From contig JAGBOC010000011.1 of assembly GCA_017634065.1 (NCBI GenBank), forward strand, positions 60,412-124,411: a DNA stretch of 64,000 bases, in the 5' to 3' direction. The notes under the pieces are model-generated. The model had not been told where the DNA came from, did no database searches, and worked only from the letters and a program-made list of their open reading frames with translations. The position numbers were made by a program, and so were the translations under genes. The stretch comes from Lachnospiraceae bacterium (GTDB lineage: Bacteria; Bacillota; Clostridia; Lachnospirales; Lachnospiraceae). Positions 1 to 64,000 of this stretch are shown here, piece after piece; within the stretch, counting starts at the first letter, position 1, and each line of letters starts with the position of its first letter.

Positions 1-2310
1 GCTCTTAAGATGCATGTACATCCTTCTATATCAACAGATGAAAATATAAAAAACTTTGAAAGACAGCTTAAGCAAATATCTGCAATTTATGATTGGGATA
101 TGGAACTAAAAACTACAGATCCAGATTATTATAGATGGACACAGTGGATATTTGTAAAACTTTTTGAAAAAGGTCTTGCATATGAAAAAGAGTTTCCAAT
201 AAATTGGTGTCCAAGTTGTAAGACAGGACTTTCAAATGAAGATGTCGTAGATGGGTGCTGTGAAAGATGTGGAACACCTGTTACTAAAAAGAACTTAAGA
301 CAGTGGATGCTTAAGATTACAGATTATGCAGAGAGATTATTAAATGATCTTGACAAACTTGATTGGCCAGAGAAAGTAAAAAAAATGCAGACGGAGTGGA
401 TTGGCAAATCATATGGCGCAGAAGTTGATTTTGAAATCGCAGATGAAGTTGCGAGTAAAACCGTAGGGGCGAGCAAAGCCGTAGGGGCGAGCAAAACCGT
501 AGGGGCGAGCACTGCGAGCCCTAACATCGTAGAGGCGAACAAAACTGTAGTAGCGAGTGAATCAGTAGGGGCGAGCACTGCGAGCCCTAGTAAAAATAAA
601 ATTACTGTCTACACCACTCGCCCTGACACTTTGTATGGTGCTACATTTATGGTACTTGCACCAGAACATGACCTTGCGATGAAACTTGCGACAGATGATA
701 AAAGAGCAGAAGTTGAAAATTATATAAAGACTGCATCGATGAAAACTAATGTAGACAGGATGCAAGTTTCAGATAAAGATAAAACTGGTGTATGGACTGG
801 AAGATATGCTATAAATCCATTAAATGGTAAAAAGATTCCTATATGGATTTCTGATTATGTATTAAATGATTATGGAACAGGTGCCATAATGTGTGTCCCA
901 GCTCACGACACAAGAGACTTTGCATTTGCAAAAAAGTTTAATCTTGATATTGTACCAGTTATCGCTCCAAAAGATGATATACATAAGTTTGATAATGGTA
1001 TGGATGAAGCATTTGTATCAACTGATGGTATAGTTATTAACTCAGGCGAATGGGATGGAAGAGTATCAAGTGAATTAAAGAAAAATGCGCCTGATGAATT
1101 AGAAAAGAAAGGCATAGGAAAGAAAACTGTAAATTATAAAATAAGAGATTGGGTTTTCTCAAGACAGAGATATTGGGGAGAGCCTATACCTATAGTTCAT
1201 TGCCCTAAATGTGGAAATGTCGCAGTGCCAGTAGAAGAACTTCCGCTAAAACTTCCAGATGTAAAATCTTATGAACCATCGGGAACAGGGGAGTCTCCAC
1301 TTGTAAATATCACTGATTGGGTAAATTGCAAATGTCCAAAGTGTGGTGGCGATGCAAAAAGAGAAACAAATACTATGCCACAGTGGGCAGGTTCATCTTG
1401 GTATTTCCTTCGGTATATAGATGTACATAATGATAAGGCTCTTGTCGACAAAGAAAAGGCTGACAAATATCTTCCAGTAGATATGTATATTGGTGGAGTT
1501 GAACATGCTGTTCTTCATCTTTTGTATTCAAGATTTTGGACAAAGTTTTTATATGATATAGGTGCTATAGGTTTTGATGAGCCATTTCATAAATTATTCA
1601 ATCAAGGAATGATACTTGGACCTAAAGGTGTCAAGATGAGTAAGTCGCTTGGCAATGTAGTTAATCCTGATGAGATGGTTGATAATTATGGATGTGATAC
1701 ACTTCGTATGTATGAACTCTTTATAGGACCTCCAGATATGGATGCAGCATGGGATGATAGAGGCATAGAAGGAGTATATAAATATCTTAATAGACTTTAC
1801 AATTTAGTTGAAAAAAATGTAAATGAAAATAGAGAAGCAACTAAAGAATGTCTATACATAAGACATAATCTTATAAAAGCTGTGACTGATAGGCTTGAGA
1901 AGTTTTCGCTTAATACAGTCATCTCTGGTTTTATGGAGTATACGAACTCACTTATAGAGCTTGATAGAAAAGAAGGCTATATTGACAAAGAGACATTAAA
2001 AACTATCGCTGTCTTATTATCGCCATTTGCACCACATGTAGCTGAAGAGTTTTATCATATGTTAGGTGGAAATGGCACTGTATTTGAAGCAGGTTGGCCA
2101 AAGTTTGATGAGAACCTCGCAAAAGCTGATACAGTGAAACTTCCTATACAGGTAAATGGCAAGACAAGAGGTTTCGTAGAAGTAGATGCAGGAGCTGATG
2201 AAAAAGAAGTTATTAATAAAGCAAAAGAAACCATAAAAGAAAAACTTACCGGTGACATAGTTAAAGAAATCTATGTAAAAGGAAAAATTATTAACTTTGT
2301 CGTGAAATAG
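1..2310 (+). CDS. leuS: Leucyl-tRNA synthetase, 5' end outside window; carries an in-frame repeat-derived insertion
   Basis: Frame 1 is open from base 1. Class I LeuRS blocks present: 'YYRWTQWIFVKLFEKGLAY', 'TTRPDTLYGATFMVLAPEH', 'VKMSKSLGN' (KMSKS). The usual N-terminal ~120 aa are missing. Confidence 0.96.
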   Translation, partial: ALKMHVHPSISTDENIKNFERQLKQISAIYDWDMELKTTDPDYYRWTQWIFVKLFEKGLAYEKEFPINWCPSCKTGLSNEDVVDGCCERCGTPVTKKNLRQWMLKITDYAERLLNDLDKLDWPEKVKKMQTEWIGKSYGAEVDFEIADEVASKTVGASKAVGASKTVGASTASPNIVEANKTVVASESVGASTASPSKNKITVYTTRPDTLYGATFMVLAPEHDLAMKLATDDKRAEVENYIKTASMKTNVDRMQVSDKDKTGVWTGRYAINPLNGKKIPIWISDYVLNDYGTGAIMCVPAHDTRDFAFAKKFNLDIVPVIAPKDDIHKFDNGMDEAFVSTDGIVINSGEWDGRVSSELKKNAPDELEKKGIGKKTVNYKIRDWVFSRQRYWGEPIPIVHCPKCGNVAVPVEELPLKLPDVKSYEPSGTGESPLVNITDWVNCKCPKCGGDAKRETNTMPQWAGSSWYFLRYIDVHNDKALVDKEKADKYLPVDMYIGGVEHAVLHLLYSRFWTKFLYDIGAIGFDEPFHKLFNQGMILGPKGVKMSKSLGNVVNPDEMVDNYGCDTLRMYELFIGPPDMDAAWDDRGIEGVYKYLNRLYNLVEKNVNENREATKECLYIRHNLIKAVTDRLEKFSLNTVISGFMEYTNSLIELDRKEGYIDKETLKTIAVLLSPFAPHVAEEFYHMLGGNGTVFEAGWPKFDENLAKADTVKLPIQVNGKTRGFVEVDAGADEKEVINKAKETIKEKLTGDIVKEIYVKGKIINFVVK
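451..589 (+). repeat. In-frame array of GTAG-type GC-rich repeat units inside leuS
   Basis: GTAG units start at 463, 481, 499, 529, 547 and 565 (spacings 18, 18, 30, 18, 18 nt, all multiples of 3). Full copies 'gtaggggcgagcactgcgagccc' at 499 and 565. Translated as 'VGASKAVGASKTVGASTASP...VGASTASP'. Confidence 0.9.
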
Positions 2311-2380
2311 TTTTGAGTAATAGGTTGTCTATCAATCTGCGCTGAAGATATAAATATGGGAGAAGTTTTAGAAATACATT

Positions 2381-4216
2381 ATGGAATATAGAAATAGTAC
2401 AAATGAATATGGCAGAGGGTTAAGCGCTTATGGGGAAAATAGAAACTTAAGTCGCTCGAAAGATGCTCTTAATCGTTATAGACTTAGCAGAAGAAAAAAA
2501 TCAAATAACATATTTAAGATAGTAGGGCTTTCTGTCAGTGTCATAGTAGTTTTAGTTCTTGCGATTTTTGGTGCTTATAAGTTTATACAGTATAGAAATG
2601 AAAAGAAAGAAGTTGAAGGATATTCAAATATCCAGATGAAGCAAGACATCTACCTTGATTTTTCTATCATTGGGATGAAAGAATATCTTCCGATAAAAGG
2701 GCTTACTAAACAAGAAGTTTATGATAAAGTTCTTGGCTCTTATGATTTTGATATAACTATATCAAATAGTAATCCAGAAATAGATTTATTTGAAATGCCA
2801 AAGTATGGAGCTAAAGCAGAAGAGGAAGATTATAGTAAATATTTCAATAAGAGCAGTGACAATCTCGGCACAGGTCAAGAAGTAGAAGTAAAAAATCCCC
2901 TTGCAGATATTACTATCACAGCTACAAAGAATACTTATAAGTTATCTGACTTTGTAGAAGGGCAACTTAAAAAGTTTATAGATGATATCTACGATAAATA
3001 TTTATATGTGACGTCAAATGATTTTAATAAGAAAGATGTAGATGTAAGTAATCCTAATTTCAAAGCAGATTTTATATTTAATGTAAAGACAAATGATGAA
3101 AATCTTGATAATTCACTTTCTCAACTTGCAAGACTTTGGAATACAAAACCAGTAAAGGGACAGATAGAAGGATTTGATAGCGAGAGAAATGAGTTTACCT
3201 TTGGCGATGATCATAAAGGATATGTAGTTGATGAAGATGCACTCAGGAAGAGAATTATAGAAGAAGTAAATGCAGGTCATCTTAAGACTGAAATATGGAC
3301 TGTATTAAATATGGTTGATGCAGAAGGACCATCAGTAAAATCAAGATATAAATATGTATCAATGTTTGAGACTTGGACTACTGATAATGAAAAGAGAAAT
3401 AAAAATATTAATCTTGCATGTACTGGACTAAATGGTTATATAGTAAAGCCTGGTCAAGAGTTTTCATTTAATCAAGTTTTAGGTGAGAGGACAGAGGAAA
3501 GAGGTTACGACTATGCTCCAGCATATCTTGAAGGGCAAGTTATAGAAGAACTTGGCGGAGGTATATGTCAGGTAAGTACGACTCTTTATAATGCTGTATT
3601 TGCAGCAGGACTTACAACTACTTATCGAAAGTCACATACTTATGTGCCAAGTTATATCACACCAGGCCTTGATGCCACAGTTTCATTTTATGGACCTGAT
3701 TATAGATTTATAAATAATAGTAATTATACAGTTGGTATAAAAGCTCAATATTCAAAACAAAAAGTAAAGATAGATATATTTGCAGTGCCTTTACTTAAAG
3801 AGGGCCAGACACAAAATCTTGTATCAACAAAGATTCAAGATATGGATATCCCTACTTTATCAATAATAAATGAAGGTAAGGCAAGTAGAGGTAGCCAAGG
3901 TTCTGAATGGCAGGTATTTAAGGTTGTGAAAGAGGGCGACAAAGAGATAGAAAGAGTATTTGATCATCAAACTATATATCAAGGTCATACTCCTACTGCA
4001 TTTGAAGAATATACATATGTAGATGATGATGGTGTACTTCAGACAAGCAAGTTTGTAGAGACAAGAGAATCAGAATCAACAACAAGAAGAAGTACAAGTA
4101 TAACGACGGCAAGAAGAAATACTACTATCCAGAGTATAGTGCCAACTGAAAGTGCCACAGGAGTAGTTATAGAGATGGCACCAGGTGGTGGTAGCAGAAC
4201 TGGCCAACCACAATAA
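2381..4216 (+). CDS. VanW-domain protein with N-terminal membrane anchor
   Basis: TM segment 'IVGLSVSVIVVLVLAIFGAY'. VanW-like core 'KPGQEFSFNQVLGERTEERGY..A....G......GGGICQVSTTLYNA'. Confidence 0.8.
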   Translation: MEYRNSTNEYGRGLSAYGENRNLSRSKDALNRYRLSRRKKSNNIFKIVGLSVSVIVVLVLAIFGAYKFIQYRNEKKEVEGYSNIQMKQDIYLDFSIIGMKEYLPIKGLTKQEVYDKVLGSYDFDITISNSNPEIDLFEMPKYGAKAEEEDYSKYFNKSSDNLGTGQEVEVKNPLADITITATKNTYKLSDFVEGQLKKFIDDIYDKYLYVTSNDFNKKDVDVSNPNFKADFIFNVKTNDENLDNSLSQLARLWNTKPVKGQIEGFDSERNEFTFGDDHKGYVVDEDALRKRIIEEVNAGHLKTEIWTVLNMVDAEGPSVKSRYKYVSMFETWTTDNEKRNKNINLACTGLNGYIVKPGQEFSFNQVLGERTEERGYDYAPAYLEGQVIEELGGGICQVSTTLYNAVFAAGLTTTYRKSHTYVPSYITPGLDATVSFYGPDYRFINNSNYTVGIKAQYSKQKVKIDIFAVPLLKEGQTQNLVSTKIQDMDIPTLSIINEGKASRGSQGSEWQVFKVVKEGDKEIERVFDHQTIYQGHTPTAFEEYTYVDDDGVLQTSKFVETRESESTTRRSTSITTARRNTTIQSIVPTESATGVVIEMAPGGGSRTGQPQ

Positions 4217-4220
4217 TAAT

Positions 4221-4250
4221 GTAGGGGTGAGCATTGCGAACCCGAAAGGA
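4221..4250 (+). repeat. Single GTAG-type element ending in CCCGAAAGGA just upstream of the tpiA start
   Basis: 'gtaggggtgagcattgcgaacccgaaagga' followed 6 nt later by ATG 4257. No other SD is visible. Confidence 0.85.
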
Positions 4251-4256
4251 AAGAAT

Positions 4257-5000
4257 ATGAGAAAAAAAATTGTAGCAGGAAATTGGAAGATGAATATGAC
4301 TCCAACAGAGACAAAGGAGTTAATAGCAAAACTTAAAGACAAATGTAATACTGATGAGGTTGATGTATTATTTGTAGTGCCATCAATTGATGTGACAACA
4401 GCCTATGAGTGCTTAAAAGGAACAAAAATAAAACTTGGTACTCAAAACTTTTACTTTGAGGAAAAAGGCGCATACACTGGTGAGATTTCTGCAAAGATGA
4501 TTATCGATGCAGGAGCAGAGTATGTAATTATCGGTCACAGTGAGAGAAGAGGCATTTTCAAAGAAGATGATGAGATGATAAATAAGAAACTTATAGCTTC
4601 TCATAAGTTTGGATTAAAGCCAATACTTTGCTGTGGTGAGAGTCTTGAACTTCGTGAAAAGGGAACTTATAAAGCATTTATCGAAGGCCAGATAAAGTCA
4701 GCATTTAATGGTATTGATAAAAATCAAGCAGTAAATACAGTTATCGCTTATGAGCCTATCTGGGCAATCGGGACAGGAAAGACAGCTACATCTGATGAGG
4801 CTGAAGAGGTTTGCAAGTTTATAAGAGATGTTATAAAAGCTCTCTATGATGAAAGTGTTGCAAATGCAATTAGAATTCAATATGGTGGTTCAGTAAATGC
4901 TGGAAATGCAAAAGAGATTTTTTCTAAAGAAGATATAGACGGCGGTCTTGTAGGTGGAGCAAGTTTGAAAGAAGACTTTATAAATATAGTTCATTATTAA
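4257..5000 (+). CDS. tpiA: Triosephosphate isomerase
   Basis: 'AGNWKMN', 'IGHSERR', 'AYEPIWAIGTGKTAT'. Start moved to the internal ATG (MRKKIVAGNWKMN) behind the AAAGGA. Confidence 0.95.
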   Translation: MRKKIVAGNWKMNMTPTETKELIAKLKDKCNTDEVDVLFVVPSIDVTTAYECLKGTKIKLGTQNFYFEEKGAYTGEISAKMIIDAGAEYVIIGHSERRGIFKEDDEMINKKLIASHKFGLKPILCCGESLELREKGTYKAFIEGQIKSAFNGIDKNQAVNTVIAYEPIWAIGTGKTATSDEAEEVCKFIRDVIKALYDESVANAIRIQYGGSVNAGNAKEIFSKEDIDGGLVGGASLKEDFINIVHY

Positions 5001-5018
5001 AAATGATTAGAGGTAAGT

Positions 5019-6635
5019 GTGCCAAAGAAGAATAAAAATGAAATAGAAATATCAAATGCCATGGATGAAAATGTGTTAAATGATAACACTTCTATATTAG
5101 ATTTGGATAATGATGAAACTAGTGCTAGTGAAGAAAAAAGTGTAAAGAAAAATACAAGTAAGAGGGTTAGTCAAAAAAGTAATTCAGTTAAAAAAACTAA
5201 GCTTACGAAATCCAAGGCAGTAAAGGCTAAAAGTACTGCAAAGACAAAAAGTAAAGTTTCTAAAAATACTAAAAAGAATAGCAGTAAACAAATTCGCAAG
5301 AAGAATGATGATATTTCAACATATAGATCAAGTAGCAAGAAAATAGAAGATGAACTTCTTAAAGTTACAAATATTAAGTCAATTGAGCAGATAAAAAAGC
5401 CAAGAAGGATTGCTCTGATGATTGCTTTTTATGCTGTCGTAGTCATAGGTATTTTAACTTTCATTCTTATAAGATTTAGCAAACCTAAAAAAACTAATTT
5501 GCTTCTTGAAGAGTCAATAAATTATGAGTTTCTGACAGAAGATACTACAAGTAAGAGAATAGTAGAAGAAAGTTCATCTGATAAGATGGATGAAGAGATT
5601 TTAGAAACTATAGATTATAGAGAAAGTTCAAGTGAGATAGAGACAAAGGAAGCAACAGAGAAAACGACAGAAAAAGTGACACAAAAAGCAACGGAAAAAG
5701 TGACAGAGAAGGCAACAGAGAAAGTAACGGAGAAAAAGACAGAAAGAGCTACAGAGAAAAAGATAGAAAAAACAACAGAGCGTAAGACAGAAAGCACGAC
5801 AGAGTCAGCTGACATAAGTAAGAGACTTATGGAACTTACTACAAAGTCAGCAGACTCATATAAGTTAGAGACAGTTGAGAGAGAGACGGAACCAACTATG
5901 AGAGCCTGGCCAGAGAGAAGAACTATCGCAGAAATATTACCAAGATATAAAGATGTGTTATACTCATATCCAACATTTTATCAGATGTCTCTCTCTGAAA
6001 TAGGAGTTATAAATACTGCTCTTACTGAAAATTATGGCATTGCAAAAAATAAACTGTGGGGTGAAGAGATTTCATTTGCAAATAAAGGCTCAAATGGTCT
6101 CGTCTATTTAAACTATACTTATCTTCAGCAATATATTGAAAATTATACAAGTTCCGTAAGACAAGACTATGACAAGCTTAAATTGGCACCATATTATAAT
6201 TATATTATGAATGACAAGTTTCGCTATGACTATAAGACTTATACTACTAATCTTCAATTGAAACTTGACTTTAAGAATGCAAAAAATCAAGGAATGTATT
6301 ATGAGATACCAGCTATTATTTATGAACCGGCTGGAACAAATGTCTCATCAAATGGTATAAATAGGATAGATGTGAGAGTGCTAAAAAAGGCTAAAGTAGG
6401 CTATACCGAGAGTTTTTCACTCACATCACTTCTAGAAGTTCTTGATATAGAATGTCATACTAAACATAATCCATTTTTTGACATAGAGGATGTGATAGGT
6501 ATGAATCCTAAAGCAGTTTCGGACATGATAGGCAGTGGTTTTGATGTCAGATCCTTGATAGAAGATGAGATATTTAACTATGTCTTATTTGACAAAAAAG
6601 GTTATATAACAGCGCTTTATATGCTTAAATCTTAA
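5019..6635 (+). CDS. Hypothetical membrane protein with Lys/Ser-rich N-terminus and TEK-repeat region
   Basis: GTG start. Basic low-complexity N-terminus, one TM ('IALMIAFYAVVVIGILTFILI'), tandem 'ATEKVTEK' repeats (about 5640-5800). Confidence 0.6.
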   Translation: MPKKNKNEIEISNAMDENVLNDNTSILDLDNDETSASEEKSVKKNTSKRVSQKSNSVKKTKLTKSKAVKAKSTAKTKSKVSKNTKKNSSKQIRKKNDDISTYRSSSKKIEDELLKVTNIKSIEQIKKPRRIALMIAFYAVVVIGILTFILIRFSKPKKTNLLLEESINYEFLTEDTTSKRIVEESSSDKMDEEILETIDYRESSSEIETKEATEKTTEKVTQKATEKVTEKATEKVTEKKTERATEKKIEKTTERKTESTTESADISKRLMELTTKSADSYKLETVERETEPTMRAWPERRTIAEILPRYKDVLYSYPTFYQMSLSEIGVINTALTENYGIAKNKLWGEEISFANKGSNGLVYLNYTYLQQYIENYTSSVRQDYDKLKLAPYYNYIMNDKFRYDYKTYTTNLQLKLDFKNAKNQGMYYEIPAIIYEPAGTNVSSNGINRIDVRVLKKAKVGYTESFSLTSLLEVLDIECHTKHNPFFDIEDVIGMNPKAVSDMIGSGFDVRSLIEDEIFNYVLFDKKGYITALYMLKS

Positions 6636-6717
6636 TAGTTTTTTAATATTTTAGAGAGCCAATTTGTTGATTTTTTGTTAATATTATTCTATACTAATAG
6701 ATAGTAAGAGGTGTGAT

Positions 6718-8574
6718 ATGATTAGAAAAGTTTATAATTTTATTATTGCGACTTTAGTGGCTATCATGATGGTGAGCCAGGTAAGTTTTGTATTTGCTGC
6801 AAATGAAAGAGAACTTACTGATGATGAGAAGGCAGCATTCATAGTCCGCGATGAGTGGACTTCTTGGGTTCGTGATTTTACCGCATCTCTTTCTGAACTT
6901 GATAAAAATGCGACATCTAAAATCTATGACAACATGGATTTCTATGATATGCAGTATAGATTTACTGAAAAGTATAAAAAAGTTCCTGAGTATCTTGATG
7001 AGGATGGAAAGCCAACTCAAAAACTTAAGGATATGATAAAGACAAAGAGAAAGGAACTTGCAGGAGCAACTATAAGAGATTATTTGTGCTTCACTTCAAA
7101 TGCAGCAGGTTCTAAAATCTCGTATGCAAAAACTGGGTCAGTGACAACTGATGGTCTTGGTATCTCAACTGATGGAGTTTCATTTGTTGCTTGGGATGGC
7201 TCTGAAAAGACTATAGGTTCAGGTGAAACATTATACATTGTAAATAAAAGAAACTCATTAAGTACTGGTAGTGCTAATTTTCTACACTTTAATATCACTG
7301 GTAATGTATCAGTATCTGGTGACATATCTTCTCTTATAAACTTTAGTGATATATCATCTTTTTCATTTTTTAATTTATTTTCTGGATGCACAGGGCTTAC
7401 TAATGCTGAAGATTTAGTGTTGTCAAAGACAGCTGTTTCTTCGTACAATGGTATGTTTTATAACTGCACTAATTTGACTAGACCACCTGTGTTGTCAGCA
7501 ACTAGTCTATCAGCAAGTTGCTACGATAGTATGTTTGCTGGTTGTACAAATTTAACTTCTGCACCAAAACTTCCTGCAACGACACTTGCTAACGCTTGCT
7601 ATAGAAATATGTTTTCTGCTTGTTCAAGTTTGACAACTGCACCAGATTTACCAGCAACAACATTAGCAAATTCTTGTTATCAAGGGATGTTTAATGGTTG
7701 CTCATCACTTAATTCTATATCACTTGAATGGGAAGGAAACTTCTCTGGTACAGGAGTACCTACAGATGCATTTACAAATTGGGTAAATGGTGTAGCTAAT
7801 AGTGGAACATTCTATTATAGTGGTAGTGCTGATTCTACAGCAGATTCATCATATGGTGCGAGTGCTATGCCTAAAAATAGCACTAATAAATGGACTATAG
7901 GCAGAAATGATTACCTCAGATTCATATCAAGAAAAAATGGGTCACAGGTTGGATACTCATTGCATAACTTAACACGAAATAATATATACTATTCAAAAGA
8001 TAGAGTAACTTGGACACAATGGAATGGTAATTATGTAACTATCGACAATGGTGAAACATTGTATGTACATAATCGTGATAACCAGTTAGCGACAAGTACT
8101 ACTCAGTGTTTAATTTTTAATATGCCAAATTCAGGAGAAATAGAGGTTGCGGGAAATATTATGTCACTTGCCAATTTTAATACTACAGTACCATCAAGTT
8201 GTTTTTATGGAGTATTTGCTGGGGATTCTGGAATTGGAGATGGTTGTGATGCACTTGTAGATGCATCATCTTTAAAATTACCAAGTGCCATTGCTGCTGA
8301 ATGTTATCGAGAAATGTTTAATGGTTGCCGAAGATTGGTATATGGGCCAACATTACCAGCAACAACATTGGCATCAAATTGTTATATGCGCATGTTTCAG
8401 AACTGTACTTCGTTAATTAGTATTAAGCTTGGCTATACTGGATCTTTTGATAACGCATATTTTGCAGGATGGGTTAATAATATTAATACAGTCGGTACAT
8501 TATACTACAATGGCACAGGAACAGTGCGTGGTGGCAATGGTATCCCAACCAACTGGTCAGTAGTAACATACTAG
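6718..8574 (+). CDS. Secreted BspA-like leucine-rich-repeat surface protein, internally duplicated
   Basis: Signal peptide 'LVAIMMVSQVSFVFA'. Repeated 'F.GC..LT..P.LPATTLA..CY..MF..C.SL' units in two half-molecule copies. Confidence 0.7.
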   Translation: MIRKVYNFIIATLVAIMMVSQVSFVFAANERELTDDEKAAFIVRDEWTSWVRDFTASLSELDKNATSKIYDNMDFYDMQYRFTEKYKKVPEYLDEDGKPTQKLKDMIKTKRKELAGATIRDYLCFTSNAAGSKISYAKTGSVTTDGLGISTDGVSFVAWDGSEKTIGSGETLYIVNKRNSLSTGSANFLHFNITGNVSVSGDISSLINFSDISSFSFFNLFSGCTGLTNAEDLVLSKTAVSSYNGMFYNCTNLTRPPVLSATSLSASCYDSMFAGCTNLTSAPKLPATTLANACYRNMFSACSSLTTAPDLPATTLANSCYQGMFNGCSSLNSISLEWEGNFSGTGVPTDAFTNWVNGVANSGTFYYSGSADSTADSSYGASAMPKNSTNKWTIGRNDYLRFISRKNGSQVGYSLHNLTRNNIYYSKDRVTWTQWNGNYVTIDNGETLYVHNRDNQLATSTTQCLIFNMPNSGEIEVAGNIMSLANFNTTVPSSCFYGVFAGDSGIGDGCDALVDASSLKLPSAIAAECYREMFNGCRRLVYGPTLPATTLASNCYMRMFQNCTSLISIKLGYTGSFDNAYFAGWVNNINTVGTLYYNGTGTVRGGNGIPTNWSVVTY

Positions 8575-8675
8575 TAAAAAAAATTATATATATATACAAA
8601 ATAATACTAATTCAAAAAAAATGCAGTGATTAAAGTTTCAAGTCTTTAGCATAAATTATTAAAAAAGGGGTAAAA

Positions 8676-8966
8676 ATGAAATCTTTAACAAAGAAAGTTT
8701 TAATAATAATTTTATCAGTCTTGATTATGGGGGCTCTCGCGGCTATCCCTGGTTTTGCAGAGACACAGGAAGAATTAAAACAAATATTTGTGACAAGAGA
8801 TGAAGTGAACCTTTGGATTAATGGCAATGGCTCACAGACAGGTATAAGTGAAGTTCTTGCTAACCTTGAAGTGAATATGCAACAACAAGTTCAGTCAAAA
8901 GTTAAGATAGAAATGTCAAAAAGAGGCATCAAAGATAAAGCAGAGACTACAACGACAGCACCATAA
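8676..8966 (+). CDS. Small secreted hypothetical protein
   Basis: RBS 'aaaggggt' upstream, signal peptide 'LIIILSVLIMGALAAIPGFA', followed by a terminator. Confidence 0.5.
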   Translation: MKSLTKKVLIIILSVLIMGALAAIPGFAETQEELKQIFVTRDEVNLWINGNGSQTGISEVLANLEVNMQQQVQSKVKIEMSKRGIKDKAETTTTAP

Positions 8967-8985
8967 TTTAAAAATATGGTTTATA

Positions 8986-9012
8986 AAGGGTGGCATATGT
9001 CACCCTTTTTTA
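8986..9012 (+). terminator. Rho-independent terminator
   Basis: 'aagggtg-gcatatgt-caccctt' followed by a T-run. Confidence 0.7.
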
Positions 9013-9091
9013 TTTTCATTTTTATGAATAGTCAATATAATTGAAAAGCAAGATAAAATATGCTATTATTATTAGCAGAGGTGAATTAGCA

Positions 9092-10174
9092 ATGCCAAAG
9101 ATTAGTAAAAAAAATAAATTGTCAATAATTGAAAGTGATAGTCAGGGGCTTGATGAGAGAAAAAGAGACATTTTAATAACTATTATAAAGTTATATTTAG
9201 ATACTGGAGAGCCAGTAGGCTCAAGAACTATAAGTAAACTTCCAGATATGGGCTTAAGCCCTGCAACTATAAGAAATGAGATGAGTGATCTTGAAGACCT
9301 TGGCTTTTTAATTAAACCACATACGTCAGCAGGTCGTATTCCTTCTGATAAGGGTTATCGTTTATATGTAAATAACCTAATGAAGGAAAAGGAAGTCGAG
9401 ATAAAAAATCTAAAGACAGAAATGACGGCAAGAGTTGACAAACTTGAAGATATGATGAAGACATTAGTTAAGACACTTGCTACAAATACAAATTATGCTG
9501 CCATGATAGCGGGACCTTCGGTGGATAATAACAAAATAAAGTATGTCCAGCTTTCAAATCTTGAAGATAAGAAGGTACTTGCGGTAGTCGTTGCTGAAGG
9601 AAATGTAGTTAAGACAAGAATAGTTGATTTTGACAAAATTATAGATGCAAAGGTTATACTTGATTTAAACCAAAATCTAAACAACATACTATCAGGGGTA
9701 AAAGTTTCAGACCTTGTATCAGATAAAATAAAATCTGAAATTAATAAATTAAAAAATAATAAAAATGAAATAAGTATCCTTATAAATGGCATAAAAGAAT
9801 CATTTGAAGAAAAAGATACTTCTGACAATATCTGGACATATGGTTCAAATAACTTTTTCCGCTATAAGGAATTTGAAGAGTCTGGAAATGTCAAAGATTT
9901 GGTTGAGACATTTGAGCAGAAGAAGGACTTAAAGAAACTTGTTGATAAGGTCAATGAGGAAAACACAGAGACAGGATTAAGGGTCTATATAGGAGAAGAA
10001 TCGTCAGTAAATGCTATGAAAGACTGCTCCGTAGTCACAGCTAATTGTGATTTTGGAAATGGTATGAGAGGGACGATAGGTGTAGTAGGACCGAAGAGAA
10101 TGGATTATGAGAAGGTGCTTAAAACTATAAAGAACACTATGATAAATATCAATAAAGAGTTAACTAATAAATAA
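9092..10174 (+). CDS. hrcA: Heat-inducible transcription repressor HrcA
   Basis: 'LDERKRDIL..II..Y...GEPVGSRTISK' winged-helix N-terminus, length about 360 aa. Start set at ATG 9092 (MPKISKK). Confidence 0.85.
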   Translation: MPKISKKNKLSIIESDSQGLDERKRDILITIIKLYLDTGEPVGSRTISKLPDMGLSPATIRNEMSDLEDLGFLIKPHTSAGRIPSDKGYRLYVNNLMKEKEVEIKNLKTEMTARVDKLEDMMKTLVKTLATNTNYAAMIAGPSVDNNKIKYVQLSNLEDKKVLAVVVAEGNVVKTRIVDFDKIIDAKVILDLNQNLNNILSGVKVSDLVSDKIKSEINKLKNNKNEISILINGIKESFEEKDTSDNIWTYGSNNFFRYKEFEESGNVKDLVETFEQKKDLKKLVDKVNEENTETGLRVYIGEESSVNAMKDCSVVTANCDFGNGMRGTIGVVGPKRMDYEKVLKTIKNTMININKELTNK

Positions 10175-10204
10175 TATGTTTTAATTAATAGGAGACTAAT
10201 AGTA

Positions 10205-10813
10205 ATGATAAAAAATATAATATTTGATATGGGTAATGTGCTTATAGATTTTAATCCTATGCAGTATGTAGGTGAGCTTCATCTCGCGAATAAGGAAGAA
10301 GAAGAAAAAGTATTTAAGGCAGCCTATCTCAATTTTAAATCTATATATATGGATTACGGAAGAATTACTGAAGAAGAGTTTGTAAATCATGTAGTAGAAG
10401 GTATAGGGGAAGAATATCGAGATAAGATAAAAGAGTTGATAATCAACTGGCATAAGTACCTAACACCGATAAAAGGTATGGAGGAGATAGTTAAAGAACT
10501 TAAAGACAAAGGCTATAAGATATATCTTTTGTCAAATGCAGGATTTTCTCAACACGACTATTGGGATAGAATCCCAGCAAGTAAATATTTTGATGGAAAA
10601 GTAGTATCCTGCGATGTTGGCGAAGTTAAACCATTTAGAGAAATATATGAGGCACTTTATAAGAAGTTTAACATAAAGCCAGAAGAGAGTTTCTTCATCG
10701 ATGATTTAATTATCAATGTTTTTGGTGCAAATAGAACTGGCATGGAAGGCTATGTATTTACAGGAAGTGCCGAAGACTTGCGAAAAGAGTTAGTTAGAAG
10801 GGGAATATTATAA
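10205..10813 (+). CDS. HAD-superfamily hydrolase (subfamily IA-like)
   Basis: Motif I 'IIFDMGNVLIDF', motif II 'LLSNA', C-terminal 'FIDD'. Confidence 0.8.
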   Translation: MIKNIIFDMGNVLIDFNPMQYVGELHLANKEEEEKVFKAAYLNFKSIYMDYGRITEEEFVNHVVEGIGEEYRDKIKELIINWHKYLTPIKGMEEIVKELKDKGYKIYLLSNAGFSQHDYWDRIPASKYFDGKVVSCDVGEVKPFREIYEALYKKFNIKPEESFFIDDLIINVFGANRTGMEGYVFTGSAEDLRKELVRRGIL

Positions 10814-10879
10814 TAAGTTGTAAAGTTAAAACTTTGTAATTATTAAAAGCAAAAAATCATTCTATTTTGTATCATAATA

Positions 10880-11009
10880 AGTTGAAAAGTAGCCAGAATT
10901 TGTGCAAAAAATAGCAAAATATCATCCAGATTTATGTCAAAATTAGTTAAAACATCGTCCGAATTTGTGTCAAAATTAGTTGAAAAGTCGTCCGAATTTG
11001 TGTATAATC
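10880..11009 (+). repeat. Four tandem ~32-33-nt promoter-like direct repeats
   Basis: Units begin at 10880, 10913, 10945 and 10978. Consensus is about AGTTGAAAAGTCGTCCGAATTTGTGTCAAAATT. Confidence 0.85.
10980..11008 (+). promoter_or_regulatory. Consensus sigma-A-type promoter within the last repeat unit
   Basis: TTGAAA (10980-10985), 17-nt spacer, TATAAT (11003-11008), 8 nt before the ATPase ATG region. Confidence 0.6.
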
Positions 11010-11015
11010 AGGAGT

Positions 11016-12314
11016 ATGAAAAGAGAAATATTAGAAAAACTAGCTAATTGGAAGAATAGTAAAAATAGAAAGCCCTTGATTCTGAATGGTGCGAGGCAAG
11101 TTGGAAAGACCTATATACTTAAAGAGTTTGGGGCAAAATACTTTGATAATGTTTGCTATATAGACTTTAGTAGTAATGAGAGTTACAAAAATATTTTTGA
11201 AAAAGATTTTAATATTGAGCGAATAATTACTGAATTTAATGCAATTACTTCAACAAAAATAATGAGAGGCAAAACTCTTATTATTTTGGATGAAATACAA
11301 GAGGCTCCAAGAGCAATTACTTCGCTAAAATATTTTTGCGAAAATGAAAATGAATATGTAGTTGCATGTGCAGGTTCATTACTTGGAGTTGCAATACATA
11401 AAAATACATCATTTCCAGTTGGAAAAGTAAACTTAATGACAATGTTTCCTCTGACATTTATTGAGTTTTTAGAAGCAATGGGCAAAGAAGGATTAGCAAA
11501 ATTGCTTCAAGATGGCAATTACGAGAGTATAAATGATTTATCAGAAGATTATAATGCACTTCTAAAACAATATATAATAGTTGGAGGAATGCCAGAAGTT
11601 GTAAAGGAATTTGTAGAGAACAAAGATTTTACAGAAGTAAGAAATATACAAAAAGAAATTCTTAAAATGTATGATAATGATTTTAGTAAACACATAATTA
11701 ATCAAAATGAGTTATTAAAAACAAGGCAGGTGTTTACTACAATTCCAAGAGAATTAGCAAAAGAAAATAAAAAGTTTGTTTTGAGAGATATGGAGAAAGG
11801 TGCGAGACTCTCAAAATATGAAGTTGCTATTCAATGGCTTGTTGATGCTGGTGTGGTTTACAAAATACACAATGTTGATAAAATTGGAATACCACTATCT
11901 GCTTATAAAAAAATGGAAAACTTCAAAATCTATTTAGTCGATGTAGGATTATTAGGTGCAATGAGCAATCTTGATTATGCAGTGATTATTGAAGAAAATA
12001 GATTATTTGTTGAATTTAAAGGTGCACTAGCAGAACAATATATTTGTCAGGAATTAATGTATAGGTATCAAGATGAATTGTTTTTTTATTCAGATAGCAA
12101 ATCTGAAATGGAAGTAGATTTTATGATTCAGTCAAGAAATGAGCCTATCCCAATAGAAGTTAAATCAGGCAGTGTAGTTCAAGCAAAAAGTTTAAAACAA
12201 TATATAAAGAAGTATAAACCAAGTTATGCAGTTAGATTTAGTTTACTTAAGAACAAATATGATGAAACTATAAAAAATTATTCACTTTGGTCGGTGCCGA
12301 ATCAAATATTATAA
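11016..12314 (+). CDS. AAA+ ATPase with C-terminal DUF4143 / PD-(D/E)xK-like module
   Basis: Walker A 'GARQVGKTY', Walker B 'LIILDEIQ', C-terminal 'EVDFMI....PIPIEVKSG'. Start at ATG 11016 behind 'ggag'. Confidence 0.8.
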   Translation: MKREILEKLANWKNSKNRKPLILNGARQVGKTYILKEFGAKYFDNVCYIDFSSNESYKNIFEKDFNIERIITEFNAITSTKIMRGKTLIILDEIQEAPRAITSLKYFCENENEYVVACAGSLLGVAIHKNTSFPVGKVNLMTMFPLTFIEFLEAMGKEGLAKLLQDGNYESINDLSEDYNALLKQYIIVGGMPEVVKEFVENKDFTEVRNIQKEILKMYDNDFSKHIINQNELLKTRQVFTTIPRELAKENKKFVLRDMEKGARLSKYEVAIQWLVDAGVVYKIHNVDKIGIPLSAYKKMENFKIYLVDVGLLGAMSNLDYAVIIEENRLFVEFKGALAEQYICQELMYRYQDELFFYSDSKSEMEVDFMIQSRNEPIPIEVKSGSVVQAKSLKQYIKKYKPSYAVRFSLLKNKYDETIKNYSLWSVPNQIL

Positions 12315-12353
12315 ATATAAATTGTTAGATAAAACATTAAAGGGGAAATAATT

Positions 12354-13131
12354 ATGGATATGTTAGCAAAATATAAAGTAGTAGCAAAAAGATACGAGGA
12401 TATGCTTATGAATACTGAAGGCGCTTTAGGCGTAATGCACCTGGGGGGGGGTGGCAAGAGAACGCGCTGATGAACATTCTGACATTGACATTGCTGTATT
12501 TTCTTATGACAAACTTGATATTAAAGAAGGAGAGCAATTATCTGAAGAAGGATATGATGTTGAAATTTTTAATATTTGCATAAATAAAGGATTTGATGAC
12601 TGGGATCCTATCAAAAAAGAAGCATATGCTGAAGGAATTATTGCAAGAGATACAAATGGTATTGTTAAAGACTTTATGGATAAAGCTCTTTTTTATGACG
12701 AAGAGTTTAGATGTAGGTATTTAGCAAAAAATATATTTGATATTGCTTGGCACGGTTGGATTTATACACCATTTAGGAATCAAAATGTAAAAGGATATAA
12801 TTGGATTTTGCCAAATAACTTATGGCATCAAAGAGGAGAAATAAGTAATGATTACTATTTAACGAATTGGTGTATCAATAGTTTTATAGAATTGTTATTT
12901 GTAGTAAATAGAAAGTGGACTCCTGATTTTAAATGGAGATGGATTCGCTCTTGTCACTTAGAAAAATTACCAAGTAATTATAAAGAAAATATGAGTTATT
13001 TATTGTTTGAACCTTGGAATGAAGATACTTGGCTACAAAAGGGAAAGGTTTTCCAAAGGATGATTGATGAAGTAATACCGATGGTAATTGATGACATGCC
13101 TGAAGACTGGTATAACTTATTGGAGCACTAA
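12354..13131 (+). pseudogene. Pol-beta-type nucleotidyltransferase-domain gene interrupted by a +1 frameshift at a G9 tract (or phase-OFF state)
   Basis: ATG 12354 with RBS 'aagggg'. The frame stops at TGA 12468. The downstream frame (ORF 12451..13131) reads 'ARERADEHSDIDIAVF'. Removing one G from G9 (12443-12451) fuses them to '...GALGVMHLGGVARERADEHSDIDIAVF'. Confidence 0.75.
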
Positions 13132-13149
13132 TAGTTGAATGGAGTTTAT

Positions 13150-16100
13150 ATGGAAACAAATAAAGTATTCATTTCTCATCAACATAATAATGATGATATA
13201 GCAAATAAAGTTTTGTCAGCATTAGAGAATAGTGGTTTAGAGTGTTTTGTTGATCATATGCATATTCCTGACGGTAAGAATTGGAGTGACAGAATTGAAA
13301 AGGAATTAACCGAATGCAAATATTTTATTTTGATAAACTCTGAATATACTGTAGGGTCAAATGGTTGTTATGTTGAATTAGATAGAGCAAAACAAGCAAA
13401 AAAACAAATTATTATATTAAAACTTGGCGACTTCAAGGAAGATTATAAGTGGGACGTTTTGCTTACTGCAGTTCAGGTGACACAAATTACAGAAGATAGA
13501 GTATATGATATTGTCAAGAATAAAGTTGTACCTAGTTTCATAGGGTCACAGCAAAAAAATGAAGTAAATAAAATGACCATAGATGAGTTTAACAATGTAG
13601 AGATTGATAAACTGAAAAACGATTCTTCTGAAACATATTTGAGAACATCTTTTAATGATTTTGTTGATTTAGCAATTAAGGGAAATGAGAGATTATCAAT
13701 TATTAAATATAAACAAAATTGTGAGTATGAAGATAATCTATACACAAAATTAATAAATATAAAGAATGATGAAGTAAAATTCATCTATTGCAACTCAATA
13801 GCATCTGTTGATTTATCAATTAATTTGATTGCTGAACAAAAACAGGAAGAGGTTTATTATTTATTTATAAAGAGCATTAATGAAATTGATGGACTAAATA
13901 AGATACATAGCTTAATTCAGAATCATAAAAATATAAACTTTATAATTGGAATTAATTTAGAATCATGGATAGATTTTAATAACGAATTTAATGATGCCAG
14001 GTGTCTTGTTTTTGATAAAATGTCTAATAAAGAAACGATAGAATATTTAAAACAGTTAGAAAAGGAAGAAGGGCTAAATATAGGTGGCAATTTACAAACA
14101 ATATTTTTGTTACCAGCGCTTCATGATTTTAGGACTCCAAAGTTACTAAAGATTATTATTAATTACATAAAGAAAAATTATTCGTCTTACAATGATTCGG
14201 ATTTTAATTTGACAGATATTTTTGATTTTTATGATAAATATTTAGAAACCAATGTTAAAGCAAATGAAGCATTTGAAGAATTGATTAGTATTGCTATAAA
14301 AAAGAAATTCAATGTTTTTACTCTTACAGAATTTGCAGATAATAAAAATGTATTATTCGAGAATGAATTAGTGACAAAAAAGGGGATTAATTATAAAATA
14401 GGAAATGAAGAGTATTTTCTACATAGAGTTGCTATGCATATTTTTACAACATATGGTTCTAATTACGAGGAATCATCAGTATTAGCAATAAAGGATTCTA
14501 TTCCTTATTATATATATTTATATTATAGCGAAACTCATGAATTAATACTCGACAAATTTAAATTGGATGAGCAAAATATTAGTAAACTATTACAATTATT
14601 CATTAGTGAGGAAGAAGCATTTACTAGTATAGTTTTATCAAGAAAATATGACACAGAAATTGTAAAACTGCTAAATGAAATTAATGAAAAAGGATTGTAT
14701 AATATTTCTGAAAGAATAATTAGTATTTTTGAAAAAGAAGGTATAGACCCAAGTGAAGAACTTGATTATTTATCTGCTAAAATTGAGATGCATTATAATA
14801 TGACAGATGAATTACTTGAAACTGATGCTGAATTTGGTAATGTATTGGCTGAAAAGGCGTATATTTGTTATCAAACAGATAATTTTACTAAAGCAGGTGA
14901 ATTATTTGATAAAGCAATTGACAAAATGCTTGATGCAAATCAAACTAATTATAAACTTATATTTAATTATATAGAGTATCTATTTGATTTTGGTGACTAT
15001 AACAAAATTGAAGAATTACTTAATTATGTAGATAATGAAGACATTAAGTCAAGTGATGACTTGCTAATTAAGTATTATTATAGTCAGGCTGAATTAGATG
15101 GATATCGTTTGGAGATAGATTCATGCCTTTATAATTTAGAGAAATGCATATCTTTGTGCGAAAAGAATGTCAATATTGGTAAAATGCAGATTTATTATGG
15201 TGAAAAAGGATATTACTTAATGCTTAAAGGTAAATATGACGAATCTAAAAGATATAGTAGAATTAATTTGGAAATAGCAAAATCTTTAGGTAATTTTAAT
15301 GGAATGGTGGTGGCATCTATTAATCTTGCAATGTGCGAGTTAGCTTTACAAAACTTTGAACAAATGTATAAGTTAGTTTCATATGCCTTAGTATATGCAA
15401 AAAATGTTAGAAATTACTGGAGATATAGCGAGAGTTTTATGTATCTGTTACTATTGATAAAGGACAAGGATAAATTAGAAAACATTGATGAAATAATACC
15501 AAATGTAGATTCTGATATATTTAGAACATATATATATTTGTTATATTCATATTATTACTATATAAAAAAAGATATAGCACTTGCTAAAGAAAAAATTAAT
15601 ATTGCTATAAATTATTCAAATCAGATTGAAAATGTACAATTAAAAGAGATGGTAAAGGCATGGTCTAATTACATAAGCACTGAAAAAGTTGGAAATATTG
15701 ACAATGAGTTAAGACAATATATGAATGATGTGATTGAATCATTAAATGCTTTAAGAATTGAAGAAAAAACATTTACTTTGCCACTAGAGTTTTATTTGTA
15801 TAAAGAACTAAATAGTGAACGACTAAAATATAGAATTATGAAAATTTCTGATATACCAGATATATTTGAATATTCTAGTAATAGTGAATGTACTAAATAT
15901 GTATTATTTGATAAGCACAAATCTTTTAATGATACTGCAAAGTTTGTTGCAAATGTATATGATGAAAATAATACTGGAACATATATGTGTTGGGCAGTAG
16001 AGCATAGAGAAGACAAGAAAGTTATTGGCACAATTGATTTGATATTAAGTGAAAGATATAATGAAATAGAAATAGGATATATATTTAATAAGAATTATTG

Positions 16101-16320
16101 GAGAAAAGGTTACGGAAGAGAGTCAGTAAAGACAATCGTTGACTATTGTAAAAATTGTTTGGGGCTCAAAAGTTTATTAGGTGTTGCTTTTGAAGTAAAT
16201 GAAGGATCAAGAAAATTGTTAGAATCTACAGGTTTTGTTGAATTTGAAAAAATAGAAAATTATCATAATAAAATATTACTTAAATCAAAAAATGGTGTAG
16301 CATACAGGCTTTTATTATAA
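13150..16320 (+). CDS. TIR-domain - helical/TPR scaffold - GNAT acetyltransferase fusion protein (1,056 aa)
   Basis: N-terminus 'KVFISHQH...GLECFVDHMHIPDGKNWSDRIEKEL.ECKYFILINS......GCYVELDRA' (TIR_2-like). C-terminus 'IGYIFNKNYWRKGYGRESVKTIVDYC...EVNEGSRKLLESTGF' (RimJ/RimL-type GNAT). No Walker A seen. Start at ATG 13150 after 'ggag'. Confidence 0.75.
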   Translation: METNKVFISHQHNNDDIANKVLSALENSGLECFVDHMHIPDGKNWSDRIEKELTECKYFILINSEYTVGSNGCYVELDRAKQAKKQIIILKLGDFKEDYKWDVLLTAVQVTQITEDRVYDIVKNKVVPSFIGSQQKNEVNKMTIDEFNNVEIDKLKNDSSETYLRTSFNDFVDLAIKGNERLSIIKYKQNCEYEDNLYTKLINIKNDEVKFIYCNSIASVDLSINLIAEQKQEEVYYLFIKSINEIDGLNKIHSLIQNHKNINFIIGINLESWIDFNNEFNDARCLVFDKMSNKETIEYLKQLEKEEGLNIGGNLQTIFLLPALHDFRTPKLLKIIINYIKKNYSSYNDSDFNLTDIFDFYDKYLETNVKANEAFEELISIAIKKKFNVFTLTEFADNKNVLFENELVTKKGINYKIGNEEYFLHRVAMHIFTTYGSNYEESSVLAIKDSIPYYIYLYYSETHELILDKFKLDEQNISKLLQLFISEEEAFTSIVLSRKYDTEIVKLLNEINEKGLYNISERIISIFEKEGIDPSEELDYLSAKIEMHYNMTDELLETDAEFGNVLAEKAYICYQTDNFTKAGELFDKAIDKMLDANQTNYKLIFNYIEYLFDFGDYNKIEELLNYVDNEDIKSSDDLLIKYYYSQAELDGYRLEIDSCLYNLEKCISLCEKNVNIGKMQIYYGEKGYYLMLKGKYDESKRYSRINLEIAKSLGNFNGMVVASINLAMCELALQNFEQMYKLVSYALVYAKNVRNYWRYSESFMYLLLLIKDKDKLENIDEIIPNVDSDIFRTYIYLLYSYYYYIKKDIALAKEKINIAINYSNQIENVQLKEMVKAWSNYISTEKVGNIDNELRQYMNDVIESLNALRIEEKTFTLPLEFYLYKELNSERLKYRIMKISDIPDIFEYSSNSECTKYVLFDKHKSFNDTAKFVANVYDENNTGTYMCWAVEHREDKKVIGTIDLILSERYNEIEIGYIFNKNYWRKGYGRESVKTIVDYCKNCLGLKSLLGVAFEVNEGSRKLLESTGFVEFEKIENYHNKILLKSKNGVAYRLLL

Positions 16321-16338
16321 TTAAGTTGTATGGTAAAG

Positions 16339-16464
16339 GTTAGAACAACCATTGTAGGGTCGAAGATTAGAACAACCATTGTAAGTGTGAAAATTAGAGC
16401 AACCATTGTAAGTGCGAAAATTAGAGAACCATTGTAGGGGCGAAGGTTTCCGAGCCCGAAAGGA
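16339..16464 (+). repeat. Tandem 27-nt repeat array ending in a GTAG-type element and CCCGAAAGGA
   Basis: Exact 27-nt periods at 16339, 16366 and 16393. Fourth unit (16420-) ends 'gtaggggcgaaggtttccgagcccgaaagga', 4 nt before the xpt ATG. Confidence 0.9.
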
Positions 16465-16468
16465 AAAT

Positions 16469-17044
16469 ATGCAAGAGTTAAAAGAAAAAATCTTAAAAGA
16501 AGGTAAGATTTGTCCAAATGATATAGTGAAAGTTGACTCATTTCTCAATCATCAAGTCGATGTTCACTTTCTAAAAAAAATTGGACAGGAGTTTAAGAAG
16601 AGATTTGAAGGAGCAGAGGTTAGTAAGGTTTTGACTATAGAATCTTCTGGCATAGCTATAGCTTGTTATACAGCGGAGGCATTTGACTGCAGACTTGTAT
16701 TTGCGAAAAAAGGTGTATCGCTTAATCAATCAGAGGATTTTTATGAGTCAAAAGTATTTTCTTATACAAGAAGAGAAGAGTATCCTATAAGAGTTTCAAA
16801 AGAGTTTTTAGGTAAAGATGATAAGGTTTTAGTCATAGATGATTTCCTTGCAAATGGAGCGGCACTTAATGGACTTATAGATATAGTGAAAAAATCAGGT
16901 GCTACCCTTGTCGGATGTGGAACTGTCATAGAAAAAGGATTTCAACCAGGTGGTAAAAGTTTAAGAGAAAAAGGCATAAGAGTTGAGTCACTTGCAATCA
17001 TTGAATCGACAGATGAAGTTAATCAGAAAATTACATTTCGTTAA
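16469..17044 (+). CDS. xpt: Xanthine phosphoribosyltransferase
   Basis: 'VKVDSFLNHQVD', 'TIESSGIA', 'VLVIDDFLANG', 'VIEKGFQPG'. Closely matches my recollection of Bacillus Xpt along its whole length. Confidence 0.93.
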   Translation: MQELKEKILKEGKICPNDIVKVDSFLNHQVDVHFLKKIGQEFKKRFEGAEVSKVLTIESSGIAIACYTAEAFDCRLVFAKKGVSLNQSEDFYESKVFSYTRREEYPIRVSKEFLGKDDKVLVIDDFLANGAALNGLIDIVKKSGATLVGCGTVIEKGFQPGGKSLREKGIRVESLAIIESTDEVNQKITFR

Positions 17045-17113
17045 TTATTAGTAAAAGAGAACTTCATAAACATATTTGTAATGTTTATTACTTATGAGTT
17101 CAAGAGGTGAATC

Positions 17114-18478
17114 ATGTATGATGTAGCGATAATAGGCGCTGGTCCTGGTGGGATATTTTCTGCCTATGAGCTTCTAAAATTGAATAAAGACATAAAGATA
17201 GTTATGATAGAGATGGGAAATGTCCTTGAGAAAAGACATTGTCCTATTGATGGTGTAAAAATAAAATCATGCATCAACTGTAAACCTTGTAGCATAATGA
17301 ATGGCTTTGGTGGTGCAGGAGCATTTTCAGATGGAAAATATAATATAACAAATGATTTTGGTGGGACACTCTATCAATATATTGGTAAAGACGAAGCAAT
17401 AGAACTTATGAAATATGTTGATACGATAAATGTTGAAAATGGTGGACAGAATACAATACTTTACAAAAATGATAATTCTGCTATAAAAAAGATGTGTCTC
17501 CAAAATGGGCTTAAGTTACTTGATGCTGAAGTAAGACATTTAGGTACTGATGTGAATTACATTGTGATGGGAAATATTTACAAGAAACTAAAAGATAAGA
17601 TTGATATAAAGTTTAATACGATATGTGAGAGCATAGAAGATAAAAATGGAAGTTACCTAATAAAGACTGATAGTGGCGAGTTTGAAGCAAAGAAATGTAT
17701 CATTTCTGCTGGAAGATCAGGTAGCAAGTGGATGGAAAAAGTTTGCAAGGAGATGGGAATAGAGACTAAAAGTAACCGCGTCGACTTGGGTGTCCGCGTT
17801 GAGCTTCCTGCTATCATATTTAAACATCTTACTGATGAATTATATGAGAGTAAGATTGTGTATAGAACTCCAAAATATGATGACAATGTCAGAACATTTT
17901 GTATGAATCCATATGGTTCTGTAGTTCAGGAGAATACAAATGGCATCATAACAGTAAATGGTCATAGTTATGATGACCCAAAACTTAAAACTTCAAATAC
18001 GAATTTTGCTGTGCTTGTCGCAAAGACATTTTCAGAACCATTCAAAGATAGTAATGGCTATGGTGAATCAATAGCGAGACTTTCAAATATGCTAGGTGGT
18101 GGTGTCATAGTTCAAAGATTTGGAGATATGATAAGTGGAAGAAGAAGTACTGAAAAGAGAATACAAGAAGGATTCGTAACTCCAACTCTTAAAGCTACTG
18201 CGGGAGATTTGTCACTTGTCCTACCAAAGAGAATACTTGACTGTATCATAGAGTTCATATATCAACTTGATAAAGTTGCTCCAGGAACTGCAAATGTAGA
18301 TACATTACTTTATGGAGTAGAAGTTAAGTTTTATAATATGGAAGTGAAATTGGATAAAAATCTTGAGACAAACCATAAAGGACTTTTTGTCATCGGAGAT
18401 TGCAGTGGTATAACTCATTCACTTTCACATGCAAGTGCTTCGGGTGTGTATGTCGCAAGACATATCATTATTGACTAA
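17114..18478 (+). CDS. FAD-dependent oxidoreductase-like protein (uncharacterised FAD-dependent dehydrogenase family)
   Basis: Rossmann motif 'YDVAIIGAGPGGIFSA', C-terminal 'GLFVIGDCSG'. Confidence 0.75.
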   Translation: MYDVAIIGAGPGGIFSAYELLKLNKDIKIVMIEMGNVLEKRHCPIDGVKIKSCINCKPCSIMNGFGGAGAFSDGKYNITNDFGGTLYQYIGKDEAIELMKYVDTINVENGGQNTILYKNDNSAIKKMCLQNGLKLLDAEVRHLGTDVNYIVMGNIYKKLKDKIDIKFNTICESIEDKNGSYLIKTDSGEFEAKKCIISAGRSGSKWMEKVCKEMGIETKSNRVDLGVRVELPAIIFKHLTDELYESKIVYRTPKYDDNVRTFCMNPYGSVVQENTNGIITVNGHSYDDPKLKTSNTNFAVLVAKTFSEPFKDSNGYGESIARLSNMLGGGVIVQRFGDMISGRRSTEKRIQEGFVTPTLKATAGDLSLVLPKRILDCIIEFIYQLDKVAPGTANVDTLLYGVEVKFYNMEVKLDKNLETNHKGLFVIGDCSGITHSLSHASASGVYVARHIIID

Positions 18479-18531
18479 ACTATTTTTTTGTGATAACATC
18501 ATAATATATATTTTTCTTATGCAATTAGTTG

Positions 18532-18621
18532 GGAGATAGGAGGGTAGCTGGTGCGCCCCGCGGTCTTCAACACCGTTGTGAAAGTTAAACTTTCGGCTAG
18601 GTTCGATTCCTAGCGTCTCCG
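18532..18621 (+). tRNA. selC: tRNA-Sec (anticodon UCA)
   Basis: Anticodon stem-loop 'gcggt-CTTCAAC-accgt' with TCA at 18667-offset-free position 18567-18569. Long variable arm 'gaaagt-taa-actttc'. T-arm 'ctagg-ttcgatt-cctag'. Sits directly upstream of selA. No encoded CCA. Acceptor pairing is imperfect, so the ends are +/- 2 nt. Confidence 0.85.
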
Positions 18622-18666
18622 TTTATTAATTAGTTGAGACCAAAGAAAATTAGTAATCTATTTTAG

Positions 18667-18694
18667 AGTTCTTTGGTTTCAAAGAACTTTTTTA
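18667..18694 (+). terminator. Rho-independent terminator after selC
   Basis: 'agttctttg-gttt-caaagaact' followed by T6. Confidence 0.75.
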
Positions 18695-18742
18695 TTTATA
18701 AGAGTTATAAAAAGAGGTCAAAGTATCATTTAGTTTTAAATT

Positions 18743-20134
18743 ATGGAAAAGAATGAAATCTTAAGAAAAATCCCACAAGTTGATGAAATCCTTAAAGATA
18801 AGGAGCTATCTTCTATTGTAGAGAATACGCCACATGATTTTCTAACTAATTGTATAAGAGAAGTCATAGTTGACACAAGAGCAAATGTTTTAAATGGCAT
18901 AGAGAAAGATATAGATAGAAAAAAACTGATAGAAAGAATTGTTTCTAAAGTAGAAAAGAAATCAAAACAGAGTTTAAGAAGAGTTATAAATGCAACTGGC
19001 ACAGTCCTTCACACAAATCTTGGAAGGTCGGTTATATCAAAGTCTGCTACAGAAGCAATGATAAATGTCGCATATAATTATTCAAATCTTGAATATGATT
19101 TAAGGCATGGTGAAAGAGGCGATAGACAATCGCACATAGAAAAGTTAATTATGGAACTTACTGGTTGTGAGTCAGCAATGGTTGTAAATAACAATGCTGC
19201 AGCCACTATTATCACTCTTGCCACACTTGCTTATGAGAAAGAAGTAATAATTTCAAGAGGTGAACTTATAGAAATTGGTGGTTCTTTTAGAATACCTGAT
19301 GTAATGTCAGAAAGTAGAGCTATTCTAAAAGAAATTGGCACGACAAATAAGACAAAAATATCTGATTATAAAAAAGCATTTGATGAAGAAAAAACTGCCG
19401 CAATAATGAAAGTACATACGAGTAATTATAAAGTAGTAGGTTTTACTGAAGAAGTGAAATTAAAAGAACTCATGCCACTTGGTCGTGAATATAGTATTCC
19501 TGTAATATACGATATGGGAAATGGACTCTTTGTTGACTTAAATGAATACGGCATTGATGAACCAACTGTTCCTAATCTTGTGAAAGAGGATGCAGATGTG
19601 ATACTTTTTAGTGGCGACAAACTTCTTGGAGGCCCTCAAGCAGGAATCATAATCGGTAAGGCAAAGTATATTGATAAGATGAAGAGACATCCTCTTGCAA
19701 GAGCATTTAGAGTTGACAAGTTTACTATTGCTGCTCTTTCTGCTACTCTTTTTGAATACTATGATGTAAAGAGAGCAAAGAAAAATATACCAATTTTGCA
19801 AATGATTACATGCAGTAAAAAAGAACTAAAAGTTAAAGCTGAAAAAATAGCTGAAATGTTAAAAGCAAAAGTTAATGAAGAAGTCACTATAGATGTAGAA
19901 GATATAAAAGACCAAGTAGGTGGTGGAACTGCACCAGATGTATTCCTTGATGGATATGCAGTAACTATCATTTCAAAGAAAATTGCATCAGAAAAGATTG
20001 AAAGACAACTTCGCTCTCTTGATGTGCCAATCATAGTCAGAGTGGCACACGATAAGATATATGTTGACATAAGAACAGTTATGGAAGAAGACATTGAATT
20101 ATTAGTCAATGAACTTTTGAAAACACTACGATAA
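18743..20134 (+). CDS. selA: L-seryl-tRNA(Sec) selenium transferase
   Basis: 'RVINATGTVLHTNLGR', 'FSGDKLLGGPQAG' (PLP-lysine block), 463 aa. Confidence 0.93.
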   Translation: MEKNEILRKIPQVDEILKDKELSSIVENTPHDFLTNCIREVIVDTRANVLNGIEKDIDRKKLIERIVSKVEKKSKQSLRRVINATGTVLHTNLGRSVISKSATEAMINVAYNYSNLEYDLRHGERGDRQSHIEKLIMELTGCESAMVVNNNAAATIITLATLAYEKEVIISRGELIEIGGSFRIPDVMSESRAILKEIGTTNKTKISDYKKAFDEEKTAAIMKVHTSNYKVVGFTEEVKLKELMPLGREYSIPVIYDMGNGLFVDLNEYGIDEPTVPNLVKEDADVILFSGDKLLGGPQAGIIIGKAKYIDKMKRHPLARAFRVDKFTIAALSATLFEYYDVKRAKKNIPILQMITCSKKELKVKAEKIAEMLKAKVNEEVTIDVEDIKDQVGGGTAPDVFLDGYAVTIISKKIASEKIERQLRSLDVPIIVRVAHDKIYVDIRTVMEEDIELLVNELLKTLR

Positions 20135-20151
20135 ATAACTTCAACTCAACC

Positions 20152-20256
20152 GTAGGGGTGAGCACTGCGAACCAGAGTGTAGATGTGAGCATTGCGAGTT
20201 AAATGTAGTGGTGAGCACTTTGAACCAATTGTAGGGGTGAGCACTGCGAACCCGAA
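20152..20256 (+). repeat. Four tandem GTAG-type units (periods 27, 26, 26 nt) filling the selA-selB spacer
   Basis: GTAG at 20152, 20179, 20205 and 20231. The outer units are intact 'gtaggggtgagcactgcgaacc', the inner two degenerate. Confidence 0.9.
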
Positions 20257-20264
20257 AAATATAT

Positions 20265-22220
20265 ATGCAAAATATAATTATAGGAACAGCAGGTCATGTG
20301 GATCATGGCAAGACCTTTCTAATCAAAGCTCTTACAGGTTTTGACACAGACCGCTTAAAAGAAGAAAAGAAAAGAGGCATAACCATAGAAAATGGCTTTG
20401 CGAATCTCCCAAATGATTTAGGACTTCATTTGGGAATTATTGATGTTCCTGGACATGAAAAGTTTGTAAAGAATATGCTTGCAGGTATAGGCGGGATTGA
20501 TTTGGTACTTCTCGTCATATCACTTGAAGAAGGTATAAAGCCACAGACTATAGAACATTTTGAAATCATAAAATCACTTGGTATAAAGAAAGGCATCATT
20601 GTATTTACGAAACTTGATAGCGAGAATATAGTTGATTTTGATACATTAAAAAGTCAAGTGAAAGATTTAGTGAAAGGCTCTAACCTTGAAAATGCAAAAA
20701 TCATACCTGTGTCAAGTTTAACTGGTAAGAATATAGATGTTCTGAAAGAAGAGATATTTTCTCTTGTGAAAGAGATTGGCGAAAGAAATAGCAATAAGGA
20801 ACTTACAAGACTTCCTATAGATAGAGTATTTACTATGGAAGGCTTTGGGACAGTTATTACTGGTACTTTGATGGAAGGAAAAATAGACACTGGCGATGAA
20901 CTTATGGTGTATCCTTCACAAAAAATAGTTAAGGTTAGACAAATTCAGTCGCATGGAAGTGTAGAACCATCAGCACTTGCAGGTCAGAGAACAGCAATTA
21001 ATTTACTAAATGTGAAAAAAGAAGAACTTAATCGAGGAGATGTCCTCGCAACTAAATCTTCTATAATACTAAGTGAGATGATAGACTGCAAAGTGACAAT
21101 GTTTAAGTCTGCAAAGAGAAAACTAAAAAATGGCGAAAGAGTTCATTTTAATTATGGGTCAAAGCAGACAGAAGCAAATGTAAAAGTCATAAGTGATGAG
21201 TATGTGCAGTTTAAGTTTGAATCCCCTATACCAATAAAAAGAGATGACAAATATATTATAAGATTCATAAGTCCAGCTGAAACCTGCGGTGGAGGCATAG
21301 TTTTAAATATTGCCACTAAAAGATATAAGATGGAAGATGGCATTGCACTCAACCATTTTAAGGCACTTGATGGCAATGATGACAAAAGTATACTTCTTGA
21401 GATGATAAATGACTCAAGTGTTGATTTCCCAGACCCAGTTTTTTTGTCAAAGAAAATGAACCAGGGGCTAAAGGATATAAAAGAAATCTTAAAGCAACTT
21501 TTAGGTACTGATAGCATTGAAGTAATCAATCCAACAAGGTCTAAAAATGAAGAGATAAATGATAATGCAATCATACTTTCACATAAGTTTTATGAGGGAG
21601 CAAAAAAATATATACTTGATATACTAAATAAATATCATAGGGAGAATCCTATATCAAAGGGCTTAAAAAAGGAAGAATTAAAGAGCATATTATTTAAGAG
21701 ATATAATAAAGTTGGCGACACAAAACTTGAAGATTTACTCAATTATATGATAGGTAAAAATGTGCTAAAGCAAATAGATGACCTTATTTCTTCATTTGAA
21801 TTTGATGCAGTTCTTGATGATAAAAAATCAAAAGAAAAAATCGCGATTGAGAAAAAATATCTTGATGCTTCGTATAATGTCCCACTTACTCAAGATGTAG
21901 TTACGGAGTTTTCTACTATAAAAGATGGCAAGAATAATAAACTTGAGATAAGACAGATGATAGTTGATTTAGCAAAAGAAGGAAAACTCATAAAACTTTC
22001 AAATGATTACTACATTCATAAAGATAATTTTGATAAAGTTTTAGCAGTAGTAGATAAACTTTTTGAAAATAGTGATAGGATAACAATGACAGAACTTCGT
22101 GATAAACTTGAAACTTCAAGAAAATATGCTATACTTATCATAGATTATCTGGATCAGAAGAGAATAACAAAACTTGCTGGAGAATATAGAATGAAAGGAG
22201 ATAGATATGGCAAAGTATAA
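20265..22220 (+). CDS. selB: Selenocysteine-specific translation elongation factor
   Basis: G-domain 'GTAGHVDHGKT', 'DVPGHEKF', 'TKLD'. Long winged-helix C-terminal extension, 651 aa, adjacent to selA. Confidence 0.93.
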   Translation: MQNIIIGTAGHVDHGKTFLIKALTGFDTDRLKEEKKRGITIENGFANLPNDLGLHLGIIDVPGHEKFVKNMLAGIGGIDLVLLVISLEEGIKPQTIEHFEIIKSLGIKKGIIVFTKLDSENIVDFDTLKSQVKDLVKGSNLENAKIIPVSSLTGKNIDVLKEEIFSLVKEIGERNSNKELTRLPIDRVFTMEGFGTVITGTLMEGKIDTGDELMVYPSQKIVKVRQIQSHGSVEPSALAGQRTAINLLNVKKEELNRGDVLATKSSIILSEMIDCKVTMFKSAKRKLKNGERVHFNYGSKQTEANVKVISDEYVQFKFESPIPIKRDDKYIIRFISPAETCGGGIVLNIATKRYKMEDGIALNHFKALDGNDDKSILLEMINDSSVDFPDPVFLSKKMNQGLKDIKEILKQLLGTDSIEVINPTRSKNEEINDNAIILSHKFYEGAKKYILDILNKYHRENPISKGLKKEELKSILFKRYNKVGDTKLEDLLNYMIGKNVLKQIDDLISSFEFDAVLDDKKSKEKIAIEKKYLDASYNVPLTQDVVTEFSTIKDGKNNKLEIRQMIVDLAKEGKLIKLSNDYYIHKDNFDKVLAVVDKLFENSDRITMTELRDKLETSRKYAILIIDYLDQKRITKLAGEYRMKGDRYGKV

Positions 22221-22701
22221 TAAAGAAACTTGCCTTAAATGGCTTGATGACAATGGCTACAAATATGACAAATTGGAACACACAGCTGTATTTACTATGG
22301 AAGAAATGGAAGTAGCAGGTATCACTGCAAAGGGAGATGTAGTAAAAAATCTATTTGTCAGAAATGCAAAAGGTGATAAACATTATCTTGTATCTGTCCC
22401 TGAGAATAAACAAATAGATATGACTAAACTTGCCATGGCTCTTGGCTCTACAAGATTGTCTTTTGCATCTCCTGAAAGAATGGATAAATATCTAGGTGTG
22501 AAGCAAGGATCAGTATCACCACTTTGTGCCCTTAATGATGAGAATCATGAAGTAGTTGTCGCATTTGATCAGAGCCTCATGGGTAAAGAAAGGATAGGAG
22601 TGCATCCACTTGAAAATACTGCAACTATTTTTATGCCATTTAAGGATATAAAAAAGATAGTTGAAGGTAATGGTAATAAGTTTATATGTATTAAATTATA
22701 A
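22207..22701 (+). CDS. YbaK/ProX-type aminoacyl-tRNA (prolyl-tRNA editing) deacylase, PrdX-like
   Basis: 'VKNLFVRNAKGDKHYLV', 'GSVSPL'. Size of about 164 aa and position next to the prd genes. Confidence 0.7.
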   Translation: MAKYNKETCLKWLDDNGYKYDKLEHTAVFTMEEMEVAGITAKGDVVKNLFVRNAKGDKHYLVSVPENKQIDMTKLAMALGSTRLSFASPERMDKYLGVKQGSVSPLCALNDENHEVVVAFDQSLMGKERIGVHPLENTATIFMPFKDIKKIVEGNGNKFICIKL

Positions 22702-22725
22702 CATTTTAAAAGTGAGGAAGCGAAT

Positions 22726-22908
22726 ATGAATAACATGGGAGATGTTGTTGTCAGACTGATAAGTATCTTTATAACATTTATGATTTTTCTTGGTGCGCTA
22801 ATGCTTATGAAAGAATACAATGTGAGTATGCCAATCAAAATCCTGGTTCTAATAGCACTTATAATAATTGTGGATTTTATAAAAAGTTTAATATTTGGGA
22901 AGAAATAA
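22726..22908 (+). CDS. Small two-TM hypothetical membrane protein
   Basis: RBS 'gaggaag'. Hydrophobic 60-aa ORF followed by a terminator. Confidence 0.45.
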   Translation: MNNMGDVVVRLISIFITFMIFLGALMLMKEYNVSMPIKILVLIALIIIVDFIKSLIFGKK

Positions 22909-22934
22909 AAAAGGCTTAAAATAGCCTTTTTTTT
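22909..22934 (+). terminator. Rho-independent terminator
   Basis: 'aaggct-taaaat-agcctt' followed by a T-run. Confidence 0.7.
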
Positions 22935-22978
22935 ATGCCTCTATGATGAAAAAAAGTGTAAGGTTAATAAAAAAAATA

Positions 22979-23007
22979 TTGAAAATATTGGTTATGAGTG
23001 GTATAAT
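22979..23007 (+). promoter_or_regulatory. Sigma-A-type promoter
   Basis: TTGAAA, 17 nt, TATAAT. Confidence 0.55.
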
Positions 23008-23073
23008 CAAACCATATAGTTTTGTAAGTCGGAGTACTTACTAAACAAATAATTTTTTGGAGGAAAAAATTTT

Positions 23074-24051
23074 ATGGCAATTCTAATTTTGAAAGCTCTA
23101 TGTGTAGTTGGAATCATCCTTTGTGTTGTAATGATGATTTGGAAACAAGGTCAACTTGCAAAGACACCAGAAGGAAAGGCAAACATTGAATGGGGAATGA
23201 AACCAAAGAACTTAATCGCAACTTCAATCGTAGGAGTTGTAGCAAACTTCTTTGATACTCTTGGTATCGGTTCATTTGCTCCATCATCAACAGCATTTAA
23301 ACTTACTAAATCAGTTGATGACCTTCTTGTTCCTGGAACACTAAACGTTGGTGATACTGTTCCAGTTTGTGTTGAGGCTTTCTTATTCTTTGATGCATTC
23401 AATATCGATCCACTTACATGTGTACTTATGTGCGTAACTGCAACAGTCGGTGCATTCTGTGGTGCATCTGTCGTATCAAAGTGGGACAGAACAAAAGTTC
23501 GTTGGGGATTTGGAATTGGTCTTATTATTCTTGCAATCATTATGCTTTGCAGATGGGGTGGATGGGGTCCATTCGCTCTCGGTAATGTAGAGTATACTGA
23601 AGCACAAATTGGTACTGTTGTTAATGGTCGTATCATTCACAAAGTTGGTGAAGATATCGCTGCAGTAGGTTTAGTTGGAAGCAAACTTGTTATAGCTTGT
23701 GTAATCAACTTCATCCTTGGTGCTGCTATGTGTCTTGGTGTTGGTCTCTATGCTCCTTGTATGGCACTTTGCGTTCTTATCGGACTTCACACAGGTATGG
23801 CATTCCCTATCATGATGGGATCTTGTGCATTCCTTATGGCATTTGGTAATGGACCTAAGTTCATTATGGAAGGAAGATATGACGTTGTCGCTTGTTGGAC
23901 TCAAGCAATTGGTGGAGCTATAGGTGTATTCATTGCTTACTATATCGTTAAGTCAATGAATTTAAAGACACTTACTCTTTTAGTTGTTATCGTATGTTTC
24001 ATCACTGGTATCCTTTACTTAAAGGATGCAATTGCTGATACTAAAGCATAA
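23074..24051 (+). CDS. TauE/SafE (TSUP) family membrane transporter
   Basis: Polytopic membrane protein. 'FFDTLGIGSFAP' and the duplicated 4-TM halves are typical of TSUP. Confidence 0.65.
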   Translation: MAILILKALCVVGIILCVVMMIWKQGQLAKTPEGKANIEWGMKPKNLIATSIVGVVANFFDTLGIGSFAPSSTAFKLTKSVDDLLVPGTLNVGDTVPVCVEAFLFFDAFNIDPLTCVLMCVTATVGAFCGASVVSKWDRTKVRWGFGIGLIILAIIMLCRWGGWGPFALGNVEYTEAQIGTVVNGRIIHKVGEDIAAVGLVGSKLVIACVINFILGAAMCLGVGLYAPCMALCVLIGLHTGMAFPIMMGSCAFLMAFGNGPKFIMEGRYDVVACWTQAIGGAIGVFIAYYIVKSMNLKTLTLLVVIVCFITGILYLKDAIADTKA

Positions 24052-24074
24052 GTAAATAAAGGTTATATCAAAAA

Positions 24075-24103
24075 CTACCACCAGATTTGGTGGTAGTTTT
24101 TTT
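24075..24103 (+). terminator. Rho-independent terminator
   Basis: 'ctaccacca-gatt-tggtggtag' followed by T7. Confidence 0.8.
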
Positions 24104-24146
24104 ATATAAAATTATAAAAAAAAGTCTAAAAAAAGTAAAAAATACA

Positions 24147-24175
24147 TTGAAAATGTAATAAAAATGTTGTAAAAT
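24147..24175 (+). promoter_or_regulatory. Sigma-A-type promoter for prdC-prdA-prdB
   Basis: TTGAAA, 17 nt, TAAAAT, followed by a ~125-nt leader. Confidence 0.5.
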
Positions 24176-24300
24176 ATCTATGCTTATAGGTGGGGTTATA
24201 CCCACATTAACTTTTTGGCGGTTGTATGTTAGGATATAAAAATATATGTAGCAATGAATCATTTCATTCCTATGTAAAGTAGATAAGGAAGGGATAACTT

Positions 24301-25968
24301 ATGGCAAAGAAAAGTGTTGTATCAAAAGTTAAAAAGAGTTCTGTAAAAGCTACGAAGACAACTACAAAGGCTTCGACAAAAGCAAAAACAGGAACTAAAA
24401 AAACTGTAGATGGAACTACAGCAAAGTTTAAAATTTCTGGTGATGTGCAACTTCTTTTAAAGCAACATGTTGGTAAACCATGTGTTCCATGTGTTAAAAA
24501 AGGAGATAAAGTTTCAATCGGAACTTTAATTGCTAAACCACAAGGGTTAGGTGCAAACATTCATTCATCTGTTAAAGGTGTTGTATCAAAAATTACTGAT
24601 ACTGCTATATTTATTAAAACAGATAAGGTGCTAAGTACAATAGGACCTAATGATGCCATACCAGTTTCTGCTAAAAAGGATGACTTACTTGGTAGAGTTA
24701 CAGAAGCAGGTGTAGTAGGAATGGGTGGTGCAGGATTCCCAACTGCTGTTAAACTATCTACAAAATTAAATGATGGATATATTTTAGTTAATGCTGCAGA
24801 GTGTGAGCCAATACTTGCACACAATATGGCACAACTTGTTAGATTCCCAAAGGAGACTGTAAAAGGTATTCAGTATGCAATGAAGATTGCAAATGCAAAA
24901 CAAGGAATCATTGCTATAAAACAAAAACACTCACATGAAATTGAGTCAGTACTTAAAGCATTAAAAGGAATAGATAATATTCGAGTTCATTTACTTCCAG
25001 ATATATATCCGATGGGCGAGGAAAGAGCAATCATTCGTGAGACATTAGGAATACTTCTTCCTGTCACAGCTCTTCCATCAGATGCAAATGCTCATGTAAT
25101 AAATGTAGAAACTGTTTTACGTTTATATGAAGCTATAGAATATGGTCGACCAATTGTATCAAAGAAGATAACAGTCAGTGGTAAAATAAAAGGTAGTGAT
25201 AATGGTGTTATAGTATTTTCTGATGTTCCAATAGGAATCAAAGTTAGAGATTTAATAGCTGCTGCTGGTGGCATAGATGGTGATTACGGTGAGATTATAA
25301 TGGGTGGACCATTTATGGGTAGACCTTGCAAACTTGATGACCCTATAACTAAGACAACTGGTGGTATCATTGTTACAGAACCATTTAAAGATTATAAAGG
25401 TGCTAAAGTAGGTCTTCTTGTATGTGCTTGTGGTGCAAATGAAGATAGACTTAAAGACATTGCTAAAAAGTACAATATGAATGTAGTAGATGTAGAGTAT
25501 TGTAAACAAGCACAAGATCCAAAAGGCAATGGCGTTTACAAGTGTGAAAATCCAGGCAACTGCCCAGGACAAGCACTTAAGTGTATGAATATAAAGAAAG
25601 CTGGTGCTACAGAGATTTTAATTTCTAACTGTTCTGATTGTACAAACACAGTTATGGGTTCAGCTCCAGGTCTTGGACTTAATGTTCACCATTCTACTGA
25701 CCATATATTTGAGACAGTTGGAATGCCAGTTCAAAGACATTTGACAAAGTCAAAGTTTGTTGAAGGACCAATACCAGAGGGATGTACTGCATCAAGAAAT
25801 CCTGAATCAAATGAACCAGGTGGCATCAAACAAAGAGCTCACGCAGAGGGTGGTTCTAAAGGTGCTGACTATAGTAAGCCATATCAATTTAGAGAGAATA
25901 CTCCAGACGGCGAGTTACTTATCAGTATTGAATCAGGTTCTGATATATCTATCAAGTACGAAGATTAA
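24301..25968 (+). CDS. prdC: Proline reductase-associated electron transfer protein PrdC (RnfC-like)
   Basis: 'GMGGAGFPTAVKL', 'VNAAECEP' RnfC-type blocks. Immediately upstream of prdA. Confidence 0.85.
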   Translation: MAKKSVVSKVKKSSVKATKTTTKASTKAKTGTKKTVDGTTAKFKISGDVQLLLKQHVGKPCVPCVKKGDKVSIGTLIAKPQGLGANIHSSVKGVVSKITDTAIFIKTDKVLSTIGPNDAIPVSAKKDDLLGRVTEAGVVGMGGAGFPTAVKLSTKLNDGYILVNAAECEPILAHNMAQLVRFPKETVKGIQYAMKIANAKQGIIAIKQKHSHEIESVLKALKGIDNIRVHLLPDIYPMGEERAIIRETLGILLPVTALPSDANAHVINVETVLRLYEAIEYGRPIVSKKITVSGKIKGSDNGVIVFSDVPIGIKVRDLIAAAGGIDGDYGEIIMGGPFMGRPCKLDDPITKTTGGIIVTEPFKDYKGAKVGLLVCACGANEDRLKDIAKKYNMNVVDVEYCKQAQDPKGNGVYKCENPGNCPGQALKCMNIKKAGATEILISNCSDCTNTVMGSAPGLGLNVHHSTDHIFETVGMPVQRHLTKSKFVEGPIPEGCTASRNPESNEPGGIKQRAHAEGGSKGADYSKPYQFRENTPDGELLISIESGSDISIKYED

Positions 25969-26023
25969 TAATAAGTATATATTTACAAAATAATATATAA
26001 GTCATAAATAAGGAGGAAAATTT

Positions 26024-27868
26024 ATGTCTATTTCAGCGGAATACGCTCAAGAACACATCAACGATCCAGCGGTTCTATGTTGTAGAAGAGAAGCAGGAAC
26101 AACACTTTCTCATCACGACTTTGAGGATCCAGCGATTTTTGATGACCTTGTATCATCTGGACTTTTAAAACTTGATGGTGCTTTAACCATCGGACAAGCT
26201 ATGGGTTCAACTCTTACAAAGACTCTTGATTCTTTGAATGCCATAACAAAAGATTGTGTTGATAAAGTCCAAGAGGCAAAAGCATCTGCAGCAGCTACTC
26301 CAGCCGCTCCAACAGCTTCTGCTTCAGTAGGAAATACCACAACAGTAAGTGGTGGAAAATTAAAAATCCACATTGGAGAAGGAAAAGGTATAGACCTTGA
26401 GATTCCAATGGGCATTGCAGCAGGTGCAGGTGCAGCAGCACCAAGTGGTGCAGCAGCAGGTGCAGTTGCAGGTGGCGCAGCAAGTAGTGCTGCTGGCGGA
26501 GAAAAAGTTGTTAGAACTCTCACAAGAAAACATTTCAATATTACTGAAGTTAAGAGAGGTGATAAGACTAAGATTGATGGAACAACACTTTATATCCGTA
26601 AAGGAATTGAGAAGGAAGCAGTTGATACTCAAGAATTAGTTCATGATTTGAAGCTTGATATAATCACTAAAGATAATTACCATGTTTATTCAGAGACTAT
26701 AATGGATACACAACCAATAGCTACAAAAGAGGGAGATGCAGAACTTGGAACAGGCGTTACAAGAGTTCTCGACAATGTAGTTATGATGCTTACTGGAACT
26801 ACTGACGAGGGAGTTCAAATCGGTGAGTTCGGTTCATCAGAAGGATATCTTGATGAGAACGTTATGTGGAATCGTCCATCATGTCCTGACCATGGTGACA
26901 TAATCATTAGAGGAACAGTTAAGATAGAAAATAAGAAGAACATGGAGAGACCAGGTCCTCTTGCAGCTCATAAGGCATTTGATGTTATAACTCAAGAGAT
27001 AAGACTTGCTCTTAAAGAACTTGATGAGAAGTACTGTGTAAGCACAGAAGAGTTCAAACAAGTTCGTCGTCCAGGTAAGAAGAAAGTTGCTCTTGTAAAA
27101 GAGATCATGGGTCAAGGTGCTATGCACGATAACCTCATTCTTCCTGTAGAGCCTGTTGGTATACTTGGAGCACATCCAAACGTAGATCTTTGTAATGTGC
27201 CTGTAGTATGTTCACCACTTGAGGTTCTTGATGGATGTATCCATGCACTTACTTGTATAGGACCTGCAAGTAAAGAGCAATCAAGACACTATTGGAGAGA
27301 ACCAATGGTACTTGAGATGTTATTCGATGAAGAGATTGACTTCGCAGGAGTTATCTTCGTAGGATCACCACAAATTAACTCTGAAAAGTTCTATGTATCA
27401 AGAAGAGTTGGTATGACTTGTGAGGCTATGGACTGTGATGGTGCTATTGTTACTACTGAAGGATTTGGTAACAACCACGTTGACTTCGTATCTCATATAG
27501 AGCAAATCGGTATGAGAGGAATCAAAGTTGTAGGTATGTCATTCTGTGCTAAACAAGGTGCACTTGTTGTTGGTAACAAGTATGTAACTGCAATGGTTGA
27601 TAACAATAAGTCTGAAGCTGGTATCGAGAACGAGATCCTTGGAAATAATACACTTTGCCCAGAAGATGCAGTTCGTGCTATTCTCATGCTTAAAGCAGAG
27701 ATGACTGGCGAAGCTATCAAGAAACCAGAGAAGGAATGGAATCCAAATGTTAAGTCACAAAATATTGAACTCATTTCTTCAGTAACTGGAAAACCAGTTG
27801 AACTCGTTAAGAATGAAAAATCACTTCCAATGAGTGAGAAATATAAGAAGAAATATGCAAACGCATAA
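26024..27868 (+). CDS. prdA: D-proline reductase proprotein PrdA (pyruvoyl-forming)
   Basis: 614 aa. 'ALTCIGPASKEQ' putative self-cleavage Cys (TGT 27254-27256). Paralogous to PrdD plus PrdE downstream. Ala/Gly-rich linker at about 26290-26510. Confidence 0.9.
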   Translation: MSISAEYAQEHINDPAVLCCRREAGTTLSHHDFEDPAIFDDLVSSGLLKLDGALTIGQAMGSTLTKTLDSLNAITKDCVDKVQEAKASAAATPAAPTASASVGNTTTVSGGKLKIHIGEGKGIDLEIPMGIAAGAGAAAPSGAAAGAVAGGAASSAAGGEKVVRTLTRKHFNITEVKRGDKTKIDGTTLYIRKGIEKEAVDTQELVHDLKLDIITKDNYHVYSETIMDTQPIATKEGDAELGTGVTRVLDNVVMMLTGTTDEGVQIGEFGSSEGYLDENVMWNRPSCPDHGDIIIRGTVKIENKKNMERPGPLAAHKAFDVITQEIRLALKELDEKYCVSTEEFKQVRRPGKKKVALVKEIMGQGAMHDNLILPVEPVGILGAHPNVDLCNVPVVCSPLEVLDGCIHALTCIGPASKEQSRHYWREPMVLEMLFDEEIDFAGVIFVGSPQINSEKFYVSRRVGMTCEAMDCDGAIVTTEGFGNNHVDFVSHIEQIGMRGIKVVGMSFCAKQGALVVGNKYVTAMVDNNKSEAGIENEILGNNTLCPEDAVRAILMLKAEMTGEAIKKPEKEWNPNVKSQNIELISSVTGKPVELVKNEKSLPMSEKYKKKYANA

Positions 27869-28169
27869 TGATACTCGTAGGGGCGAGCAATGCGAGCCCG
27901 AAAAAAAAACACCTAAGTATATTGACAAAGTAAATTACTACGAGGGAATCATTACCGAAGTTCACGACGGCTCTGTAGCACTTGATATAAAAGGTCGTCT
28001 TGGATCAATAAGGATTCCAAAAAGAATGATAATATCTGACTACGAATTGAAAGTAGGTCAAGAAGTAGCATTCAATATGAGCTTTATCGAACAACTAAGC
28101 GCTTCGGTTAATGAGCATTATATAAAAAAATCCTCTAAAACAAGAAGCGACAATGAAAATAACGAATAA
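27855..28169 (+). CDS. Small conserved protein between prdA and prdB; start uncertain
   Basis: Core 'YYEGIITEVHDGSVALDIKGRLGSIRIPKRMIISDYELKVGQEV'. The only in-frame ATGs (27834, 27855) overlap the prdA 3' end, so the repeat element would be translated. Confidence 0.55.
   Translation: MQTHNDTRRGEQCEPEKKTPKYIDKVNYYEGIITEVHDGSVALDIKGRLGSIRIPKRMIISDYELKVGQEVAFNMSFIEQLSASVNEHYIKKSSKTRSDNENNE
27877..27900 (+). repeat. Single GTAG-type element just after the prdA stop
   Basis: 'gtaggggcgagcaatgcgagcccg' followed by A9 (27901-27909). Confidence 0.85.
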
Positions 28170-28185
28170 TTGAAAGGAGAATATT

Positions 28186-28911
28186 ATGAGTTATACAGTA
28201 GTAAAAGGAATGCAATCAGAAATATTTGCACCTGTTACACCTCCACCAGTATGGGCTCCAGTTAAAAAACCACTTAATCAAATGATTATAGCAATAGCAA
28301 CTGCTGCCGGTGTTCACTGCAAATCTGATGAAAGATTCAATTTGTCTGGTGACTTCACTTGGAGAAAGGTTCCAGATAGTACTAAACCAGAAGACTTAAT
28401 GGTATCTCATGGTGGATACGACAACAGTGATGTTAATAAAGATATAAATTGTATGTTCCCATATGAGAGACTTCATGAACTTGCAAGAGATGGAGTTATT
28501 GGTGGAGTAGCTAAAACCCACGCAACATTCATGGGTGGTGGCGGAAACCAAGAGAAATTCAAAAACGAGACAGGACCAGCTATCGCTGAGTTCTTAAAAT
28601 CAGAAGGAGTTGATGGAGTTCTTATGACTGCTGGATGAGGAACTTGTCATAGGTCTGCCGTGCTCGTGCAGAGAGCTATTGAACAAGCTGGAATACCTAC
28701 AATTATCATAGCAGCTCTTCCTCCAGTTGTTAAACAAACAGGTACTCCAAGGGCTACAGCTCCACTTGTACCAATGGGTGCAAATGCTGGTAAGCCACAT
28801 GATAGAGAAATGCAATACAATATTTGTAAGGATACTCTTGAGCAACTTGTTAAGATAGATGCTCCAGGAAAAATTGTTCCACTTCCTTATGAGTATGTAG
28901 CAAAGGTATAA
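28186..28911 (+). CDS. prdB: D-proline reductase selenoprotein PrdB (in-frame UGA = Sec at 28636-28638)
   Basis: ORFs 28186..28638 and 28660..28911 share one frame. Read-through gives 'LMTAG-U-GTCHRSAVLVQRAIEQAGIPT', the PrdB/GrdB-type UxxC redox motif. selC, selA and selB are in the same window. Confidence 0.9.
28636..28672 (+). other. UGA-Sec recoding site with candidate SECIS hairpin
   Basis: TGA at 28636. Short hairpin 'tctgc-cgtgctcgt-gcaga' (28654-28672) 15 nt downstream. The stem is only 5 bp, so the SECIS assignment is tentative. Confidence 0.5.
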
Positions 28912-28920
28912 CATAATAAA

Positions 28921-28951
28921 AAATCCAAGGGCAATGCTCTTGGATTTTTTT
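28921..28951 (+). terminator. Rho-independent terminator after prdB
   Basis: 'aaatccaag...cttggattt' followed by a T-run. Confidence 0.8.
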
Positions 28952-29037
28952 ATTACTGAAATAACATAAAGTTTAATCATAATTTATTCTAAAAATAGGT
29001 CAAGAGTTTTTCCTGGCCTATTTTATTTTAATAAAAC

Positions 29038-29066
29038 TTGAAAAAATACTCATTTTGTACTAAAAT
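29038..29066 (+). promoter_or_regulatory. Sigma-A-type promoter
   Basis: TTGAAA, 17 nt, TAAAAT. Confidence 0.5.
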
Positions 29067-29102
29067 TATAGATTATTATAAAATTAAAGGGGTTTATTAA
29101 TT

Positions 29103-30320
29103 ATGAAAAAATTATTGAGTGTTTTGCTTTCAAGCATACTTGTATTTTCTCTTGTAGCTTGTAGTAATGGAAGTACAGCAAGTAATACAAATGCTGGTAC
29201 TTCATCAGAAAAAATCCATATAGGTATCGTTACTGGTTCTGTATCTCAATCAGAAGATGATCGCCGTGGAGCAGAGAAATTCCAAGAGATGTATGGTGCA
29301 GATAATGTAAAACTTGCTATATATCCAGATAACTTCACTGATGAACTTGAGACAACTATTCAAACTATTGTAAATCTATCTGATGATCCAGATATGAAAG
29401 CTATAGTTGTAAATCAAGCAGTACCTGGAACTACTGAAGCATTTAGAAGAATTAAAGAAAGACGTCCAGACATTCTTTGTATCGCAGGAGAGTCACATGA
29501 AGATTTACCAGAGATAGGTTCTGCCGCTGACCTTGTATGTAATAACGACTTCGTTGCAAGAGGTTATTTAATTATAAAGACAGCACATGATCTTGGATGT
29601 GATACATTTGTTCACGTTTCATTCCCAAGACATATGGCTTATGAAACTATGAGCCGTCGTGTAGCTATAATGAGAGAAACTTGTAATGAGTTAGGTATGA
29701 ACTTTGTTCTTGAGACTGCTCCAGATCCAACATCAGATGTAGGTGTATCTGGTGCACAAGCATATCTTCTTGAGAAAGTTCCTGAATGGGTTGAGAAGTA
29801 TGGTCAAAATGCAGCATATTTCTGTACAAATGATGCACACACTGAACCACTTCTTAAACAACTTCTTGCATATGGTGGATACTTTATAGAAGCAGATCTT
29901 CCATCACCACTTATGGGATATCCAGGAGCACTTGGTATAGATCTTACAGCAGAAGCAGGAGATTTTGAAAAGATATTGAATAAAGTTGAAGCAGCTGTAA
30001 ATGAAAAAGGTGGAGCAGGTAGATTTGGTACTTGGGCATATAGCTATGGCTATACTCAATCAGCTGGTCTTGCTCAACATGCTTTGAATGTCGTAAAAGG
30101 TGAAAGTGAGCTTTGCGATATTGATGATATAGCAAAAGCATACAAAGTATTCACTCCAAAAGCATCTTGGAATGGATCAAATTATACAAATGTTGATACA
30201 GGTGTTAAACTTGGAAATGTATTTCTTGTATATCAAGATACTTATATAATGGGTAATCCTGGTAAATACATGGGATCAACTGATGTAACAGTTCCAGAGA
30301 AGTATTTCTCTATAAAGTAA
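29103..30320 (+). CDS. DUF3798-type lipoprotein, putative ABC substrate-binding protein
   Basis: Lipobox 'LVAC'. Periplasmic-binding-protein-like size, followed by ATPase and permeases. Confidence 0.7.
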   Translation: MKKLLSVLLSSILVFSLVACSNGSTASNTNAGTSSEKIHIGIVTGSVSQSEDDRRGAEKFQEMYGADNVKLAIYPDNFTDELETTIQTIVNLSDDPDMKAIVVNQAVPGTTEAFRRIKERRPDILCIAGESHEDLPEIGSAADLVCNNDFVARGYLIIKTAHDLGCDTFVHVSFPRHMAYETMSRRVAIMRETCNELGMNFVLETAPDPTSDVGVSGAQAYLLEKVPEWVEKYGQNAAYFCTNDAHTEPLLKQLLAYGGYFIEADLPSPLMGYPGALGIDLTAEAGDFEKILNKVEAAVNEKGGAGRFGTWAYSYGYTQSAGLAQHALNVVKGESELCDIDDIAKAYKVFTPKASWNGSNYTNVDTGVKLGNVFLVYQDTYIMGNPGKYMGSTDVTVPEKYFSIK

Positions 30321-30374
30321 TATTAATTAGAATCTTACATGCTATATAGTGTGATTTAAAGCATGACATTGTAT

Positions 30375-30405
30375 GGGCGGATTATTATATCCGCCCTATT
30401 TTTTG
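30375..30405 (+). terminator. Intra-operon terminator/attenuator after the binding-protein gene
   Basis: 'gggcgg-attattatat-ccgccc' followed by a T-run. Confidence 0.7.
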
Positions 30406-30431
30406 ATAATTTGAGTTAAAAGGTAAATAAG

Positions 30432-32018
30432 ATGAGAGAAAATGTTTTAGAGATGAAAAATATTCAGAAGTCTTATTTTGGGACGAAGGTTTTGCATGAT
30501 ATAAACTTAAGTCTTAAAGAAGGCGAGATAGTTGGTTTGGTTGGTGAAAATGGTGCTGGAAAAAGTACTCTCATGAATATACTATTTGGTGATGAAGTAA
30601 TAGCAAGTACTGGTGGTTATGATGGTGAGATTAAGATGTTTGGAAAGACAGTACATATCGGAAGTTCAAGAGATGCTCTTAAACTTGGTATTGGTATGGT
30701 TCATCAAGAGTTCTCACTTATACCAGGATTTACAGCTACTGAAAATATACTATTTAATAGAGAGCCAATCAAGAAAAATGTTGTGGCTAATGTATTTGGT
30801 GAAAGACTTGATACTTTAGATAGAAAAAAGATGAGAGAAATGGCAAAGTCTGCCATTGATAAAGTTGGAATTAAGATAGATGATGATATGCTTGTATCTG
30901 TTATGCCAGTTGGACATAAACAGTTTACAGAGATAGCAAGAGAAATAAGTAAAGATAACCTTAAAGTTTTGATTTTAGATGAGCCAACCGCAGTTCTTAC
31001 AGAGAAAGAAGCATCTACTATGCTTGAGTCAATAAAAAGTTTGGCAAGTAAGGGAATTGCGATTGTATTCATATCACATAGATTAAATGAGATTTTGGAT
31101 GTCTGCAACAAAGTAGTTATAATAAGAGATGGTTATGTAGTAAAAGATAGTGAGATAAGTAAGATTACTGTAAATGAGATTACGAAACATATGATAGGCA
31201 GAGAAGTAGACACAAAAAAAAGAGTTTCTCGAAATCTTGGTGACAGAGAAATAATAATGTCGATAAAAAATCTTTATGTAGATATGCCAGGTGAGAATGT
31301 AAAAAATCTTTCGCTTGATGTTCGAGATGGTGAGATACTTGGCATAGGTGGACTTGCAGGTCAGGGAAAACTTGGCATTCCAAATGGAATTATGGGCCTA
31401 TATGATGCGGAAGGTGAAGTACTATATAAGAATGAAAAAATCAACATAAGTGACCCAATGAGTGCACTTAATAAAGATATAGCATTTGTGTCAGAAGATA
31501 GAAGAGGAGTGGGGTTACTTCTTGATGAAACTTTGGAATGGAATATTTCATTTCTTACAATGCAAGTAAAAAATAAGTTTTTAAAACGTTTTCTTTCAAA
31601 ACTCATTTCATTTAGAGATAATAAAGCGATAAAAGATGTGACAGATCACTATATAGAAGCACTTAATATAAAGTGTACGAGTTCAAAACAAAAGGCAAAA
31701 GAACTTTCTGGTGGCAATCAACAAAAAGTATGCCTTGCAAAAGCATTTGCTATGCAGCCTAAGTTCTTATTTGTGTCAGAACCAACTCGTGGTATAGATG
31801 TTGGAGCAAAAGCTTTAGTTCTCGATGCACTTAAAGGTTATAATGAAAAATACGGCACTACTGTTGTTATGATATCATCTGAAATTGAAGAATTAAGACA
31901 AATATGCGATAGGATAGCAATAGTTTCGGATGGAAAGGTCGCAGGTATTTATGATGCATCAGAGTCTGCAGAGAAGTTTGGTGCACTTATGATTGGTGCG
32001 AGTGCAGGAGGTATGTAA
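30432..32018 (+). CDS. ABC transporter ATP-binding protein, duplicated ATPase (sugar/nucleoside CUT2-like)
   Basis: Walker A 'GENGAGKST', 'LILDEPT', second signature 'LSGGNQQK', 'VSEPTRGIDV'. Confidence 0.88.
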   Translation: MRENVLEMKNIQKSYFGTKVLHDINLSLKEGEIVGLVGENGAGKSTLMNILFGDEVIASTGGYDGEIKMFGKTVHIGSSRDALKLGIGMVHQEFSLIPGFTATENILFNREPIKKNVVANVFGERLDTLDRKKMREMAKSAIDKVGIKIDDDMLVSVMPVGHKQFTEIAREISKDNLKVLILDEPTAVLTEKEASTMLESIKSLASKGIAIVFISHRLNEILDVCNKVVIIRDGYVVKDSEISKITVNEITKHMIGREVDTKKRVSRNLGDREIIMSIKNLYVDMPGENVKNLSLDVRDGEILGIGGLAGQGKLGIPNGIMGLYDAEGEVLYKNEKINISDPMSALNKDIAFVSEDRRGVGLLLDETLEWNISFLTMQVKNKFLKRFLSKLISFRDNKAIKDVTDHYIEALNIKCTSSKQKAKELSGGNQQKVCLAKAFAMQPKFLFVSEPTRGIDVGAKALVLDALKGYNEKYGTTVVMISSEIEELRQICDRIAIVSDGKVAGIYDASESAEKFGALMIGASAGGM

Positions 32019-33076
32019 TGAATAGTAAGAGATTTAATATAAAAGAATTAATAAATGATTTTGGAGTGCCAAGACTAATCATTCTTGGATTCCTTATGCT
32101 ATTATTTATACTTGCACCATTTGTTGGAGCAGACCTTCCTACACAGTTTACAAATCTTTTTAATAGATTTAGCTGGAATGCAGTTCTTGTCCTTGCTATG
32201 GTTCCGATGATTCATTCAGGTTGTGGACTAAACTTTGGTCTTCCTTTTGGCATTATAGCTGGTCTTCTTGGAGGTACCATCGCTATAGAACTTGGATTTA
32301 CAGGAGCAATTAGTTTCTTGATGGCAATTCTTTTCGCTACACCATTTGCAATAATTTTTGGCTTCTTATATGGTATCTTACTTAATCATATAAAAGGTGG
32401 AGAGATGATGGTTGCAACTTATGTGGGATTCTCTGCAGTATCATTTATGTGTATGATGTGGCTACTTCTTCCTTATCATAGTCCTACAATGGTATGGGGT
32501 TATGAAGGAAAAGGACTTCGGACAACTATTTCTCTTGAAGGTTTTTATGACAAAGTCTTATCAAAGTTTTTAGAGATAAGGATTGGAAACTTTTCATTCC
32601 CAACTGGTGCAATTTTATTTTTTGCACTTTTAAGTTTCCTTATGTGGTGTTTCCTTCGCACAAAGACAGGCACAGCGATGACTGCAGTTGGCTCTAATCC
32701 AATATTTGCAAAGGCATCAGGAATAAATATTGATAAGATAAGAACTCTATCAGTTATTATGTCTACTTGGCTTGCTGCCATAGGTATACTTATATATGAA
32801 CAAGGTTTTGGATTTATACAACTTTATATGGCACCATTTAATATGGCTCTTCCAGCTGTATCAGCGATACTAATTGGTGGTGCATCAGTTAATAAAGCAA
32901 GTATAGCAAATGTCATTATCGGGACACTTCTTTTTCAAGGGATTGTAACTATGACACCAACAGTTATGAACTCTATGATACATATGGATATGAGTGAGGT
33001 TATAAGAATCATAGTTTCAAATGGTATGATACTTTATGCACTCACAAGAAAGACGAATGAAGGGAGGAGAGCATAA
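32018..33076 (+). CDS. ABC transporter permease
   Basis: Polytopic membrane protein, translationally coupled (ATGA-type overlaps), RbsC/BMP-permease-like. Confidence 0.8.
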   Translation: MNSKRFNIKELINDFGVPRLIILGFLMLLFILAPFVGADLPTQFTNLFNRFSWNAVLVLAMVPMIHSGCGLNFGLPFGIIAGLLGGTIAIELGFTGAISFLMAILFATPFAIIFGFLYGILLNHIKGGEMMVATYVGFSAVSFMCMMWLLLPYHSPTMVWGYEGKGLRTTISLEGFYDKVLSKFLEIRIGNFSFPTGAILFFALLSFLMWCFLRTKTGTAMTAVGSNPIFAKASGINIDKIRTLSVIMSTWLAAIGILIYEQGFGFIQLYMAPFNMALPAVSAILIGGASVNKASIANVIIGTLLFQGIVTMTPTVMNSMIHMDMSEVIRIIVSNGMILYALTRKTNEGRRA

Positions 33077-34164
33077 TGAAATTTGATATTAAAAAGTTTC
33101 TTGCAGATCGTTCTGTTCCTATAATGTTCATTATAATTTGTGTTGTGTGCATACCGCTCAGTGGTTTTTCTACTGGATATTTGTTAAATGAAATAGTGAC
33201 AAGAATAGTTAGAAATACTTTTTTAATTTTAAGTCTTCTTATACCTATAATGGCAGGGATGGGACTTAACTTTGGTATGACTCTTGGAGCAATGGCTGGA
33301 GAGATTGCACTTATATTTACATCAGACTGGCAAATCTGGGGGATTCCTGGAGTAGTACTTGCGATGATTTTATCTATACCTATATCAATACTTCTCGGTC
33401 TTCTTTGCGGAACTCTACTTAATAAATCAAAAGGTAGAGAAATGATCACAAGTTATATCATTAGCTTTTTTATAAATGGTATCTATCAACTTGTCGTTTT
33501 ATATATGATGGGACCAGTAATACCAATAATTCATGAGGCAATAAAACTTCCAAGAGGCTATGGTATAAGAAATACTGTAAGTCTTTTAAATATTCGACAA
33601 AGTATTGATAAGCTAATTGAGATAAATGTATTTGGCGTTAAAATACCAGTTTTAAGTTTTGTGATAATTCTACTTCTTTGCCTCTTTATAGTTTGGTTTA
33701 CTAAAACAAAACTTGGCCAGGATATGAGAGCTGTCGGTCAGAATATGGAAGTGGCAAGAGCATCGGGTATCAATGTAGAGAGAACGAGAGTATTATCTAT
33801 AGTTATGTCTACGGTTCTTGCTGGTTTTGGTATGATACTTTATCTTCAAAATATGGGAAATATAGCGACATATAGTTCTCATAGTCAGATAGGTATGTTT
33901 TGTATTGCTGCACTTCTTGTAGGTGGTGCATCAGTTGATAAGGCAAGTATAGGAAATGTATTTCTTGGAGTTATACTTTTCCATCTAATGTTTATAGTTG
34001 CACCAAAAGCCGGGACTGTTGTGACTGGAGACTCTATGATAGGAGAGTATTTTAGAGTATTTATATCTTATGGAGTTATAACTCTTGCACTGGTTATGTA
34101 TGAATCGAAAAAGCATAAGAAGAAAAAGATGACTGAAAATGGAGGAGAAAATGATGAAAAGTAA
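33076..34164 (+). CDS. ABC transporter permease
   Basis: Paralogous to the preceding permease, e.g. 'MRAVGQN...ARASGINV.R...LS.VMST.LAG'. Confidence 0.8.
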   Translation: MKFDIKKFLADRSVPIMFIIICVVCIPLSGFSTGYLLNEIVTRIVRNTFLILSLLIPIMAGMGLNFGMTLGAMAGEIALIFTSDWQIWGIPGVVLAMILSIPISILLGLLCGTLLNKSKGREMITSYIISFFINGIYQLVVLYMMGPVIPIIHEAIKLPRGYGIRNTVSLLNIRQSIDKLIEINVFGVKIPVLSFVIILLLCLFIVWFTKTKLGQDMRAVGQNMEVARASGINVERTRVLSIVMSTVLAGFGMILYLQNMGNIATYSSHSQIGMFCIAALLVGGASVDKASIGNVFLGVILFHLMFIVAPKAGTVVTGDSMIGEYFRVFISYGVITLALVMYESKKHKKKKMTENGGENDEK

Positions 34165-34633
34165 AAGTTTAATATATAAAATCATACTCGTTCTCGCCCT
34201 TATAGTTATTTGTTTCATAATGATATACATAGGTAGGGGTCACACTTTATACTTTGATAATAAAGGTATAATTCTTGAAGATGATGTAGCAGGAGCAGAG
34301 CTTAAGGCTCCTTATCGTATAAAGGTTTTTATAAAAGGTAAGGAAGTGGCAAATCTAAATGATGGCGATAGAGGTATGGCAATATGGATAGGACCAAAAG
34401 CTCATCTTGAACTTGAAGTTACAGAGGAAAAAGGCGGTGAGAAAGAAAAAATAGCTTTTGATGTCTCTCTTCCAAGAGCCTATGATGGAGTTGTTATAAA
34501 TCTTGTAGGATTGATAAATGCAGAACCTTATGATACTTATATAAGTGAGTTTATACCACTAGCGACAGTAACTTCGGAAAGTGAAGAAGAAGTTGTGCTT
34601 GACGAAATGGGTGGTTTAGGGTTTGGAGAATAG
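34154..34633 (+). CDS. Membrane-anchored hypothetical protein co-transcribed with the ABC transporter
   Basis: 'ggaggag' RBS then ATG-ATG (34151/34154). One N-terminal TM 'IILVLALIVICFIMIYI'. Confidence 0.5.
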   Translation: MKSKSLIYKIILVLALIVICFIMIYIGRGHTLYFDNKGIILEDDVAGAELKAPYRIKVFIKGKEVANLNDGDRGMAIWIGPKAHLELEVTEEKGGEKEKIAFDVSLPRAYDGVVINLVGLINAEPYDTYISEFIPLATVTSESEEEVVLDEMGGLGFGE

Positions 34634-34657
34634 TGTCTCATTTAGTGAAAAACAATA

Positions 34658-34686
34658 TTGACAATTTGTTATGGATTTATTATAAT
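34658..34686 (+). promoter_or_regulatory. Consensus sigma-A promoter for putP
   Basis: TTGACA, 17 nt, TATAAT (perfect hexamers), followed by a ~185-nt leader. Confidence 0.65.
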
Positions 34687-34871
34687 AATATTAAGAAAAA
34701 ATTAAGAAATCCATATTACTTGTGGGACAAGCTCTGTGCATTTCTTAATTTCGGATAAGCATTATTTTTGGGCGTGTTTTTAGGGGGACTAAAAGGGCGT
34801 GTAAATCTAATCTTATTTCTCTTTTAAGCGATGAGGAAATGAGTCGCTACTGGAAAGAAAGGAGAAAGATT

Positions 34872-36413
34872 ATGAGTACAAGTTTTGCTATTTTGGCGGT
34901 TATTATTGTTTACCTATTGTTTGTTATATTCACTGGAGTAATGATTGGTAGAAAAACCAAGCAGAGTAGTGAAGGTTTCTTCCTTGGTGGTCGTGGTATG
35001 GGACCACTTGTTACAGCGATGTCAGCCGAAGCATCAGATATGAGTTCATATCTACTTATGGGTATACCAGGTGTAGCATATCTTACTGGTGTAGCAGATG
35101 CAACTTGGACAGCTATAGGACTTGGCATCGGAACTTATCTTAATTTCTTACTTGTTGCAAAAAGATTACGTCGTTATAGTGCTAAAATTGATGCAATAAC
35201 AATTCCTGGATTCTTCCAGAAAAGATTTGCACCAAAGTCTACACTCATTGAAACTGTTGCTGCACTTATCATTATTATTTTCTTTATACCTTATGTAGCA
35301 TCAGGACTTCAAGCTATAGGAAAATTATTTACGACTTTATTTGAAATGGATTACATAGTGGGTGTCGTTATAGGAGCTGTTGTTATCCTTTCATATTCTA
35401 CTATTGGTGGATTTGGATCAGTAGCAGTTATGGACCTTATACAGTCTATTATTATGACATTTGCACTCGCAGTTATAGTATTTTTTGCTATTAATAGAGC
35501 TGGTGGTTGGGGCAATGCTATGCAGTATTTAAGTACTCTCCCAGGATATCTTAAACTAAATGAGACATTTACTGGTGGAGATACAGCAGGAGCATATGGA
35601 ATTATAACTATTATTTCTACGATGGCATGGGGACTTGGATACTTTGGAATGCCACATATCTTGGTTCGTTTCATGTCAATTCGTGATGAAAACGAATTAA
35701 AATTATCAAGAAGAATTGCAGCTGTATGGGTATTTATATCTATGGGAGTTGCAATAATTATAGGACTTATAGGTAAGGCAATGTCACATAGTGGTGCTAT
35801 TGTTGAACTTGCTGGTTCTGATTCAGAAAGAGTTATCATATATATAGCAAACTTACTTGCTAAAAATGGTGTATTCTTTGCTATCATTGCAGGTGTTATA
35901 TTAGCAGGTATTTTAGCAGCAACTATGTCTACAGCAGATTCACAACTTCTTTGTGCTGCATCATCATTTTCAGAGAATCTTATGCAAGATACTTTCAAGA
36001 AAAAACTTGACCAAAAGACTTCTCTTATAGCAGCAAGATGCACTATAGTTGTTATTATAATTCTCGCTATATTTATAGCAAGTAATCCTGAATCACCTAT
36101 AGGCAAGAGTATATTCCAAGTAGTTGCATTTGCCTGGGCTGGATTTGGTGCTTGCTTTGGTCCTGGCATGCTTCTTGCACTCTTTGACAAGAAGATGAAT
36201 CATCAGGGAATAGTTGCTGGTATGTTAGCAGGTGCTATAATGATATTTGTATGGAAGTTTGGTGTTAGACCACTTGGTGGAGCATGGAATATATATGAAC
36301 TTCTTCCAGCATTCCTTGTTAATTTAGTTGTAGCAATTATCGTATCAAAAGTTACACCAGAACCAAGTGCTGAAATACAAAAAACATATGATGAGGTTAT
36401 GACAAATATTTAA
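34872..36413 (+). CDS. putP: Sodium:proline symporter (SSS family)
   Basis: SSS-family multi-TM protein, 'FFLGGRGMGP', about 513 aa. Start at ATG 34872 behind 'aaaggag'. Confidence 0.85.
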   Translation: MSTSFAILAVIIVYLLFVIFTGVMIGRKTKQSSEGFFLGGRGMGPLVTAMSAEASDMSSYLLMGIPGVAYLTGVADATWTAIGLGIGTYLNFLLVAKRLRRYSAKIDAITIPGFFQKRFAPKSTLIETVAALIIIIFFIPYVASGLQAIGKLFTTLFEMDYIVGVVIGAVVILSYSTIGGFGSVAVMDLIQSIIMTFALAVIVFFAINRAGGWGNAMQYLSTLPGYLKLNETFTGGDTAGAYGIITIISTMAWGLGYFGMPHILVRFMSIRDENELKLSRRIAAVWVFISMGVAIIIGLIGKAMSHSGAIVELAGSDSERVIIYIANLLAKNGVFFAIIAGVILAGILAATMSTADSQLLCAASSFSENLMQDTFKKKLDQKTSLIAARCTIVVIIILAIFIASNPESPIGKSIFQVVAFAWAGFGACFGPGMLLALFDKKMNHQGIVAGMLAGAIMIFVWKFGVRPLGGAWNIYELLPAFLVNLVVAIIVSKVTPEPSAEIQKTYDEVMTNI

Positions 36414-36433
36414 TCAAATCATAAATTATTATA

Positions 36434-36459
36434 AAAGAGTAGTTAATTCTACTCTTTTA
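36434..36459 (+). terminator. Rho-independent terminator after putP
   Basis: 'aaagagtag-ttaatt-ctactcttt'. Confidence 0.7.
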
Positions 36460-36461
36460 TA

Positions 36462-36490
36462 TTGAAAAAAAGTGTCAAATATAGTAAAAT
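36462..36490 (+). promoter_or_regulatory. Sigma-A-type promoter for prdF
   Basis: TTGAAA, 17 nt, TAAAAT, followed by a ~128-nt leader. Confidence 0.5.
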
Positions 36491-36618
36491 AGAAGAGTTA
36501 TATATAATATAACCACATCGGAACGTTGTGGGTATAACATATAATATAAAAGAACAAAGTTTTTGTTTGAGGAAAAAAAATAAAAATGAGTTCAGGTAAA
36601 ATATTAAGGAGGTTAGTT

Positions 36619-37668
36619 ATGAAAATTACACGTAAAGTTGACTACAAAAAGTATGAAAGAGTACTTGAAGTTATCGATGCTCATACTGAAGGAGAGTTTT
36701 GCCGTATCGTTACAGGCGGATTTGATGAGCCACAAGGTAAGGATATGATTGAAAAGAAAAACTGGATGGTAAAGAATGCTGACAATATACGTACTGCTCT
36801 TATGCATGAACCAAGAGGTCACAGAGAGATGTTCGGTGCTTTCCTTTGTGAGCCAGTTCATAAAGAAGCTGATTACGGAGTTATATTTATGGATACTGGT
36901 GGCTACCTTAATATGTGTGGACACTGTACTATAGGATCAGTAACTGTAATTCTTGAGGGTGGACTTAAAGAGATGCATGAAGGCGAGAATGAAGTAGTTC
37001 TTGATGCACCAGCAGGTATCATCAGAACAAAGGCTATGGTAAAGAATGGTAAGGTTGAGTCAGTAACTCTTACTAACGTACCAGCATTTGTATTCAAAGA
37101 GAATTGTAAGACAACTGTAGATTTTGAGGGAAAGAAATATGAAGTTCCATTTACTATATCATTTGGTGGATCATTCTTTGCACTTGTTGATACAACTAAA
37201 GTGACACCGGCTATACCTGATATTGTAGCAAAAAATGCTGGATGGTATTCTAATTTCGGAATGGCTTGTTTAGCAAAAGTAAATGAAGCAGAGAAAGTAA
37301 AACACCCTGAACTTGACATTACAACTATTGATCTTATGGAATTCTTCCAAGATGAGCCTGATAAGAGTAAGGCAGACAAGAGAAACTGTGTAGTATTCGG
37401 TGACCATTCTGTCGACAGATCTCCATGTGGCACTGGTACATCAGCAAAACTTGCTACACTTCATCACCTTGGCGAGATAAAAGTCGGCGAGAAGTTCAGA
37501 TATGAGAGTATTATTGGTTCACTCTTTATAGGTGAGATAAAGGAGACTACAAAAGTTGGTAACTTTGATGCAGTCGTTCCTATGGTTACAGGTGCTGCAT
37601 ATCTTACAGGAGTTGCTGATTATATAATTGACCAAGAAGATCCAAAGAGATACGGATTTGTAGTTTAG
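36619..37668 (+). CDS. prdF: Proline racemase
   Basis: 'DAHTEGE', catalytic Cys pair in 'NMCGHCTIG' and 'DRSPCGTGTSAK'. Start at ATG 36619 after 'aaggagg'. Confidence 0.92.
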   Translation: MKITRKVDYKKYERVLEVIDAHTEGEFCRIVTGGFDEPQGKDMIEKKNWMVKNADNIRTALMHEPRGHREMFGAFLCEPVHKEADYGVIFMDTGGYLNMCGHCTIGSVTVILEGGLKEMHEGENEVVLDAPAGIIRTKAMVKNGKVESVTLTNVPAFVFKENCKTTVDFEGKKYEVPFTISFGGSFFALVDTTKVTPAIPDIVAKNAGWYSNFGMACLAKVNEAEKVKHPELDITTIDLMEFFQDEPDKSKADKRNCVVFGDHSVDRSPCGTGTSAKLATLHHLGEIKVGEKFRYESIIGSLFIGEIKETTKVGNFDAVVPMVTGAAYLTGVADYIIDQEDPKRYGFVV

Positions 37669-37720
37669 TATATAATATTCAAGGGTGGCATTTGCCACCC
37701 TTGTATTTATAGGAGATACT

Positions 37721-37900
37721 ATGAAAAAGGTCAATGATGTAAAAAATATTGCGATTGTTTTAGATTTTGTTGTTTCAATCATTGCATCAGCAATTCAAAA
37801 ATCAAATCAAAGTGTATCAGGAATGTTGTTTGGATTGTCTGCAGTGATTCTTTTAGTTGCAGTTGTATGTGTTGTAATTGAATTAGTTAAGAAAAAATAA
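37721..37900 (+). CDS. Small (59 aa) two-TM hypothetical membrane protein
   Basis: 'aggag' RBS. Hydrophobic segments 'IAIVLDFVVSIIASAI' and 'LFGLSAVILLVAVVCVVI'. Confidence 0.45.
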   Translation: MKKVNDVKNIAIVLDFVVSIIASAIQKSNQSVSGMLFGLSAVILLVAVVCVVIELVKKK

Positions 37901-37918
37901 AATAATAAGAGGTTGTGC

Positions 37919-38695
37919 ATGTCAGAAGAAAGAGTAATGAGACAATTAACCATTCGCTCATTTCATTGTGACAAAGTTGAGTGGGGAGATAGTTTCTCAT
38001 TTAAGAAAGATGGAAGCAACTATTCTATGACTCTGAAAAAGGGCATAGAAGAGGATTTAAAGAAAAGTTCAGAACTTTTTGAAAATCTAACTATAAAGAT
38101 TTTGAAACCAGGTGAACATCATGTGAAAATTAATTCAGTAATGGATATTATTCCTATATCAGTTAAAGCACTTGGTAAAATTGGGGAAGGCATAACTCAT
38201 ACGATAACTGGCGTGTATGTGATGCTTACTGGTGTTGATACAGCTGGTAGACAGATTTGTGCTTTTGGAAATAGTGATGGATGGATGGATGAAAAAGTGA
38301 CATTCAACCAACCAGGTACTCCATCTATGGATGATTACATTATACTTGTAGATGTACTTATCAAAGAAGGCTATGCAACTAAAAGAGTTGGGCCAGATGC
38401 TTGTCACTCTGCATGTGAGATGATGTGTGACCCAATTAGAGCTTTTCTTAAAAAGTTCCGCGATGGAGATGAGAATGAGAGACATGTGTTTAAGGATTTG
38501 ATACATCCAGGAAAGAAGAAAGTTGCTGTCGTGAAACTTGTATCAGGTCAAGGCGCTATGTATGATACTCACTATATGGCGAAAGAACCATCAGGATTTA
38601 CTGATGGAAGGTCAATTATTGATTCTGTTGGTTCACCAATTATTTTATCACCAAATGAATATAGAGATGGCGCACTTCGCTGTCTCTATGGATAA
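37919..38695 (+). CDS. prdD: PrdD (paralogue of the N-terminal/beta part of PrdA)
   Basis: Aligns by eye with PrdA: 'VMLTGV...' vs 'MMLTGT', 'PGKKKVAVVKLVSGQGAMYD' vs 'PGKKKVALVKEIMGQGAMHD'. Ends 'RDGALRCLYG', where PrdA has 'LDGCIHALT|C'. Confidence 0.85.
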   Translation: MSEERVMRQLTIRSFHCDKVEWGDSFSFKKDGSNYSMTLKKGIEEDLKKSSELFENLTIKILKPGEHHVKINSVMDIIPISVKALGKIGEGITHTITGVYVMLTGVDTAGRQICAFGNSDGWMDEKVTFNQPGTPSMDDYIILVDVLIKEGYATKRVGPDACHSACEMMCDPIRAFLKKFRDGDENERHVFKDLIHPGKKKVAVVKLVSGQGAMYDTHYMAKEPSGFTDGRSIIDSVGSPIILSPNEYRDGALRCLYG

Positions 38696-38698
38696 ACT

Positions 38699-38784
38699 GT
38701 AGGGGCGAGCACGCGCCCGAGCGTTTTTTCCGAGCGTAGCGAAGGAAGTGCGACAAAGCACCCTTGGGGTGCGAGCCCGAAAGG
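38699..38784 (+). repeat. Composite GTAG-type GC-rich element filling the prdD-prdE spacer, ending CCCGAAAGGA
   Basis: 'gtaggggcgagcacgcgcccgagcg...ggggtgcgagcccgaaagga', then 5 nt, then ATG 38791. Confidence 0.85.
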
Positions 38785-38790
38785 ATAAAT

Positions 38791-39264
38791 ATGGGAGTAG
38801 GTCCAAGTACAAAAGAAACGACATTACATCATTTTAGAGATCCGCTTATAAATCTTATAGCTGAAGATCCTGATATTGATTTTCTTGGAGTTGTGATAGG
38901 TGGCATACCAGATAGAAATGTTGATAAAAAGTTTACAGGAGAAAGAATAGGTGCTTGGCTTGAGGCTATGAGATGTGATGGTGCTATAGTTTCAGAAGAT
39001 TCGTGGGGCAATAGTAATGTAGACCTTGCTGCTGCTATGGAAGCTATAGGCAGAAGAGATATACCACAAGTTGGTATGGTACTTATTGGCACACAAGGAA
39101 TAGTCGATCAAAATGAATATATGGATACTATGGTTGATACAAATCATAGTGAGAGTGGTACCGAGACAAATATTGTTGCAGAAAACTGTATGACTATGGC
39201 GGAAGCACGAAAGTGTGTAGCACTTCTAAAACTCAAAATGAGTAGAAAATACGGACACTTGTGA
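38791..39264 (+). CDS. prdE: PrdE (paralogue of the C-terminal/alpha part of PrdA)
   Basis: 'VGPSTKETTLHHFRDP' vs PrdA 'IGPASKEQSRHYWREP'. 'MRCDGAIVSEDSWGNSNVD' vs 'MDCDGAIVTTEGFGNNHVD'. Confidence 0.85.
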   Translation: MGVGPSTKETTLHHFRDPLINLIAEDPDIDFLGVVIGGIPDRNVDKKFTGERIGAWLEAMRCDGAIVSEDSWGNSNVDLAAAMEAIGRRDIPQVGMVLIGTQGIVDQNEYMDTMVDTNHSESGTETNIVAENCMTMAEARKCVALLKLKMSRKYGHL

Positions 39265-39300
39265 TGATTTATAAAGTGTGACTATGTCTAATTGATAACA

Positions 39301-39333
39301 AAAATCGCCCATAGTTTTAAGGGCGATTTTTGT
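39301..39333. terminator. Bidirectional terminator between prdE (+) and the nitroreductase gene (-)
   Basis: 'aaaatcgccc-atagttttaa-gggcgatttt'. Confidence 0.8.
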
Positions 39334-39366
39334 TTGAAATATTATGATATTTATGAAAAGTGATTC

Positions 39367-39894
39367 TTACTTAACACAAACTACATAATTATCTTTTCTT
39401 GCAGGACCATCTGCCATATAGGCTTCATCAGTATAGCCAACTATGCAGTAACCGATGCCAACATAGTTGCCATTTAATCCCCATTTTTTAAGAAGTGCCT
39501 TGCCATCTTCTCTTTCATAAGTTTCCTTTGCTCTATGTATCCAGCAAGAGCCAAGACCAAGACTTGCTGCTGCATTCATTAGATTTCCCATTACGAGAGA
39601 ACCATCATAGATTGTATTTGAATTATTTGCATCTCCAAGTACAAGGATAGCACATGGAGCACCATAAAATGGGTGAGCACCAGGTTTTCCCATAACATCA
39701 GCATTTATAGCCTCTGCAGAGTTTAATTCATCCTTATTAGTGATACATACGAGTGTAGGGCTTTGATTTCCTGATGCAGTAGGGGCAAATGTTCCAGCCT
39801 TTAAAATCTCATTAAGTTTTGACTCTTCTACTGCTTTGTCGTTATACTTTCTTATACTTCTTCTTTTTAATAATGTGTTTAATGTTTCGTTCAT
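39367..39894 (-). CDS. Nitroreductase-family protein
   Basis: 'LLKRRSIRKY', about 175 aa, 'ggagg' RBS on the - strand. Confidence 0.85.
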   Translation of the reverse strand: MNETLNTLLKRRSIRKYNDKAVEESKLNEILKAGTFAPTASGNQSPTLVCITNKDELNSAEAINADVMGKPGAHPFYGAPCAILVLGDANNSNTIYDGSLVMGNLMNAAASLGLGSCWIHRAKETYEREDGKALLKKWGLNGNYVGIGYCIVGYTDEAYMADGPARKDNYVVCVK

Positions 39895-39946
39895 AATTCA
39901 CCTCCAAAATAGATTATATCAAAAAAGCAAAATAATAGCAAACCAC

Positions 39947-39975
39947 TTGACAATAATTAGTAAAAGTTGTATCAT
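39947..39975 (+). promoter_or_regulatory. Sigma-A-type promoter upstream of rpmG-secE-nusG
   Basis: TTGACA, 17 nt, TATCAT. Confidence 0.45.
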
Positions 39976-40037
39976 TTATAAGGTTAATTAAAGGGCAAAA
40001 GCCCTTTTTTAAGTCTTGTTTTTAAGGAGAAATAAAT

Positions 40038-40196
40038 ATGGCTTCTAAACGCACTAAGATTACTTTAGAGTGTACAGAATGTAAACAAAGAAATTATGAC
40101 ACTACAAAGGAAAAGAAGAAACATCCGGATCGTATCGAGACTAGTAAGTATTGTAGATTTTGTAAGAAACATACAAAACACAAGGAGACTAAATAG
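40038..40196 (+). CDS. rpmG: 50S ribosomal protein L33 (52 aa; below the ORF-track cutoff)
   Basis: My own translation: '[52 protein letters not shown]' with CxxC...CxxC. RBS 'aaggag'. Precedes secE-nusG as usual. Confidence 0.9.
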
Positions 40197-40198
40197 TA

Positions 40199-40408
40199 AT
40201 GAGCGAAGTTAAAGAAAAAAAAGAAAGTTTTTTTAATAGAATTATCAAAGGCTTAAGGTCTGAATGGATAAAGATAATATTTCCGTCAAACGAGCAGATA
40301 TTAAATGATTCAGTTACAGTACTTATCTGTTCAGTTATTATTGGACTTATTATTTTTGTTCTTGATTCGCTGATTGGGTCAGGATTTGGATTTTTATTTA
40401 ATAGATAA
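40199..40408 (+). CDS. secE: Preprotein translocase subunit SecE
   Basis: 69 aa, single C-terminal TM, 'EW.K..FPS' motif, conserved position before nusG. Confidence 0.88.
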   Translation: MSEVKEKKESFFNRIIKGLRSEWIKIIFPSNEQILNDSVTVLICSVIIGLIIFVLDSLIGSGFGFLFNR

Positions 40409-40424
40409 TTAGGAGAGATTTTCC

Positions 40425-40958
40425 GTGGCAGAAGAGAGATCAGGAAAGCCTGAATGGTATGTAGCGCATACTTATTCTGGTTATGAAAATAAAGTTAAAC
40501 TTGATATAGAACAGTCAATTAAGAACCGTGGAATGGAAGAATTAATTTTCGAAGTACGTATCCCTACACAGATGGTTACTGAACTTAAAAATGGAAAAGA
40601 AAAAAAGTATGAGAAAAAACTCTTCCCAGGTTATGTTCTTGTCAATATGATTATGACTGATGATACTTGGTATGTAATTAGAAATACTCGTGGTGTCACT
40701 GGATTTGTGGGACCAGATAGTAAGCCAGTACCAATATCAAAAGCAGAGTTAGAGGCACTTCAAGGTAAGGTGACAAAAGAAGTCATTATCGAAGTAAATG
40801 TTGATGATACAGTTGTGATAACGAGTGGTGCATTTAAGGATTCTATAGCTAAAGTTCTCTCGGTAAATGAATCAAAGAAAACTGTTACTGTAGGTGTAGA
40901 CTTCATGGGCGGAGAAAGAAAACTTGAGATTGGCTTCGCCGATATAAAAAAGATATAA
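40425..40958 (+). CDS. nusG: Transcription termination/antitermination factor NusG
   Basis: GTG start after 'aggagag'. 'WYV..T.SG.E..V', 'FPGYVLV', C-terminal KOW domain. Confidence 0.93.
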   Translation: MAEERSGKPEWYVAHTYSGYENKVKLDIEQSIKNRGMEELIFEVRIPTQMVTELKNGKEKKYEKKLFPGYVLVNMIMTDDTWYVIRNTRGVTGFVGPDSKPVPISKAELEALQGKVTKEVIIEVNVDDTVVITSGAFKDSIAKVLSVNESKKTVTVGVDFMGGERKLEIGFADIKKI

Positions 40959-41018
40959 AACTTTGTTTTATAAATACATTTGGGAGGGTTAATAGCCCGT
41001 CTAACCAAGGAGGAAAGT

Positions 41019-41444
41019 ATGGCAAAAAAGGTTGAAGGTTATATTAAACTTCAAATTCCAGCTGGTAAGGCAACACCAGCACCACCAGTAGGACCAGCGC
41101 TTGGTCAACATGGTGTAAATATCGTTGCATTTACAAAAGAGTTTAATGCTAGAACAGCAAATGAGGGAGATGTTATAATCCCTGTAGTTATCACAGTTTT
41201 TGCTGATAAGAGTTTCACATTTATCACAAAGACACCACCCGCAGCAGTTCTTATAAAGAAGGCTTGTAAGATTAAATCTGGATCAGGAGTTCCAAATAAG
41301 ACCAAGGTTGCTACTATCAAGAAGGCTGATCTTCAAAAGATTGCCGAGACCAAGATGAAAGATTTAAATGCAGCTACACTTGAGACTGCTATGTCAATGA
41401 TCGCTGGAACTTGTCGCTCTATGGGCGTGACAGTAGAGGAATAA
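41019..41444 (+). CDS. rplK: 50S ribosomal protein L11
   Basis: '[27 protein letters not shown]'. Start at ATG 41019 after 'aaggagg'. Confidence 0.96.
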
Positions 41445-41457
41445 GGGAGGTGTAGTG

Positions 41458-42156
41458 ATGAAAAAGTTGGCAAAGAAATATGATGCGAAGTTAAAAGCAT
41501 ATGATCCAAAGAAACTTTATGAAGCTAAAGAAGCTATACAAGTTGTAAAGAAAAATGCTACAGCAAAGTTTGATGAGACTATAGAACTTCATATAAGAAC
41601 AGGTTGTGATTCAAAGTATGCTGAACAACAAATAAGAGGTTCAGTTGTATTACCAGCAGGAACTGGTAAGAAAGTAAAGATATTAGTATTTGCAAGAGAC
41701 GCTAAAGCTGATGAAGCAAAAGCAGCTGGTGCTGATTATGTAGGAGTTGATGAGTACGTACAAAAGATTCAGACAGAAGGTTGGCTTGATTTTGACGCAG
41801 TTGTAGCAACTCCTGATATGATGGGAACTGTTGGTAAACTTGCAAAGATTTTGGGACCAAAAGGTCTTATGCCTAACCCAAAGACAGGAACAGTTACAGC
41901 AGATGTAACTAAAATCATTGGCGAGTTAAAAGCAGGTAAGGTTGAGTATCGTCTTGACAAGCAAAACTTAATTCACTGCCCACTTGGAAAAGCAAGTTTT
42001 AGTGAAGATAAGTTGGAAGAAAACTTCAATGCTTTAATGGGAGCAATTGTGAAAGCAAGACCTCAATCTCTAAAAGGTACTTACCTTAAAAGCATAACTC
42101 TTACATCTACTATGGGACCTGGAGTGAAATTAAGCACAATTAAATATGCAATGTAA
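41458..42156 (+). CDS. rplA: 50S ribosomal protein L1
   Basis: '[12 protein letters not shown]', '[16 protein letters not shown]'. ATG 41458 lies 7 nt after 'gggagg'. Confidence 0.96.
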
Positions 42157-42168
42157 TATTGCTTTATA

Positions 42169-42195
42169 ATGGGGCGTTAGAAGCCCCATTTTTAT
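42169..42195 (+). terminator. Rho-independent terminator after rplA
   Basis: 'atggggc-gttagaa-gccccat' followed by a T-run. Confidence 0.8.
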
Positions 42196-42361
42196 TACCT
42201 AATTAGTATTTTGGAAGATATTAAAAGGGTTTTTTAAGCCCTTTTATATTGTAAGTGTTATAGGCTAAATTATTTGAAAAAGGATTTAATATTGTGGTAT
42301 AATTACATAAGCATAAGTTTTATAGAATTATAAAACTTGTTTGTTTAATTGGAGAATAATT

Positions 42362-42811
42362 ATGAAAGTAGTAATAGGAAATGACCATGCTGGAGTAGAC
42401 ATGAAAATGCAGATTAAAGAGTATATAGAGTCTATGGGACATGAAGTTATAAATGTCGGCATAGATAAGGTTGAAAGATGTGATTATCCTGACTACGCAT
42501 ACAAGGCTTGTAAAAAAATAGTTGATAAGGAAGCCGAACTCGGTGTACTTATATGCGGTACTGGCATTGGTATGAGTATAACAGCTAACAAAGTGAAAGG
42601 CATAAGAGCCTGTGCATGTTCGGAAAGTTATTCTGCAAGACTTTGCAGAGAACATAATGATGCAAATGTCATTTGTTTTGGTGAACGAGTTATCGGCATA
42701 GAAACTGCAAAAGAAATAGTAAAGAGTTTCCTTAATGCTAAATATCAAAATGCACATCATGTTAATCGTGTAAAAAAGATTATGGAAATTGAAGAGGGCA
42801 CTTACAAATAA
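42362..42811 (+). CDS. rpiB: Ribose-5-phosphate isomerase B
   Basis: 'MKVVIGNDHAG', 'LICGTGIGMSI.ANK', 'RLCREHNDANV'. Confidence 0.92.
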   Translation: MKVVIGNDHAGVDMKMQIKEYIESMGHEVINVGIDKVERCDYPDYAYKACKKIVDKEAELGVLICGTGIGMSITANKVKGIRACACSESYSARLCREHNDANVICFGERVIGIETAKEIVKSFLNAKYQNAHHVNRVKKIMEIEEGTYK

Positions 42812-43878
42812 TGGTTTACAAAGAAAAGATTTTAGAGACTATTGTAAGAGATTTTTTTGATACGAAAATAATTAATGATGATGATATATTAATTGTGGCA
42901 CTTAGTGGTGGGATGGACTCAATGTGCCTCATAGATGCATTTTATAAACTACAATCTGAAATCGAATATAAACTTATGGCAATGCACATTCATCATGGCA
43001 TAAGAGGCATTGAAGCTGATAGAGATTTACAGTTTGTAAAAAAATACTGCAAATCAATGAATGTGAAATTGATAACTGAAAAGGTTGATGCACCAGAGTA
43101 TTCGCAAAAAAATGGTTTGACGATAGAAGAATCAGCAAGAGTACTTAGGTACAATGCATTTGAAAATAATTGGAAAAAGCTTTCACTTAAAAATTCAAAA
43201 CACAATGTATATGTTTTAGTTGCTCATCATGAAAATGATCAGGCAGAGACAGTAATTCATAATATGATAAGAGGAACTGGTTTAAAGGGCATTTCAGGAA
43301 TGAGAAAACAAAATGGATATATTTTAAGACCCCTACTTGATATAAAGAAATCAGAGATTGAAGAATATGTTGATTCATATGATATACCATATGTTGATGA
43401 TACGACAAATGAAGATATAAAGTATACAAGAAACTATATAAGAAAAGAAATAATAGAAAAACTTAAAAGCATTAATTCAGAAGCCATCTCACATATTGCT
43501 CACCTTGCAAGACAGGCAAGTGAAGTAAATGAATATGTAGAGTCTGAAAGTCAAAAGGCTTATGAAAAATGCCTAATATCGAAGGATGATAAAAACATAT
43601 CTATCTCTATAAAAAGTTTCAATGAGCAAAATAGAGTTTTGAGAGTTGGCATAATTAGAATTATCTTAAATGAATTAATTAGCACATTAAAAGACATCAC
43701 CAAGATTAATATAAATGATGTAATAGACTTATCAAAAAAAGTAAAAGGTGGACATCTTGATTTACCTTATAATCTAACTGTTGATAAAAAACAAAAAGAG
43801 TTAATTTTTAGGGTAAATGAGAAAAACATAAGTATGAGTAGGAGAAAAAAGAAATGTGTAGAAGAATTGAACCTTTAA
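42811..43878 (+). CDS. tilS: tRNA(Ile)-lysidine synthase
   Basis: PP-loop 'ALSGGMDSMCL', 'AHHENDQAETV'. Followed by hpt as in many Firmicutes. Confidence 0.9.
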   Translation: MVYKEKILETIVRDFFDTKIINDDDILIVALSGGMDSMCLIDAFYKLQSEIEYKLMAMHIHHGIRGIEADRDLQFVKKYCKSMNVKLITEKVDAPEYSQKNGLTIEESARVLRYNAFENNWKKLSLKNSKHNVYVLVAHHENDQAETVIHNMIRGTGLKGISGMRKQNGYILRPLLDIKKSEIEEYVDSYDIPYVDDTTNEDIKYTRNYIRKEIIEKLKSINSEAISHIAHLARQASEVNEYVESESQKAYEKCLISKDDKNISISIKSFNEQNRVLRVGIIRIILNELISTLKDITKININDVIDLSKKVKGGHLDLPYNLTVDKKQKELIFRVNEKNISMSRRKKKCVEELNL

Positions 43879-44384
43879 TTACTGAAGCCCAGATAAAAGA
43901 GAGAGTTAAGGAACTTGGGAAACAAATTTCAGAAGATTATAGAGGTAAAGACTTATTACTGATAGGTATTTTGAAAGGAAGTATACCATTTCTCTGTTCT
44001 CTTATGTGGGAAATAGATAATGAAAAACTTTCTATGGACTTTATGGATGTGTCAAGCTATGGAAGTGAGACTGTATCAAGTGGCAATGTAAAAATATTGA
44101 AAGATATAGACTCATCTATCAAAGGTAAAAATGTAATGATAGTTGAAGATATTGTTGATACAGGAAGAACGATGAATAAACTTTTGGAAATGCTTAAGAC
44201 AAGAGAACCAGCAAGTTTAAAAGTTTGTACCTTACTTGATAAGCCATCAAGGAGACTATGTGATGTAAAAGTTGATTATGTAGGTTTTGAAATAGAAAAT
44301 AAGTTTGTAGCTGGATTTGGACTTGATGATGATCAATATATGAGACAACTCAAATATGTTGGAGAAGTTATTTTTGAAAATTAA
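43854..44384 (+). CDS. hpt: Hypoxanthine phosphoribosyltransferase
   Basis: 'LLIGILKGS.PF', PRPP loop 'VMIVEDIVDTGRT', 'DY.GF.I.N.FV.G.GLD'. Confidence 0.93.
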   Translation: MCRRIEPLITEAQIKERVKELGKQISEDYRGKDLLLIGILKGSIPFLCSLMWEIDNEKLSMDFMDVSSYGSETVSSGNVKILKDIDSSIKGKNVMIVEDIVDTGRTMNKLLEMLKTREPASLKVCTLLDKPSRRLCDVKVDYVGFEIENKFVAGFGLDDDQYMRQLKYVGEVIFEN

Positions 44385-44421
44385 TTCTATGATTTAATAA
44401 TTATATAAGGTAGGTAGAAAA

Positions 44422-47400
44422 ATGGTATTCAGAGTAAAAAAAGTTTTTGCAATTTTATTATGTATGACAATGGTGTTTTCAAGCACATTGCCACATTTTG
44501 CAAATGATGATTTAGCCATTGAGTTAGAGAACGTTGCGCAATCTGAAACTACTGTGTCAGAGACTGAATCTGATAGTGATAATTATGAGAATAATAATTT
44601 AGAAAGTGGCATAGAAGCAGAAAGTGATACAGAAGCAGAAAGTGGCACAGAGGCGGAAAGTGATACTGAAACAGAGAGTGATACTGAAACAGAAAGTGAC
44701 ACTGAAACAGAGAGCGATACTGAAACAGAAAGTGACACTGAAACAGAGAGTGACACCGAAACAAAAAGTGACACTGAAACAGAGAGTGGTTCAGTAACAG
44801 AAAGTGCCACGGAATCATCAACTGATCTTGAAGCAAGTTCTACAGGAGAGACTAATAATTCAGAAAAAACAATAGTTGATGAAGAAAAGATTGCTACAGA
44901 TAGTGAGATGGAGTTAAATGAGTCCCCATCTTATGATGAGATGAATGTAGCAACCTATAGTGAGATTATAGATGCTTTTGAAACTGAAAATGTAGCAACA
45001 GTTAGTGAGATTAATGCAGTTGATTATGAGATACAAGGTCTTGGTTTTATAAGGCCCGATTTTACAAGCCCAGTTGTTCAAGAGCTTCCATTAAGAAGAG
45101 GAATAAGACTTTTTGGCACATCAGATCCAGGTGCAAGTTATGACCCAAGAAGTGAGACATTATCATCTGGTCTTTCAAGATTACCAGCCGTTAGAAACCA
45201 GGGTGGTTTTGGAACTTGTTGGGCTTTCTCTACACTCGGAATGTTTGAGACATATTTAAGACTTCATAATTTAGTTAGTACAGAAGAAGATTCTAATTTG
45301 AGTGAAGCAGCTCTAACATATTTTATGCAATATGGACTTTATGAAAAAGAAGTAACTAAAAATGGATCAAGTAACATTGATAAGCCAGGTGTCGAAGGAT
45401 TTGATTATTCATATATTAATAATAGGTCAAGACTTGGACAAATTGGTGGAAATCAGGCAATGGGACTTTTAACTATGTCATCTTATATAGGTGCTGTAAA
45501 AGAAGATACTAACTCATCATATAATCGTATGAGTAATATTGCTGCAAATCCAAGTAGTCTTGATGGCAGTTATGCATTTAATAAAAACTCATTTGTCCTT
45601 AAAAATGCATTATTCCTAAATAAAACTAATCGAAATATGATTAAACAAGCTATACTTGATAATGGTTCGGTAGGTATATCATATTTTGCTGGTCGTGCGA
45701 CTCCTACTGATGGTGAAGACGAAGATGCAAGTTATGTCCATACTGCAAATGGGGAGTATTATTACTATACTGATAAGACGTCTGCTCAAGCAAATCATGC
45801 GATTCTAGTTGTAGGTTGGAATGATGATATTCCAAAAGAAAACTTTTATGTAGGCGGGAGTAATTACGCAGCAAGTTCTACAAAGGCAGCTTCCAATGGT
45901 GGATGGCTTTGCAGAAATAGCTGGGGTGGCTCTGGAAATGGAACAAATGGATATTTTTGGATGTCATATGAAGAACCAAGTTTAGATGATAATGTGTATA
46001 CTGTAGAGGCAATGTCTGCTGATACGTATGAATATAATTATCATTATGATACTACTGCATGTACTTCAGCTTATGCTCATAGTGTTGAAGATATGCCTAT
46101 GTATTATGCAAATATATTTAAGGTAAGTGATGACATAGATCAAAAACTTGATGCGGTTAGTGTAGCATTTAATAGTGCAGATGTAGAGTTTGATATTTTA
46201 GTATATACAAAGGACACTGCTATGACAAATCCTACAGATGGAGTAAAGAAGTTTGAGGAGTCATACACAAGACAGTCTGCTGGTATATATACCATTGAAC
46301 TTAGCAGCAGTGTTACTTTAAGAAAAGGTACTTATTTTTCTGTTATTTTCAAAGCAAAAAATACATCAACAAATTATGGAAGTATGAATAAAACTATATT
46401 TATGTTCTGTGATGAGAGTAGCACAGGAACATATAGTTTTGTAAATGCTGCATCAGCTGGACAAAGTTTCTATGGTTATGTTAGTGGTTCAAACTTCGTG
46501 TGGGATGATGTTAATAGTTCTGAACATCCTAATTGGCCATCTGGTTATGATTTAAATGTTTCCTCAAATGGCAAAGGTAGAAATTATAGAATTAAAGCAC
46601 TTACAAATGCTTATCCAACTGTCACAGTTTCATTTGCGGAAGATGCAGGAGCGGTGGCTACAAAGGAGCAGAGAGTTGGCATAGGTCTTGAGACTAAACT
46701 TGATGAAAATACATTCACAAAAACTGGATATAAGTTTAAGAGATGGAATGACGGAAGTGATACTTACTATAACGATTGTGCAAATATAACAACTGATATA
46801 GATATAACATTATATGCAGAGTGGGAGCCAATTACTTACAATATAACATATGATTTAGATGGTGGCACACTCCCATCAGAGGCTTTGAATCCTTTACCAA
46901 TGACTTATGATAGTCCAGTGACATTACCAACACCTACAAAAACTGGCTATGATTTTGATAACTGGTATAGTGATGAGACAACTGTCTACGATGGTACAGA
47001 TAATTTATCAACAACAGATGGCAGTTCAGTAACAATAAAAGCAAAGTGGAATGAGCATGAATATACTATAACTCTCCATGAAAATAATGGAACATATGCA
47101 AGTGATTACGATGTTCCTTCATCAAGATTATATACTGCATCATCAACACTTCCAACAAGTGCAAATATAACTAGAGTTGGATATACATTTGATGGTTGGT
47201 ATGAAAATGAAGAATTAACTGGGACGAGAGTCACAAGTATTTTAGCGCGGACAGCATCAAATAAAGAATATTGGCTTAAATGGAATGAAAACACGTATAC
47301 TATTACTTATAATGAAAATGGTGGATCATATGCAAGTGGATATACCACAAGACCTACATCAAGAACCTATACTGACACTGCTTCATTACCAAATGAAACT

Positions 47401-49389
47401 CAAATCTCAAAGACAGGTTATGATTTTGCTGGATGGTATGAGAGCTCAGATTATTCTGGCTCTGCCATTGACCATATTGGACCAAATGTTGCAGCTCATA
47501 AAGTTATTTATGCTAAGTGGAATGAGAAAACATACAGTGTAACTTATAAAGATTATGATGGAACAGCTCTTACATCTTCTAATTGGAAGCCTGGGTATAC
47601 AGCTCCTACAAGTAGAAGATATACTGAAAGTCTTGCACTACCAGGTGAGTTTAATGTTGTAAAGGCAAATCACTTCTTTTTAGGATGGTTTAAAGAAGGA
47701 GATACAACTGAACACATTGTCACAAGTATTGGCGCGAATGTAGCAGAAGATTTAATTTATAGGGCAAAATGGGATAGTGCTTGGACAGTGACATTTGATT
47801 ATCAAATAGGAAGTATAGCAAATGTAAATGAATTAGTCAGAAATGGATATAAAGTTGGGAAACCAAATGACCCAACATCTGCGAATAGAAGATTTGCTGG
47901 TTGGTATAAAACATATAATGCAAGTGCTGCAACTATAGATGAAAAGTATTTAGACCCATATGATTTTAATATAGAAACTGTGACAGAAGATATTACACTC
48001 TATGCGAAGTGGATAGAAGATGTAACTTATGAAGTGAGATTTAACTTGACAAGTGGAGATGTGCACCCAAGTACAAGTCAGGTGGAAGAAATACCAAGTG
48101 AGTTTGTTGTTGAAGGAAATAAGGCAACTGCACCTACTACTCCAGTTTCAAATGGATATGTATTTAGAGGTTGGTTTACAAGTGACACATTTACTACAGT
48201 ATATAACTTCAATACCACTATCACAGAGCAAACTACAATTTATGCTAAATGGGAATTAGTTACTAACTCGATAAGATATTATTTGAATAATGGATTATGG
48301 GCGACAAGTTATACTCCACCAACTGAATGGAATATAACAACAGAAAATACAGTGAACCTTCCAACAGGTACAAATATAACAAGAAATCATTATATTTTTA
48401 ACGGCTGGTACAGGACAAGTGATTTTTCAGGGAATCCTGTTTCATCACTAGTAGGAATAAACTCAAATATAAGTCTCTATGCAAAGTGGACTCTTGACAC
48501 TACTCTTGGAGATTATCATACTATTAACTTTGTAGCTAATGGTGGAAGTGGCACGATGGAAACTCAATATGCTCTTGAAGGCGAAGACACTCAACTTTAT
48601 GCTAATACATTTACAAGATCAGGTTATTCATTTAATAGATGGAGAACAACTGATAATAGATATTATGGAAATGCTACATTTATAGGAAATGTGACAGAAG
48701 ATTTAGTTTTGTACGCAGAATGGACTCAAAATGTTACACCTACTCCTACACCAAACCGCAGACGTACAGGTGGAGGTGGCGGTGGAGGTGGTGGAGGCGG
48801 AGGTGGCGGTGGAGGAGGTGGTGGTATACCAGCAGGAAATCTTCCAACGACACTACCAAATGGTACTCCTCTTATGCAAAGCACTGAACCAGTTACTACT
48901 GTCACTGCTTCAGGTGTAGCAGAAACTGTGTCAGTAGATGCTACAACTGGTGTGTCAACTTTGACAGTAAGTATTAGTTTTACAAACACAGCAGTAGTAA
49001 ACGACACAAGTAATTCAAACTGGGTAGCAGATGCAACTGGAAAATGGCATTTGCAAGTTACAAATACACTTGGACAGGCTATTGAACCAATAGATACTTG
49101 GGCTTGTATAAACTCAAATGTAGTAAATAATCTCGGTCAGACGCAGGTAGTTTCTGATTTCTATTTCTTTAATGGAAAAGGAGAAATGGTAACTGGATGG
49201 TTAAGTGATGCCACTGGTAAAACATATTTCTTGGAAACATCTGCCACAAGTGAACAGGGTAAGATGTCAAGGGGATGGAAGGAAATTTCTGGAAAGTATT
49301 ATTTCTTTAATAATGATGGAACATTGATGAAGGGTGGAGTAACGCCTGATGGTTATGTTGTAGATGCAAATGGCATTTGGCAAAATTAA
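44422..49389 (+). CDS. Giant secreted surface protein: acidic repeats, C1 (papain-like) cysteine peptidase, ~10 Listeria-Bacteroides (Flg_new) repeats, poly-Gly, cell-wall-binding repeats
   Basis: Signal peptide. 'QGGFGTCWAFS' (Cys codon 45217-45219), 'NHAILVVGWND', 'NSWG'. Repeated 'TGY.F.GWY......I.....I....LYAKW' units. G19 (48769-48825). C-terminal 'GW......YFF..DG.M..G' repeats. Confidence 0.85.
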   Translation: MVFRVKKVFAILLCMTMVFSSTLPHFANDDLAIELENVAQSETTVSETESDSDNYENNNLESGIEAESDTEAESGTEAESDTETESDTETESDTETESDTETESDTETESDTETKSDTETESGSVTESATESSTDLEASSTGETNNSEKTIVDEEKIATDSEMELNESPSYDEMNVATYSEIIDAFETENVATVSEINAVDYEIQGLGFIRPDFTSPVVQELPLRRGIRLFGTSDPGASYDPRSETLSSGLSRLPAVRNQGGFGTCWAFSTLGMFETYLRLHNLVSTEEDSNLSEAALTYFMQYGLYEKEVTKNGSSNIDKPGVEGFDYSYINNRSRLGQIGGNQAMGLLTMSSYIGAVKEDTNSSYNRMSNIAANPSSLDGSYAFNKNSFVLKNALFLNKTNRNMIKQAILDNGSVGISYFAGRATPTDGEDEDASYVHTANGEYYYYTDKTSAQANHAILVVGWNDDIPKENFYVGGSNYAASSTKAASNGGWLCRNSWGGSGNGTNGYFWMSYEEPSLDDNVYTVEAMSADTYEYNYHYDTTACTSAYAHSVEDMPMYYANIFKVSDDIDQKLDAVSVAFNSADVEFDILVYTKDTAMTNPTDGVKKFEESYTRQSAGIYTIELSSSVTLRKGTYFSVIFKAKNTSTNYGSMNKTIFMFCDESSTGTYSFVNAASAGQSFYGYVSGSNFVWDDVNSSEHPNWPSGYDLNVSSNGKGRNYRIKALTNAYPTVTVSFAEDAGAVATKEQRVGIGLETKLDENTFTKTGYKFKRWNDGSDTYYNDCANITTDIDITLYAEWEPITYNITYDLDGGTLPSEALNPLPMTYDSPVTLPTPTKTGYDFDNWYSDETTVYDGTDNLSTTDGSSVTIKAKWNEHEYTITLHENNGTYASDYDVPSSRLYTASSTLPTSANITRVGYTFDGWYENEELTGTRVTSILARTASNKEYWLKWNENTYTITYNENGGSYASGYTTRPTSRTYTDTASLPNETQISKTGYDFAGWYESSDYSGSAIDHIGPNVAAHKVIYAKWNEKTYSVTYKDYDGTALTSSNWKPGYTAPTSRRYTESLALPGEFNVVKANHFFLGWFKEGDTTEHIVTSIGANVAEDLIYRAKWDSAWTVTFDYQIGSIANVNELVRNGYKVGKPNDPTSANRRFAGWYKTYNASAATIDEKYLDPYDFNIETVTEDITLYAKWIEDVTYEVRFNLTSGDVHPSTSQVEEIPSEFVVEGNKATAPTTPVSNGYVFRGWFTSDTFTTVYNFNTTITEQTTIYAKWELVTNSIRYYLNNGLWATSYTPPTEWNITTENTVNLPTGTNITRNHYIFNGWYRTSDFSGNPVSSLVGINSNISLYAKWTLDTTLGDYHTINFVANGGSGTMETQYALEGEDTQLYANTFTRSGYSFNRWRTTDNRYYGNATFIGNVTEDLVLYAEWTQNVTPTPTPNRRRTGGGGGGGGGGGGGGGGGGGIPAGNLPTTLPNGTPLMQSTEPVTTVTASGVAETVSVDATTGVSTLTVSISFTNTAVVNDTSNSNWVADATGKWHLQVTNTLGQAIEPIDTWACINSNVVNNLGQTQVVSDFYFFNGKGEMVTGWLSDATGKTYFLETSATSEQGKMSRGWKEISGKYYFFNNDGTLMKGGVTPDGYVVDANGIWQN
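44605..44787 (+). repeat. Tandem 18-nt coding repeats (ESDTET)n
   Basis: 'gaaacagagagtgatact'-type units encoding 'ESDTETESDTET...' (aa 62-122). Confidence 0.9.
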
Positions 49390-49440
49390 TTAAGAATAAT
49401 AATTCATATAATATACACAATTTGTGTCTATAATTGTCAT

Positions 49441-50013
49441 ATGAAAAGAAAACAAAAAAGATTCATAGTTATCACATGTTTATTTCTAGCATCTATTATA
49501 AATACCTTATATGCAAGTGAGATAATAGATAAGAAAGGTAGAATCGTTGAAGAGATTATAAAACCTACTGCAGAAAAAGTAATTGATGAAAACACTATTT
49601 CAGATGCGATTAGGAGAGTGCCTAATTTATCAGCTGATTACAATGGGGATACTTCAAATAAATACGCTGGACCGAGTAAAAACATTTTCTCTGAACATAC
49701 CTTATATTCTGAAAAAGAAAATGCAAATGATAGGGAATGGACACTCATACGACACACTCCATCTATAACTGATCTTTCTGAAGAAAAGTATATCTTAAAT
49801 GAAGATGATGCAAATGACAGAATAAGGATTATGCTTATTACTCCAAATGGGATGATAGAAGGGAAAGATGGATTTTTCAAGATAGAGGATAAGATATATT
49901 ATTTTGATGAAAAAGGGCTGATGGTTTTAGGACCTTGTTATGATACTATTGGAAATTATTATTTTTTCTCATATGATACAGGGGAATTAATTGAAGAAGT
50001 AAAAGTGAGATAA
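49441..50013 (+). CDS. Secreted protein with C-terminal cell-wall-binding repeats
   Basis: Signal peptide 'FIVITCLFLASIINTLYA'. C-terminal 'GFFKIEDKIYYFDEKGLMV.G......NYYFFS.DTGEL'. Confidence 0.6.
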   Translation: MKRKQKRFIVITCLFLASIINTLYASEIIDKKGRIVEEIIKPTAEKVIDENTISDAIRRVPNLSADYNGDTSNKYAGPSKNIFSEHTLYSEKENANDREWTLIRHTPSITDLSEEKYILNEDDANDRIRIMLITPNGMIEGKDGFFKIEDKIYYFDEKGLMVLGPCYDTIGNYYFFSYDTGELIEEVKVR

Positions 50014-50016
50014 ATA

Positions 50017-50040
50017 TAGGGGCGATTATCGCCCCTTTTT
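50017..50040. terminator. Bidirectional terminator between convergent genes
   Basis: 'aggggcga-tta-tcgcccct' followed by T-run. Confidence 0.8.
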
Positions 50041-51966
50041 TTATGCTTTTTCTATATCTATAGAATTAAATGGTATCTTATTGTGTGATAGTAAAGCTCT
50101 TTCTCTTGTGTGACAAGAAAATATTATTATCTGTGTATGGACATTTTGAGACAGATACTTAAGTGTTGATTCCAATCTTTCATTGTCATACATTGCAAAG
50201 CAATCATCAAAGAGTAAAGGTAAACTTTCTTTATTAGAACATACTATGTCAGATATAGCAAGTCTTAATGCAAGATAGATCTGATCCATAGTTCCAGTAC
50301 TTATCTTGTCAAGATCTATAACCCTATCTTGATAATTGATAGTGACATTTAAGGCATTATCAACATTTAGACTATTATATTTATGATTAGTCAGTGCTTC
50401 TATATATCTGCTTACAGATTTATTGAGGTGAGTTCCAAACATCACTTGAATCTCACTTGAAAGGCTTGTTAGAGTTTCAATAGCAAGATCTATGCTATCA
50501 ATTTCTTTTTTTATCTGGTCATTACTACTTATTTCTTGTTTAAGTTTCTCGCTCTCATCTTTAAGTGCATATAATTCATTATACTTTTGCTCAACATCAT
50601 ACTGGATTCGTTGTTGAGATTTAATTGTGTCTGAATATTCTGCCTGATTCTTTAGTAGTATGTTATTTTCTTCTGTAAGTAGTGCAATTCTTGCCTCAGC
50701 ATCATCTATTGATTTAGCAAGTTTCTTCATAGAACTTAAATGCTTCTTAAATAGTAGCATATTTTCTTCTGAAACTTCATCATCATTTATGTGTTGAGTA
50801 AATATATCAGAAATTATGTTTTTAATTTCTTTTGATTTATTTATGTTTTGATAATTGTTAAATAAGATAAGTATGTTACCTATGATAAGTATTATACCAA
50901 TACATAAGAATAGTGCGATAAGTATGATTGGATGAAATGGGAGATTAACTACAAATCTTGTGATTGATATGAGAGAATACTTTGCATCATTTACATTAAG
51001 GATAGTAGCTACATCTGGGTAAGTGACAACTAAAAACAAGAAACTTAATACTATGAGTAGTATCCCAAGGATTATGAGAGATGCATTTGCAATTATTTTA
51101 TAGAATTGATTGTTGCCATTCATAAATGGCTTATAATCAAAGAATATTTTATTGGTCTGAACTGAAAGTGTCTCTATATCATCATTTGATGTGAAACCAT
51201 AGTTTTCAAGAATGATTTTCTTTTCAACATTTCCCTGCTTTAAGTTTTCAAGTTCTTCATTGTTTGATTCTAGTTTTTGTGATTCACTTGTTTTTTTCTT
51301 TAGTATTTCAGGTAACTTATTTTCATAGTTTTTATTTAGTAACTCTTTCTCAATATTTCTAATATCGCCTAATTGCTTATTGTATCTCATAGAGACATCT
51401 GATTTTAGGTTGACTTGAAGAGCATCTTTTCTTTGCTTTAAGAAATTAATAGCAGAAAGAGTATTAATTGACATATCGCCAGATGTATTTAGATTAGATA
51501 TGAACTTCTTTAGTTCATCGACAATTGTTTTGTCCTGTGCTGATTTAAGCTGACCTATACTAATGGTATTGTCGAAAGAGTCAATAGAAAGATTATTTAA
51601 GACTCTATGTAAAAACATTTCTGGATTATTTATGAGTTTACCTTTTTTATTTATCTCGCGTATCTCAAGGATAGGATTTTTCTCATCAAAGACTCTATAT
51701 ATCTGGTATTCATTATTCTTATATGTGAAGCATAAAGTTCCTTCATATTTTTGTCTGCTGTCCCAAGGTTTGTATTTTGTATATATATCAGTTTGTACTT
51801 TGCTTTTTTTCTTTTTGATACCAAAGAGCATTGATTTAACGAATGTATGAGTGGTACTTTTACCAGTTTCATTATTTCCATACACAACATTAATGCCATC
51901 AGTGAAATTGATGGACTTATTAGCAAACTTACCATATCCGTTTATGTTTATACTTGTGATTTTCAT
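50041..51966 (-). CDS. SbcC/Rad50-like AAA ATPase (YhaN-like) with an internal pair of TM helices
   Basis: Walker A 'GNNETGKST', signature/Walker B region 'STGTMDQIYLALRLA...LPLLFDDCFAMYD', coiled-coil arms. Hydrophobic pair encoded at about 50860-51100. Confidence 0.75.
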   Translation of the reverse strand: MKITSININGYGKFANKSINFTDGINVVYGNNETGKSTTHTFVKSMLFGIKKKKSKVQTDIYTKYKPWDSRQKYEGTLCFTYKNNEYQIYRVFDEKNPILEIREINKKGKLINNPEMFLHRVLNNLSIDSFDNTISIGQLKSAQDKTIVDELKKFISNLNTSGDMSINTLSAINFLKQRKDALQVNLKSDVSMRYNKQLGDIRNIEKELLNKNYENKLPEILKKKTSESQKLESNNEELENLKQGNVEKKIILENYGFTSNDDIETLSVQTNKIFFDYKPFMNGNNQFYKIIANASLIILGILLIVLSFLFLVVTYPDVATILNVNDAKYSLISITRFVVNLPFHPIILIALFLCIGIILIIGNILILFNNYQNINKSKEIKNIISDIFTQHINDDEVSEENMLLFKKHLSSMKKLAKSIDDAEARIALLTEENNILLKNQAEYSDTIKSQQRIQYDVEQKYNELYALKDESEKLKQEISSNDQIKKEIDSIDLAIETLTSLSSEIQVMFGTHLNKSVSRYIEALTNHKYNSLNVDNALNVTINYQDRVIDLDKISTGTMDQIYLALRLAISDIVCSNKESLPLLFDDCFAMYDNERLESTLKYLSQNVHTQIIIFSCHTRERALLSHNKIPFNSIDIEKA

Positions 51967-53045
51967 TACAATTCGTTTTTCTCGCTTGTCTTTATAAGAG
52001 CATGTGTACCAAGATAAAGTGCTCTTTTCTCTATATCTGATAATTCAGTATTATTTGTGGTCATTTTTCTAATGAATGCACCTATCATATCTTGTGGATG
52101 CTCACTTGAAAGTTTTACAAAATCATACTTTGGTGTTGTATTATCAATAATATCAGAAATCCTGATTTTTTGGCTAAACATTTCCCTGGTTATCTCAAGG
52201 TCAGGATTTCTTAAACCTGTTATTTTAACTTTAAATATATTTTGTGCACCGAGTTTTATGACATCTCTTATTACAATTTCAACTATATCTTCTTCCGTGG
52301 TAGAGCCATTAATTTTAATATTAAGTGGCACATAAGCTACCTTTGCTATTTTTTCAAATCTAATATTTTGTACTCGTCTTGTGCTATCATTTATCTCGCC
52401 TATTATGATTCCATGGTCTCCTGCAGAACTTGAATCAAGTGGCTCTGGACTCCCAGGGTAATAGGCTTTATTTTCGATAAGCGTCTCGAAATTATGCATT
52501 GAACCAAGTGCAATATATGAGAAGTTTTTATTTTCGAGTTTACTTATGCTAAAAGGAGAGTGGTTTGCATCGCCACCATAAGCAATCAGTATATGGATGT
52601 TTTTGTCATCATCAGGGGTGATAGAGTTTATAATTGGTGCCTGATCTTCAAGTGAGTAATATGAAAACCCATGTATGATATAAGTTTTATTTAATACCTT
52701 AAATGAATACTCGGTCTTGTCTAAAAAATAATATACATTATCAGCGAAATGGTAGTTTAAGATAGGAGAGTTTGACTTGATATGGTCATAGCTACCAGCT
52801 ATAACTACAACTTGAGTCTTTGGGATTGATTTAAATAAGTTATTGATATAGTCAAGTTCTTCAGTAAGTGGTTGGTGATTAAAAAGATCACCTGAAATGA
52901 GAAGAAGATCAGCATCTTCTTCATTACATTTTGCAATGACATTAGCGAATGTTTCTTTTATGTCATTTGCTCTATCTGCTGACCAAAACATCGTTGGGTC
53001 AGGAGACATTCCTATGTGTATGTCAGATGTATGAATAAACTTCAT
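51966..53045 (-). CDS. SbcD/Mre11-like metallophosphoesterase (YhaO-like)
   Basis: 'MKFIHTSDIHIG', 'ISGDLFN'. Start set at the internal ATG 53045 so it does not overlap asnS. Confidence 0.8.
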   Translation of the reverse strand: MKFIHTSDIHIGMSPDPTMFWSADRANDIKETFANVIAKCNEEDADLLLISGDLFNHQPLTEELDYINNLFKSIPKTQVVVIAGSYDHIKSNSPILNYHFADNVYYFLDKTEYSFKVLNKTYIIHGFSYYSLEDQAPIINSITPDDDKNIHILIAYGGDANHSPFSISKLENKNFSYIALGSMHNFETLIENKAYYPGSPEPLDSSSAGDHGIIIGEINDSTRRVQNIRFEKIAKVAYVPLNIKINGSTTEEDIVEIVIRDVIKLGAQNIFKVKITGLRNPDLEITREMFSQKIRISDIIDNTTPKYDFVKLSSEHPQDMIGAFIRKMTTNNTELSDIEKRALYLGTHALIKTSEKNEL

Positions 53046-53046
53046 A

Positions 53047-54441
53047 TTAGATATCGCAGTTACCAACTGTTCTTGGATATGGGATAGCATCACGAATGTT
53101 TTGGATTCCAGTTACATACATAACAAGTCTCTCAAATCCGAGACCAAATCCAGAGTGAACTGTTGACCCATATTTTCGTAAATCAAGGTAGAAATCATAG
53201 TCATCAAGATTTAAGTTTTGATCTTTCATTTTTTGTACCAATATATCATAATTGTCTTCTCTTTGTGAACCGCCAATAATCTCACCAATACCAGGTACAA
53301 GACAGTCAACTGCAGCAACTGTCTTCCCATCAGGATCAAGTTTCATATAGAAAGCCTTTATTTCTTTTGGATAATGAGTAACGAATACTGGTTTCTTAAA
53401 TATTACTTCAGTTAAATACTTTTCATGTTCAGTTTGTAAGTCTGCTCCCCACGAAACTTTATACTCAAACTTATCATTATGCTTCTCAAGTTCTTTTACT
53501 GCATCAGTGTATGTTATTACACCAAATTCAGAGTTTACTACATGATTAAGTCTATCAATTAATTCATTATCAAATTGTTTATTGCAGAACTCAAGTTCTT
53601 CTTTTGCATTATCAAGGACATATTTTATAACATATTTTAACATTCTTTCAGCTATGTCCATATTTCCTTCTAGATCAGTAAATGCCATTTCAGGTTCTAT
53701 CATCCAAAACTCTGCGGCATGTCGAGCAGTGTTAGAGTTTTCAGCTCTAAAAGTTGGACCAAAGGTGTAGATATTCTTAAATGCTTGGGCAAATGTCTCA
53801 CCATAAAGTTGTCCGCTCACAGTAAGGTTTGTAGGTTTGTTAAAAAAGTCTTTAGTGAAATCTACATTTCCATTTTCATCTTTAGGAATATTTTTCAAAT
53901 CAAGAGTAGAAACTTGAAACATCTCACCAGCACCTTCGCAGTCAGAACCTGTGATGATTGGTGTGTGAACATATATAAAATCATTTTTTTGAAAGAAATC
54001 GTGAATTGCATAAGCAAGAAGCGAACGTACTCTAAATACTGCTTGGAAAGTATTAGTTCTTGGTCTTAAATGATTGATAGTTCTTAAGAACTCTAATGTG
54101 TGCTTTTTTGGCTGAATTGGATAGCTTTCATCACATTGACCTTCAACAATTATTGATTCAGCATGTAACTCAAACTTCTGTTTTGCATCAGGGGTTGATA
54201 CAAGAGTTCCGACAATTCGAAGTGCACAGCCAACATTTAGCTTTGCAACTTCACTGAAATTAGACATTTTTTCATCATAGACAACTTGAAGTTGGCTAAA
54301 TATCGTTCCATCACTTAACATTATAAATCCAAAAGTCTTGGAATCCCTATTTGTTCTTATCCACCCAGTCACAGTAATCTTTTTGTCAATATATTTGTCA
54401 CTTTCAGTAAATAAAGTTCTTAAACTGATTGATTTTTCCAT
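53047..54441 (-). CDS. asnS: Asparaginyl-tRNA synthetase
   Basis: Class IIb: OB-fold N-terminus, '[16 protein letters not shown]', 'GG.QRE', 'GFGLGFERL'. 464 aa. Confidence 0.95.
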
Positions 54442-54506
54442 AAAAACACCTCAAAAAACGAATTATAACATAACATTTAATTATATATTATAGATGAATA
54501 TTTAGC

Positions 54507-54638
54507 AACCCCCTATGCCAACCCCCTAACTTTCATAACTTGTAGGTGGTTGGTACTGGGGAGGTGAGCATTGCGAACCCGAGTTGTAGGGAAGGAACTT
54601 TACTAGCACGTAAAAAATAGGTCGTTAGATATGGATAT
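54507..54638 (+). repeat. Conserved 5' cassette (copy A): C-rich/G-rich long hairpin plus partial GTAG-type element upstream of a secreted-paralogue gene
   Basis: 'aaccccctatgccaaccccctaac...cttgtaggtggttggtactggggaggtgagcattgcgaaccc...aaataggtcgt'. Re-occurs at 60733-60999. Confidence 0.8.
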
Positions 54639-56093
54639 ATGAGAAAGAGCACAAAAATGGTGAAAAAGCTACTGGCTTTATTTTTAGTTGTGCTCATAAG
54701 TATAGAGAGTTTTGGGGCGGTGGTTTCTGACAATGATGGGTCAGCCTTCATAACAAAGGCAGAGTTTGATAGTTTGAAAAATGAGTTTCAGAGTCAACTT
54801 GATAATTATAATACAACAATAGATGCTAAATTAGATGAGGCGATATCATCATACCTAGCAGGTATCAAAGTGAAAAACTCTCTGGAATTAGAAAGTATTA
54901 TTAATAAAATCAATGGGAGTACTAAATACGATAAAGGCTGGTTCCCTATGTGCAAAACATTTAGTCCCATTACAACAAAAAAGCCCGTTAATGGACAACT
55001 TGCTTTAAATGTAGTGGGTAATGGCGGTGGTGGAGGGGCAGCGAACAATGGGTGGAGAAGTAGTTTTAGTTTTAGTTTGAATTTAAATCATAGTAATGCA
55101 CTTGTTCGTGATACATTATATTACATTGACATTCCATCAACAAAAACTGATGGTGTTTATTATGTATATAAAAAGAATAGGAATGGTAATTTTAAAATGT
55201 ATGATGGTAAATATGTAACCATGAGTTATAAAGAATTGTTTACAGGTGTGCAATTTGGATATGGTAAAATTTGGAATTTCACTGGTTCAGTAATCCCTAC
55301 TTGGACAGTTGGCGTGATGGCGAATTCAAGTTCAATATGGACACCAATGTCAACAACAGTGAATTATACAATAATGAACTGGAATGACGCTGGGACTGAA
55401 ATAGCAACACCATATGATAGAGCTGTCACTTGTCTGTGGGTGCCATCATTTGATGCAACTGATGTAAGTCAAGTTTGGCCAGTTATGGGTTCTTGCGATA
55501 GCTCTGCTAATCTTATAGCTTTAGATACTGAAAACTACACTACCATGACATTGAGCAATACTAAATCAACATTTAAAAGCGGTTTTAAAGGTCTTGCTTT
55601 TACACATTTAAATGGTGCAGATAAAACTAACACAACGAACAATGGAGCACTTGGTAGTGATTTCGAATTTTATTATAATTATCATCCATATGAAGAAATT
55701 GCAATGTCAGATTTAGCTATTACGGAAATAGCAGATGTATTAGATAATAAAAAGTTTCCATTTTATAGTGGACTACCAATTTGCAAAATTGCAGATGATG
55801 GAATTGTTACAATTGAATTAGAGTTTCATAGTGAAAGTGGTAATGACATAAAATATGCAATACGAGCTGATGCATTTCAAAATGATGCAAGTTATGTTAG
55901 TGATACAGCATTAAACATTAGAAAAATGGATGAAACTCCAATTACAAGTTATGAGATAAGTAATAATTCAACTTTAAAACTCAAATTAAATGTAAAAAAA
56001 GGGACAGTGCTGTGGATTAAAACGTGCGATGCAAATAGTGACACTGGATATACAGGAGTTAAAACAATTTCAATAAGTGAAGAGTTTACATAA
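54639..56093 (+). CDS. Secreted paralogue family protein, type A, copy 1
   Basis: Signal peptide then conserved mature N-terminus 'VVSDNDGSAFITKAEFDSLKNEFQSQLDNYN..ID.K.D.AISSYLAGIKV'. Alternative start at ATG 54657. Confidence 0.75.
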   Translation: MRKSTKMVKKLLALFLVVLISIESFGAVVSDNDGSAFITKAEFDSLKNEFQSQLDNYNTTIDAKLDEAISSYLAGIKVKNSLELESIINKINGSTKYDKGWFPMCKTFSPITTKKPVNGQLALNVVGNGGGGGAANNGWRSSFSFSLNLNHSNALVRDTLYYIDIPSTKTDGVYYVYKKNRNGNFKMYDGKYVTMSYKELFTGVQFGYGKIWNFTGSVIPTWTVGVMANSSSIWTPMSTTVNYTIMNWNDAGTEIATPYDRAVTCLWVPSFDATDVSQVWPVMGSCDSSANLIALDTENYTTMTLSNTKSTFKSGFKGLAFTHLNGADKTNTTNNGALGSDFEFYYNYHPYEEIAMSDLAITEIADVLDNKKFPFYSGLPICKIADDGIVTIELEFHSESGNDIKYAIRADAFQNDASYVSDTALNIRKMDETPITSYEISNNSTLKLKLNVKKGTVLWIKTCDANSDTGYTGVKTISISEEFT

Positions 56094-56112
56094 GGAAAGG
56101 GAAATACCAGAT

Positions 56113-57555
56113 ATGAGATTTAAAATACAAACAAAAATTAATGTTTTTGCCTTGACATTTGTTGTGATGAGTTTTGTATGTCGTGCTGCTATTGTAAGTG
56201 ATAATGATGGTACTGCATTTGTTACGAAGACGGAATTTGAGGCATTGAAAAGTGATTTTAATGCACAGATTGATAATTATAATCGTAGCATTGATAATAA
56301 AATTGATGGTGCGATAGCATCATATTTGGCAGGAATAAAAGTTTCAAGGCTTGTTGAAATAGAGAGCTTACTTAATAAAGTTAATAGTCAAACTGCATAT
56401 ACTAGAGGCTGGTTTCCGATGTGTAAAACATATAGTTTTAGTTCAACTAACAAACCAGTTAATGGTCAGTTAGCTATGCAAATATTACAAACAATAGGAA
56501 TGGGAAGAAAAAAAGATGGTTGGGCCGGGCATCAGATTTATAGTTTAAATATAGATAGTTCTGATGGATTAGTTCGAGACACATTAGTATATGTTGATAA
56601 ACCTGGTGCGCGTACAAATGGAAGGTATTATTGTATAGAACAGTCAAACGATAAAACATTTAATATTTATCAAGGAAGTTATTTAAATGTTTTATATAAG
56701 GAAACATTAGTTGGAGTATCATTTGGCTATACAGTTAATATTGGTGTTTCAGGTGATGCTACATCAACATGGGCAGTAGACACATTAAAAAATGAAAGTG
56801 GCAAATGGATCCCATTGTCAACAACTGTTGATAATGTACTGTCAATGGCTTGGGACCCTAGTGGAAGAACAACATTATTAAGACAAGTGCCATCTTATTT
56901 TATACCTTCTTATGAACTCACCAGTACAAATCAAATATGGCCGATAATGGGGCAATGCCCAACCACAAATGATACAATCTGCTTATATTTGGATAAGTTC
57001 TCTGTATCAACACCAAGTGAAGCATTGTCAACTATGGTATGTGGATATAAAGGTCATATAAATGCAACTCAAAATAATACTGTAAAATATTTTGATGCAA
57101 AGAATGGTGCGTCTGCTACATCTCTTAATTGGTATTATAATTATCACCCACTAGAGTCAATAGCTGTATCAGATATCGCTGTGAAGGAAGTATCAAGTGT
57201 AATGTCAAATAAAAAATATGAGTTTTACTGTGGACTACCAATATGTAACATAGCTAATAATGGGACATTAACACTTGAACTTAAATTTCATAGTGAATCT
57301 GGCAATAAAATACACTATGCTATTAAATCATCAACTTTTAAAAATGATTCTACATATACTAATGACACATCACTTAATTTAAGAATGAGTGATGATACTG
57401 CTATCACTAGCCAAGAAGTAGATGATGGCACTACATTGAAATTAAAATGTGATGTAAAAAAAGATACAACACTTTGGATTAAGGCTTATGATGCTAGTGA
57501 TAATGAGAAGTATGTTGGTGTAGAAACTATTTCAATTATAGAAGAAACAGACTAG
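56113..57555 (+). CDS. Secreted paralogue family protein, type A, copy 2
   Basis: RBS 'aaggaaaggg'. 'IVSDNDGTAFVTKTEFEALKSDFNAQIDNYN'. C-terminus colinear with copy 1 ('YYNYHP.E.IA.SD', 'GLPIC.IA..G', 'FHSESGN'). Confidence 0.8.
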   Translation: MRFKIQTKINVFALTFVVMSFVCRAAIVSDNDGTAFVTKTEFEALKSDFNAQIDNYNRSIDNKIDGAIASYLAGIKVSRLVEIESLLNKVNSQTAYTRGWFPMCKTYSFSSTNKPVNGQLAMQILQTIGMGRKKDGWAGHQIYSLNIDSSDGLVRDTLVYVDKPGARTNGRYYCIEQSNDKTFNIYQGSYLNVLYKETLVGVSFGYTVNIGVSGDATSTWAVDTLKNESGKWIPLSTTVDNVLSMAWDPSGRTTLLRQVPSYFIPSYELTSTNQIWPIMGQCPTTNDTICLYLDKFSVSTPSEALSTMVCGYKGHINATQNNTVKYFDAKNGASATSLNWYYNYHPLESIAVSDIAVKEVSSVMSNKKYEFYCGLPICNIANNGTLTLELKFHSESGNKIHYAIKSSTFKNDSTYTNDTSLNLRMSDDTAITSQEVDDGTTLKLKCDVKKDTTLWIKAYDASDNEKYVGVETISIIEETD

Positions 57556-57621
57556 TCGAAGTATATTATTGGCATAACACTTATCATAGCATAACTAATA
57601 AGTTATGCTGTAAGGACTTAA

Positions 57622-57648
57622 AAGGGGGATTTCATCTCCCCCTTTTTT
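57622..57648 (+). terminator. Rho-independent terminator
   Basis: 'aaggggga...tctccccctt' followed by T6. Confidence 0.75.
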
Positions 57649-57704
57649 ATGGTATAATAAAATGCAGTTGTAATACATTTATTTTGGAAAGGAGTGAGAT
57701 TTTT

Positions 57705-58919
57705 ATGGGTAGTGAGAAGTATGAAAAACATTTTTTGCTAAATACTGAGACCGCGAAAGAATATGCGACTGAATACCTTAAGTATTTTGATGATAAAACA
57801 AGTATTGAGTGTGTTGAGATAGGTGATGGTAATATAAATTATGTATTTAAAGTTTATGATAAAAAAACTGGCAAGTCAGTTATCATAAAGCAAGCGGACA
57901 AACTCCTAAGATCATCAGGGAGACCGCTTGATTTGCATCGCAATAAAATAGAGGCTGAAATACTTAAAATTCAGAAATCACTTGCACCAAAATATATTCC
58001 TGAAATATATAATTATAATGAGAAAATGTATGCTCTTGCGATGGAAGATATATCTGAATATAAAAATCTGCGAAAGGAACTAATGGCAGGAAAAATATTT
58101 GAAAAGTTTGCTGATGATATAACTACATTTATGGCGGATACCTTGCTTCCTACAACAGACCTTGTTCTTGATAGAGCAAAAAAGAAAGAGTATGTAAAAC
58201 TTTTTATCAATATTGATTTATGCGATATCACTGAAGACTTAGTTTTGACAGAGCCATATTATAATTATAAAAATAGAAATATTATTATAAATGAAAATCA
58301 AAAATTTGTTGAGGACAATATTTATAATGATAGTGAATTACATTATTATGTAGATATACTTAGAAATAACTTTATGAATAATGCTGAAGCATTGCTCCAC
58401 GGAGACTTACATTCTGGTTCTATATTTATAAATGATGTAGGAATAAAAGTAATTGATCCAGAATTTGCATTTTATGGTCCTATGGGATATGATATAGGGA
58501 ATGTCATAGGAAATCTTGTATTTTCATATGCATATAAATATTTCACAGATTGCAATGATAAAAAGTTTTTAGATTATATACTTCGCACTATAAGAGACGT
58601 AATTGATAAGACTTATGTGAAACTGAATAAAAAATATGATGAAATTGTAGAATTTAAATTATATAAAAATGAAAAGTATAAATGCAAATACATACGTGAC
58701 ATCATGGCTGATTCATTTGGATATGCAGGAACTGAAATCATCCGAAGGACAGTCGGTGATAGTAAGGTGGCGGAGTTAAATAGCATAACTGATATTAATA
58801 TAAAAGTTCCACTTGAAAGAAGTTTGATATTGGTTGGAAAATATTTGATAAAAAATATGTTGACATTAAGTGATGGTACTAGTGTGGCAAGTGTGATAAA
58901 AGAAAACATGTATTATTGA
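57705..58919 (+). CDS. mtnK: 5-methylthioribose kinase
   Basis: 'EIGDGNINYVFKV', 'LLHGDLHSGSIF', 'IDPEFAFYGPMGYD'. ATG 57705 after 'aaaggag'. Confidence 0.88.
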   Translation: MGSEKYEKHFLLNTETAKEYATEYLKYFDDKTSIECVEIGDGNINYVFKVYDKKTGKSVIIKQADKLLRSSGRPLDLHRNKIEAEILKIQKSLAPKYIPEIYNYNEKMYALAMEDISEYKNLRKELMAGKIFEKFADDITTFMADTLLPTTDLVLDRAKKKEYVKLFINIDLCDITEDLVLTEPYYNYKNRNIIINENQKFVEDNIYNDSELHYYVDILRNNFMNNAEALLHGDLHSGSIFINDVGIKVIDPEFAFYGPMGYDIGNVIGNLVFSYAYKYFTDCNDKKFLDYILRTIRDVIDKTYVKLNKKYDEIVEFKLYKNEKYKCKYIRDIMADSFGYAGTEIIRRTVGDSKVAELNSITDINIKVPLERSLILVGKYLIKNMLTLSDGTSVASVIKENMYY

Positions 58920-58932
58920 TGTGGAGAACATT

Positions 58933-59985
58933 ATGGAAAGATATGATCAAGATTTGGCATTTATTTTAAGATATGAAAATGTAGCATGGTATGAGAATGG
59001 TAAAGTTCGCATACTTGATAGGAGAATATATCCTACTGAGATTAAATTTGTGGAATGCAGCACATATAAAGAAGTGGCAAAAGCTATAAGTGATATGGTC
59101 ACTCAAAGTGCTGGACCATATACGGCTGCAGGTATGGGTATGGCACTTGCTGGATATGAAGCAAGAGAAAAATCTGAAAAAGAGCAAATAGATTTTTTAA
59201 AAACTGCAAGTTATGAAATATCTCATGCAAGACCAACGACTGCAAATAGAATGACGCAGATTACAGAAGGATGTCTTAAAGCTATGATGGAAGCACTAAA
59301 AAATGGAAAGGAAACTTCTGAAGCTGCATTTGAAGAAACTATCAAGTCTTTAAATAGAAGATATAGCATAATGGAAAAAGTTGGAGAAAATCTGGCAAAA
59401 CTTTTTCCGAAAGGTGGGCGTATATTAACACAGTGCTTTGGTGAAACTATCATAGGGATGATGCTTCGTGCTGCAAGAAAATATAATAATGATGTAAAAA
59501 TATATTGTGCAGAAACTAGACCATACTTACAAGGCGCAAGACTTACTTCAAGTTGTTGTTATGACATGGGCTTTGATACAACTGTTATAACGGACAATAT
59601 GGTTGCGTATGCGATGGAAACTAAAAAAATAGATTTATTTACATCGGCTGCTGATACAATAGCACGTGATGGACATATTGCCAATAAAATAGGTACATAC
59701 CAGATAGCGATCTTAGCAAAATATTTTAAGATACCATATTATGTGACAGGTATACCAGATAAGGATAAACACACTAAAGATGATATCGTGATTGAAGAAC
59801 GAGATCCAAAACAAGTTTTAAGTTATAGAGACATCCCAAATACTTTAAATGGTGTGAAGGCAATATATCCTTCATTCGATATAACACCTCCGCACCTTAT
59901 AAGCGGCGTTGTGACAGACAAAGGTGTATATGTTCCTTATACACTAAATGATTATTTTACAGATGAGGTGGAAAGGTTTTATTAA
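58933..59985 (+). CDS. mtnA: S-methyl-5-thioribose-1-phosphate isomerase (eIF-2B alpha/beta/delta family)
   Basis: 'ARPTTANR', 'CAETRPYLQGARLT', 'GHIANKIGTY', 'FDITP'. Adjacent to mtnK. Confidence 0.85.
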   Translation: MERYDQDLAFILRYENVAWYENGKVRILDRRIYPTEIKFVECSTYKEVAKAISDMVTQSAGPYTAAGMGMALAGYEAREKSEKEQIDFLKTASYEISHARPTTANRMTQITEGCLKAMMEALKNGKETSEAAFEETIKSLNRRYSIMEKVGENLAKLFPKGGRILTQCFGETIIGMMLRAARKYNNDVKIYCAETRPYLQGARLTSSCCYDMGFDTTVITDNMVAYAMETKKIDLFTSAADTIARDGHIANKIGTYQIAILAKYFKIPYYVTGIPDKDKHTKDDIVIEERDPKQVLSYRDIPNTLNGVKAIYPSFDITPPHLISGVVTDKGVYVPYTLNDYFTDEVERFY

Positions 59986-60053
59986 GAAAATGTTGACAAG
60001 GATGATGTAGTGTGTTTACTTTGGTGAGAAAAGATAAAAAGGGCAGAGGAGCA

Positions 60054-60536
60054 TTATATCATCCAAATAGGAACGATAGTGTTTTCCTTATCAACTGGGA
60101 CAATTTTGTCTTTCATACATAGGAGGCAACCATTGCCTCTTTTTCTTGTTGATTTATCAAGTAATTTAAAACTATTAGTCATTCTATCATGTGGAATGGT
60201 TGTTTTTTTAATCTCTATTGGATGCAGTTGGTTGTCATAATCAATGATTAAATCTATCTCATTTTTTTCTGTATCTCTATAATAATAAAAAAGTTCTTCT
60301 AATAAATTGTTGTGGTAAGTCATTCGTATTTCATTTATGACATAATTTTCTAAGATGGCACCATTTATAGTATCATTCATTAGTATTTGACTTGAACTAT
60401 ATTTGAGTAAGTATGTTATTATACCAGTGTCGAAAAAGTACATTTTTTTATTTTTAATGATCCTTTTGAGTAAATTATTTGAAAATGAATGTTTGTATAT
60501 AGGAAGAATAATATTCATTTCTATTTTTGATTTCAT
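60054..60536 (-). pseudogene. C-terminal remnant of a DUF4143 AAA ATPase (N-terminal ATPase half missing)
   Basis: 'KMYFFDTGI..YL', 'NEIDLIIDYDNQLHPIEIKK' match the C-terminal half of the 11016..12314 protein type. No Walker motifs, only 160 aa. Confidence 0.65.
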
Positions 60537-60732
60537 CTAATTCTGTTTTAAATTTATTATTATATGTTTTAAAAATTTCATTTTGCGACAGTGGGTTCAT
60601 GTGAATTATAGCTACTCGACCTGCAAGAGTATTCTTTTGCCAAGTTTAATATGCTATTTTCTATTTGTCTTTTGATATACATAAAAGCCCCTTTTTTTCA
60701 TGATGAAAATACGATTACATCTTATTTTAATA

Positions 60733-60999
60733 CAACCCCCTATGTCAACCCCCAATCTTTTGCAACTTGTAGGTGGTTGGTACTGGGGAGGTGCGTTCGC
60801 CGTAGGGGCGAGCACCGCGAGCCCGAACGTAGGTAGATGTTGTACTTGCGAACGTATTTTGTGAGCTTAGTACAACACTATGCCAGATTTCCGTGAAGAT
60901 GCGAAGCATCTGAACGCTTTTCGGAAATCGGCTGGTGAGCACGCGCCGTAGGGGTGAGCATTGCGAACCCTAACTAAATAGGTCGTAAAATACATATTT
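60733..60999 (+). repeat. Conserved 5' cassette (copy B), expanded by extra GTAG-type units and a ~110-nt nested-hairpin insert
   Basis: Same flanks as 54507-54638. GTAG units at 60802, 60829 and 60948. Hairpins at 60839-60876 and 60886-60929 (inner 60897-60911). Confidence 0.8.
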
Positions 61000-62580
61000 A
61001 TGAAAAAGAGCACAAAAATAATGAAAAAGCTACTAGCTTTATTTTTAGTTGTGCTCATGAGTATAGATGGGTTTGCTGCGGTAGTATCTGATAATGATGG
61101 CTCGGCGTTTATCACTAAGGCGGAGTATGATAGTTTGAAGAATAACTTTCAGAGTCAACTTGATAAATATAATTCTTCCATTGATAATAGAATTGATTAT
61201 ACTATAGCATCTTACTTAGCTGGGTTAATAATAAATCAAGATCCAGATAATCTTTGGCAAAAAATAGAAGACATTACAAATAGTTCAATTAGGTTTTTGA
61301 ATGGTTACCCAGGAACAGGCGTGGAAGATTGTCGCACTGAAACAACATTAAATATAACAAGACAATACAATATAAAAAGAAATAGATTTTATTATGGTTT
61401 TGTTGGCCGTAACGTTACAGCAGCTGGAGACTCAAATTCGATAGGGTTTAAATTTCAAATTTGTTATAGCTCGGACACTGGCGTCTCTTGGGACTATTCA
61501 ATCCTGTCAAATCTTGTGAACGCTGTTAACGGAACCCTAGTTGGTCGTACTGGCTGGGATGCGGATTTTGGATATAAGCTTGCTGAAACGAGTAGTGTAT
61601 CAGAAAATGGATCTGCAAGTGCAGTGACTAATATACAAGATGGTAATGGTTGTGTCTGGTTATATGAGGAACTTCCTAGCGGGCATAAACAATTACGGAG
61701 TTATAATTTGAAATTTTACCCGGTTCAGAATATGAATGTCAGTGGGCATTCTTATAAGGATTGGTATACAACGAACAAAAATGATTTTAAGACAAGATAT
61801 ACAACTGCAAGTGGATTAGACATAACTTCTAGTATAGCTAATTTGAGTTTTACTATGCCAGAAGGTACAAAACCTGGATTTTACTCTGATTACAGCGAAC
61901 GGAGATCAAGAACATCAACGACAAATGGAACCTGGGGTGATATGACATTATCAATTGTGAAAGAAAATGATGGGATAGATTATACATCAATACAATTTGG
62001 GAATATTCCTACAGATGGTAAGATTTGGTGCCTTGATGAGCAGGAAAACTTTGTATTATCAACACTTAAAACAGTAACTGGAAATCCAGTGCTTGTAGCT
62101 GAAGAATACCCAAGCCCTTCTGGTCCAGCTTCAAGAAATGTTAGTTATAATGCAGTAACAACTAAATACTATCAAGTATCATATAAACCAAGAAATGAAT
62201 ACATTAATTCTTTTTCTAATCAGTATTTATCATCAGTCGCTGGAGAACAAGTTTTTTTAGGAGGAGGGGCGCCGCTTTTTAAAACCTTCGGTTCGGATGA
62301 AAAGATTAAATGTAAAATTAAATTTCATTTAGAAAATGAAACTGGAGCAGCAACTAGTGGAGATGTAATATATTCAATATCAAATAAACAATTCATAAAT
62401 GGTTTATCAACAGGTAGTTCATATACTCCAATTAATAATCAAAGTGTGACAGTTGAATCAAGTGGTACAGAAGTAGAGTTTACAATAGATTCAGATAACC
62501 CACAAACTTGGTGGATAAATATGTATCCAGTAAATGACGGAAACAGAGTATACATAACAAATAGTTCATTTAAGATTTAA
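61000..62580 (+). CDS. Secreted paralogue family protein, type B, copy 1
   Basis: 'MKKSTKIMKKLLALFLVVLMSIDGFAAVVSDNDGSAFITKAEYDSLKNNFQSQLDKYN'. The first ~60 codons are nearly identical at DNA level to 54639-. Confidence 0.75.
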   Translation: MKKSTKIMKKLLALFLVVLMSIDGFAAVVSDNDGSAFITKAEYDSLKNNFQSQLDKYNSSIDNRIDYTIASYLAGLIINQDPDNLWQKIEDITNSSIRFLNGYPGTGVEDCRTETTLNITRQYNIKRNRFYYGFVGRNVTAAGDSNSIGFKFQICYSSDTGVSWDYSILSNLVNAVNGTLVGRTGWDADFGYKLAETSSVSENGSASAVTNIQDGNGCVWLYEELPSGHKQLRSYNLKFYPVQNMNVSGHSYKDWYTTNKNDFKTRYTTASGLDITSSIANLSFTMPEGTKPGFYSDYSERRSRTSTTNGTWGDMTLSIVKENDGIDYTSIQFGNIPTDGKIWCLDEQENFVLSTLKTVTGNPVLVAEEYPSPSGPASRNVSYNAVTTKYYQVSYKPRNEYINSFSNQYLSSVAGEQVFLGGGAPLFKTFGSDEKIKCKIKFHLENETGAATSGDVIYSISNKQFINGLSTGSSYTPINNQSVTVESSGTEVEFTIDSDNPQTWWINMYPVNDGNRVYITNSSFKI

Positions 62581-62601
62581 TAATATAATGGAGAAATGTT
62601 A

Positions 62602-64000
62602 ATGAATAAATTTCGTAAAAAAATTGGAGTTATATCTATTAATATGTTTTTAATAATATGCTCCACATTTGGCACTTATTCTGCGATAGTATCGGATAAT
62701 GATGGTTCAGCATTTGTTACAAAGGTTGAATTTGAAACTTTAAAGAAAAACTTTGCAAACCAAATTGATAATTACAAGTCAAGTTTAGAAAATAAAATTG
62801 ATGGTGCTATAGCATCTTATTTAGCCGGAATTAAAGTGGATGCGGAACCGGAAAACTTATGGGATAAAGTATTAGAAGAAACTGGTGGCAATATGGCATT
62901 TAGAAATTCACTGGAAAGCATTGGAAGAGATATAATAGAAACTGATATTAAAATTAATATATCAAGAAGTTATAAAAGAAAATTAAATAATTATTATATG
63001 GGTTGTGTTGCGAGAGCATCTGTGGTAAATGGCATTAAATTTAATGTTACATATTCATCAGATATATCTAAAATAGGTGATGAAACATTGATGTATTCTC
63101 TCACCGAAGGTTCTAATTGTACATTTAATAGTGTTACTAGTTGGGATCAAAAACCTTGGTACAAGCTTAGCAGTTCAACAAGCAAAACAGAAACAAAACA
63201 AGTTGGTGATACTATAAATGTCAGTGATGGGGAAGGAAATGTATGGCTCTATGAAATATTACCTAGTGGTGAAAAAACAATTAGATCATATCAGAAGACA
63301 TATTATCCAACTCAAGTTTTAAATGTGTATGGGCACTCATATAAAGACTGGTTTACTACCAATAGTAGTACTTGGTTGACAAGATATACTACTGCAAGTG
63401 GAGTAAATGATACAACAGCATTATCTTTTACAATGCCTACATTAGACAAAGTAGGTAGAGTAGAAGACATAACAAATCAAAAAAGTAGTGATGCTGAAAC
63501 ATCGGGAACCTGGGGGAATATGACTATATCATATACATCGATTCCGTCTACTGAAAGTTACCAGACAGCCCAATTTGGTATACTACCATATACTAATATA
63601 TATGCAGTAAATGAAAGAGCAAATTTAAATCTTTCGGCGATAGTTACTCAATCAGCAGAAAAGCTATATGTTTCTGAACAATATCCTCAGCCTAAAGGTT
63701 CAACAGAGAGGAAGGTTGAATATTCAGGTATAAGTGTGAAGTATCACCAAGTGAATTTGACACCAGAGTTTCTACCTCTGAATAGATTTGTAAATAAATA
63801 TCTTACTGGAATTGCAGGAGAAAATGTATATTATGGTGGAGGTTCGCCTTTATTTGAGACATTTGATTCGGACCAAAAAATAAGATGCAGGATAAAATTT
63901 AAGGTACAAGATGAAAATGGAAATGCTGTTAGCGATAATATAACATATTCTATTTCTGATAAACAATTTGTGAATGGAAATAAAGTTGCTGATGCTACTT
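62602..64000 (+). CDS. Secreted paralogue family protein, type B, copy 2 (3' end outside window; not in ORF track)
   Basis: My own translation from ATG 62602: 'MNKFRKKIGVISINMFLIICSTFGTYSAIVSDNDGSAFVTKVEFETLKKNFANQIDNYKSSLENKIDGAIASYLAGIKV...'. Open to base 64000. Colinear with 61000-62580 ('NVWLYE.LPSG', 'GHSYKDW', 'RYTTASG'). Confidence 0.8.
   Translation, partial: MNKFRKKIGVISINMFLIICSTFGTYSAIVSDNDGSAFVTKVEFETLKKNFANQIDNYKSSLENKIDGAIASYLAGIKVDAEPENLWDKVLEETGGNMAFRNSLESIGRDIIETDIKINISRSYKRKLNNYYMGCVARASVVNGIKFNVTYSSDISKIGDETLMYSLTEGSNCTFNSVTSWDQKPWYKLSSSTSKTETKQVGDTINVSDGEGNVWLYEILPSGEKTIRSYQKTYYPTQVLNVYGHSYKDWFTTNSSTWLTRYTTASGVNDTTALSFTMPTLDKVGRVEDITNQKSSDAETSGTWGNMTISYTSIPSTESYQTAQFGILPYTNIYAVNERANLNLSAIVTQSAEKLYVSEQYPQPKGSTERKVEYSGISVKYHQVNLTPEFLPLNRFVNKYLTGIAGENVYYGGGSPLFETFDSDQKIRCRIKFKVQDENGNAVSDNITYSISDKQFVNGNKVADAT

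Follow-up and report, generated by a model that had tools for sequence, protein, structure and literature searches.

A genus-restricted REP hairpin set against the Shine–Dalgarno sequences of xpt and other core genes in uncultured rumen Lachnospiraceae

Introduction

Purine riboswitch leaders are known upstream of xpt in Firmicutes, but in a stretch of 64 000 nucleotides from an uncultured Lachnospiraceae bacterium (the window, meaning the whole of the DNA analysed) the same gene is preceded by an array of short repeats, copies of which also stand before tpiA and prdE. An earlier note on this DNA proposed that the 3′ tail of the repeat is the Shine–Dalgarno (SD) sequence of these genes and that the repeat had taken the place of the regulatory region of xpt. 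The locus therefore raises the questions of what the repeat is, to whom the SD belongs and whether a riboswitch was displaced. What stands before these three genes is a REP, a small selfish hairpin repeat of the kind mobilized by RAYT-type transposases; the evidence for this identity is set out below, followed by that on the SD and on the riboswitch.

The xpt locus and other element-bearing loci

The features of the xpt locus are as follows.

16321–16468, + strand: intergenic spacer upstream of xpt, 148 nt, between a TIR/GNAT defence-like gene (13150–16320) and xpt
16336–16445, + strand: array with a 27-nt period, 4.1 copies, 83% matches
16434–16457, + strand: terminal complete REP hairpin, 24-nt variant, GTAG followed by GGGC-GA-A-GG-UUU-CC-GA-GCCC
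16458–16464, + strand: xpt SD GAAAGGA, immediately following the hairpin foot and ending 4 nt before the ATG
16469–17044, + strand: xpt (xanthine phosphoribosyltransferase), start confirmed by profile match and by the N-termini of congeners

Xpt residues 1–189 align with positions 1–187 of the profile, which identifies the ATG as the true start, and GAAAGGA is a 7-nt complement of the 16S rRNA 3′ end (taken from contig C4). Each unit of the array is composed of the 5′ head of the REP (GTAGGGKCGAA, or the decayed GTAAGTGYGAAA) and a 17-nt spacer; because this spacer is found only at the xpt locus, the array is attributed to local tandem duplication. A second strain, recovered from run X5, displays the same array units with eight substitutions and no indels, its contig ending within the repeat at 16456; runs X6 and X9 contributed no sequence to this locus. 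None of the 31 loci retrieved by a metagenome scan with Xpt exceeds 61% identity, and no same-species xpt allele, either empty or filled, was among them. The scan of 16150–16500 for promoters and terminators yielded no terminator-like site in the xpt spacer and two weak promoter-like sites, which is chance level (1.0 expected). The RNA-library contig (run X18) spans only 16846–17100, within and after xpt and not in its leader.

Elsewhere in the window, the element is found at the following positions.

451–589, + strand: array of REP heads and two full REPs, in frame inside leuS, encoding VGAS-type repeats
4221–4243, + strand: REP copy, U:A compensatory variant, 4 nt past the stop codon of a VanW-like gene and 13 nt before the tpiA ATG
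4244–4250, + strand: tpiA SD GAAAGGA, the same SD being native at the element-free junction of congener G012
4257–5000, + strand: tpiA, residues 2–246 of the product matching profile positions 2–246
20152–20253, + strand: REP array before selB, 26-nt period, 3.8 copies
38699–38778, + strand: composite REP occupying the prdD–prdE junction, in which an inserted module of about 55 nt splits the REP head from the 3′ arm
38779–38785, + strand: prdE SD GAAAGGA
38791–39264, + strand: prdE-like gene, homologous to the C-terminal part of PrdA, profile match from residue 3

The sequence CCCGAAAGG occurs exactly three times in the window (4241, 16455 and 38776), always on the + strand, against 0.04 occurrences expected and with no shuffle of 100 reaching three. 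Each occurrence is followed by the ATG of tpiA, xpt or prdE 5–7 nt past its GG (4–6 nt past CCCGAAAGGA). The starts of TpiA, Xpt and the PrdE-like protein agree with the N-termini of congeners and with full-length profile matches, and the earlier observation that element copies sit just before these three genes is borne out at verified ATGs, as is the statement that no further SD-like sequence precedes them. The last hairpin of the selB array (20231–20253) lies 11 nt before the selB ATG (20265), and its tail, GAAAAATATAT, is devoid of an SD.

Anatomy of the element

The element is built of a GTAG head and a GC-rich, imperfect palindrome, GGGC-GA-GC-loop-GC-GA-GCCC, in which a tandem G·A/A·G is conserved. 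Among 96 distinct variants, G1, T2 and A3 of the head are each kept in 90% or more, and GTAG lies directly 5′ of the stem, in agreement with the GTAG class of REPs, for which a GTAG or GTGG tetranucleotide 0–2 nt 5′ of the hairpin is described in the account consulted (PMC6006769). The head stays unpaired, since the base at +1 after the hairpin foot is almost never C (2%). The hairpin has a predicted folding energy of −8.4 kcal/mol. Among the 96 variants, two-sided changes affect five of the six stem pairs, and there are 19 double-change cells compared with 6.1 ± 2.3 in shuffles, none of 500 shuffles being as high; paired cells amount to 87.8%, against 8–49% with slid partners. The G·A/A·G positions are conserved in about 95% of copies, above the Watson–Crick pairs. 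Summed per-pair counts give 51 cells of the G·U type and 33 of the A·C type, a weak difference as regards RNA- versus DNA-level pairing.

The stem of the main subfamily (4 bp, tandem G·A, 2 bp and a 3-nt loop) is shorter than prescribed by the descriptor given in PMC6006769 (a basal stem of 7–20 fully paired nucleotides with a loop of 2–5, or two stems joined by a bulge), which is a search rule and not a definition of a REP. A sister subfamily, GTAGGGGCGGATATCATCCGCCC, with an 8-bp stem and a 3-nt loop, fits the descriptor. At up to five mismatches, this genome (G000) contains 66 copies, 55 of them intergenic. The possibilities that the head acts as a TAG stop with an SD mimic, or that the element inserts after TAG stops, were rejected, as a single copy (contig C5, 67843) uses the TAG of its head as a stop codon.

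Distribution and associated transposases

The REP family is restricted to one genus of uncultured rumen Lachnospiraceae, being present in ten of 12 congeners and in none of 28 genomes outside the genus, with 0–189 copies per genome; two genomes of the genus have no copy at all. RAYT-like genes, here meaning matches to NF047646 of 55–80 bits, below its cut-off of 80, were detected in ten of the 13 genus genomes and are absent from both element-free ones. Expressed as an association, this is ten of 11 element-bearing against none of two element-free genomes, a comparison among related and incomplete genomes in which two RAYT types are mixed.

At six of 14 RAYT-like loci in congeners, GTAG hairpins in inverted orientation lie on both sides of the gene, and each RAYT paralogue has its own REP subfamily. 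The main subfamily flanks its RAYT on both sides in G003 and G010 and lies upstream of the gene in G012. The 146-residue protein of G012 matches Pfam Y1_Tnp above cut-off and has E. coli TnpA-REP (4ER8, E = 1.9e-6) as its best PDB match, with the HUH (PNHLHII) and WQ...R motifs aligned. The assembly of G000 (87% complete) yielded no cognate small RAYT: tblastn with the small REP-flanked RAYT retrieved only a distant paralogue with 22–26% identity, and the assembly has just two partial long Y1 paralogues, both at contig ends. According to the portion consulted of the RAYT survey (PMC5581495), Clostridia have RAYTs of Group 1, a group that overall shows only about 12 occurrences of the flanking 16-mer.

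Orientation of the copies

Copies follow the orientation of genes and not the direction of replication. Of the heads lying in tandem intergenic regions, 48 point the same way as the genes and one the opposite way, and the 65 convergent intergenic regions contain no copy. At lagging-strand genes the copies follow the gene (four loci in G000 and ten copies in G007), and none in these two genomes follows replication against its gene; this separation of transcription from replication rests on GC skew and some eight informative loci. The same bias is seen among copies that lie within coding sequences.

Placement at ribosome-binding sites

The genome-wide count of start-proximal copies that the earlier note had suggested shows enrichment: in this genome the gap from hairpin foot to start codon is 9–16 nt at seven of 29 loci, against 1.9 expected (P ~3e-4), the starts beyond ten profile-checked genes having been assigned by a crude gene caller that uses SD strength. 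The abutted genes include tpiA, xpt, prdE, selB, dapB, lysC and atpD, all of them core genes. Arrays are anchored at the downstream SD, with gaps of 11–15 nt, and not at the upstream stop codon, from which they are separated by 1–222 nt. In an unbiased set, 31 of 243 REP copies are adjacent to a ribosome-binding site (RBS) and the other 212 are not. All six genome-wide occurrences of CCCGAAAGG are followed by an ATG 5–7 nt past the GG, and four of them have a recognizable element before them; the 25 sites of GYGARCCCGAAAGG, spread over eight of the 13 genus genomes, are all followed by ATG. The abutment of hairpin and SD is thus real.

Origin of the Shine–Dalgarno sequence

That the SD is the element's own 3′ tail, as claimed previously, is contradicted by a census of the copies. 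A GAAAGG tail is carried by eight of the 31 start-adjacent copies, by none of 64 array-internal and none of 148 other copies (0 of 212 away from starts), and internal units of REP arrays are uniformly without it; GAAAGG is not part of the repeated unit. The SD that follows the hairpin is not uniform: among orthologues of a nucleotidyltransferase-like gene it is GAAAGGA, GATTGGAG or GGGAGGA, the hairpin being the same. At tpiA, the element-free junction of G012 reads TAG-GAAAGGA-taatat-ATG, and among congeners the SD types of tpiA junctions with and without the element are no different. Across this genome, GAAAGG lies 4–8 nt before the start of 45 of 1323 genes, 41 of which have no recognizable element upstream. 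It is over-represented directly behind the hairpin (8 of 31, against those 45 of 1323 genes), and 30 of the 31 RBS-adjacent copies have G as the first base past the foot.

The SD therefore appears to be the gene's own and not a part carried by the element. At prdE, all three element-bearing species have CCC-GAAAGGA-ta[ga]a[at]-ATG, while the element-free G012 and G002 have TAGGAGG followed by ATG after 4 or 5 nt. At this junction the SD changed either together with the insertion or within that lineage, a change compatible with a tail delivered by the element.

Absence of a purine riboswitch

The purine riboswitch family RF00167 has no match in the window at gathering score, in 16200–16520 at E ≤ 10 or in this genome, and the xpt leader has no match to any Rfam family at gathering score and a single chance match (E = 1.1) at E ≤ 10. 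It is likewise missing from all 12 congeners and occurs in one of 24 genomes of the same family; in two genomes of the same order (G030 and G033) it lies directly upstream of xpt. The comparison of xpt leaders in relatives, also suggested earlier, covered six congeners: five complete leaders are short, with their own SD and with neither riboswitch nor element, and the sixth contains only a diverged hairpin. The lack of a riboswitch reported for this xpt thus stands, but its replacement by the element does not: a purine riboswitch is missing at xpt because it is missing from the genus as a whole, in the genomes searched, and none was replaced at this locus.

Predicted folding and access to the SD

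In the folds predicted for tpiA, xpt and selB, the CCC preceding the SD serves as the 3′ arm of the main stem, and the SD is unpaired in both the minimum free energy (MFE) and the centroid structures. A CC-GAAA-GG mini-hairpin hiding the SD, envisaged in the earlier note, is unsupported for this reason. For RBSs abutted by a REP, the predicted openness exceeds the average (median unpaired probability 0.61 versus 0.495, Mann–Whitney p = 0.0036, n = 8).

Discussion

We consider it probable that the xpt leader has been colonized by a genus-specific REP wedged against a native SD, with no riboswitch displaced. The element would have taken the first site upstream of the SD/anti-SD pairing at which insertion spares initiation, and a unit of REP head and spacer would have been duplicated locally three to four times, the array closing with a single complete hairpin that has its foot 11 nt upstream of the ATG. 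The same siting at the SD edge would apply to tpiA, prdE, selB, dapB, lysC, atpD and other genes. The element would be transcribed in sense within the mRNA, its GC-rich arms pairing together and leaving the A-rich RBS single-stranded; from the self-pairing arms and the free RBS, a neutral to mildly favourable effect on translation, and no switch, would be expected. Insertion is presumably the work of the transposase, and tolerance together with compaction may account for the exactness of the abutment. By themselves, these two offer no obvious reason for arrays to be anchored at the downstream SD and not at the upstream stop codon, and they leave unexplained the presence of different REP subfamilies at the same tpiA junction in several species.

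The model in which the element carries a GAAAGGA tail, donates the SD and replaces both native signals and a riboswitch leader at xpt has precedent in the RBS-carrying REP2 repeats of Neisseria as described in PMC3184786, and could draw on the junction CCCGAAAGGA, which is identical at four element copies of this genome and 25 sites across eight genomes of the genus, on the different prdE SD (TAGGAGG) of element-free congeners and on other metagenome-run contigs that share the hairpin and GAAAGG before diverging into other ATG-led sequences. It is nevertheless largely refuted by the tail census, in which neither the 212 copies away from starts nor any array-internal unit has the tail, and further weakened by the heterogeneous tails, the native GAAAGGA at the element-free G012 tpiA, the 41 of 45 GAAAGG genes lacking a recognizable element and the genus-wide lack of the riboswitch in the genomes searched, so that we regard it as very unlikely. 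Even less credence is due to a conditional switch masking the SD by the mini-hairpin or, in the prdE composite, by CCUU/AAGG pairing: the MFE fold of that composite does pair CCUU with the AAGG of the SD (ensemble frequency 0.055), but this lower stem is absent from the centroid and is not conserved in other copies of the inserted module, while the SDs of tpiA, xpt and selB are unpaired in both predicted structures and the SD regions have a predicted accessibility above the genome median.

A sense-oriented hairpin kept at the SD edge by host selection, with abutment and orientation adaptive, is an unlikely alternative, in which the co-opted element might insulate the RBS or provide a standby-site structure, hold back exonucleases after intercistronic cleavage or offer a protein-binding motif through the tandem G·A. 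It would accommodate the orientation with transcription even at lagging-strand genes, the empty convergent regions, the anchoring of arrays at the SD, the more open predicted RBSs, the conservation of G·A/A·G above the Watson–Crick pairs and the core nature of the abutted genes, as well as the recurrence of hairpins at tpiA in G000, G005, G010 and G003 (decayed in G002, G006 and G011) and at prdE in three of five species compared. Yet tpiA of the closest congener, G001, and of G012 has gene and SD intact without a hairpin, two genus genomes do without the element, 212 of 243 copies are not at an RBS, in-gene copies share the orientation bias although an RBS role is impossible there, and the occurrence of more than one subfamily at a single junction is as compatible with turnover as with conservation. 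Similarly doubtful is a pair of related proposals. The family may have been domesticated at the RNA level, copies locked in sense and placed, exact to the nucleotide, at the 5′ edge of the SD/anti-SD duplex of core genes providing a G·A hairpin that would keep the RBS open and shield the cistron from exonucleases; or the orientation lock could reflect RAYT insertion coupled to transcription, through the exposed non-template strand, and not to replication. In the IS200/IS605 family, insertion is coupled to replication. Colonization by a REP next to a native SD remains the reading we prefer.

Comparison with known repeat systems

With the REP/BIME elements and TnpA-REP (4ER8) of E. coli, the family has in common a 5′ GTAG directly before an imperfect GC-rich palindrome, tens to about 190 mostly extragenic copies per genome and REPtrons, in which small HUH-Y1 proteins like TnpA-REP lie between inverted REPs of their own subfamily (here in congeners). 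It differs from classical REPs in its short stem (4 + 2 bp with tandem G·A), in its occurrence as singletons or direct tandem arrays with head-only units, in its co-orientation with transcription, with no copy between convergent genes, and in the many copies set against SDs or in frame inside genes. As in the REPIN–RAYT systems of Pseudomonas and enterobacteria, a non-autonomous hairpin repeat is served by one RAYT copy or a small number of them, each genus has several subfamilies with their own RAYT, and copies persist at the same junctions across species; a REPIN, however, is an inverted REP doublet, whereas here inverted pairs are rare away from RAYT genes (48 co-oriented heads versus one opposed in tandem intergenic regions). 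No such doublet was encountered as a repeated unit, the arrays being direct, with few inverted pairs in other genomes (L192, L171).

Rickettsia palindromic elements are alike in having copies kept in frame in genes, as are the VGAS repeats in leuS, but are unrelated in sequence to the present REP family and longer than its members. According to the part of PMC3184786 consulted, Neisseria REP2 and the Borrelia IR carry a promoter, an RBS and an ATG directly upstream of many unrelated genes and form hairpins near the 5′ end. In those repeats RBS and ATG belong to the unit, while here the SD is found on none of the 212 non-start copies and varies between copies, and neither it nor an ATG is part of the repeated unit. 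A literature search (RAYT in Firmicutes, REP with Shine–Dalgarno, and REP with stop codon or tmRNA) retrieved no description of REP families of this kind in Lachnospiraceae or of REPs supplying an SD.

Conclusions

What appeared to be a repeat donating RBSs and replacing a riboswitch is resolved as a defined REP/RAYT system of an uncultured Firmicute lineage. The literature cited, in the parts consulted, assigns nearly all REP families described to Proteobacteria. The family has features absent from classical REPs, namely co-orientation with genes, direct head-only arrays, in-frame insertions of some copies in essential genes and exact abutment of many copies on SDs. For annotation, such hairpins should not be taken as regulatory leaders, and a missing riboswitch should be assessed by comparison with the clade and not with Bacillus.

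Nature and distribution of the repeat

The genus to which the source genome (G000) and its 12 congeners (G001–G012) belong carries a REP family with cognate REP-associated Y1 transposases (RAYTs), the copies of which are sense-oriented and enriched at the 5′ edge of Shine–Dalgarno sequences (SDs). In the REP core, GTAGGGGYGAGCAYTGCGARCCC, a GTAG head is directly followed by the palindrome GGGC-GA-GC-(3-nt loop)-GC-GA-GCCC, which folds at −8.4 kcal/mol. Covariation across 96 distinct variants comprises two-sided changes at five of the six stem pairs, with 19 double-change cells against 6.1 ± 2.3 in shuffles (none of 500 as high) and 87.8% paired cells against 8–49% with slid partners, while the internal G·A and A·G positions are conserved at ~95%. 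There are 66 copies in G000 at five mismatches or fewer; the family is present in 10 of the 12 congeners (0–189 copies per genome) and had no match in any of 28 genomes outside the genus.

RAYT-like genes were found in 10 of the 13 genus genomes (NF047646, 55–80 bits, below the cut-off of 80) and, with the same search, in neither of two element-free ones. Each paralogue among 14 loci has its own REP subfamily, and at six of these loci inverted GTAG hairpins lie on both flanks. The main subfamily occupies both flanks of the RAYT in G003 and G010 and the upstream flank in G012, where the 146-residue protein matches Pfam Y1_Tnp and has E. coli TnpA-REP as its best solved relative (4ER8, E = 1.9e-6), the HUH motif and a WQ...R stretch being aligned. 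The small RAYT was not found in the G000 assembly, which is 87% complete (1.61 Mb, 33 contigs). This assembly also holds, at contig ends, two partial copies of a long Y1-transposase-like gene (C31 19292–19684 and C16 1–600), nearly identical across the 208-residue C-terminal part; the C31 copy is broken by a frameshift beside the HUH motif, and no REPs adjoin either copy within the loci read.

Published descriptions define REPs by GTAG or GTGG located 0–2 nt 5′ of a hairpin and RAYTs as flanked by their own REPs (PMC6006769, PMC5581495), a description that the present repeat fits. The head, hairpin, copy number and RAYT association of GTAG-type REP/RAYT systems, the closest known, are all found here, whereas the inverted doublets of REPINs are not characteristic of this family. 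Few REPIN-like pairs stand apart from RAYT genes; one such pair lies within a crudely called ORF on contig C15 of G007 (32641, +; 32840 and 32873, −). Literature searches returned no description of this REP family, although supplementary taxon lists of RAYT groups could name the lineage. The flanks of 268 copies have pyrimidines at −2 and −1 before GTAG (−1: C 50%, T 43%, G 0%) and G or A in 77% (C in 2%) at +1 past the foot, a bias that may reflect RAYT cleavage or target preference.

Placement and orientation

The placement of REPs against the SD is real. At 7 of 29 intergenic loci in G000 the last hairpin foot lies 9–16 nt before the start, against 1.9 under uniform placement (P about 3e-4), and where the free room is 30 nt or more this holds for 6 of 28 loci against 1.0 expected; the SD-proximal placement proposed in the earlier note is thus enriched genome-wide. 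RBS-adjacent copies make up 31 of an unbiased set of 243, and the abutted genes are tpiA, xpt, prdE, selB, dapB, atpD and those for aspartate kinase, a MATE transporter, a choline-binding-repeat protein and one small ORF. In the window, CCCGAAAGG occurs at 4241, 16455 and 38776, always on the + strand (0.04 expected), and each time ATG follows 5–7 nt past its GG, as had been noted for these three copies; throughout G000 an ATG follows at 6/6 sites. GYGARCCCGAAAGG has 25 sites across 8 of the 13 genus genomes, all with ATG 5–10 nt past the GG, opening ORFs of 57–498 residues. The ATGs of tpiA, xpt and prdE are real starts, because the profile matches run from the N-terminus (TpiA residues 2–246 to positions 2–246, Xpt residues 1–189 to positions 1–187, the PrdE-like protein from residue 3) and the congener proteins begin with the same residues.

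Features of the window
451–589: REP-head array in leuS (10–2310), 18-nt period plus two full REPs, in frame
5019–16320: stretch between tpiA and xpt, about 10 kb including a TIR/GNAT defence-like gene
16321–16468, +: xpt spacer, 27-nt-period array followed by a single complete hairpin
16336–16445, +: the 27-nt-period array, 4.1 copies
16434–16457, +: the complete hairpin that ends the array
16458–16464, +: xpt SD GAAAGGA, its first base directly past the hairpin foot; complementary over 7 nt to the 16S 3′ end, located at the start of contig C4
18532–18620: tRNA-Sec (50.1 bits), just upstream of selA–selB
20231–20267: selB junction, start 11 nt past the REP foot; tail GAAAAATATAT, no SD, duplex energy about 0
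38699–38778, +: composite REP module, ~55-nt conserved insert between head GTAGGGGCGAGCA and 3′ arm tgcgagccc

Of the heads in tandem intergenic regions, 48 (from 31 regions) point the same way as the genes and one the opposite way; none of 65 convergent regions contains a head. Within ORFs, by our own crude gene calls, 42 heads are sense and three antisense, a bias for which stop codons cannot account because all three antisense frames are open. By GC skew, 92% of genes are leading-strand; in the informative G000 cases 11 heads at four lagging-strand loci follow gene direction, and no head is aligned with replication but opposed to its gene. In G007, two contigs (223 kb) hold 16 leading and co-oriented copies, 10 lagging and co-oriented, four opposing both and none leading and anti-oriented.

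The leuS insert encodes VGASKx/VGASTASP repeats, and the LeuRS profile matches in two separate stretches, one on either side of them. Composite modules split the REP in at least 10 places in G000, and such modules are stacked, along with others, upstream of a multi-copy secreted-protein family (MRKSTK...). Since tRNA-Sec, selA–selB, a proline racemase-like gene and prdD–prdE share the window, it represents a selenoprotein proline reductase neighbourhood.

The Shine–Dalgarno sequence and the repeated unit

The sequence comparisons indicate that the SD lies outside the repeated REP unit, prdE being a possible exception, and folding predicts it to be free. The earlier note had taken the SD to be the element's own 3′ tail. 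Such a tail should also appear elsewhere, yet GAAAGG follows 8 of 31 RBS-adjacent copies, 0 of 64 array-internal and 0 of 148 other copies, which argues against this proposal. The SDs behind the hairpin vary (GAAAGGA, GAAGGAG, GGAAGGA, GGGAGGA, GTAAGGAG, GATTGGAG, GTTATAGGAG, GCAAGGAGG), even between orthologues of one gene. GAAAGG at 4–8 nt from the start serves 45 of 1323 genes in G000 and is nothing unusual as an SD there; at tpiA, xpt and prdE the SD spacing is normal and the SD strength about median. The element-free tpiA junction of G012, caa-TAG-GAAAGGA-taatat-ATG, has the same SD as that behind the element in G000 and G010, and across 11 species SD types are alike at element-bearing and element-free tpiA junctions. 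At prdE, the element-free junctions of G012 and G002 read TAGGAGG-4/5 nt-ATG. In G000, G001 and G005, the closest three as judged by TpiA identity, the junction is in each case element-GAAAGGA-ta[ga]a[at]-ATG. Given the excess of GAAAGG directly behind the hairpin and G at +1 in 30 of 31 RBS-adjacent copies, the extended SD may share its first one or two bases with the element boundary. Neisseria REP2, which carries promoter, RBS and ATG (PMC3184786), works as the earlier model supposed, but its defining feature, an RBS within the repeat, fails for this family.

Several copies in other genomes have GAAAAA, GAAAGT or GAAAAC tails before ATG; tails of this selB type may be weak or decayed SDs. 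CCC or CC directly before GAAAGGA with no recognizable hairpin is found in G000 (C25 3859 and C11 71082; two CCC cases against a rough estimate of about 0.2 by chance) and in the tpiA leaders of G011 and G006 (L249, L251), and may represent feet of decayed or excised REPs.

A CC-GAAA-GG mini-hairpin had been suggested to hide the SD. It is not predicted: the CCC belongs to the main stem as its 3′ arm, and at tpiA, xpt and selB both the MFE and the centroid fold leave the SD unpaired. CCUU/AAGG pairing appears only in the MFE structure of the prdE composite (ensemble frequency 0.055); the centroid lacks it, and the module's other copies do not conserve it.

History of the xpt leader

As stated earlier, xpt has no purine riboswitch, RF00167 being unmatched in the window, in G000 and in all 12 congeners. 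Matches occur in at most one of 24 same-family genomes and in 7 of 41 relatives overall, lying directly upstream of xpt in two relatives of the same order (G030 and G033). The proposal that the element replaced a riboswitch leader is not borne out. In the five congeners with a complete xpt leader, this leader is short, contains neither riboswitch nor element and has its own SD (TGGAGGG, TAAAGGAG, GGGAG, AAAGAGGTG); that of G006 has a diverged hairpin ~25 nt upstream of a AAAAAGGAG SD. Since the congeners lack the riboswitch and have such leaders, its absence is older than this xpt locus. The G000 leader is a young junction, of a gene already without riboswitch, because xpt and tpiA are 11.5 kb apart against about 2–4 kb in G011, G010 and G006, and a defence-like gene (TIR/GNAT) lies directly upstream of xpt. 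This suggests that 5019–16320 is an inserted island with the xpt leader as its right edge. A HAD-like gene adjoins xpt in G011, G010 and G006.

Origin of the arrangement

The main rival explanation, an unlikely one in our assessment, is that the hairpin has been co-opted by the host as an RBS insulator or stabilizer. Predicted unpaired probability is higher at REP-abutted RBS regions (median 0.61 versus 0.495 for other genes; Mann–Whitney p = 0.0036, n = 8). The preferred reading is that the REP spread through its RAYT and that copies would persist only where initiation is unharmed; with 91% of the genome coding, hairpin and SD would be left without spare bases between them. Expression would then be little affected.

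Follow-up and report, generated by a model that had tools for sequence, protein, structure and literature searches.

The dockerin–cohesin system of cellulosomes places a short conserved docking tag on dozens of otherwise unrelated secreted proteins per genome in a plant-fibre-degrading habitat, and in both respects it resembles the gene family described here, whose invariant mature tip, DNDGSAFITKAEFDSLK, is by eye loosely like one dockerin F-hand (DxNxDGxIxxxD..LK). Unlike a dockerin, the handle of this family is N-terminal and starts at the signal-peptide cleavage site, comprises at most one DxDG-type loop and one helix of ~35 residues rather than two tandem Ca-binding repeats of ~22 residues, and comes in two flavours, alpha and beta, that are bound to gene pairs. 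Dockerin_1 (PF00404) gives no Pfam match at E<=1 in the four proteins studied, and no cohesin-like gene or scaffold lies in the inspected flanks of family loci. Unlike cellulosomal proteins, moreover, the family has bodies without recognisable catalytic domains.

In the sapA paralogues of Campylobacter fetus, the conserved 5' region spans upstream non-coding DNA and extends into the N-terminal coding part, with the rest of each gene diverging, as is also the case here; the conserved N-terminus of the Sap proteins is their cell-surface-binding part. Sap proteins, however, leave the cell by type I secretion without a signal peptide, whereas the present proteins carry Sec-type peptides with an A-x-A site. 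The sap genes are clustered and depend on one promoter located on an invertible segment, whereas here the loci are dispersed, each preceded by a leader element of its own on the gene strand, and selection on the protein rather than DNA homogenisation maintains the conserved coding part. The variable lipoproteins of Mycoplasma (vsp/vlp/vsa) and Borrelia (vmp) likewise join a conserved 5' untranslated region and signal-peptide coding sequence to mature parts that diverge, and recombination uses the conserved 5' end as its substrate. In contrast to these, the family has no lipobox cysteine (its cleavage region reads S(F/L)(G/A)A / (V/I)VSDNDG), no silent cassettes lacking the 5' end in the window, that is, the whole 64,000-nt stretch analysed, or in locus L084 (~76 kb together), and, instead of tandem-repeat bodies, a conserved mature module of 52 aa and alpha+beta pairing.

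Three further systems share single features with the family. Staphylococcal bi-component leukocidins (lukS/lukF-type) are adjacent, co-transcribed secreted paralogues with their own signal peptides that are believed to act jointly, but no leukocidin or aerolysin-type fold and no Pfam match is found here (hemolysin Foldseek probability 0.02-0.05, TM <0.1), and pairing is marked by an N-terminal helical module. Siphophage receptor-binding proteins run from a constant N-terminal part for attachment through a helical neck to an exchangeable beta head terminating in a jelly-roll, an order of parts that recurs in this family. The YSIRK-G/S and KxYKxGKxW signal peptides are similarly family-specific conserved sequences, a hint that export uses a particular route or site; the motifs here are different, and the two signal-peptide classes of the family, SP1 and SP2, are bound to the first cistron, with their codons conserved synonymously.

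The window contains two tandem pairs of family genes, A1–A2 and B1–B2, all four on the + strand and at the positions given in the initial annotation, which was made from the letters alone (Table 1). Each encodes a signal peptide with n, h and c regions and an A-x-A end, followed, as described there, by the near-invariant mature start (V/I)VSDNDG(S/T)AF(I/V)TK...SYLAG. The gap between A1 and A2 is 19 nt. On the parent contig (L001), B2 is complete at 518 aa, and a third pair with the same cassette, C1/C2, lies ~1.2 kb past the window end. Pairwise protein identity is 45-47% for A1/A2 and 41-43% for B1/B2; the 23-28% identity of A versus B proteins is driven by the N-terminus.

Table 1. Family genes, their leader elements and neighbouring features in the window.
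Feature	Position	Strand	Description
5' element, copy 1	54506-54566	+	family-specific; 61 nt, 90% identical to 60733-60793; box A CAACCCCCTATGC and box B CAACCCCCTAAC (13-nt direct repeat), T-rich spacer, box C GTAGGTGG, box D TTGGTACTGGGGAGG
A1 leader remainder	54567-54638	+	degenerate dispersed-repeat copy (54558-54580); AGGTCGT 54619-54625
A1	54639-56093	+	484 aa, alpha-type, leading gene of pair A; SP1 signal peptide 54639-54719; constant module 54720-54875; variable middle ~54876-55685; C-terminal jelly-roll ~55686-56090
A2	56113-57555	+	480 aa, beta-type partner of A1, same body type; idiosyncratic signal peptide 56113-56190; module 56191-56346; Shine-Dalgarno GGAAAGGG
Terminator-like element	57624-57640	+	intrinsic-terminator-like hairpin and T run; end of A1-A2 operon
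DUF4143 fragment	60054-60536	-	C-terminal part of AAA_14/DUF4143 ATPase; Pfam E 1.4e-27
5' element, copy 2	60733-60793	+	family-specific; upstream of B1
B1 leader	60794-60999	+	two dispersed-repeat copies, hairpin-rich insert, AGGTCGT 60980-60986
B1	61000-62580	+	526 aa, alpha-type, leading gene of pair B; signal peptide (SP1) 61000-61080; module 61081-61236; variable region; C-terminal jelly-roll ~62185-62577
B2	62602 to beyond 64000	+	beta-type partner of B1, truncated where the window ends; signal peptide 62602-62685; module 62686-62841; Shine-Dalgarno GGAGAA

A profile of the N-terminal module matches 1012 clusters (50% identity) of 1.84e9, 828 of them at E<=1e-10, and the match is always N-terminal. 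Searching 185,579 species genomes gives 112 matches, the best 80 of 112 all from 8 rumen MAGs; the best-sampled MAGs hold at least 14-32 copies per genome among the matches listed, and many family matches lie at contig ends. The genome-wide census suggested at the outset returns dozens of handle-bearing secreted proteins with unrelated bodies. The family, which had not been recognised on first reading, has no match in Pfam, NCBIfam, PHROGs, PDB sequences, Rfam, phage collections or literature, nor does the plasmid collection contain one. Judged by these searches, it is apparently a previously undescribed, lineage-specific multigene family of a narrow uncultured clade of rumen Lachnospiraceae.

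The constant handle consists of 52 residues, a tip reading VVSDNDGSAF(I/V)TK followed by an amphipathic helix of ~35 residues, and most of its positions are more than 90% invariant across 186 proteins. The sharp difference in identity between the 5' ends and the bodies that had been seen by eye is borne out by alignment: A1 and B1 agree at 191/240 nt (80%) from the ATG to +222 and are essentially unalignable beyond ~+225, which places the breakpoint at codon 75, just after SYLAG. Gene conversion, the cause first suggested for the conserved mature N-terminus, does not account for it. Third-codon identity of the module is 0.51 within and 0.47 between genomes (125 genes) at a protein identity of ~80%; with synonymous change saturated and the protein conserved, purifying selection acts on the protein. 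The further suggestion of a docking or polymerisation module fares better, the fixed handle of these secreted proteins resembling a docking or oligomerisation device. Hydrophobic periodicity peaks at 3.67-3.75 residues; a value of 3.6-3.75 over 38 residues fits a hendecad coiled coil and a helix packing against the protein's own body alike. Pfam gives no significant match to LPXTG, SLH, CWB2, LysM or choline-binding domains in the four proteins, the sole wall-anchor trace being Choline_bind_3 in A2 (E 0.084), and a beta strand forms the C-terminal end, without LPXTG or a transmembrane segment.

Behind the handle, the two body types taken at first to be unrelated are so only in part. Their middle regions of ~270-300 aa are indeed unrelated (E 0.45), but the C-terminal ~115 aa are homologous (hhalign 99.3%, E 1e-20), with ~25% identity between types. 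The body motifs listed for each type are present, except that B1 reads CVWLYEELPSG, the initial N of NVWLYE occurring only in B2. AF2 models of A1 (pLDDT 85) and B1 (pLDDT 82.6) share one layout: the signal peptide is helical, the tip (residues 23-36) is modelled with low confidence, residues 40-75 form a helix, and the body is all-beta. In Foldseek, the C-terminal ~110 aa match CBM4/6/22 and TNF/C1q jelly-rolls at probability 0.8-1.0, the resemblance to CBMs being weak and local (target-normalised TM 0.3-0.45); matches over the whole chain amount to noise (TM <0.2). Across the family, 118 bodies fall into 35 groups without BLAST links, and groups are common to several genomes. The protein plan is thus a constant helical handle, a hypervariable middle of at least 35 types, and a divergent yet homologous C-terminal jelly-roll.

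Unsupervised 2-means clustering yields 89 alpha and 36 beta modules, a division that follows gene organisation closely. Tandem pairs are heterotypic in 31/31 cases, in either gene order (permutation p<1e-5), C1/C2 also comprising one alpha and one beta, and the partners have the same body type in 30 of the 31; true singletons are alpha without exception (27/27). Independent metagenome loci repeat the pattern, with 8/9 pairs heterotypic and 12/13 singletons alpha. The pairs, initially described as tandem duplicates, are accordingly not simple copies but alpha+beta combinations retained across species. At module position 40, 22/27 single alphas have Gly but 29/31 paired alphas have another residue (p 3e-9), and the beta consensus KIDGAIA has Gly at this position, a pattern compatible with steric complementarity of packed helices. 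Together, handle sharing and pairing suggest a previously undescribed modular surface-protein system.

The 5' cassette follows a different rule. A nhmmer profile of the 5' element finds 65 sites, and at other loci a family gene lies downstream in 57/59 cases, at a median distance of 90 nt. In the window, a 30-mer from the element occurs exactly twice (0 expected in shuffles), and CCCCCTA occurs three times in the whole 64 kb, always within the two leaders. The upstream DNA described as common to both first genes is real as the 61-nt block, but its continuity is broken by a ~146-nt insertion in the B1 leader that is missing from A1. There, copies of the genome-wide dispersed repeat GTAGGGGYGAGCnnnGCGARCCC at 60802-60824 and 60948-60970 flank an insert of ~120 nt (60825-60947), which is ~97% identical to the C1-leader insert and ~80% identical to leaders at three other loci (L012, L017, L049). 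A GGAG-type Shine-Dalgarno is absent upstream of A1, where a conserved AGGTCGT stands 13 nt before the ATG; first cistrons in general lack a normal Shine-Dalgarno, which makes their translation start and expression level uncertain. Rfam 15 gives no match in the window at the gathering threshold except tRNA-Sec, its covariance models yield only noise against both leaders at E<=10, and RNAalifold on 47 copies of the element returns no consensus structure; the hairpin of the window's element is 73% paired across copies, with a covariation value reached by 58-61/500 shuffles. Signal peptides of the two classes, SP1 (MRKSTRIVKRLLALFLVVLMSIESFGA) and SP2 (MT+SRLKMCKKALCLIFAFLFSIESFAA), are confined to first cistrons in 57/58 cases, be the cistron alpha or beta, and the cassette tracks operon position, not alpha/beta identity. 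Third-position identity of signal-peptide codons is 0.80 within and 0.64 between genomes, compared with 0.56 and 0.48 for the module; this conservation at synonymous sites indicates an extra constraint at the mRNA or DNA level.

We read the locus, with about an even chance of being right, as part of a hetero- or homo-oligomeric surface-protein repertoire on a common docking handle rather than as a cassette-switching system. Each protein would be exported by its Sec signal peptide, the handle in its alpha and beta flavours acting as both oligomerisation and docking device. Two-gene operons would supply alpha and beta chains of one body type that join through their helices into a hetero-oligomer, and singletons, representing an alpha sub-flavour with Gly at module position 40, would form homo-oligomers. 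The invariant tip most likely would plug the assembly onto one conserved cell-surface partner, hypothetically a wall polymer or an anchor protein, and the cell would then display a repertoire of different heads capable of binding ligands. At every locus the first cistron has a cassette in which a ~60-nt cis element is followed by a variable-length leader and the nucleotide-conserved SP1/SP2 coding sequence. This cassette recombines among loci, and diversity would arise from many old body lineages and from body replacement at fixed loci, without programmed switching. Strict pairing could instead reflect a chaperone–client relation or sequential function in place of a stable complex.

The proteins may alternatively build an extracellular polymer, for instance a fibre, an appendage of the pilus kind or an array resembling an S-layer, in which the conserved ends polymerise and the variable middle is displayed; we consider this unlikely, yet it comes closest to the evidence after the docking repertoire. 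In one variant, comparable to flagellins, pilins and endospore appendages, the disordered N-terminal tip would insert into the jelly-roll of the next subunit. Conservation at both termini with hypervariability between them is consistent with such an assembly, as is the combination of sequence invariance and low model confidence in tip residues 23-36, typical of segments ordered only in a complex. The four proteins have no Pfam wall-anchor domain, and a long leader specific to the family would suit structural genes with high expression, by analogy with S-layer mRNAs. However, a common tip-binding groove should be better kept than the C-terminal domain is (~25% identity, versus >90% in the tip), dozens of unrelated bodies per genome would be odd for a single polymer, and no sortase, pilus ATPase or usher-like genes occur at the inspected loci.

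Programmed antigenic or phase variation, in which the 5' cassette would anchor recombination or act as an expression site, with bodies swapped or switched at high frequency within a population, is rather improbable. Recombination itself is evident: the leaders and signal-peptide codons show conservation of nucleotides and mosaics, but the gene conversion first proposed does not explain the mature module. A1 and C1 are identical at 98/98 nt from -76 to +22, B1 and C1 are closely similar over 150 nt, and the similarity of signal-peptide codons is higher within than between genomes. Comparison of loci, suggested as a search for shuffling, is similarly divided: the four assemblies carrying the locus have identical neighbouring genes and gene order, whereas a related species has a different body type at the syntenic site beside asnS, the homology breaking inside the 5' element. 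Contig breaks are frequent at the cassette, and homopolymers of C or G, 9-10 nt long, occur in the leaders of L074, L069 and L030, although the window's own leaders reach C5 and G4 runs at most. Nothing found points to a switching system: all family copies found are complete genes, each with its own signal peptide, and in the window and L084 tblastn with six bodies returns only the six complete genes and no body-only cassettes. All 65 leader elements lie on the gene strand, giving no sign of an invertible segment bounded by the element; saturation of synonymous sites in the module indicates no ongoing homogenisation, and the body types are old orthologous lineages common to several species.

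Co-transcribed pairs of secreted paralogues with long-stranded all-beta bodies (AF2) also recall two-component toxins or antagonistic effectors, of the leukocidin kind or akin to other beta-rich pore formers, whose body diversity would record an arms race with competitors or protozoa. This is very unlikely. The CDTb, Cry-toxin and hemolysin entries among the weak top Foldseek matches have TM 0.06-0.14 and probability 0.02-0.3, amounting to noise, Pfam and NCBIfam give no toxin family match, and the loci have no linked small genes of an immunity-like kind. Known beta-pore-forming toxins moreover do not feature an ultra-conserved helix at the N-terminus, and the majority of the family consists of unpaired singletons. 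Least probable by far, and effectively refuted, is an origin from phage or tailocin receptor-binding proteins in prophage remnants, with N-terminal baseplate docking and variable heads: the siphophage-like layout and weak BFVD matches (BppU and tail-fibre proteins among them, TM <=0.15) stand against Sec signal peptides, housekeeping flanks (asnS, sbcCD, mtnK/mtnA) with no phage genes nearby, the lack of PHROG or IMG/VR relatives, and an empty tblastn search of 50,697 phage genomes (INPHARED).

The DUF4143 fragment upstream of pair B is transcribed divergently from it. Full-length AAA_14+DUF4143 genes lie between family pairs at three loci (L081, L082, L083), forming a recurring neighbour of the family.

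The four plus-strand genes of the window form two tandem pairs, A1/A2 and B1/B2, and each encoded N-terminus runs from a basic n-region through a hydrophobic core to an A-x-A site, directly behind which comes (V/I)VSDNDG(S/T)AF(I/V)TK...SYLAG. A six-frame motif search together with tblastn recovers exactly four copies of this module, the 52-residue mature N-terminus, in the 64 kb, and the ORF list and translations place all four secreted genes where the initial annotation had reported them. The second genes start 19–21 nt behind the first and carry GGAG-type ribosome-binding sites, and a terminator-like hairpin lies 3' of A2, so that each pair looks like a two-gene operon. Overall protein identity is 45–47% for A1/A2, 41–43% for B1/B2 and 23–28% between A and B. 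Past B2, the parent contig carries a minus-strand hicAB toxin-antitoxin pair and then a third cassette with C1 and C2, which represent a third body type (the body being the protein behind the module) and are 50% identical to one another. The flanking genes are ordinary chromosomal ones (sbcCD-like, asnS, methylthioribose-kinase-like and MTR-1-P-isomerase-like), and upstream of B1 stands a divergently oriented DUF4143 fragment.

Coordinates of the family genes, their leader features and neighbouring elements (positions in the window unless a locus is named; L001 is the parent contig region continuing past the window, other L numbers are fetched loci)
Feature	Location	Strand	Length	Remarks
A1	54639-56093	+	484 aa	ORF list, translation
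A2	56113-57555	+	480 aa	ORF list, translation
B1	61000-62580	+	526 aa	ORF list, translation
B2	62602-window end	+	518 aa	complete on parent contig (L001)
Upstream block, A1	54506-54566			
Upstream block, B1	60733-60793			
Potential mRNA hairpin, A1	54645-54700			SP1 codons 3-20
Potential mRNA hairpin, B1	61006-61061			SP1 codons 3-20
Hairpin-rich insert, B1 leader	60825-60947		~120 nt	
Hairpin-rich insert, C1 leader	L001 20322-20440		~120 nt	
Dispersed repeat	463-587, 4221-4243, 20152-20253, 27877-27899, 60802-60824, 60948-60970	+	23 nt	GTAGGGGYGAGCnnnGCGARCCC
Leucyl-tRNA synthetase gene	10-2310			contains in-frame repeat array
IS3-family element	L007 648-2923			orfA, orfB transposase genes
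C or G homopolymers	L074 (~2870), L069 (~2700), L030 (~5480)		9-10 nt	in or beside conserved leader boxes
AAA_14/DUF4143 ATPase genes	L081 5418-6680; L082 2450-3763, 7042-8244			beside or between family pairs
AAA_14/DUF4143 ATPase	60054-60536	-		fragment
Toxin-antitoxin genes hicA/hicB, relB	L001 19601-20195; L084 11401-11679			between and after family pairs
Secreted protein	44422-49389		1655 aa	
Next protein	49441-50013		190 aa	
Selenocysteine tRNA gene	18532-18620			sole window match in Rfam at gathering threshold

Of the 127 family genes, 125 provide complete modules, which unsupervised two-means clustering divides into an alpha flavour (n=89; VVSDNDGSAFITKAEFDSLKNnFQSQiD...) and a beta flavour (n=36; iVSDNDGSAFVTKaEFEALK.dFa.Qi.NYN...). 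Every tandem pair combines one alpha with one beta (31/31, in orders represented 15 and 16 times; permutation p<1e-5), and all 27 complete genes clearly without a family neighbour are alpha. The window follows this rule, with A1 and B1 alpha and A2 and B2 beta, as does C1/C2 beyond it. In independent metagenome loci, scored with a matrix trained on the 125-module set, 8 of 9 pairs are heterotypic and 12 of 13 singletons alpha. The partners also share a body type in 30 of the 31 pairs, at 28–73% identity. Glycine occupies module position 40 (KID-x-AI) in 22 of 27 single alphas as well as in the beta consensus, and 29/31 paired alphas have another residue there (p 3e-9), with E in A1, Y in B1 and S in C1. 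Two complementary helices in direct contact would be expected to place one small and one larger residue beside a core position, and the pairs are accordingly predicted to form hetero-oligomers and the singletons homo-oligomers. Obligate alpha/beta pairing of the handle, as the module may be called, is a new feature of a new family; together with the glycine/non-glycine complementarity at a single helix position it offers a sharp hypothesis on heteromeric assembly, and the handle, with its 52 residues, could find use as a natural orthogonal tag for heterodimerisation or display.

Across 186 proteins, invariance exceeds 90% at most module positions, and the third codon positions of the module show an identity of 0.51 within and 0.47 between genomes. 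Synonymous sites are thus saturated, indicating very strong purifying selection on the protein sequence; concerted evolution or DNA homogenisation of the module is ruled out by the same values, and gene conversion, to which the invariant mature N-terminus had been attributed, does not account for it. Hydrophobic residues occupy positions 16/19/23, 27/30/34, 38/41/45 and 49, an 11-residue recurrence, and the hydrophobicity spectrum peaks at 3.67–3.75 residues rather than 3.5. This pattern agrees with a straight hendecad-type amphipathic helix, whose 38 residues would also allow simple packing on the protein's own body.

AlphaFold2 models of A1 (pLDDT 85) and B1 (pLDDT 83) share an identical layout, in which a signal-peptide helix is followed by a low-confidence stretch over the invariant tip (residues 23–36; VVSDNDGSAF(I/V)TK), a long helix at 40–75 and an all-beta body, several of whose strands reach 20 residues or more. 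Foldseek searches of both models against the PDB, and of A1 against BFVD, return no whole-fold match (TM below 0.2), and the last ~110 residues match locally, with probability 0.8–1.0, to CBM4/6/22- and TNF/C1q-type jelly-rolls. All-against-all BLAST of 118 bodies yields 35 unlinked types, most of them present in several genomes. Types A and B had been described as unrelated-looking, a description that holds for their middles (hhalign E 0.45) and fails for the C-terminal ~115 residues, which are homologous (99.3%, E 1e-20). Together, the layout and the body typing define three-part proteins, in which the handle is constant, the middle hypervariable, and the C-terminal domain divergent yet homologous.

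About an even chance is given to the reading that these proteins constitute a repertoire of secreted, predicted surface-displayed oligomers in which one docking or oligomerisation handle carries many heads. A doubtful extension proposes a Gram-positive 'plug-and-display' surface system of a new kind: the invariant tip and alpha and beta helices that complement each other would form a universal handle, on which 35 or more binding heads of unrelated structure would be mounted onto one conserved cell-surface socket, and a dedicated expression cassette would coordinate expression of the loci or make it mutually exclusive. If true, this would be an independently evolved functional analogue of cohesin-dockerin or phage baseplate-RBP docking. 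The main rival, itself unlikely, takes the same proteins as polymer subunits whose conserved ends mediate polymerisation. Among known systems, the docking tags of dockerin-cohesin and phage RBP shoulders offer the closest functional likeness, and the variable lipoproteins of Mycoplasma and Borrelia and C. fetus sap, with their conserved 5' UTR and signal peptide, the closest genetic one; the handle family nevertheless lacks the defining properties of all of them. It is a new family within a known general kind, the modular multigene surface or secreted protein families.

Upstream of the first genes lies an element of ~60 nt consisting of the boxes ACCCCCTAT (a 13-nt direct repeat), a T-rich spacer and a nearly invariant TTGGT(A/C)CTGGGGA. 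The common upstream DNA noted in the initial annotation is borne out, as the A1 block recurs at B1 with 90% identity and one of its 30-mers is present in two copies, with 0 expected. A profile search of the window and the loci finds 65 element copies, all on the gene strand; in the other loci, 57 of 59 precede a family gene, at a median distance of 90 nt, and within the 64 kb CCCCCTA is confined to the leaders of these genes. RNAalifold gives no consensus fold for the element, and the hairpin predicted for the window element shows covariation not above shuffles, so that no claim of a structured RNA is made; the element appears to be conserved as primary sequence. Rfam holds no family for the leaders (window at gathering threshold, both leaders at E<=10), a sigma-70 scan of both intergenic regions gives no convincing plus-strand promoter, and nothing convincing emerges when the sigma-54, ECF and sporulation-sigma consensus sequences are compared by eye. 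An operator, an unusual promoter and a protein-binding RNA are the candidates for its nature. Closer to the first genes, a conserved AGGTCGTA lies 13–16 nt 5' of the ATG and a normal Shine-Dalgarno sequence is absent.

The cassette extends from this element through the leader into the signal-peptide codons. First cistrons carry one of two conserved signal-peptide classes, SP1 or SP2, irrespective of alpha or beta, and second cistrons carry idiosyncratic signal peptides save for one SP1 case. Third-codon identity of SP1 is 0.80 within and 0.64 between genomes, compared with 0.56 and 0.48 in the adjoining module. A potential mRNA hairpin, GAGCACAA...TTGTGCTC, spans SP1 codons 3–20, and in other genomes its inner stem is built from other codons, with AATAGT/ACTATT in place of AAAGC/GCTTT. 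The tie of SP1 and SP2 to the first cistron and the third-position conservation of SP1 indicate that the cassette belongs to the operon 5' end and is under nucleotide-level constraint; a family-specific 5' element combined with synonymous-site conservation points to an undescribed control layer.

In a three-way alignment, A1 and B1 are identical at 191/240 nt from the ATG to +222, and similarity collapses past about +225, right behind SYLAG, which confirms the earlier observation that the 5' coding identity exceeds that of the bodies. The shared block, the 30-mer statistic and this identity profile together show the observation to be real and not due to chance. Moreover, A1 equals C1 over 98/98 nt (-76 to +22), B1 and C1 are ~97% identical across an insert missing from A1, and the A1, B1 and C1 5' elements themselves differ by 15–17%. 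At the sbcD-asnS flank of RGIG3219, 80% identity runs to a point within the 5' element, behind which stands a C-like body pair instead of type A. On these alignments, the 5' cassette recombines among loci. The programmed cassette switching proposed in the initial annotation is nonetheless improbable, and ranks lower than the readings above, because all copies are complete genes, none of the 65 leader elements is inverted, the body types are old orthologous lineages, and no silent cassettes are found in the window and L084. The locus and its neighbourhood are moreover identical in the four assemblies examined, which also speaks against switching and shows no shuffling among them, and an exact-pattern scan of metagenome contigs for variation at the asnS-side junction gives no match. 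A secreted-toxin reading finds little or no support and is very improbable.

The variable middle of the leaders consists largely of copies of a dispersed 23-nt repeat that is not family-specific. This repeat always lies on the plus (coding) strand, mostly right behind stop codons or in intergenic positions, and an array of it stands in frame within the leucyl-tRNA synthetase gene, encoding VGASKAVGASKTVGASTASP...VGASTASP just ahead of the editing domain. The GC-rich repeats of the B1 leader are copies of it and are ruled out as part of the cassette, as the repeat is dispersed genome-wide, in unrelated intergenic regions and inside leuS. The B1 leader, with a folding z-score of -3.75 as a whole, contains an insertion of ~146 nt that A1 is without; its hairpin-rich ~120-nt insert, shared with the C1 leader and missing from that of A1, is ~80% conserved in family leaders of another species (L012, L017, L049) and may be a small mobile or regulatory RNA element. 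In the MAG SRR10912540_bin.12, an IS3-family element lies within conserved box D of a family leader and sets the 5' element and its gene 2.2 kb apart. The leader homopolymers of three other loci may mark sites of slipped-strand phase variation or be artefacts of assembly; the longest such runs in the window leaders are C5 and G4.

Homology searches with A1 and B1 return at least 935 and at least 759 proteins, respectively, among the matches listed, most of which align over only the N-terminal 14–20% of the query at 60–85% identity. These homologues are Lachnospiraceae MAG proteins of 400–650 aa, without a Pfam domain and named 'hypothetical protein'. Among 1.84 billion representatives of clusters at 50% identity, a profile of the 52-aa module matches 1012, of which 828 at E<=1e-10, and always at residues ~8–80. 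Across 185,579 species, with one genome each, the module is found 112 times, and the best 80 of these matches all fall in eight rumen MAGs (RUG816, RUG14839, RGIG3219, RGIG9190, RGIG6119, UBA3633, UBA3866 and SRR10912540_bin.12). In these best 80 loci, the five best-sampled MAGs hold at least 32, 24, 23, 17 and 14 copies, and the other three at least 2–6. Many of the matches in the species genomes lie at contig ends, where the conserved cassette breaks assemblies, so that MAGs of the clade under-report family genes. The proteins have no significant match in Pfam, NCBIfam or PHROGs, among PDB sequences the module profile gives sub-threshold matches only, mainly to coiled-coil proteins (best E 0.41), and a full-text literature search on the motif and descriptive terms retrieves no paper. 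The 50,697 phage genomes, 72,556 plasmids and IMG/VR contain no family relative, which rules out an origin in these mobile-element collections; the phage-derived reading, with little or no support, is left with a negligible probability.

Rumen Lachnospiraceae are abundant and fibre-associated, and almost nothing is known of their surface biology; one clade carries dozens of family genes per genome, and the whole family amounts to about 1000 sequence clusters. It probably shapes attachment to plant material, other microbes or the host, or evasion of phages and protozoa, and a profile model is warranted for members now annotated as unrelated 'hypothetical protein'.

AAA_14/DUF4143 ATPase genes recur beside and between family pairs across genomes, the window copy being a fragment. 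Toxin-antitoxin genes stand between and behind the family pairs just past the window end, which suggests a variable-island character for that region. In the 1655-aa secreted protein, Listeria-Bacteroides repeats occur together with a lectin-like and a papain-like peptidase domain and with a choline-binding repeat, and the 190-aa protein encoded next to it has a sub-threshold choline-binding repeat match (22 bits against a cut-off of 27). Choline-binding-type wall anchoring is therefore used for other surface proteins here.
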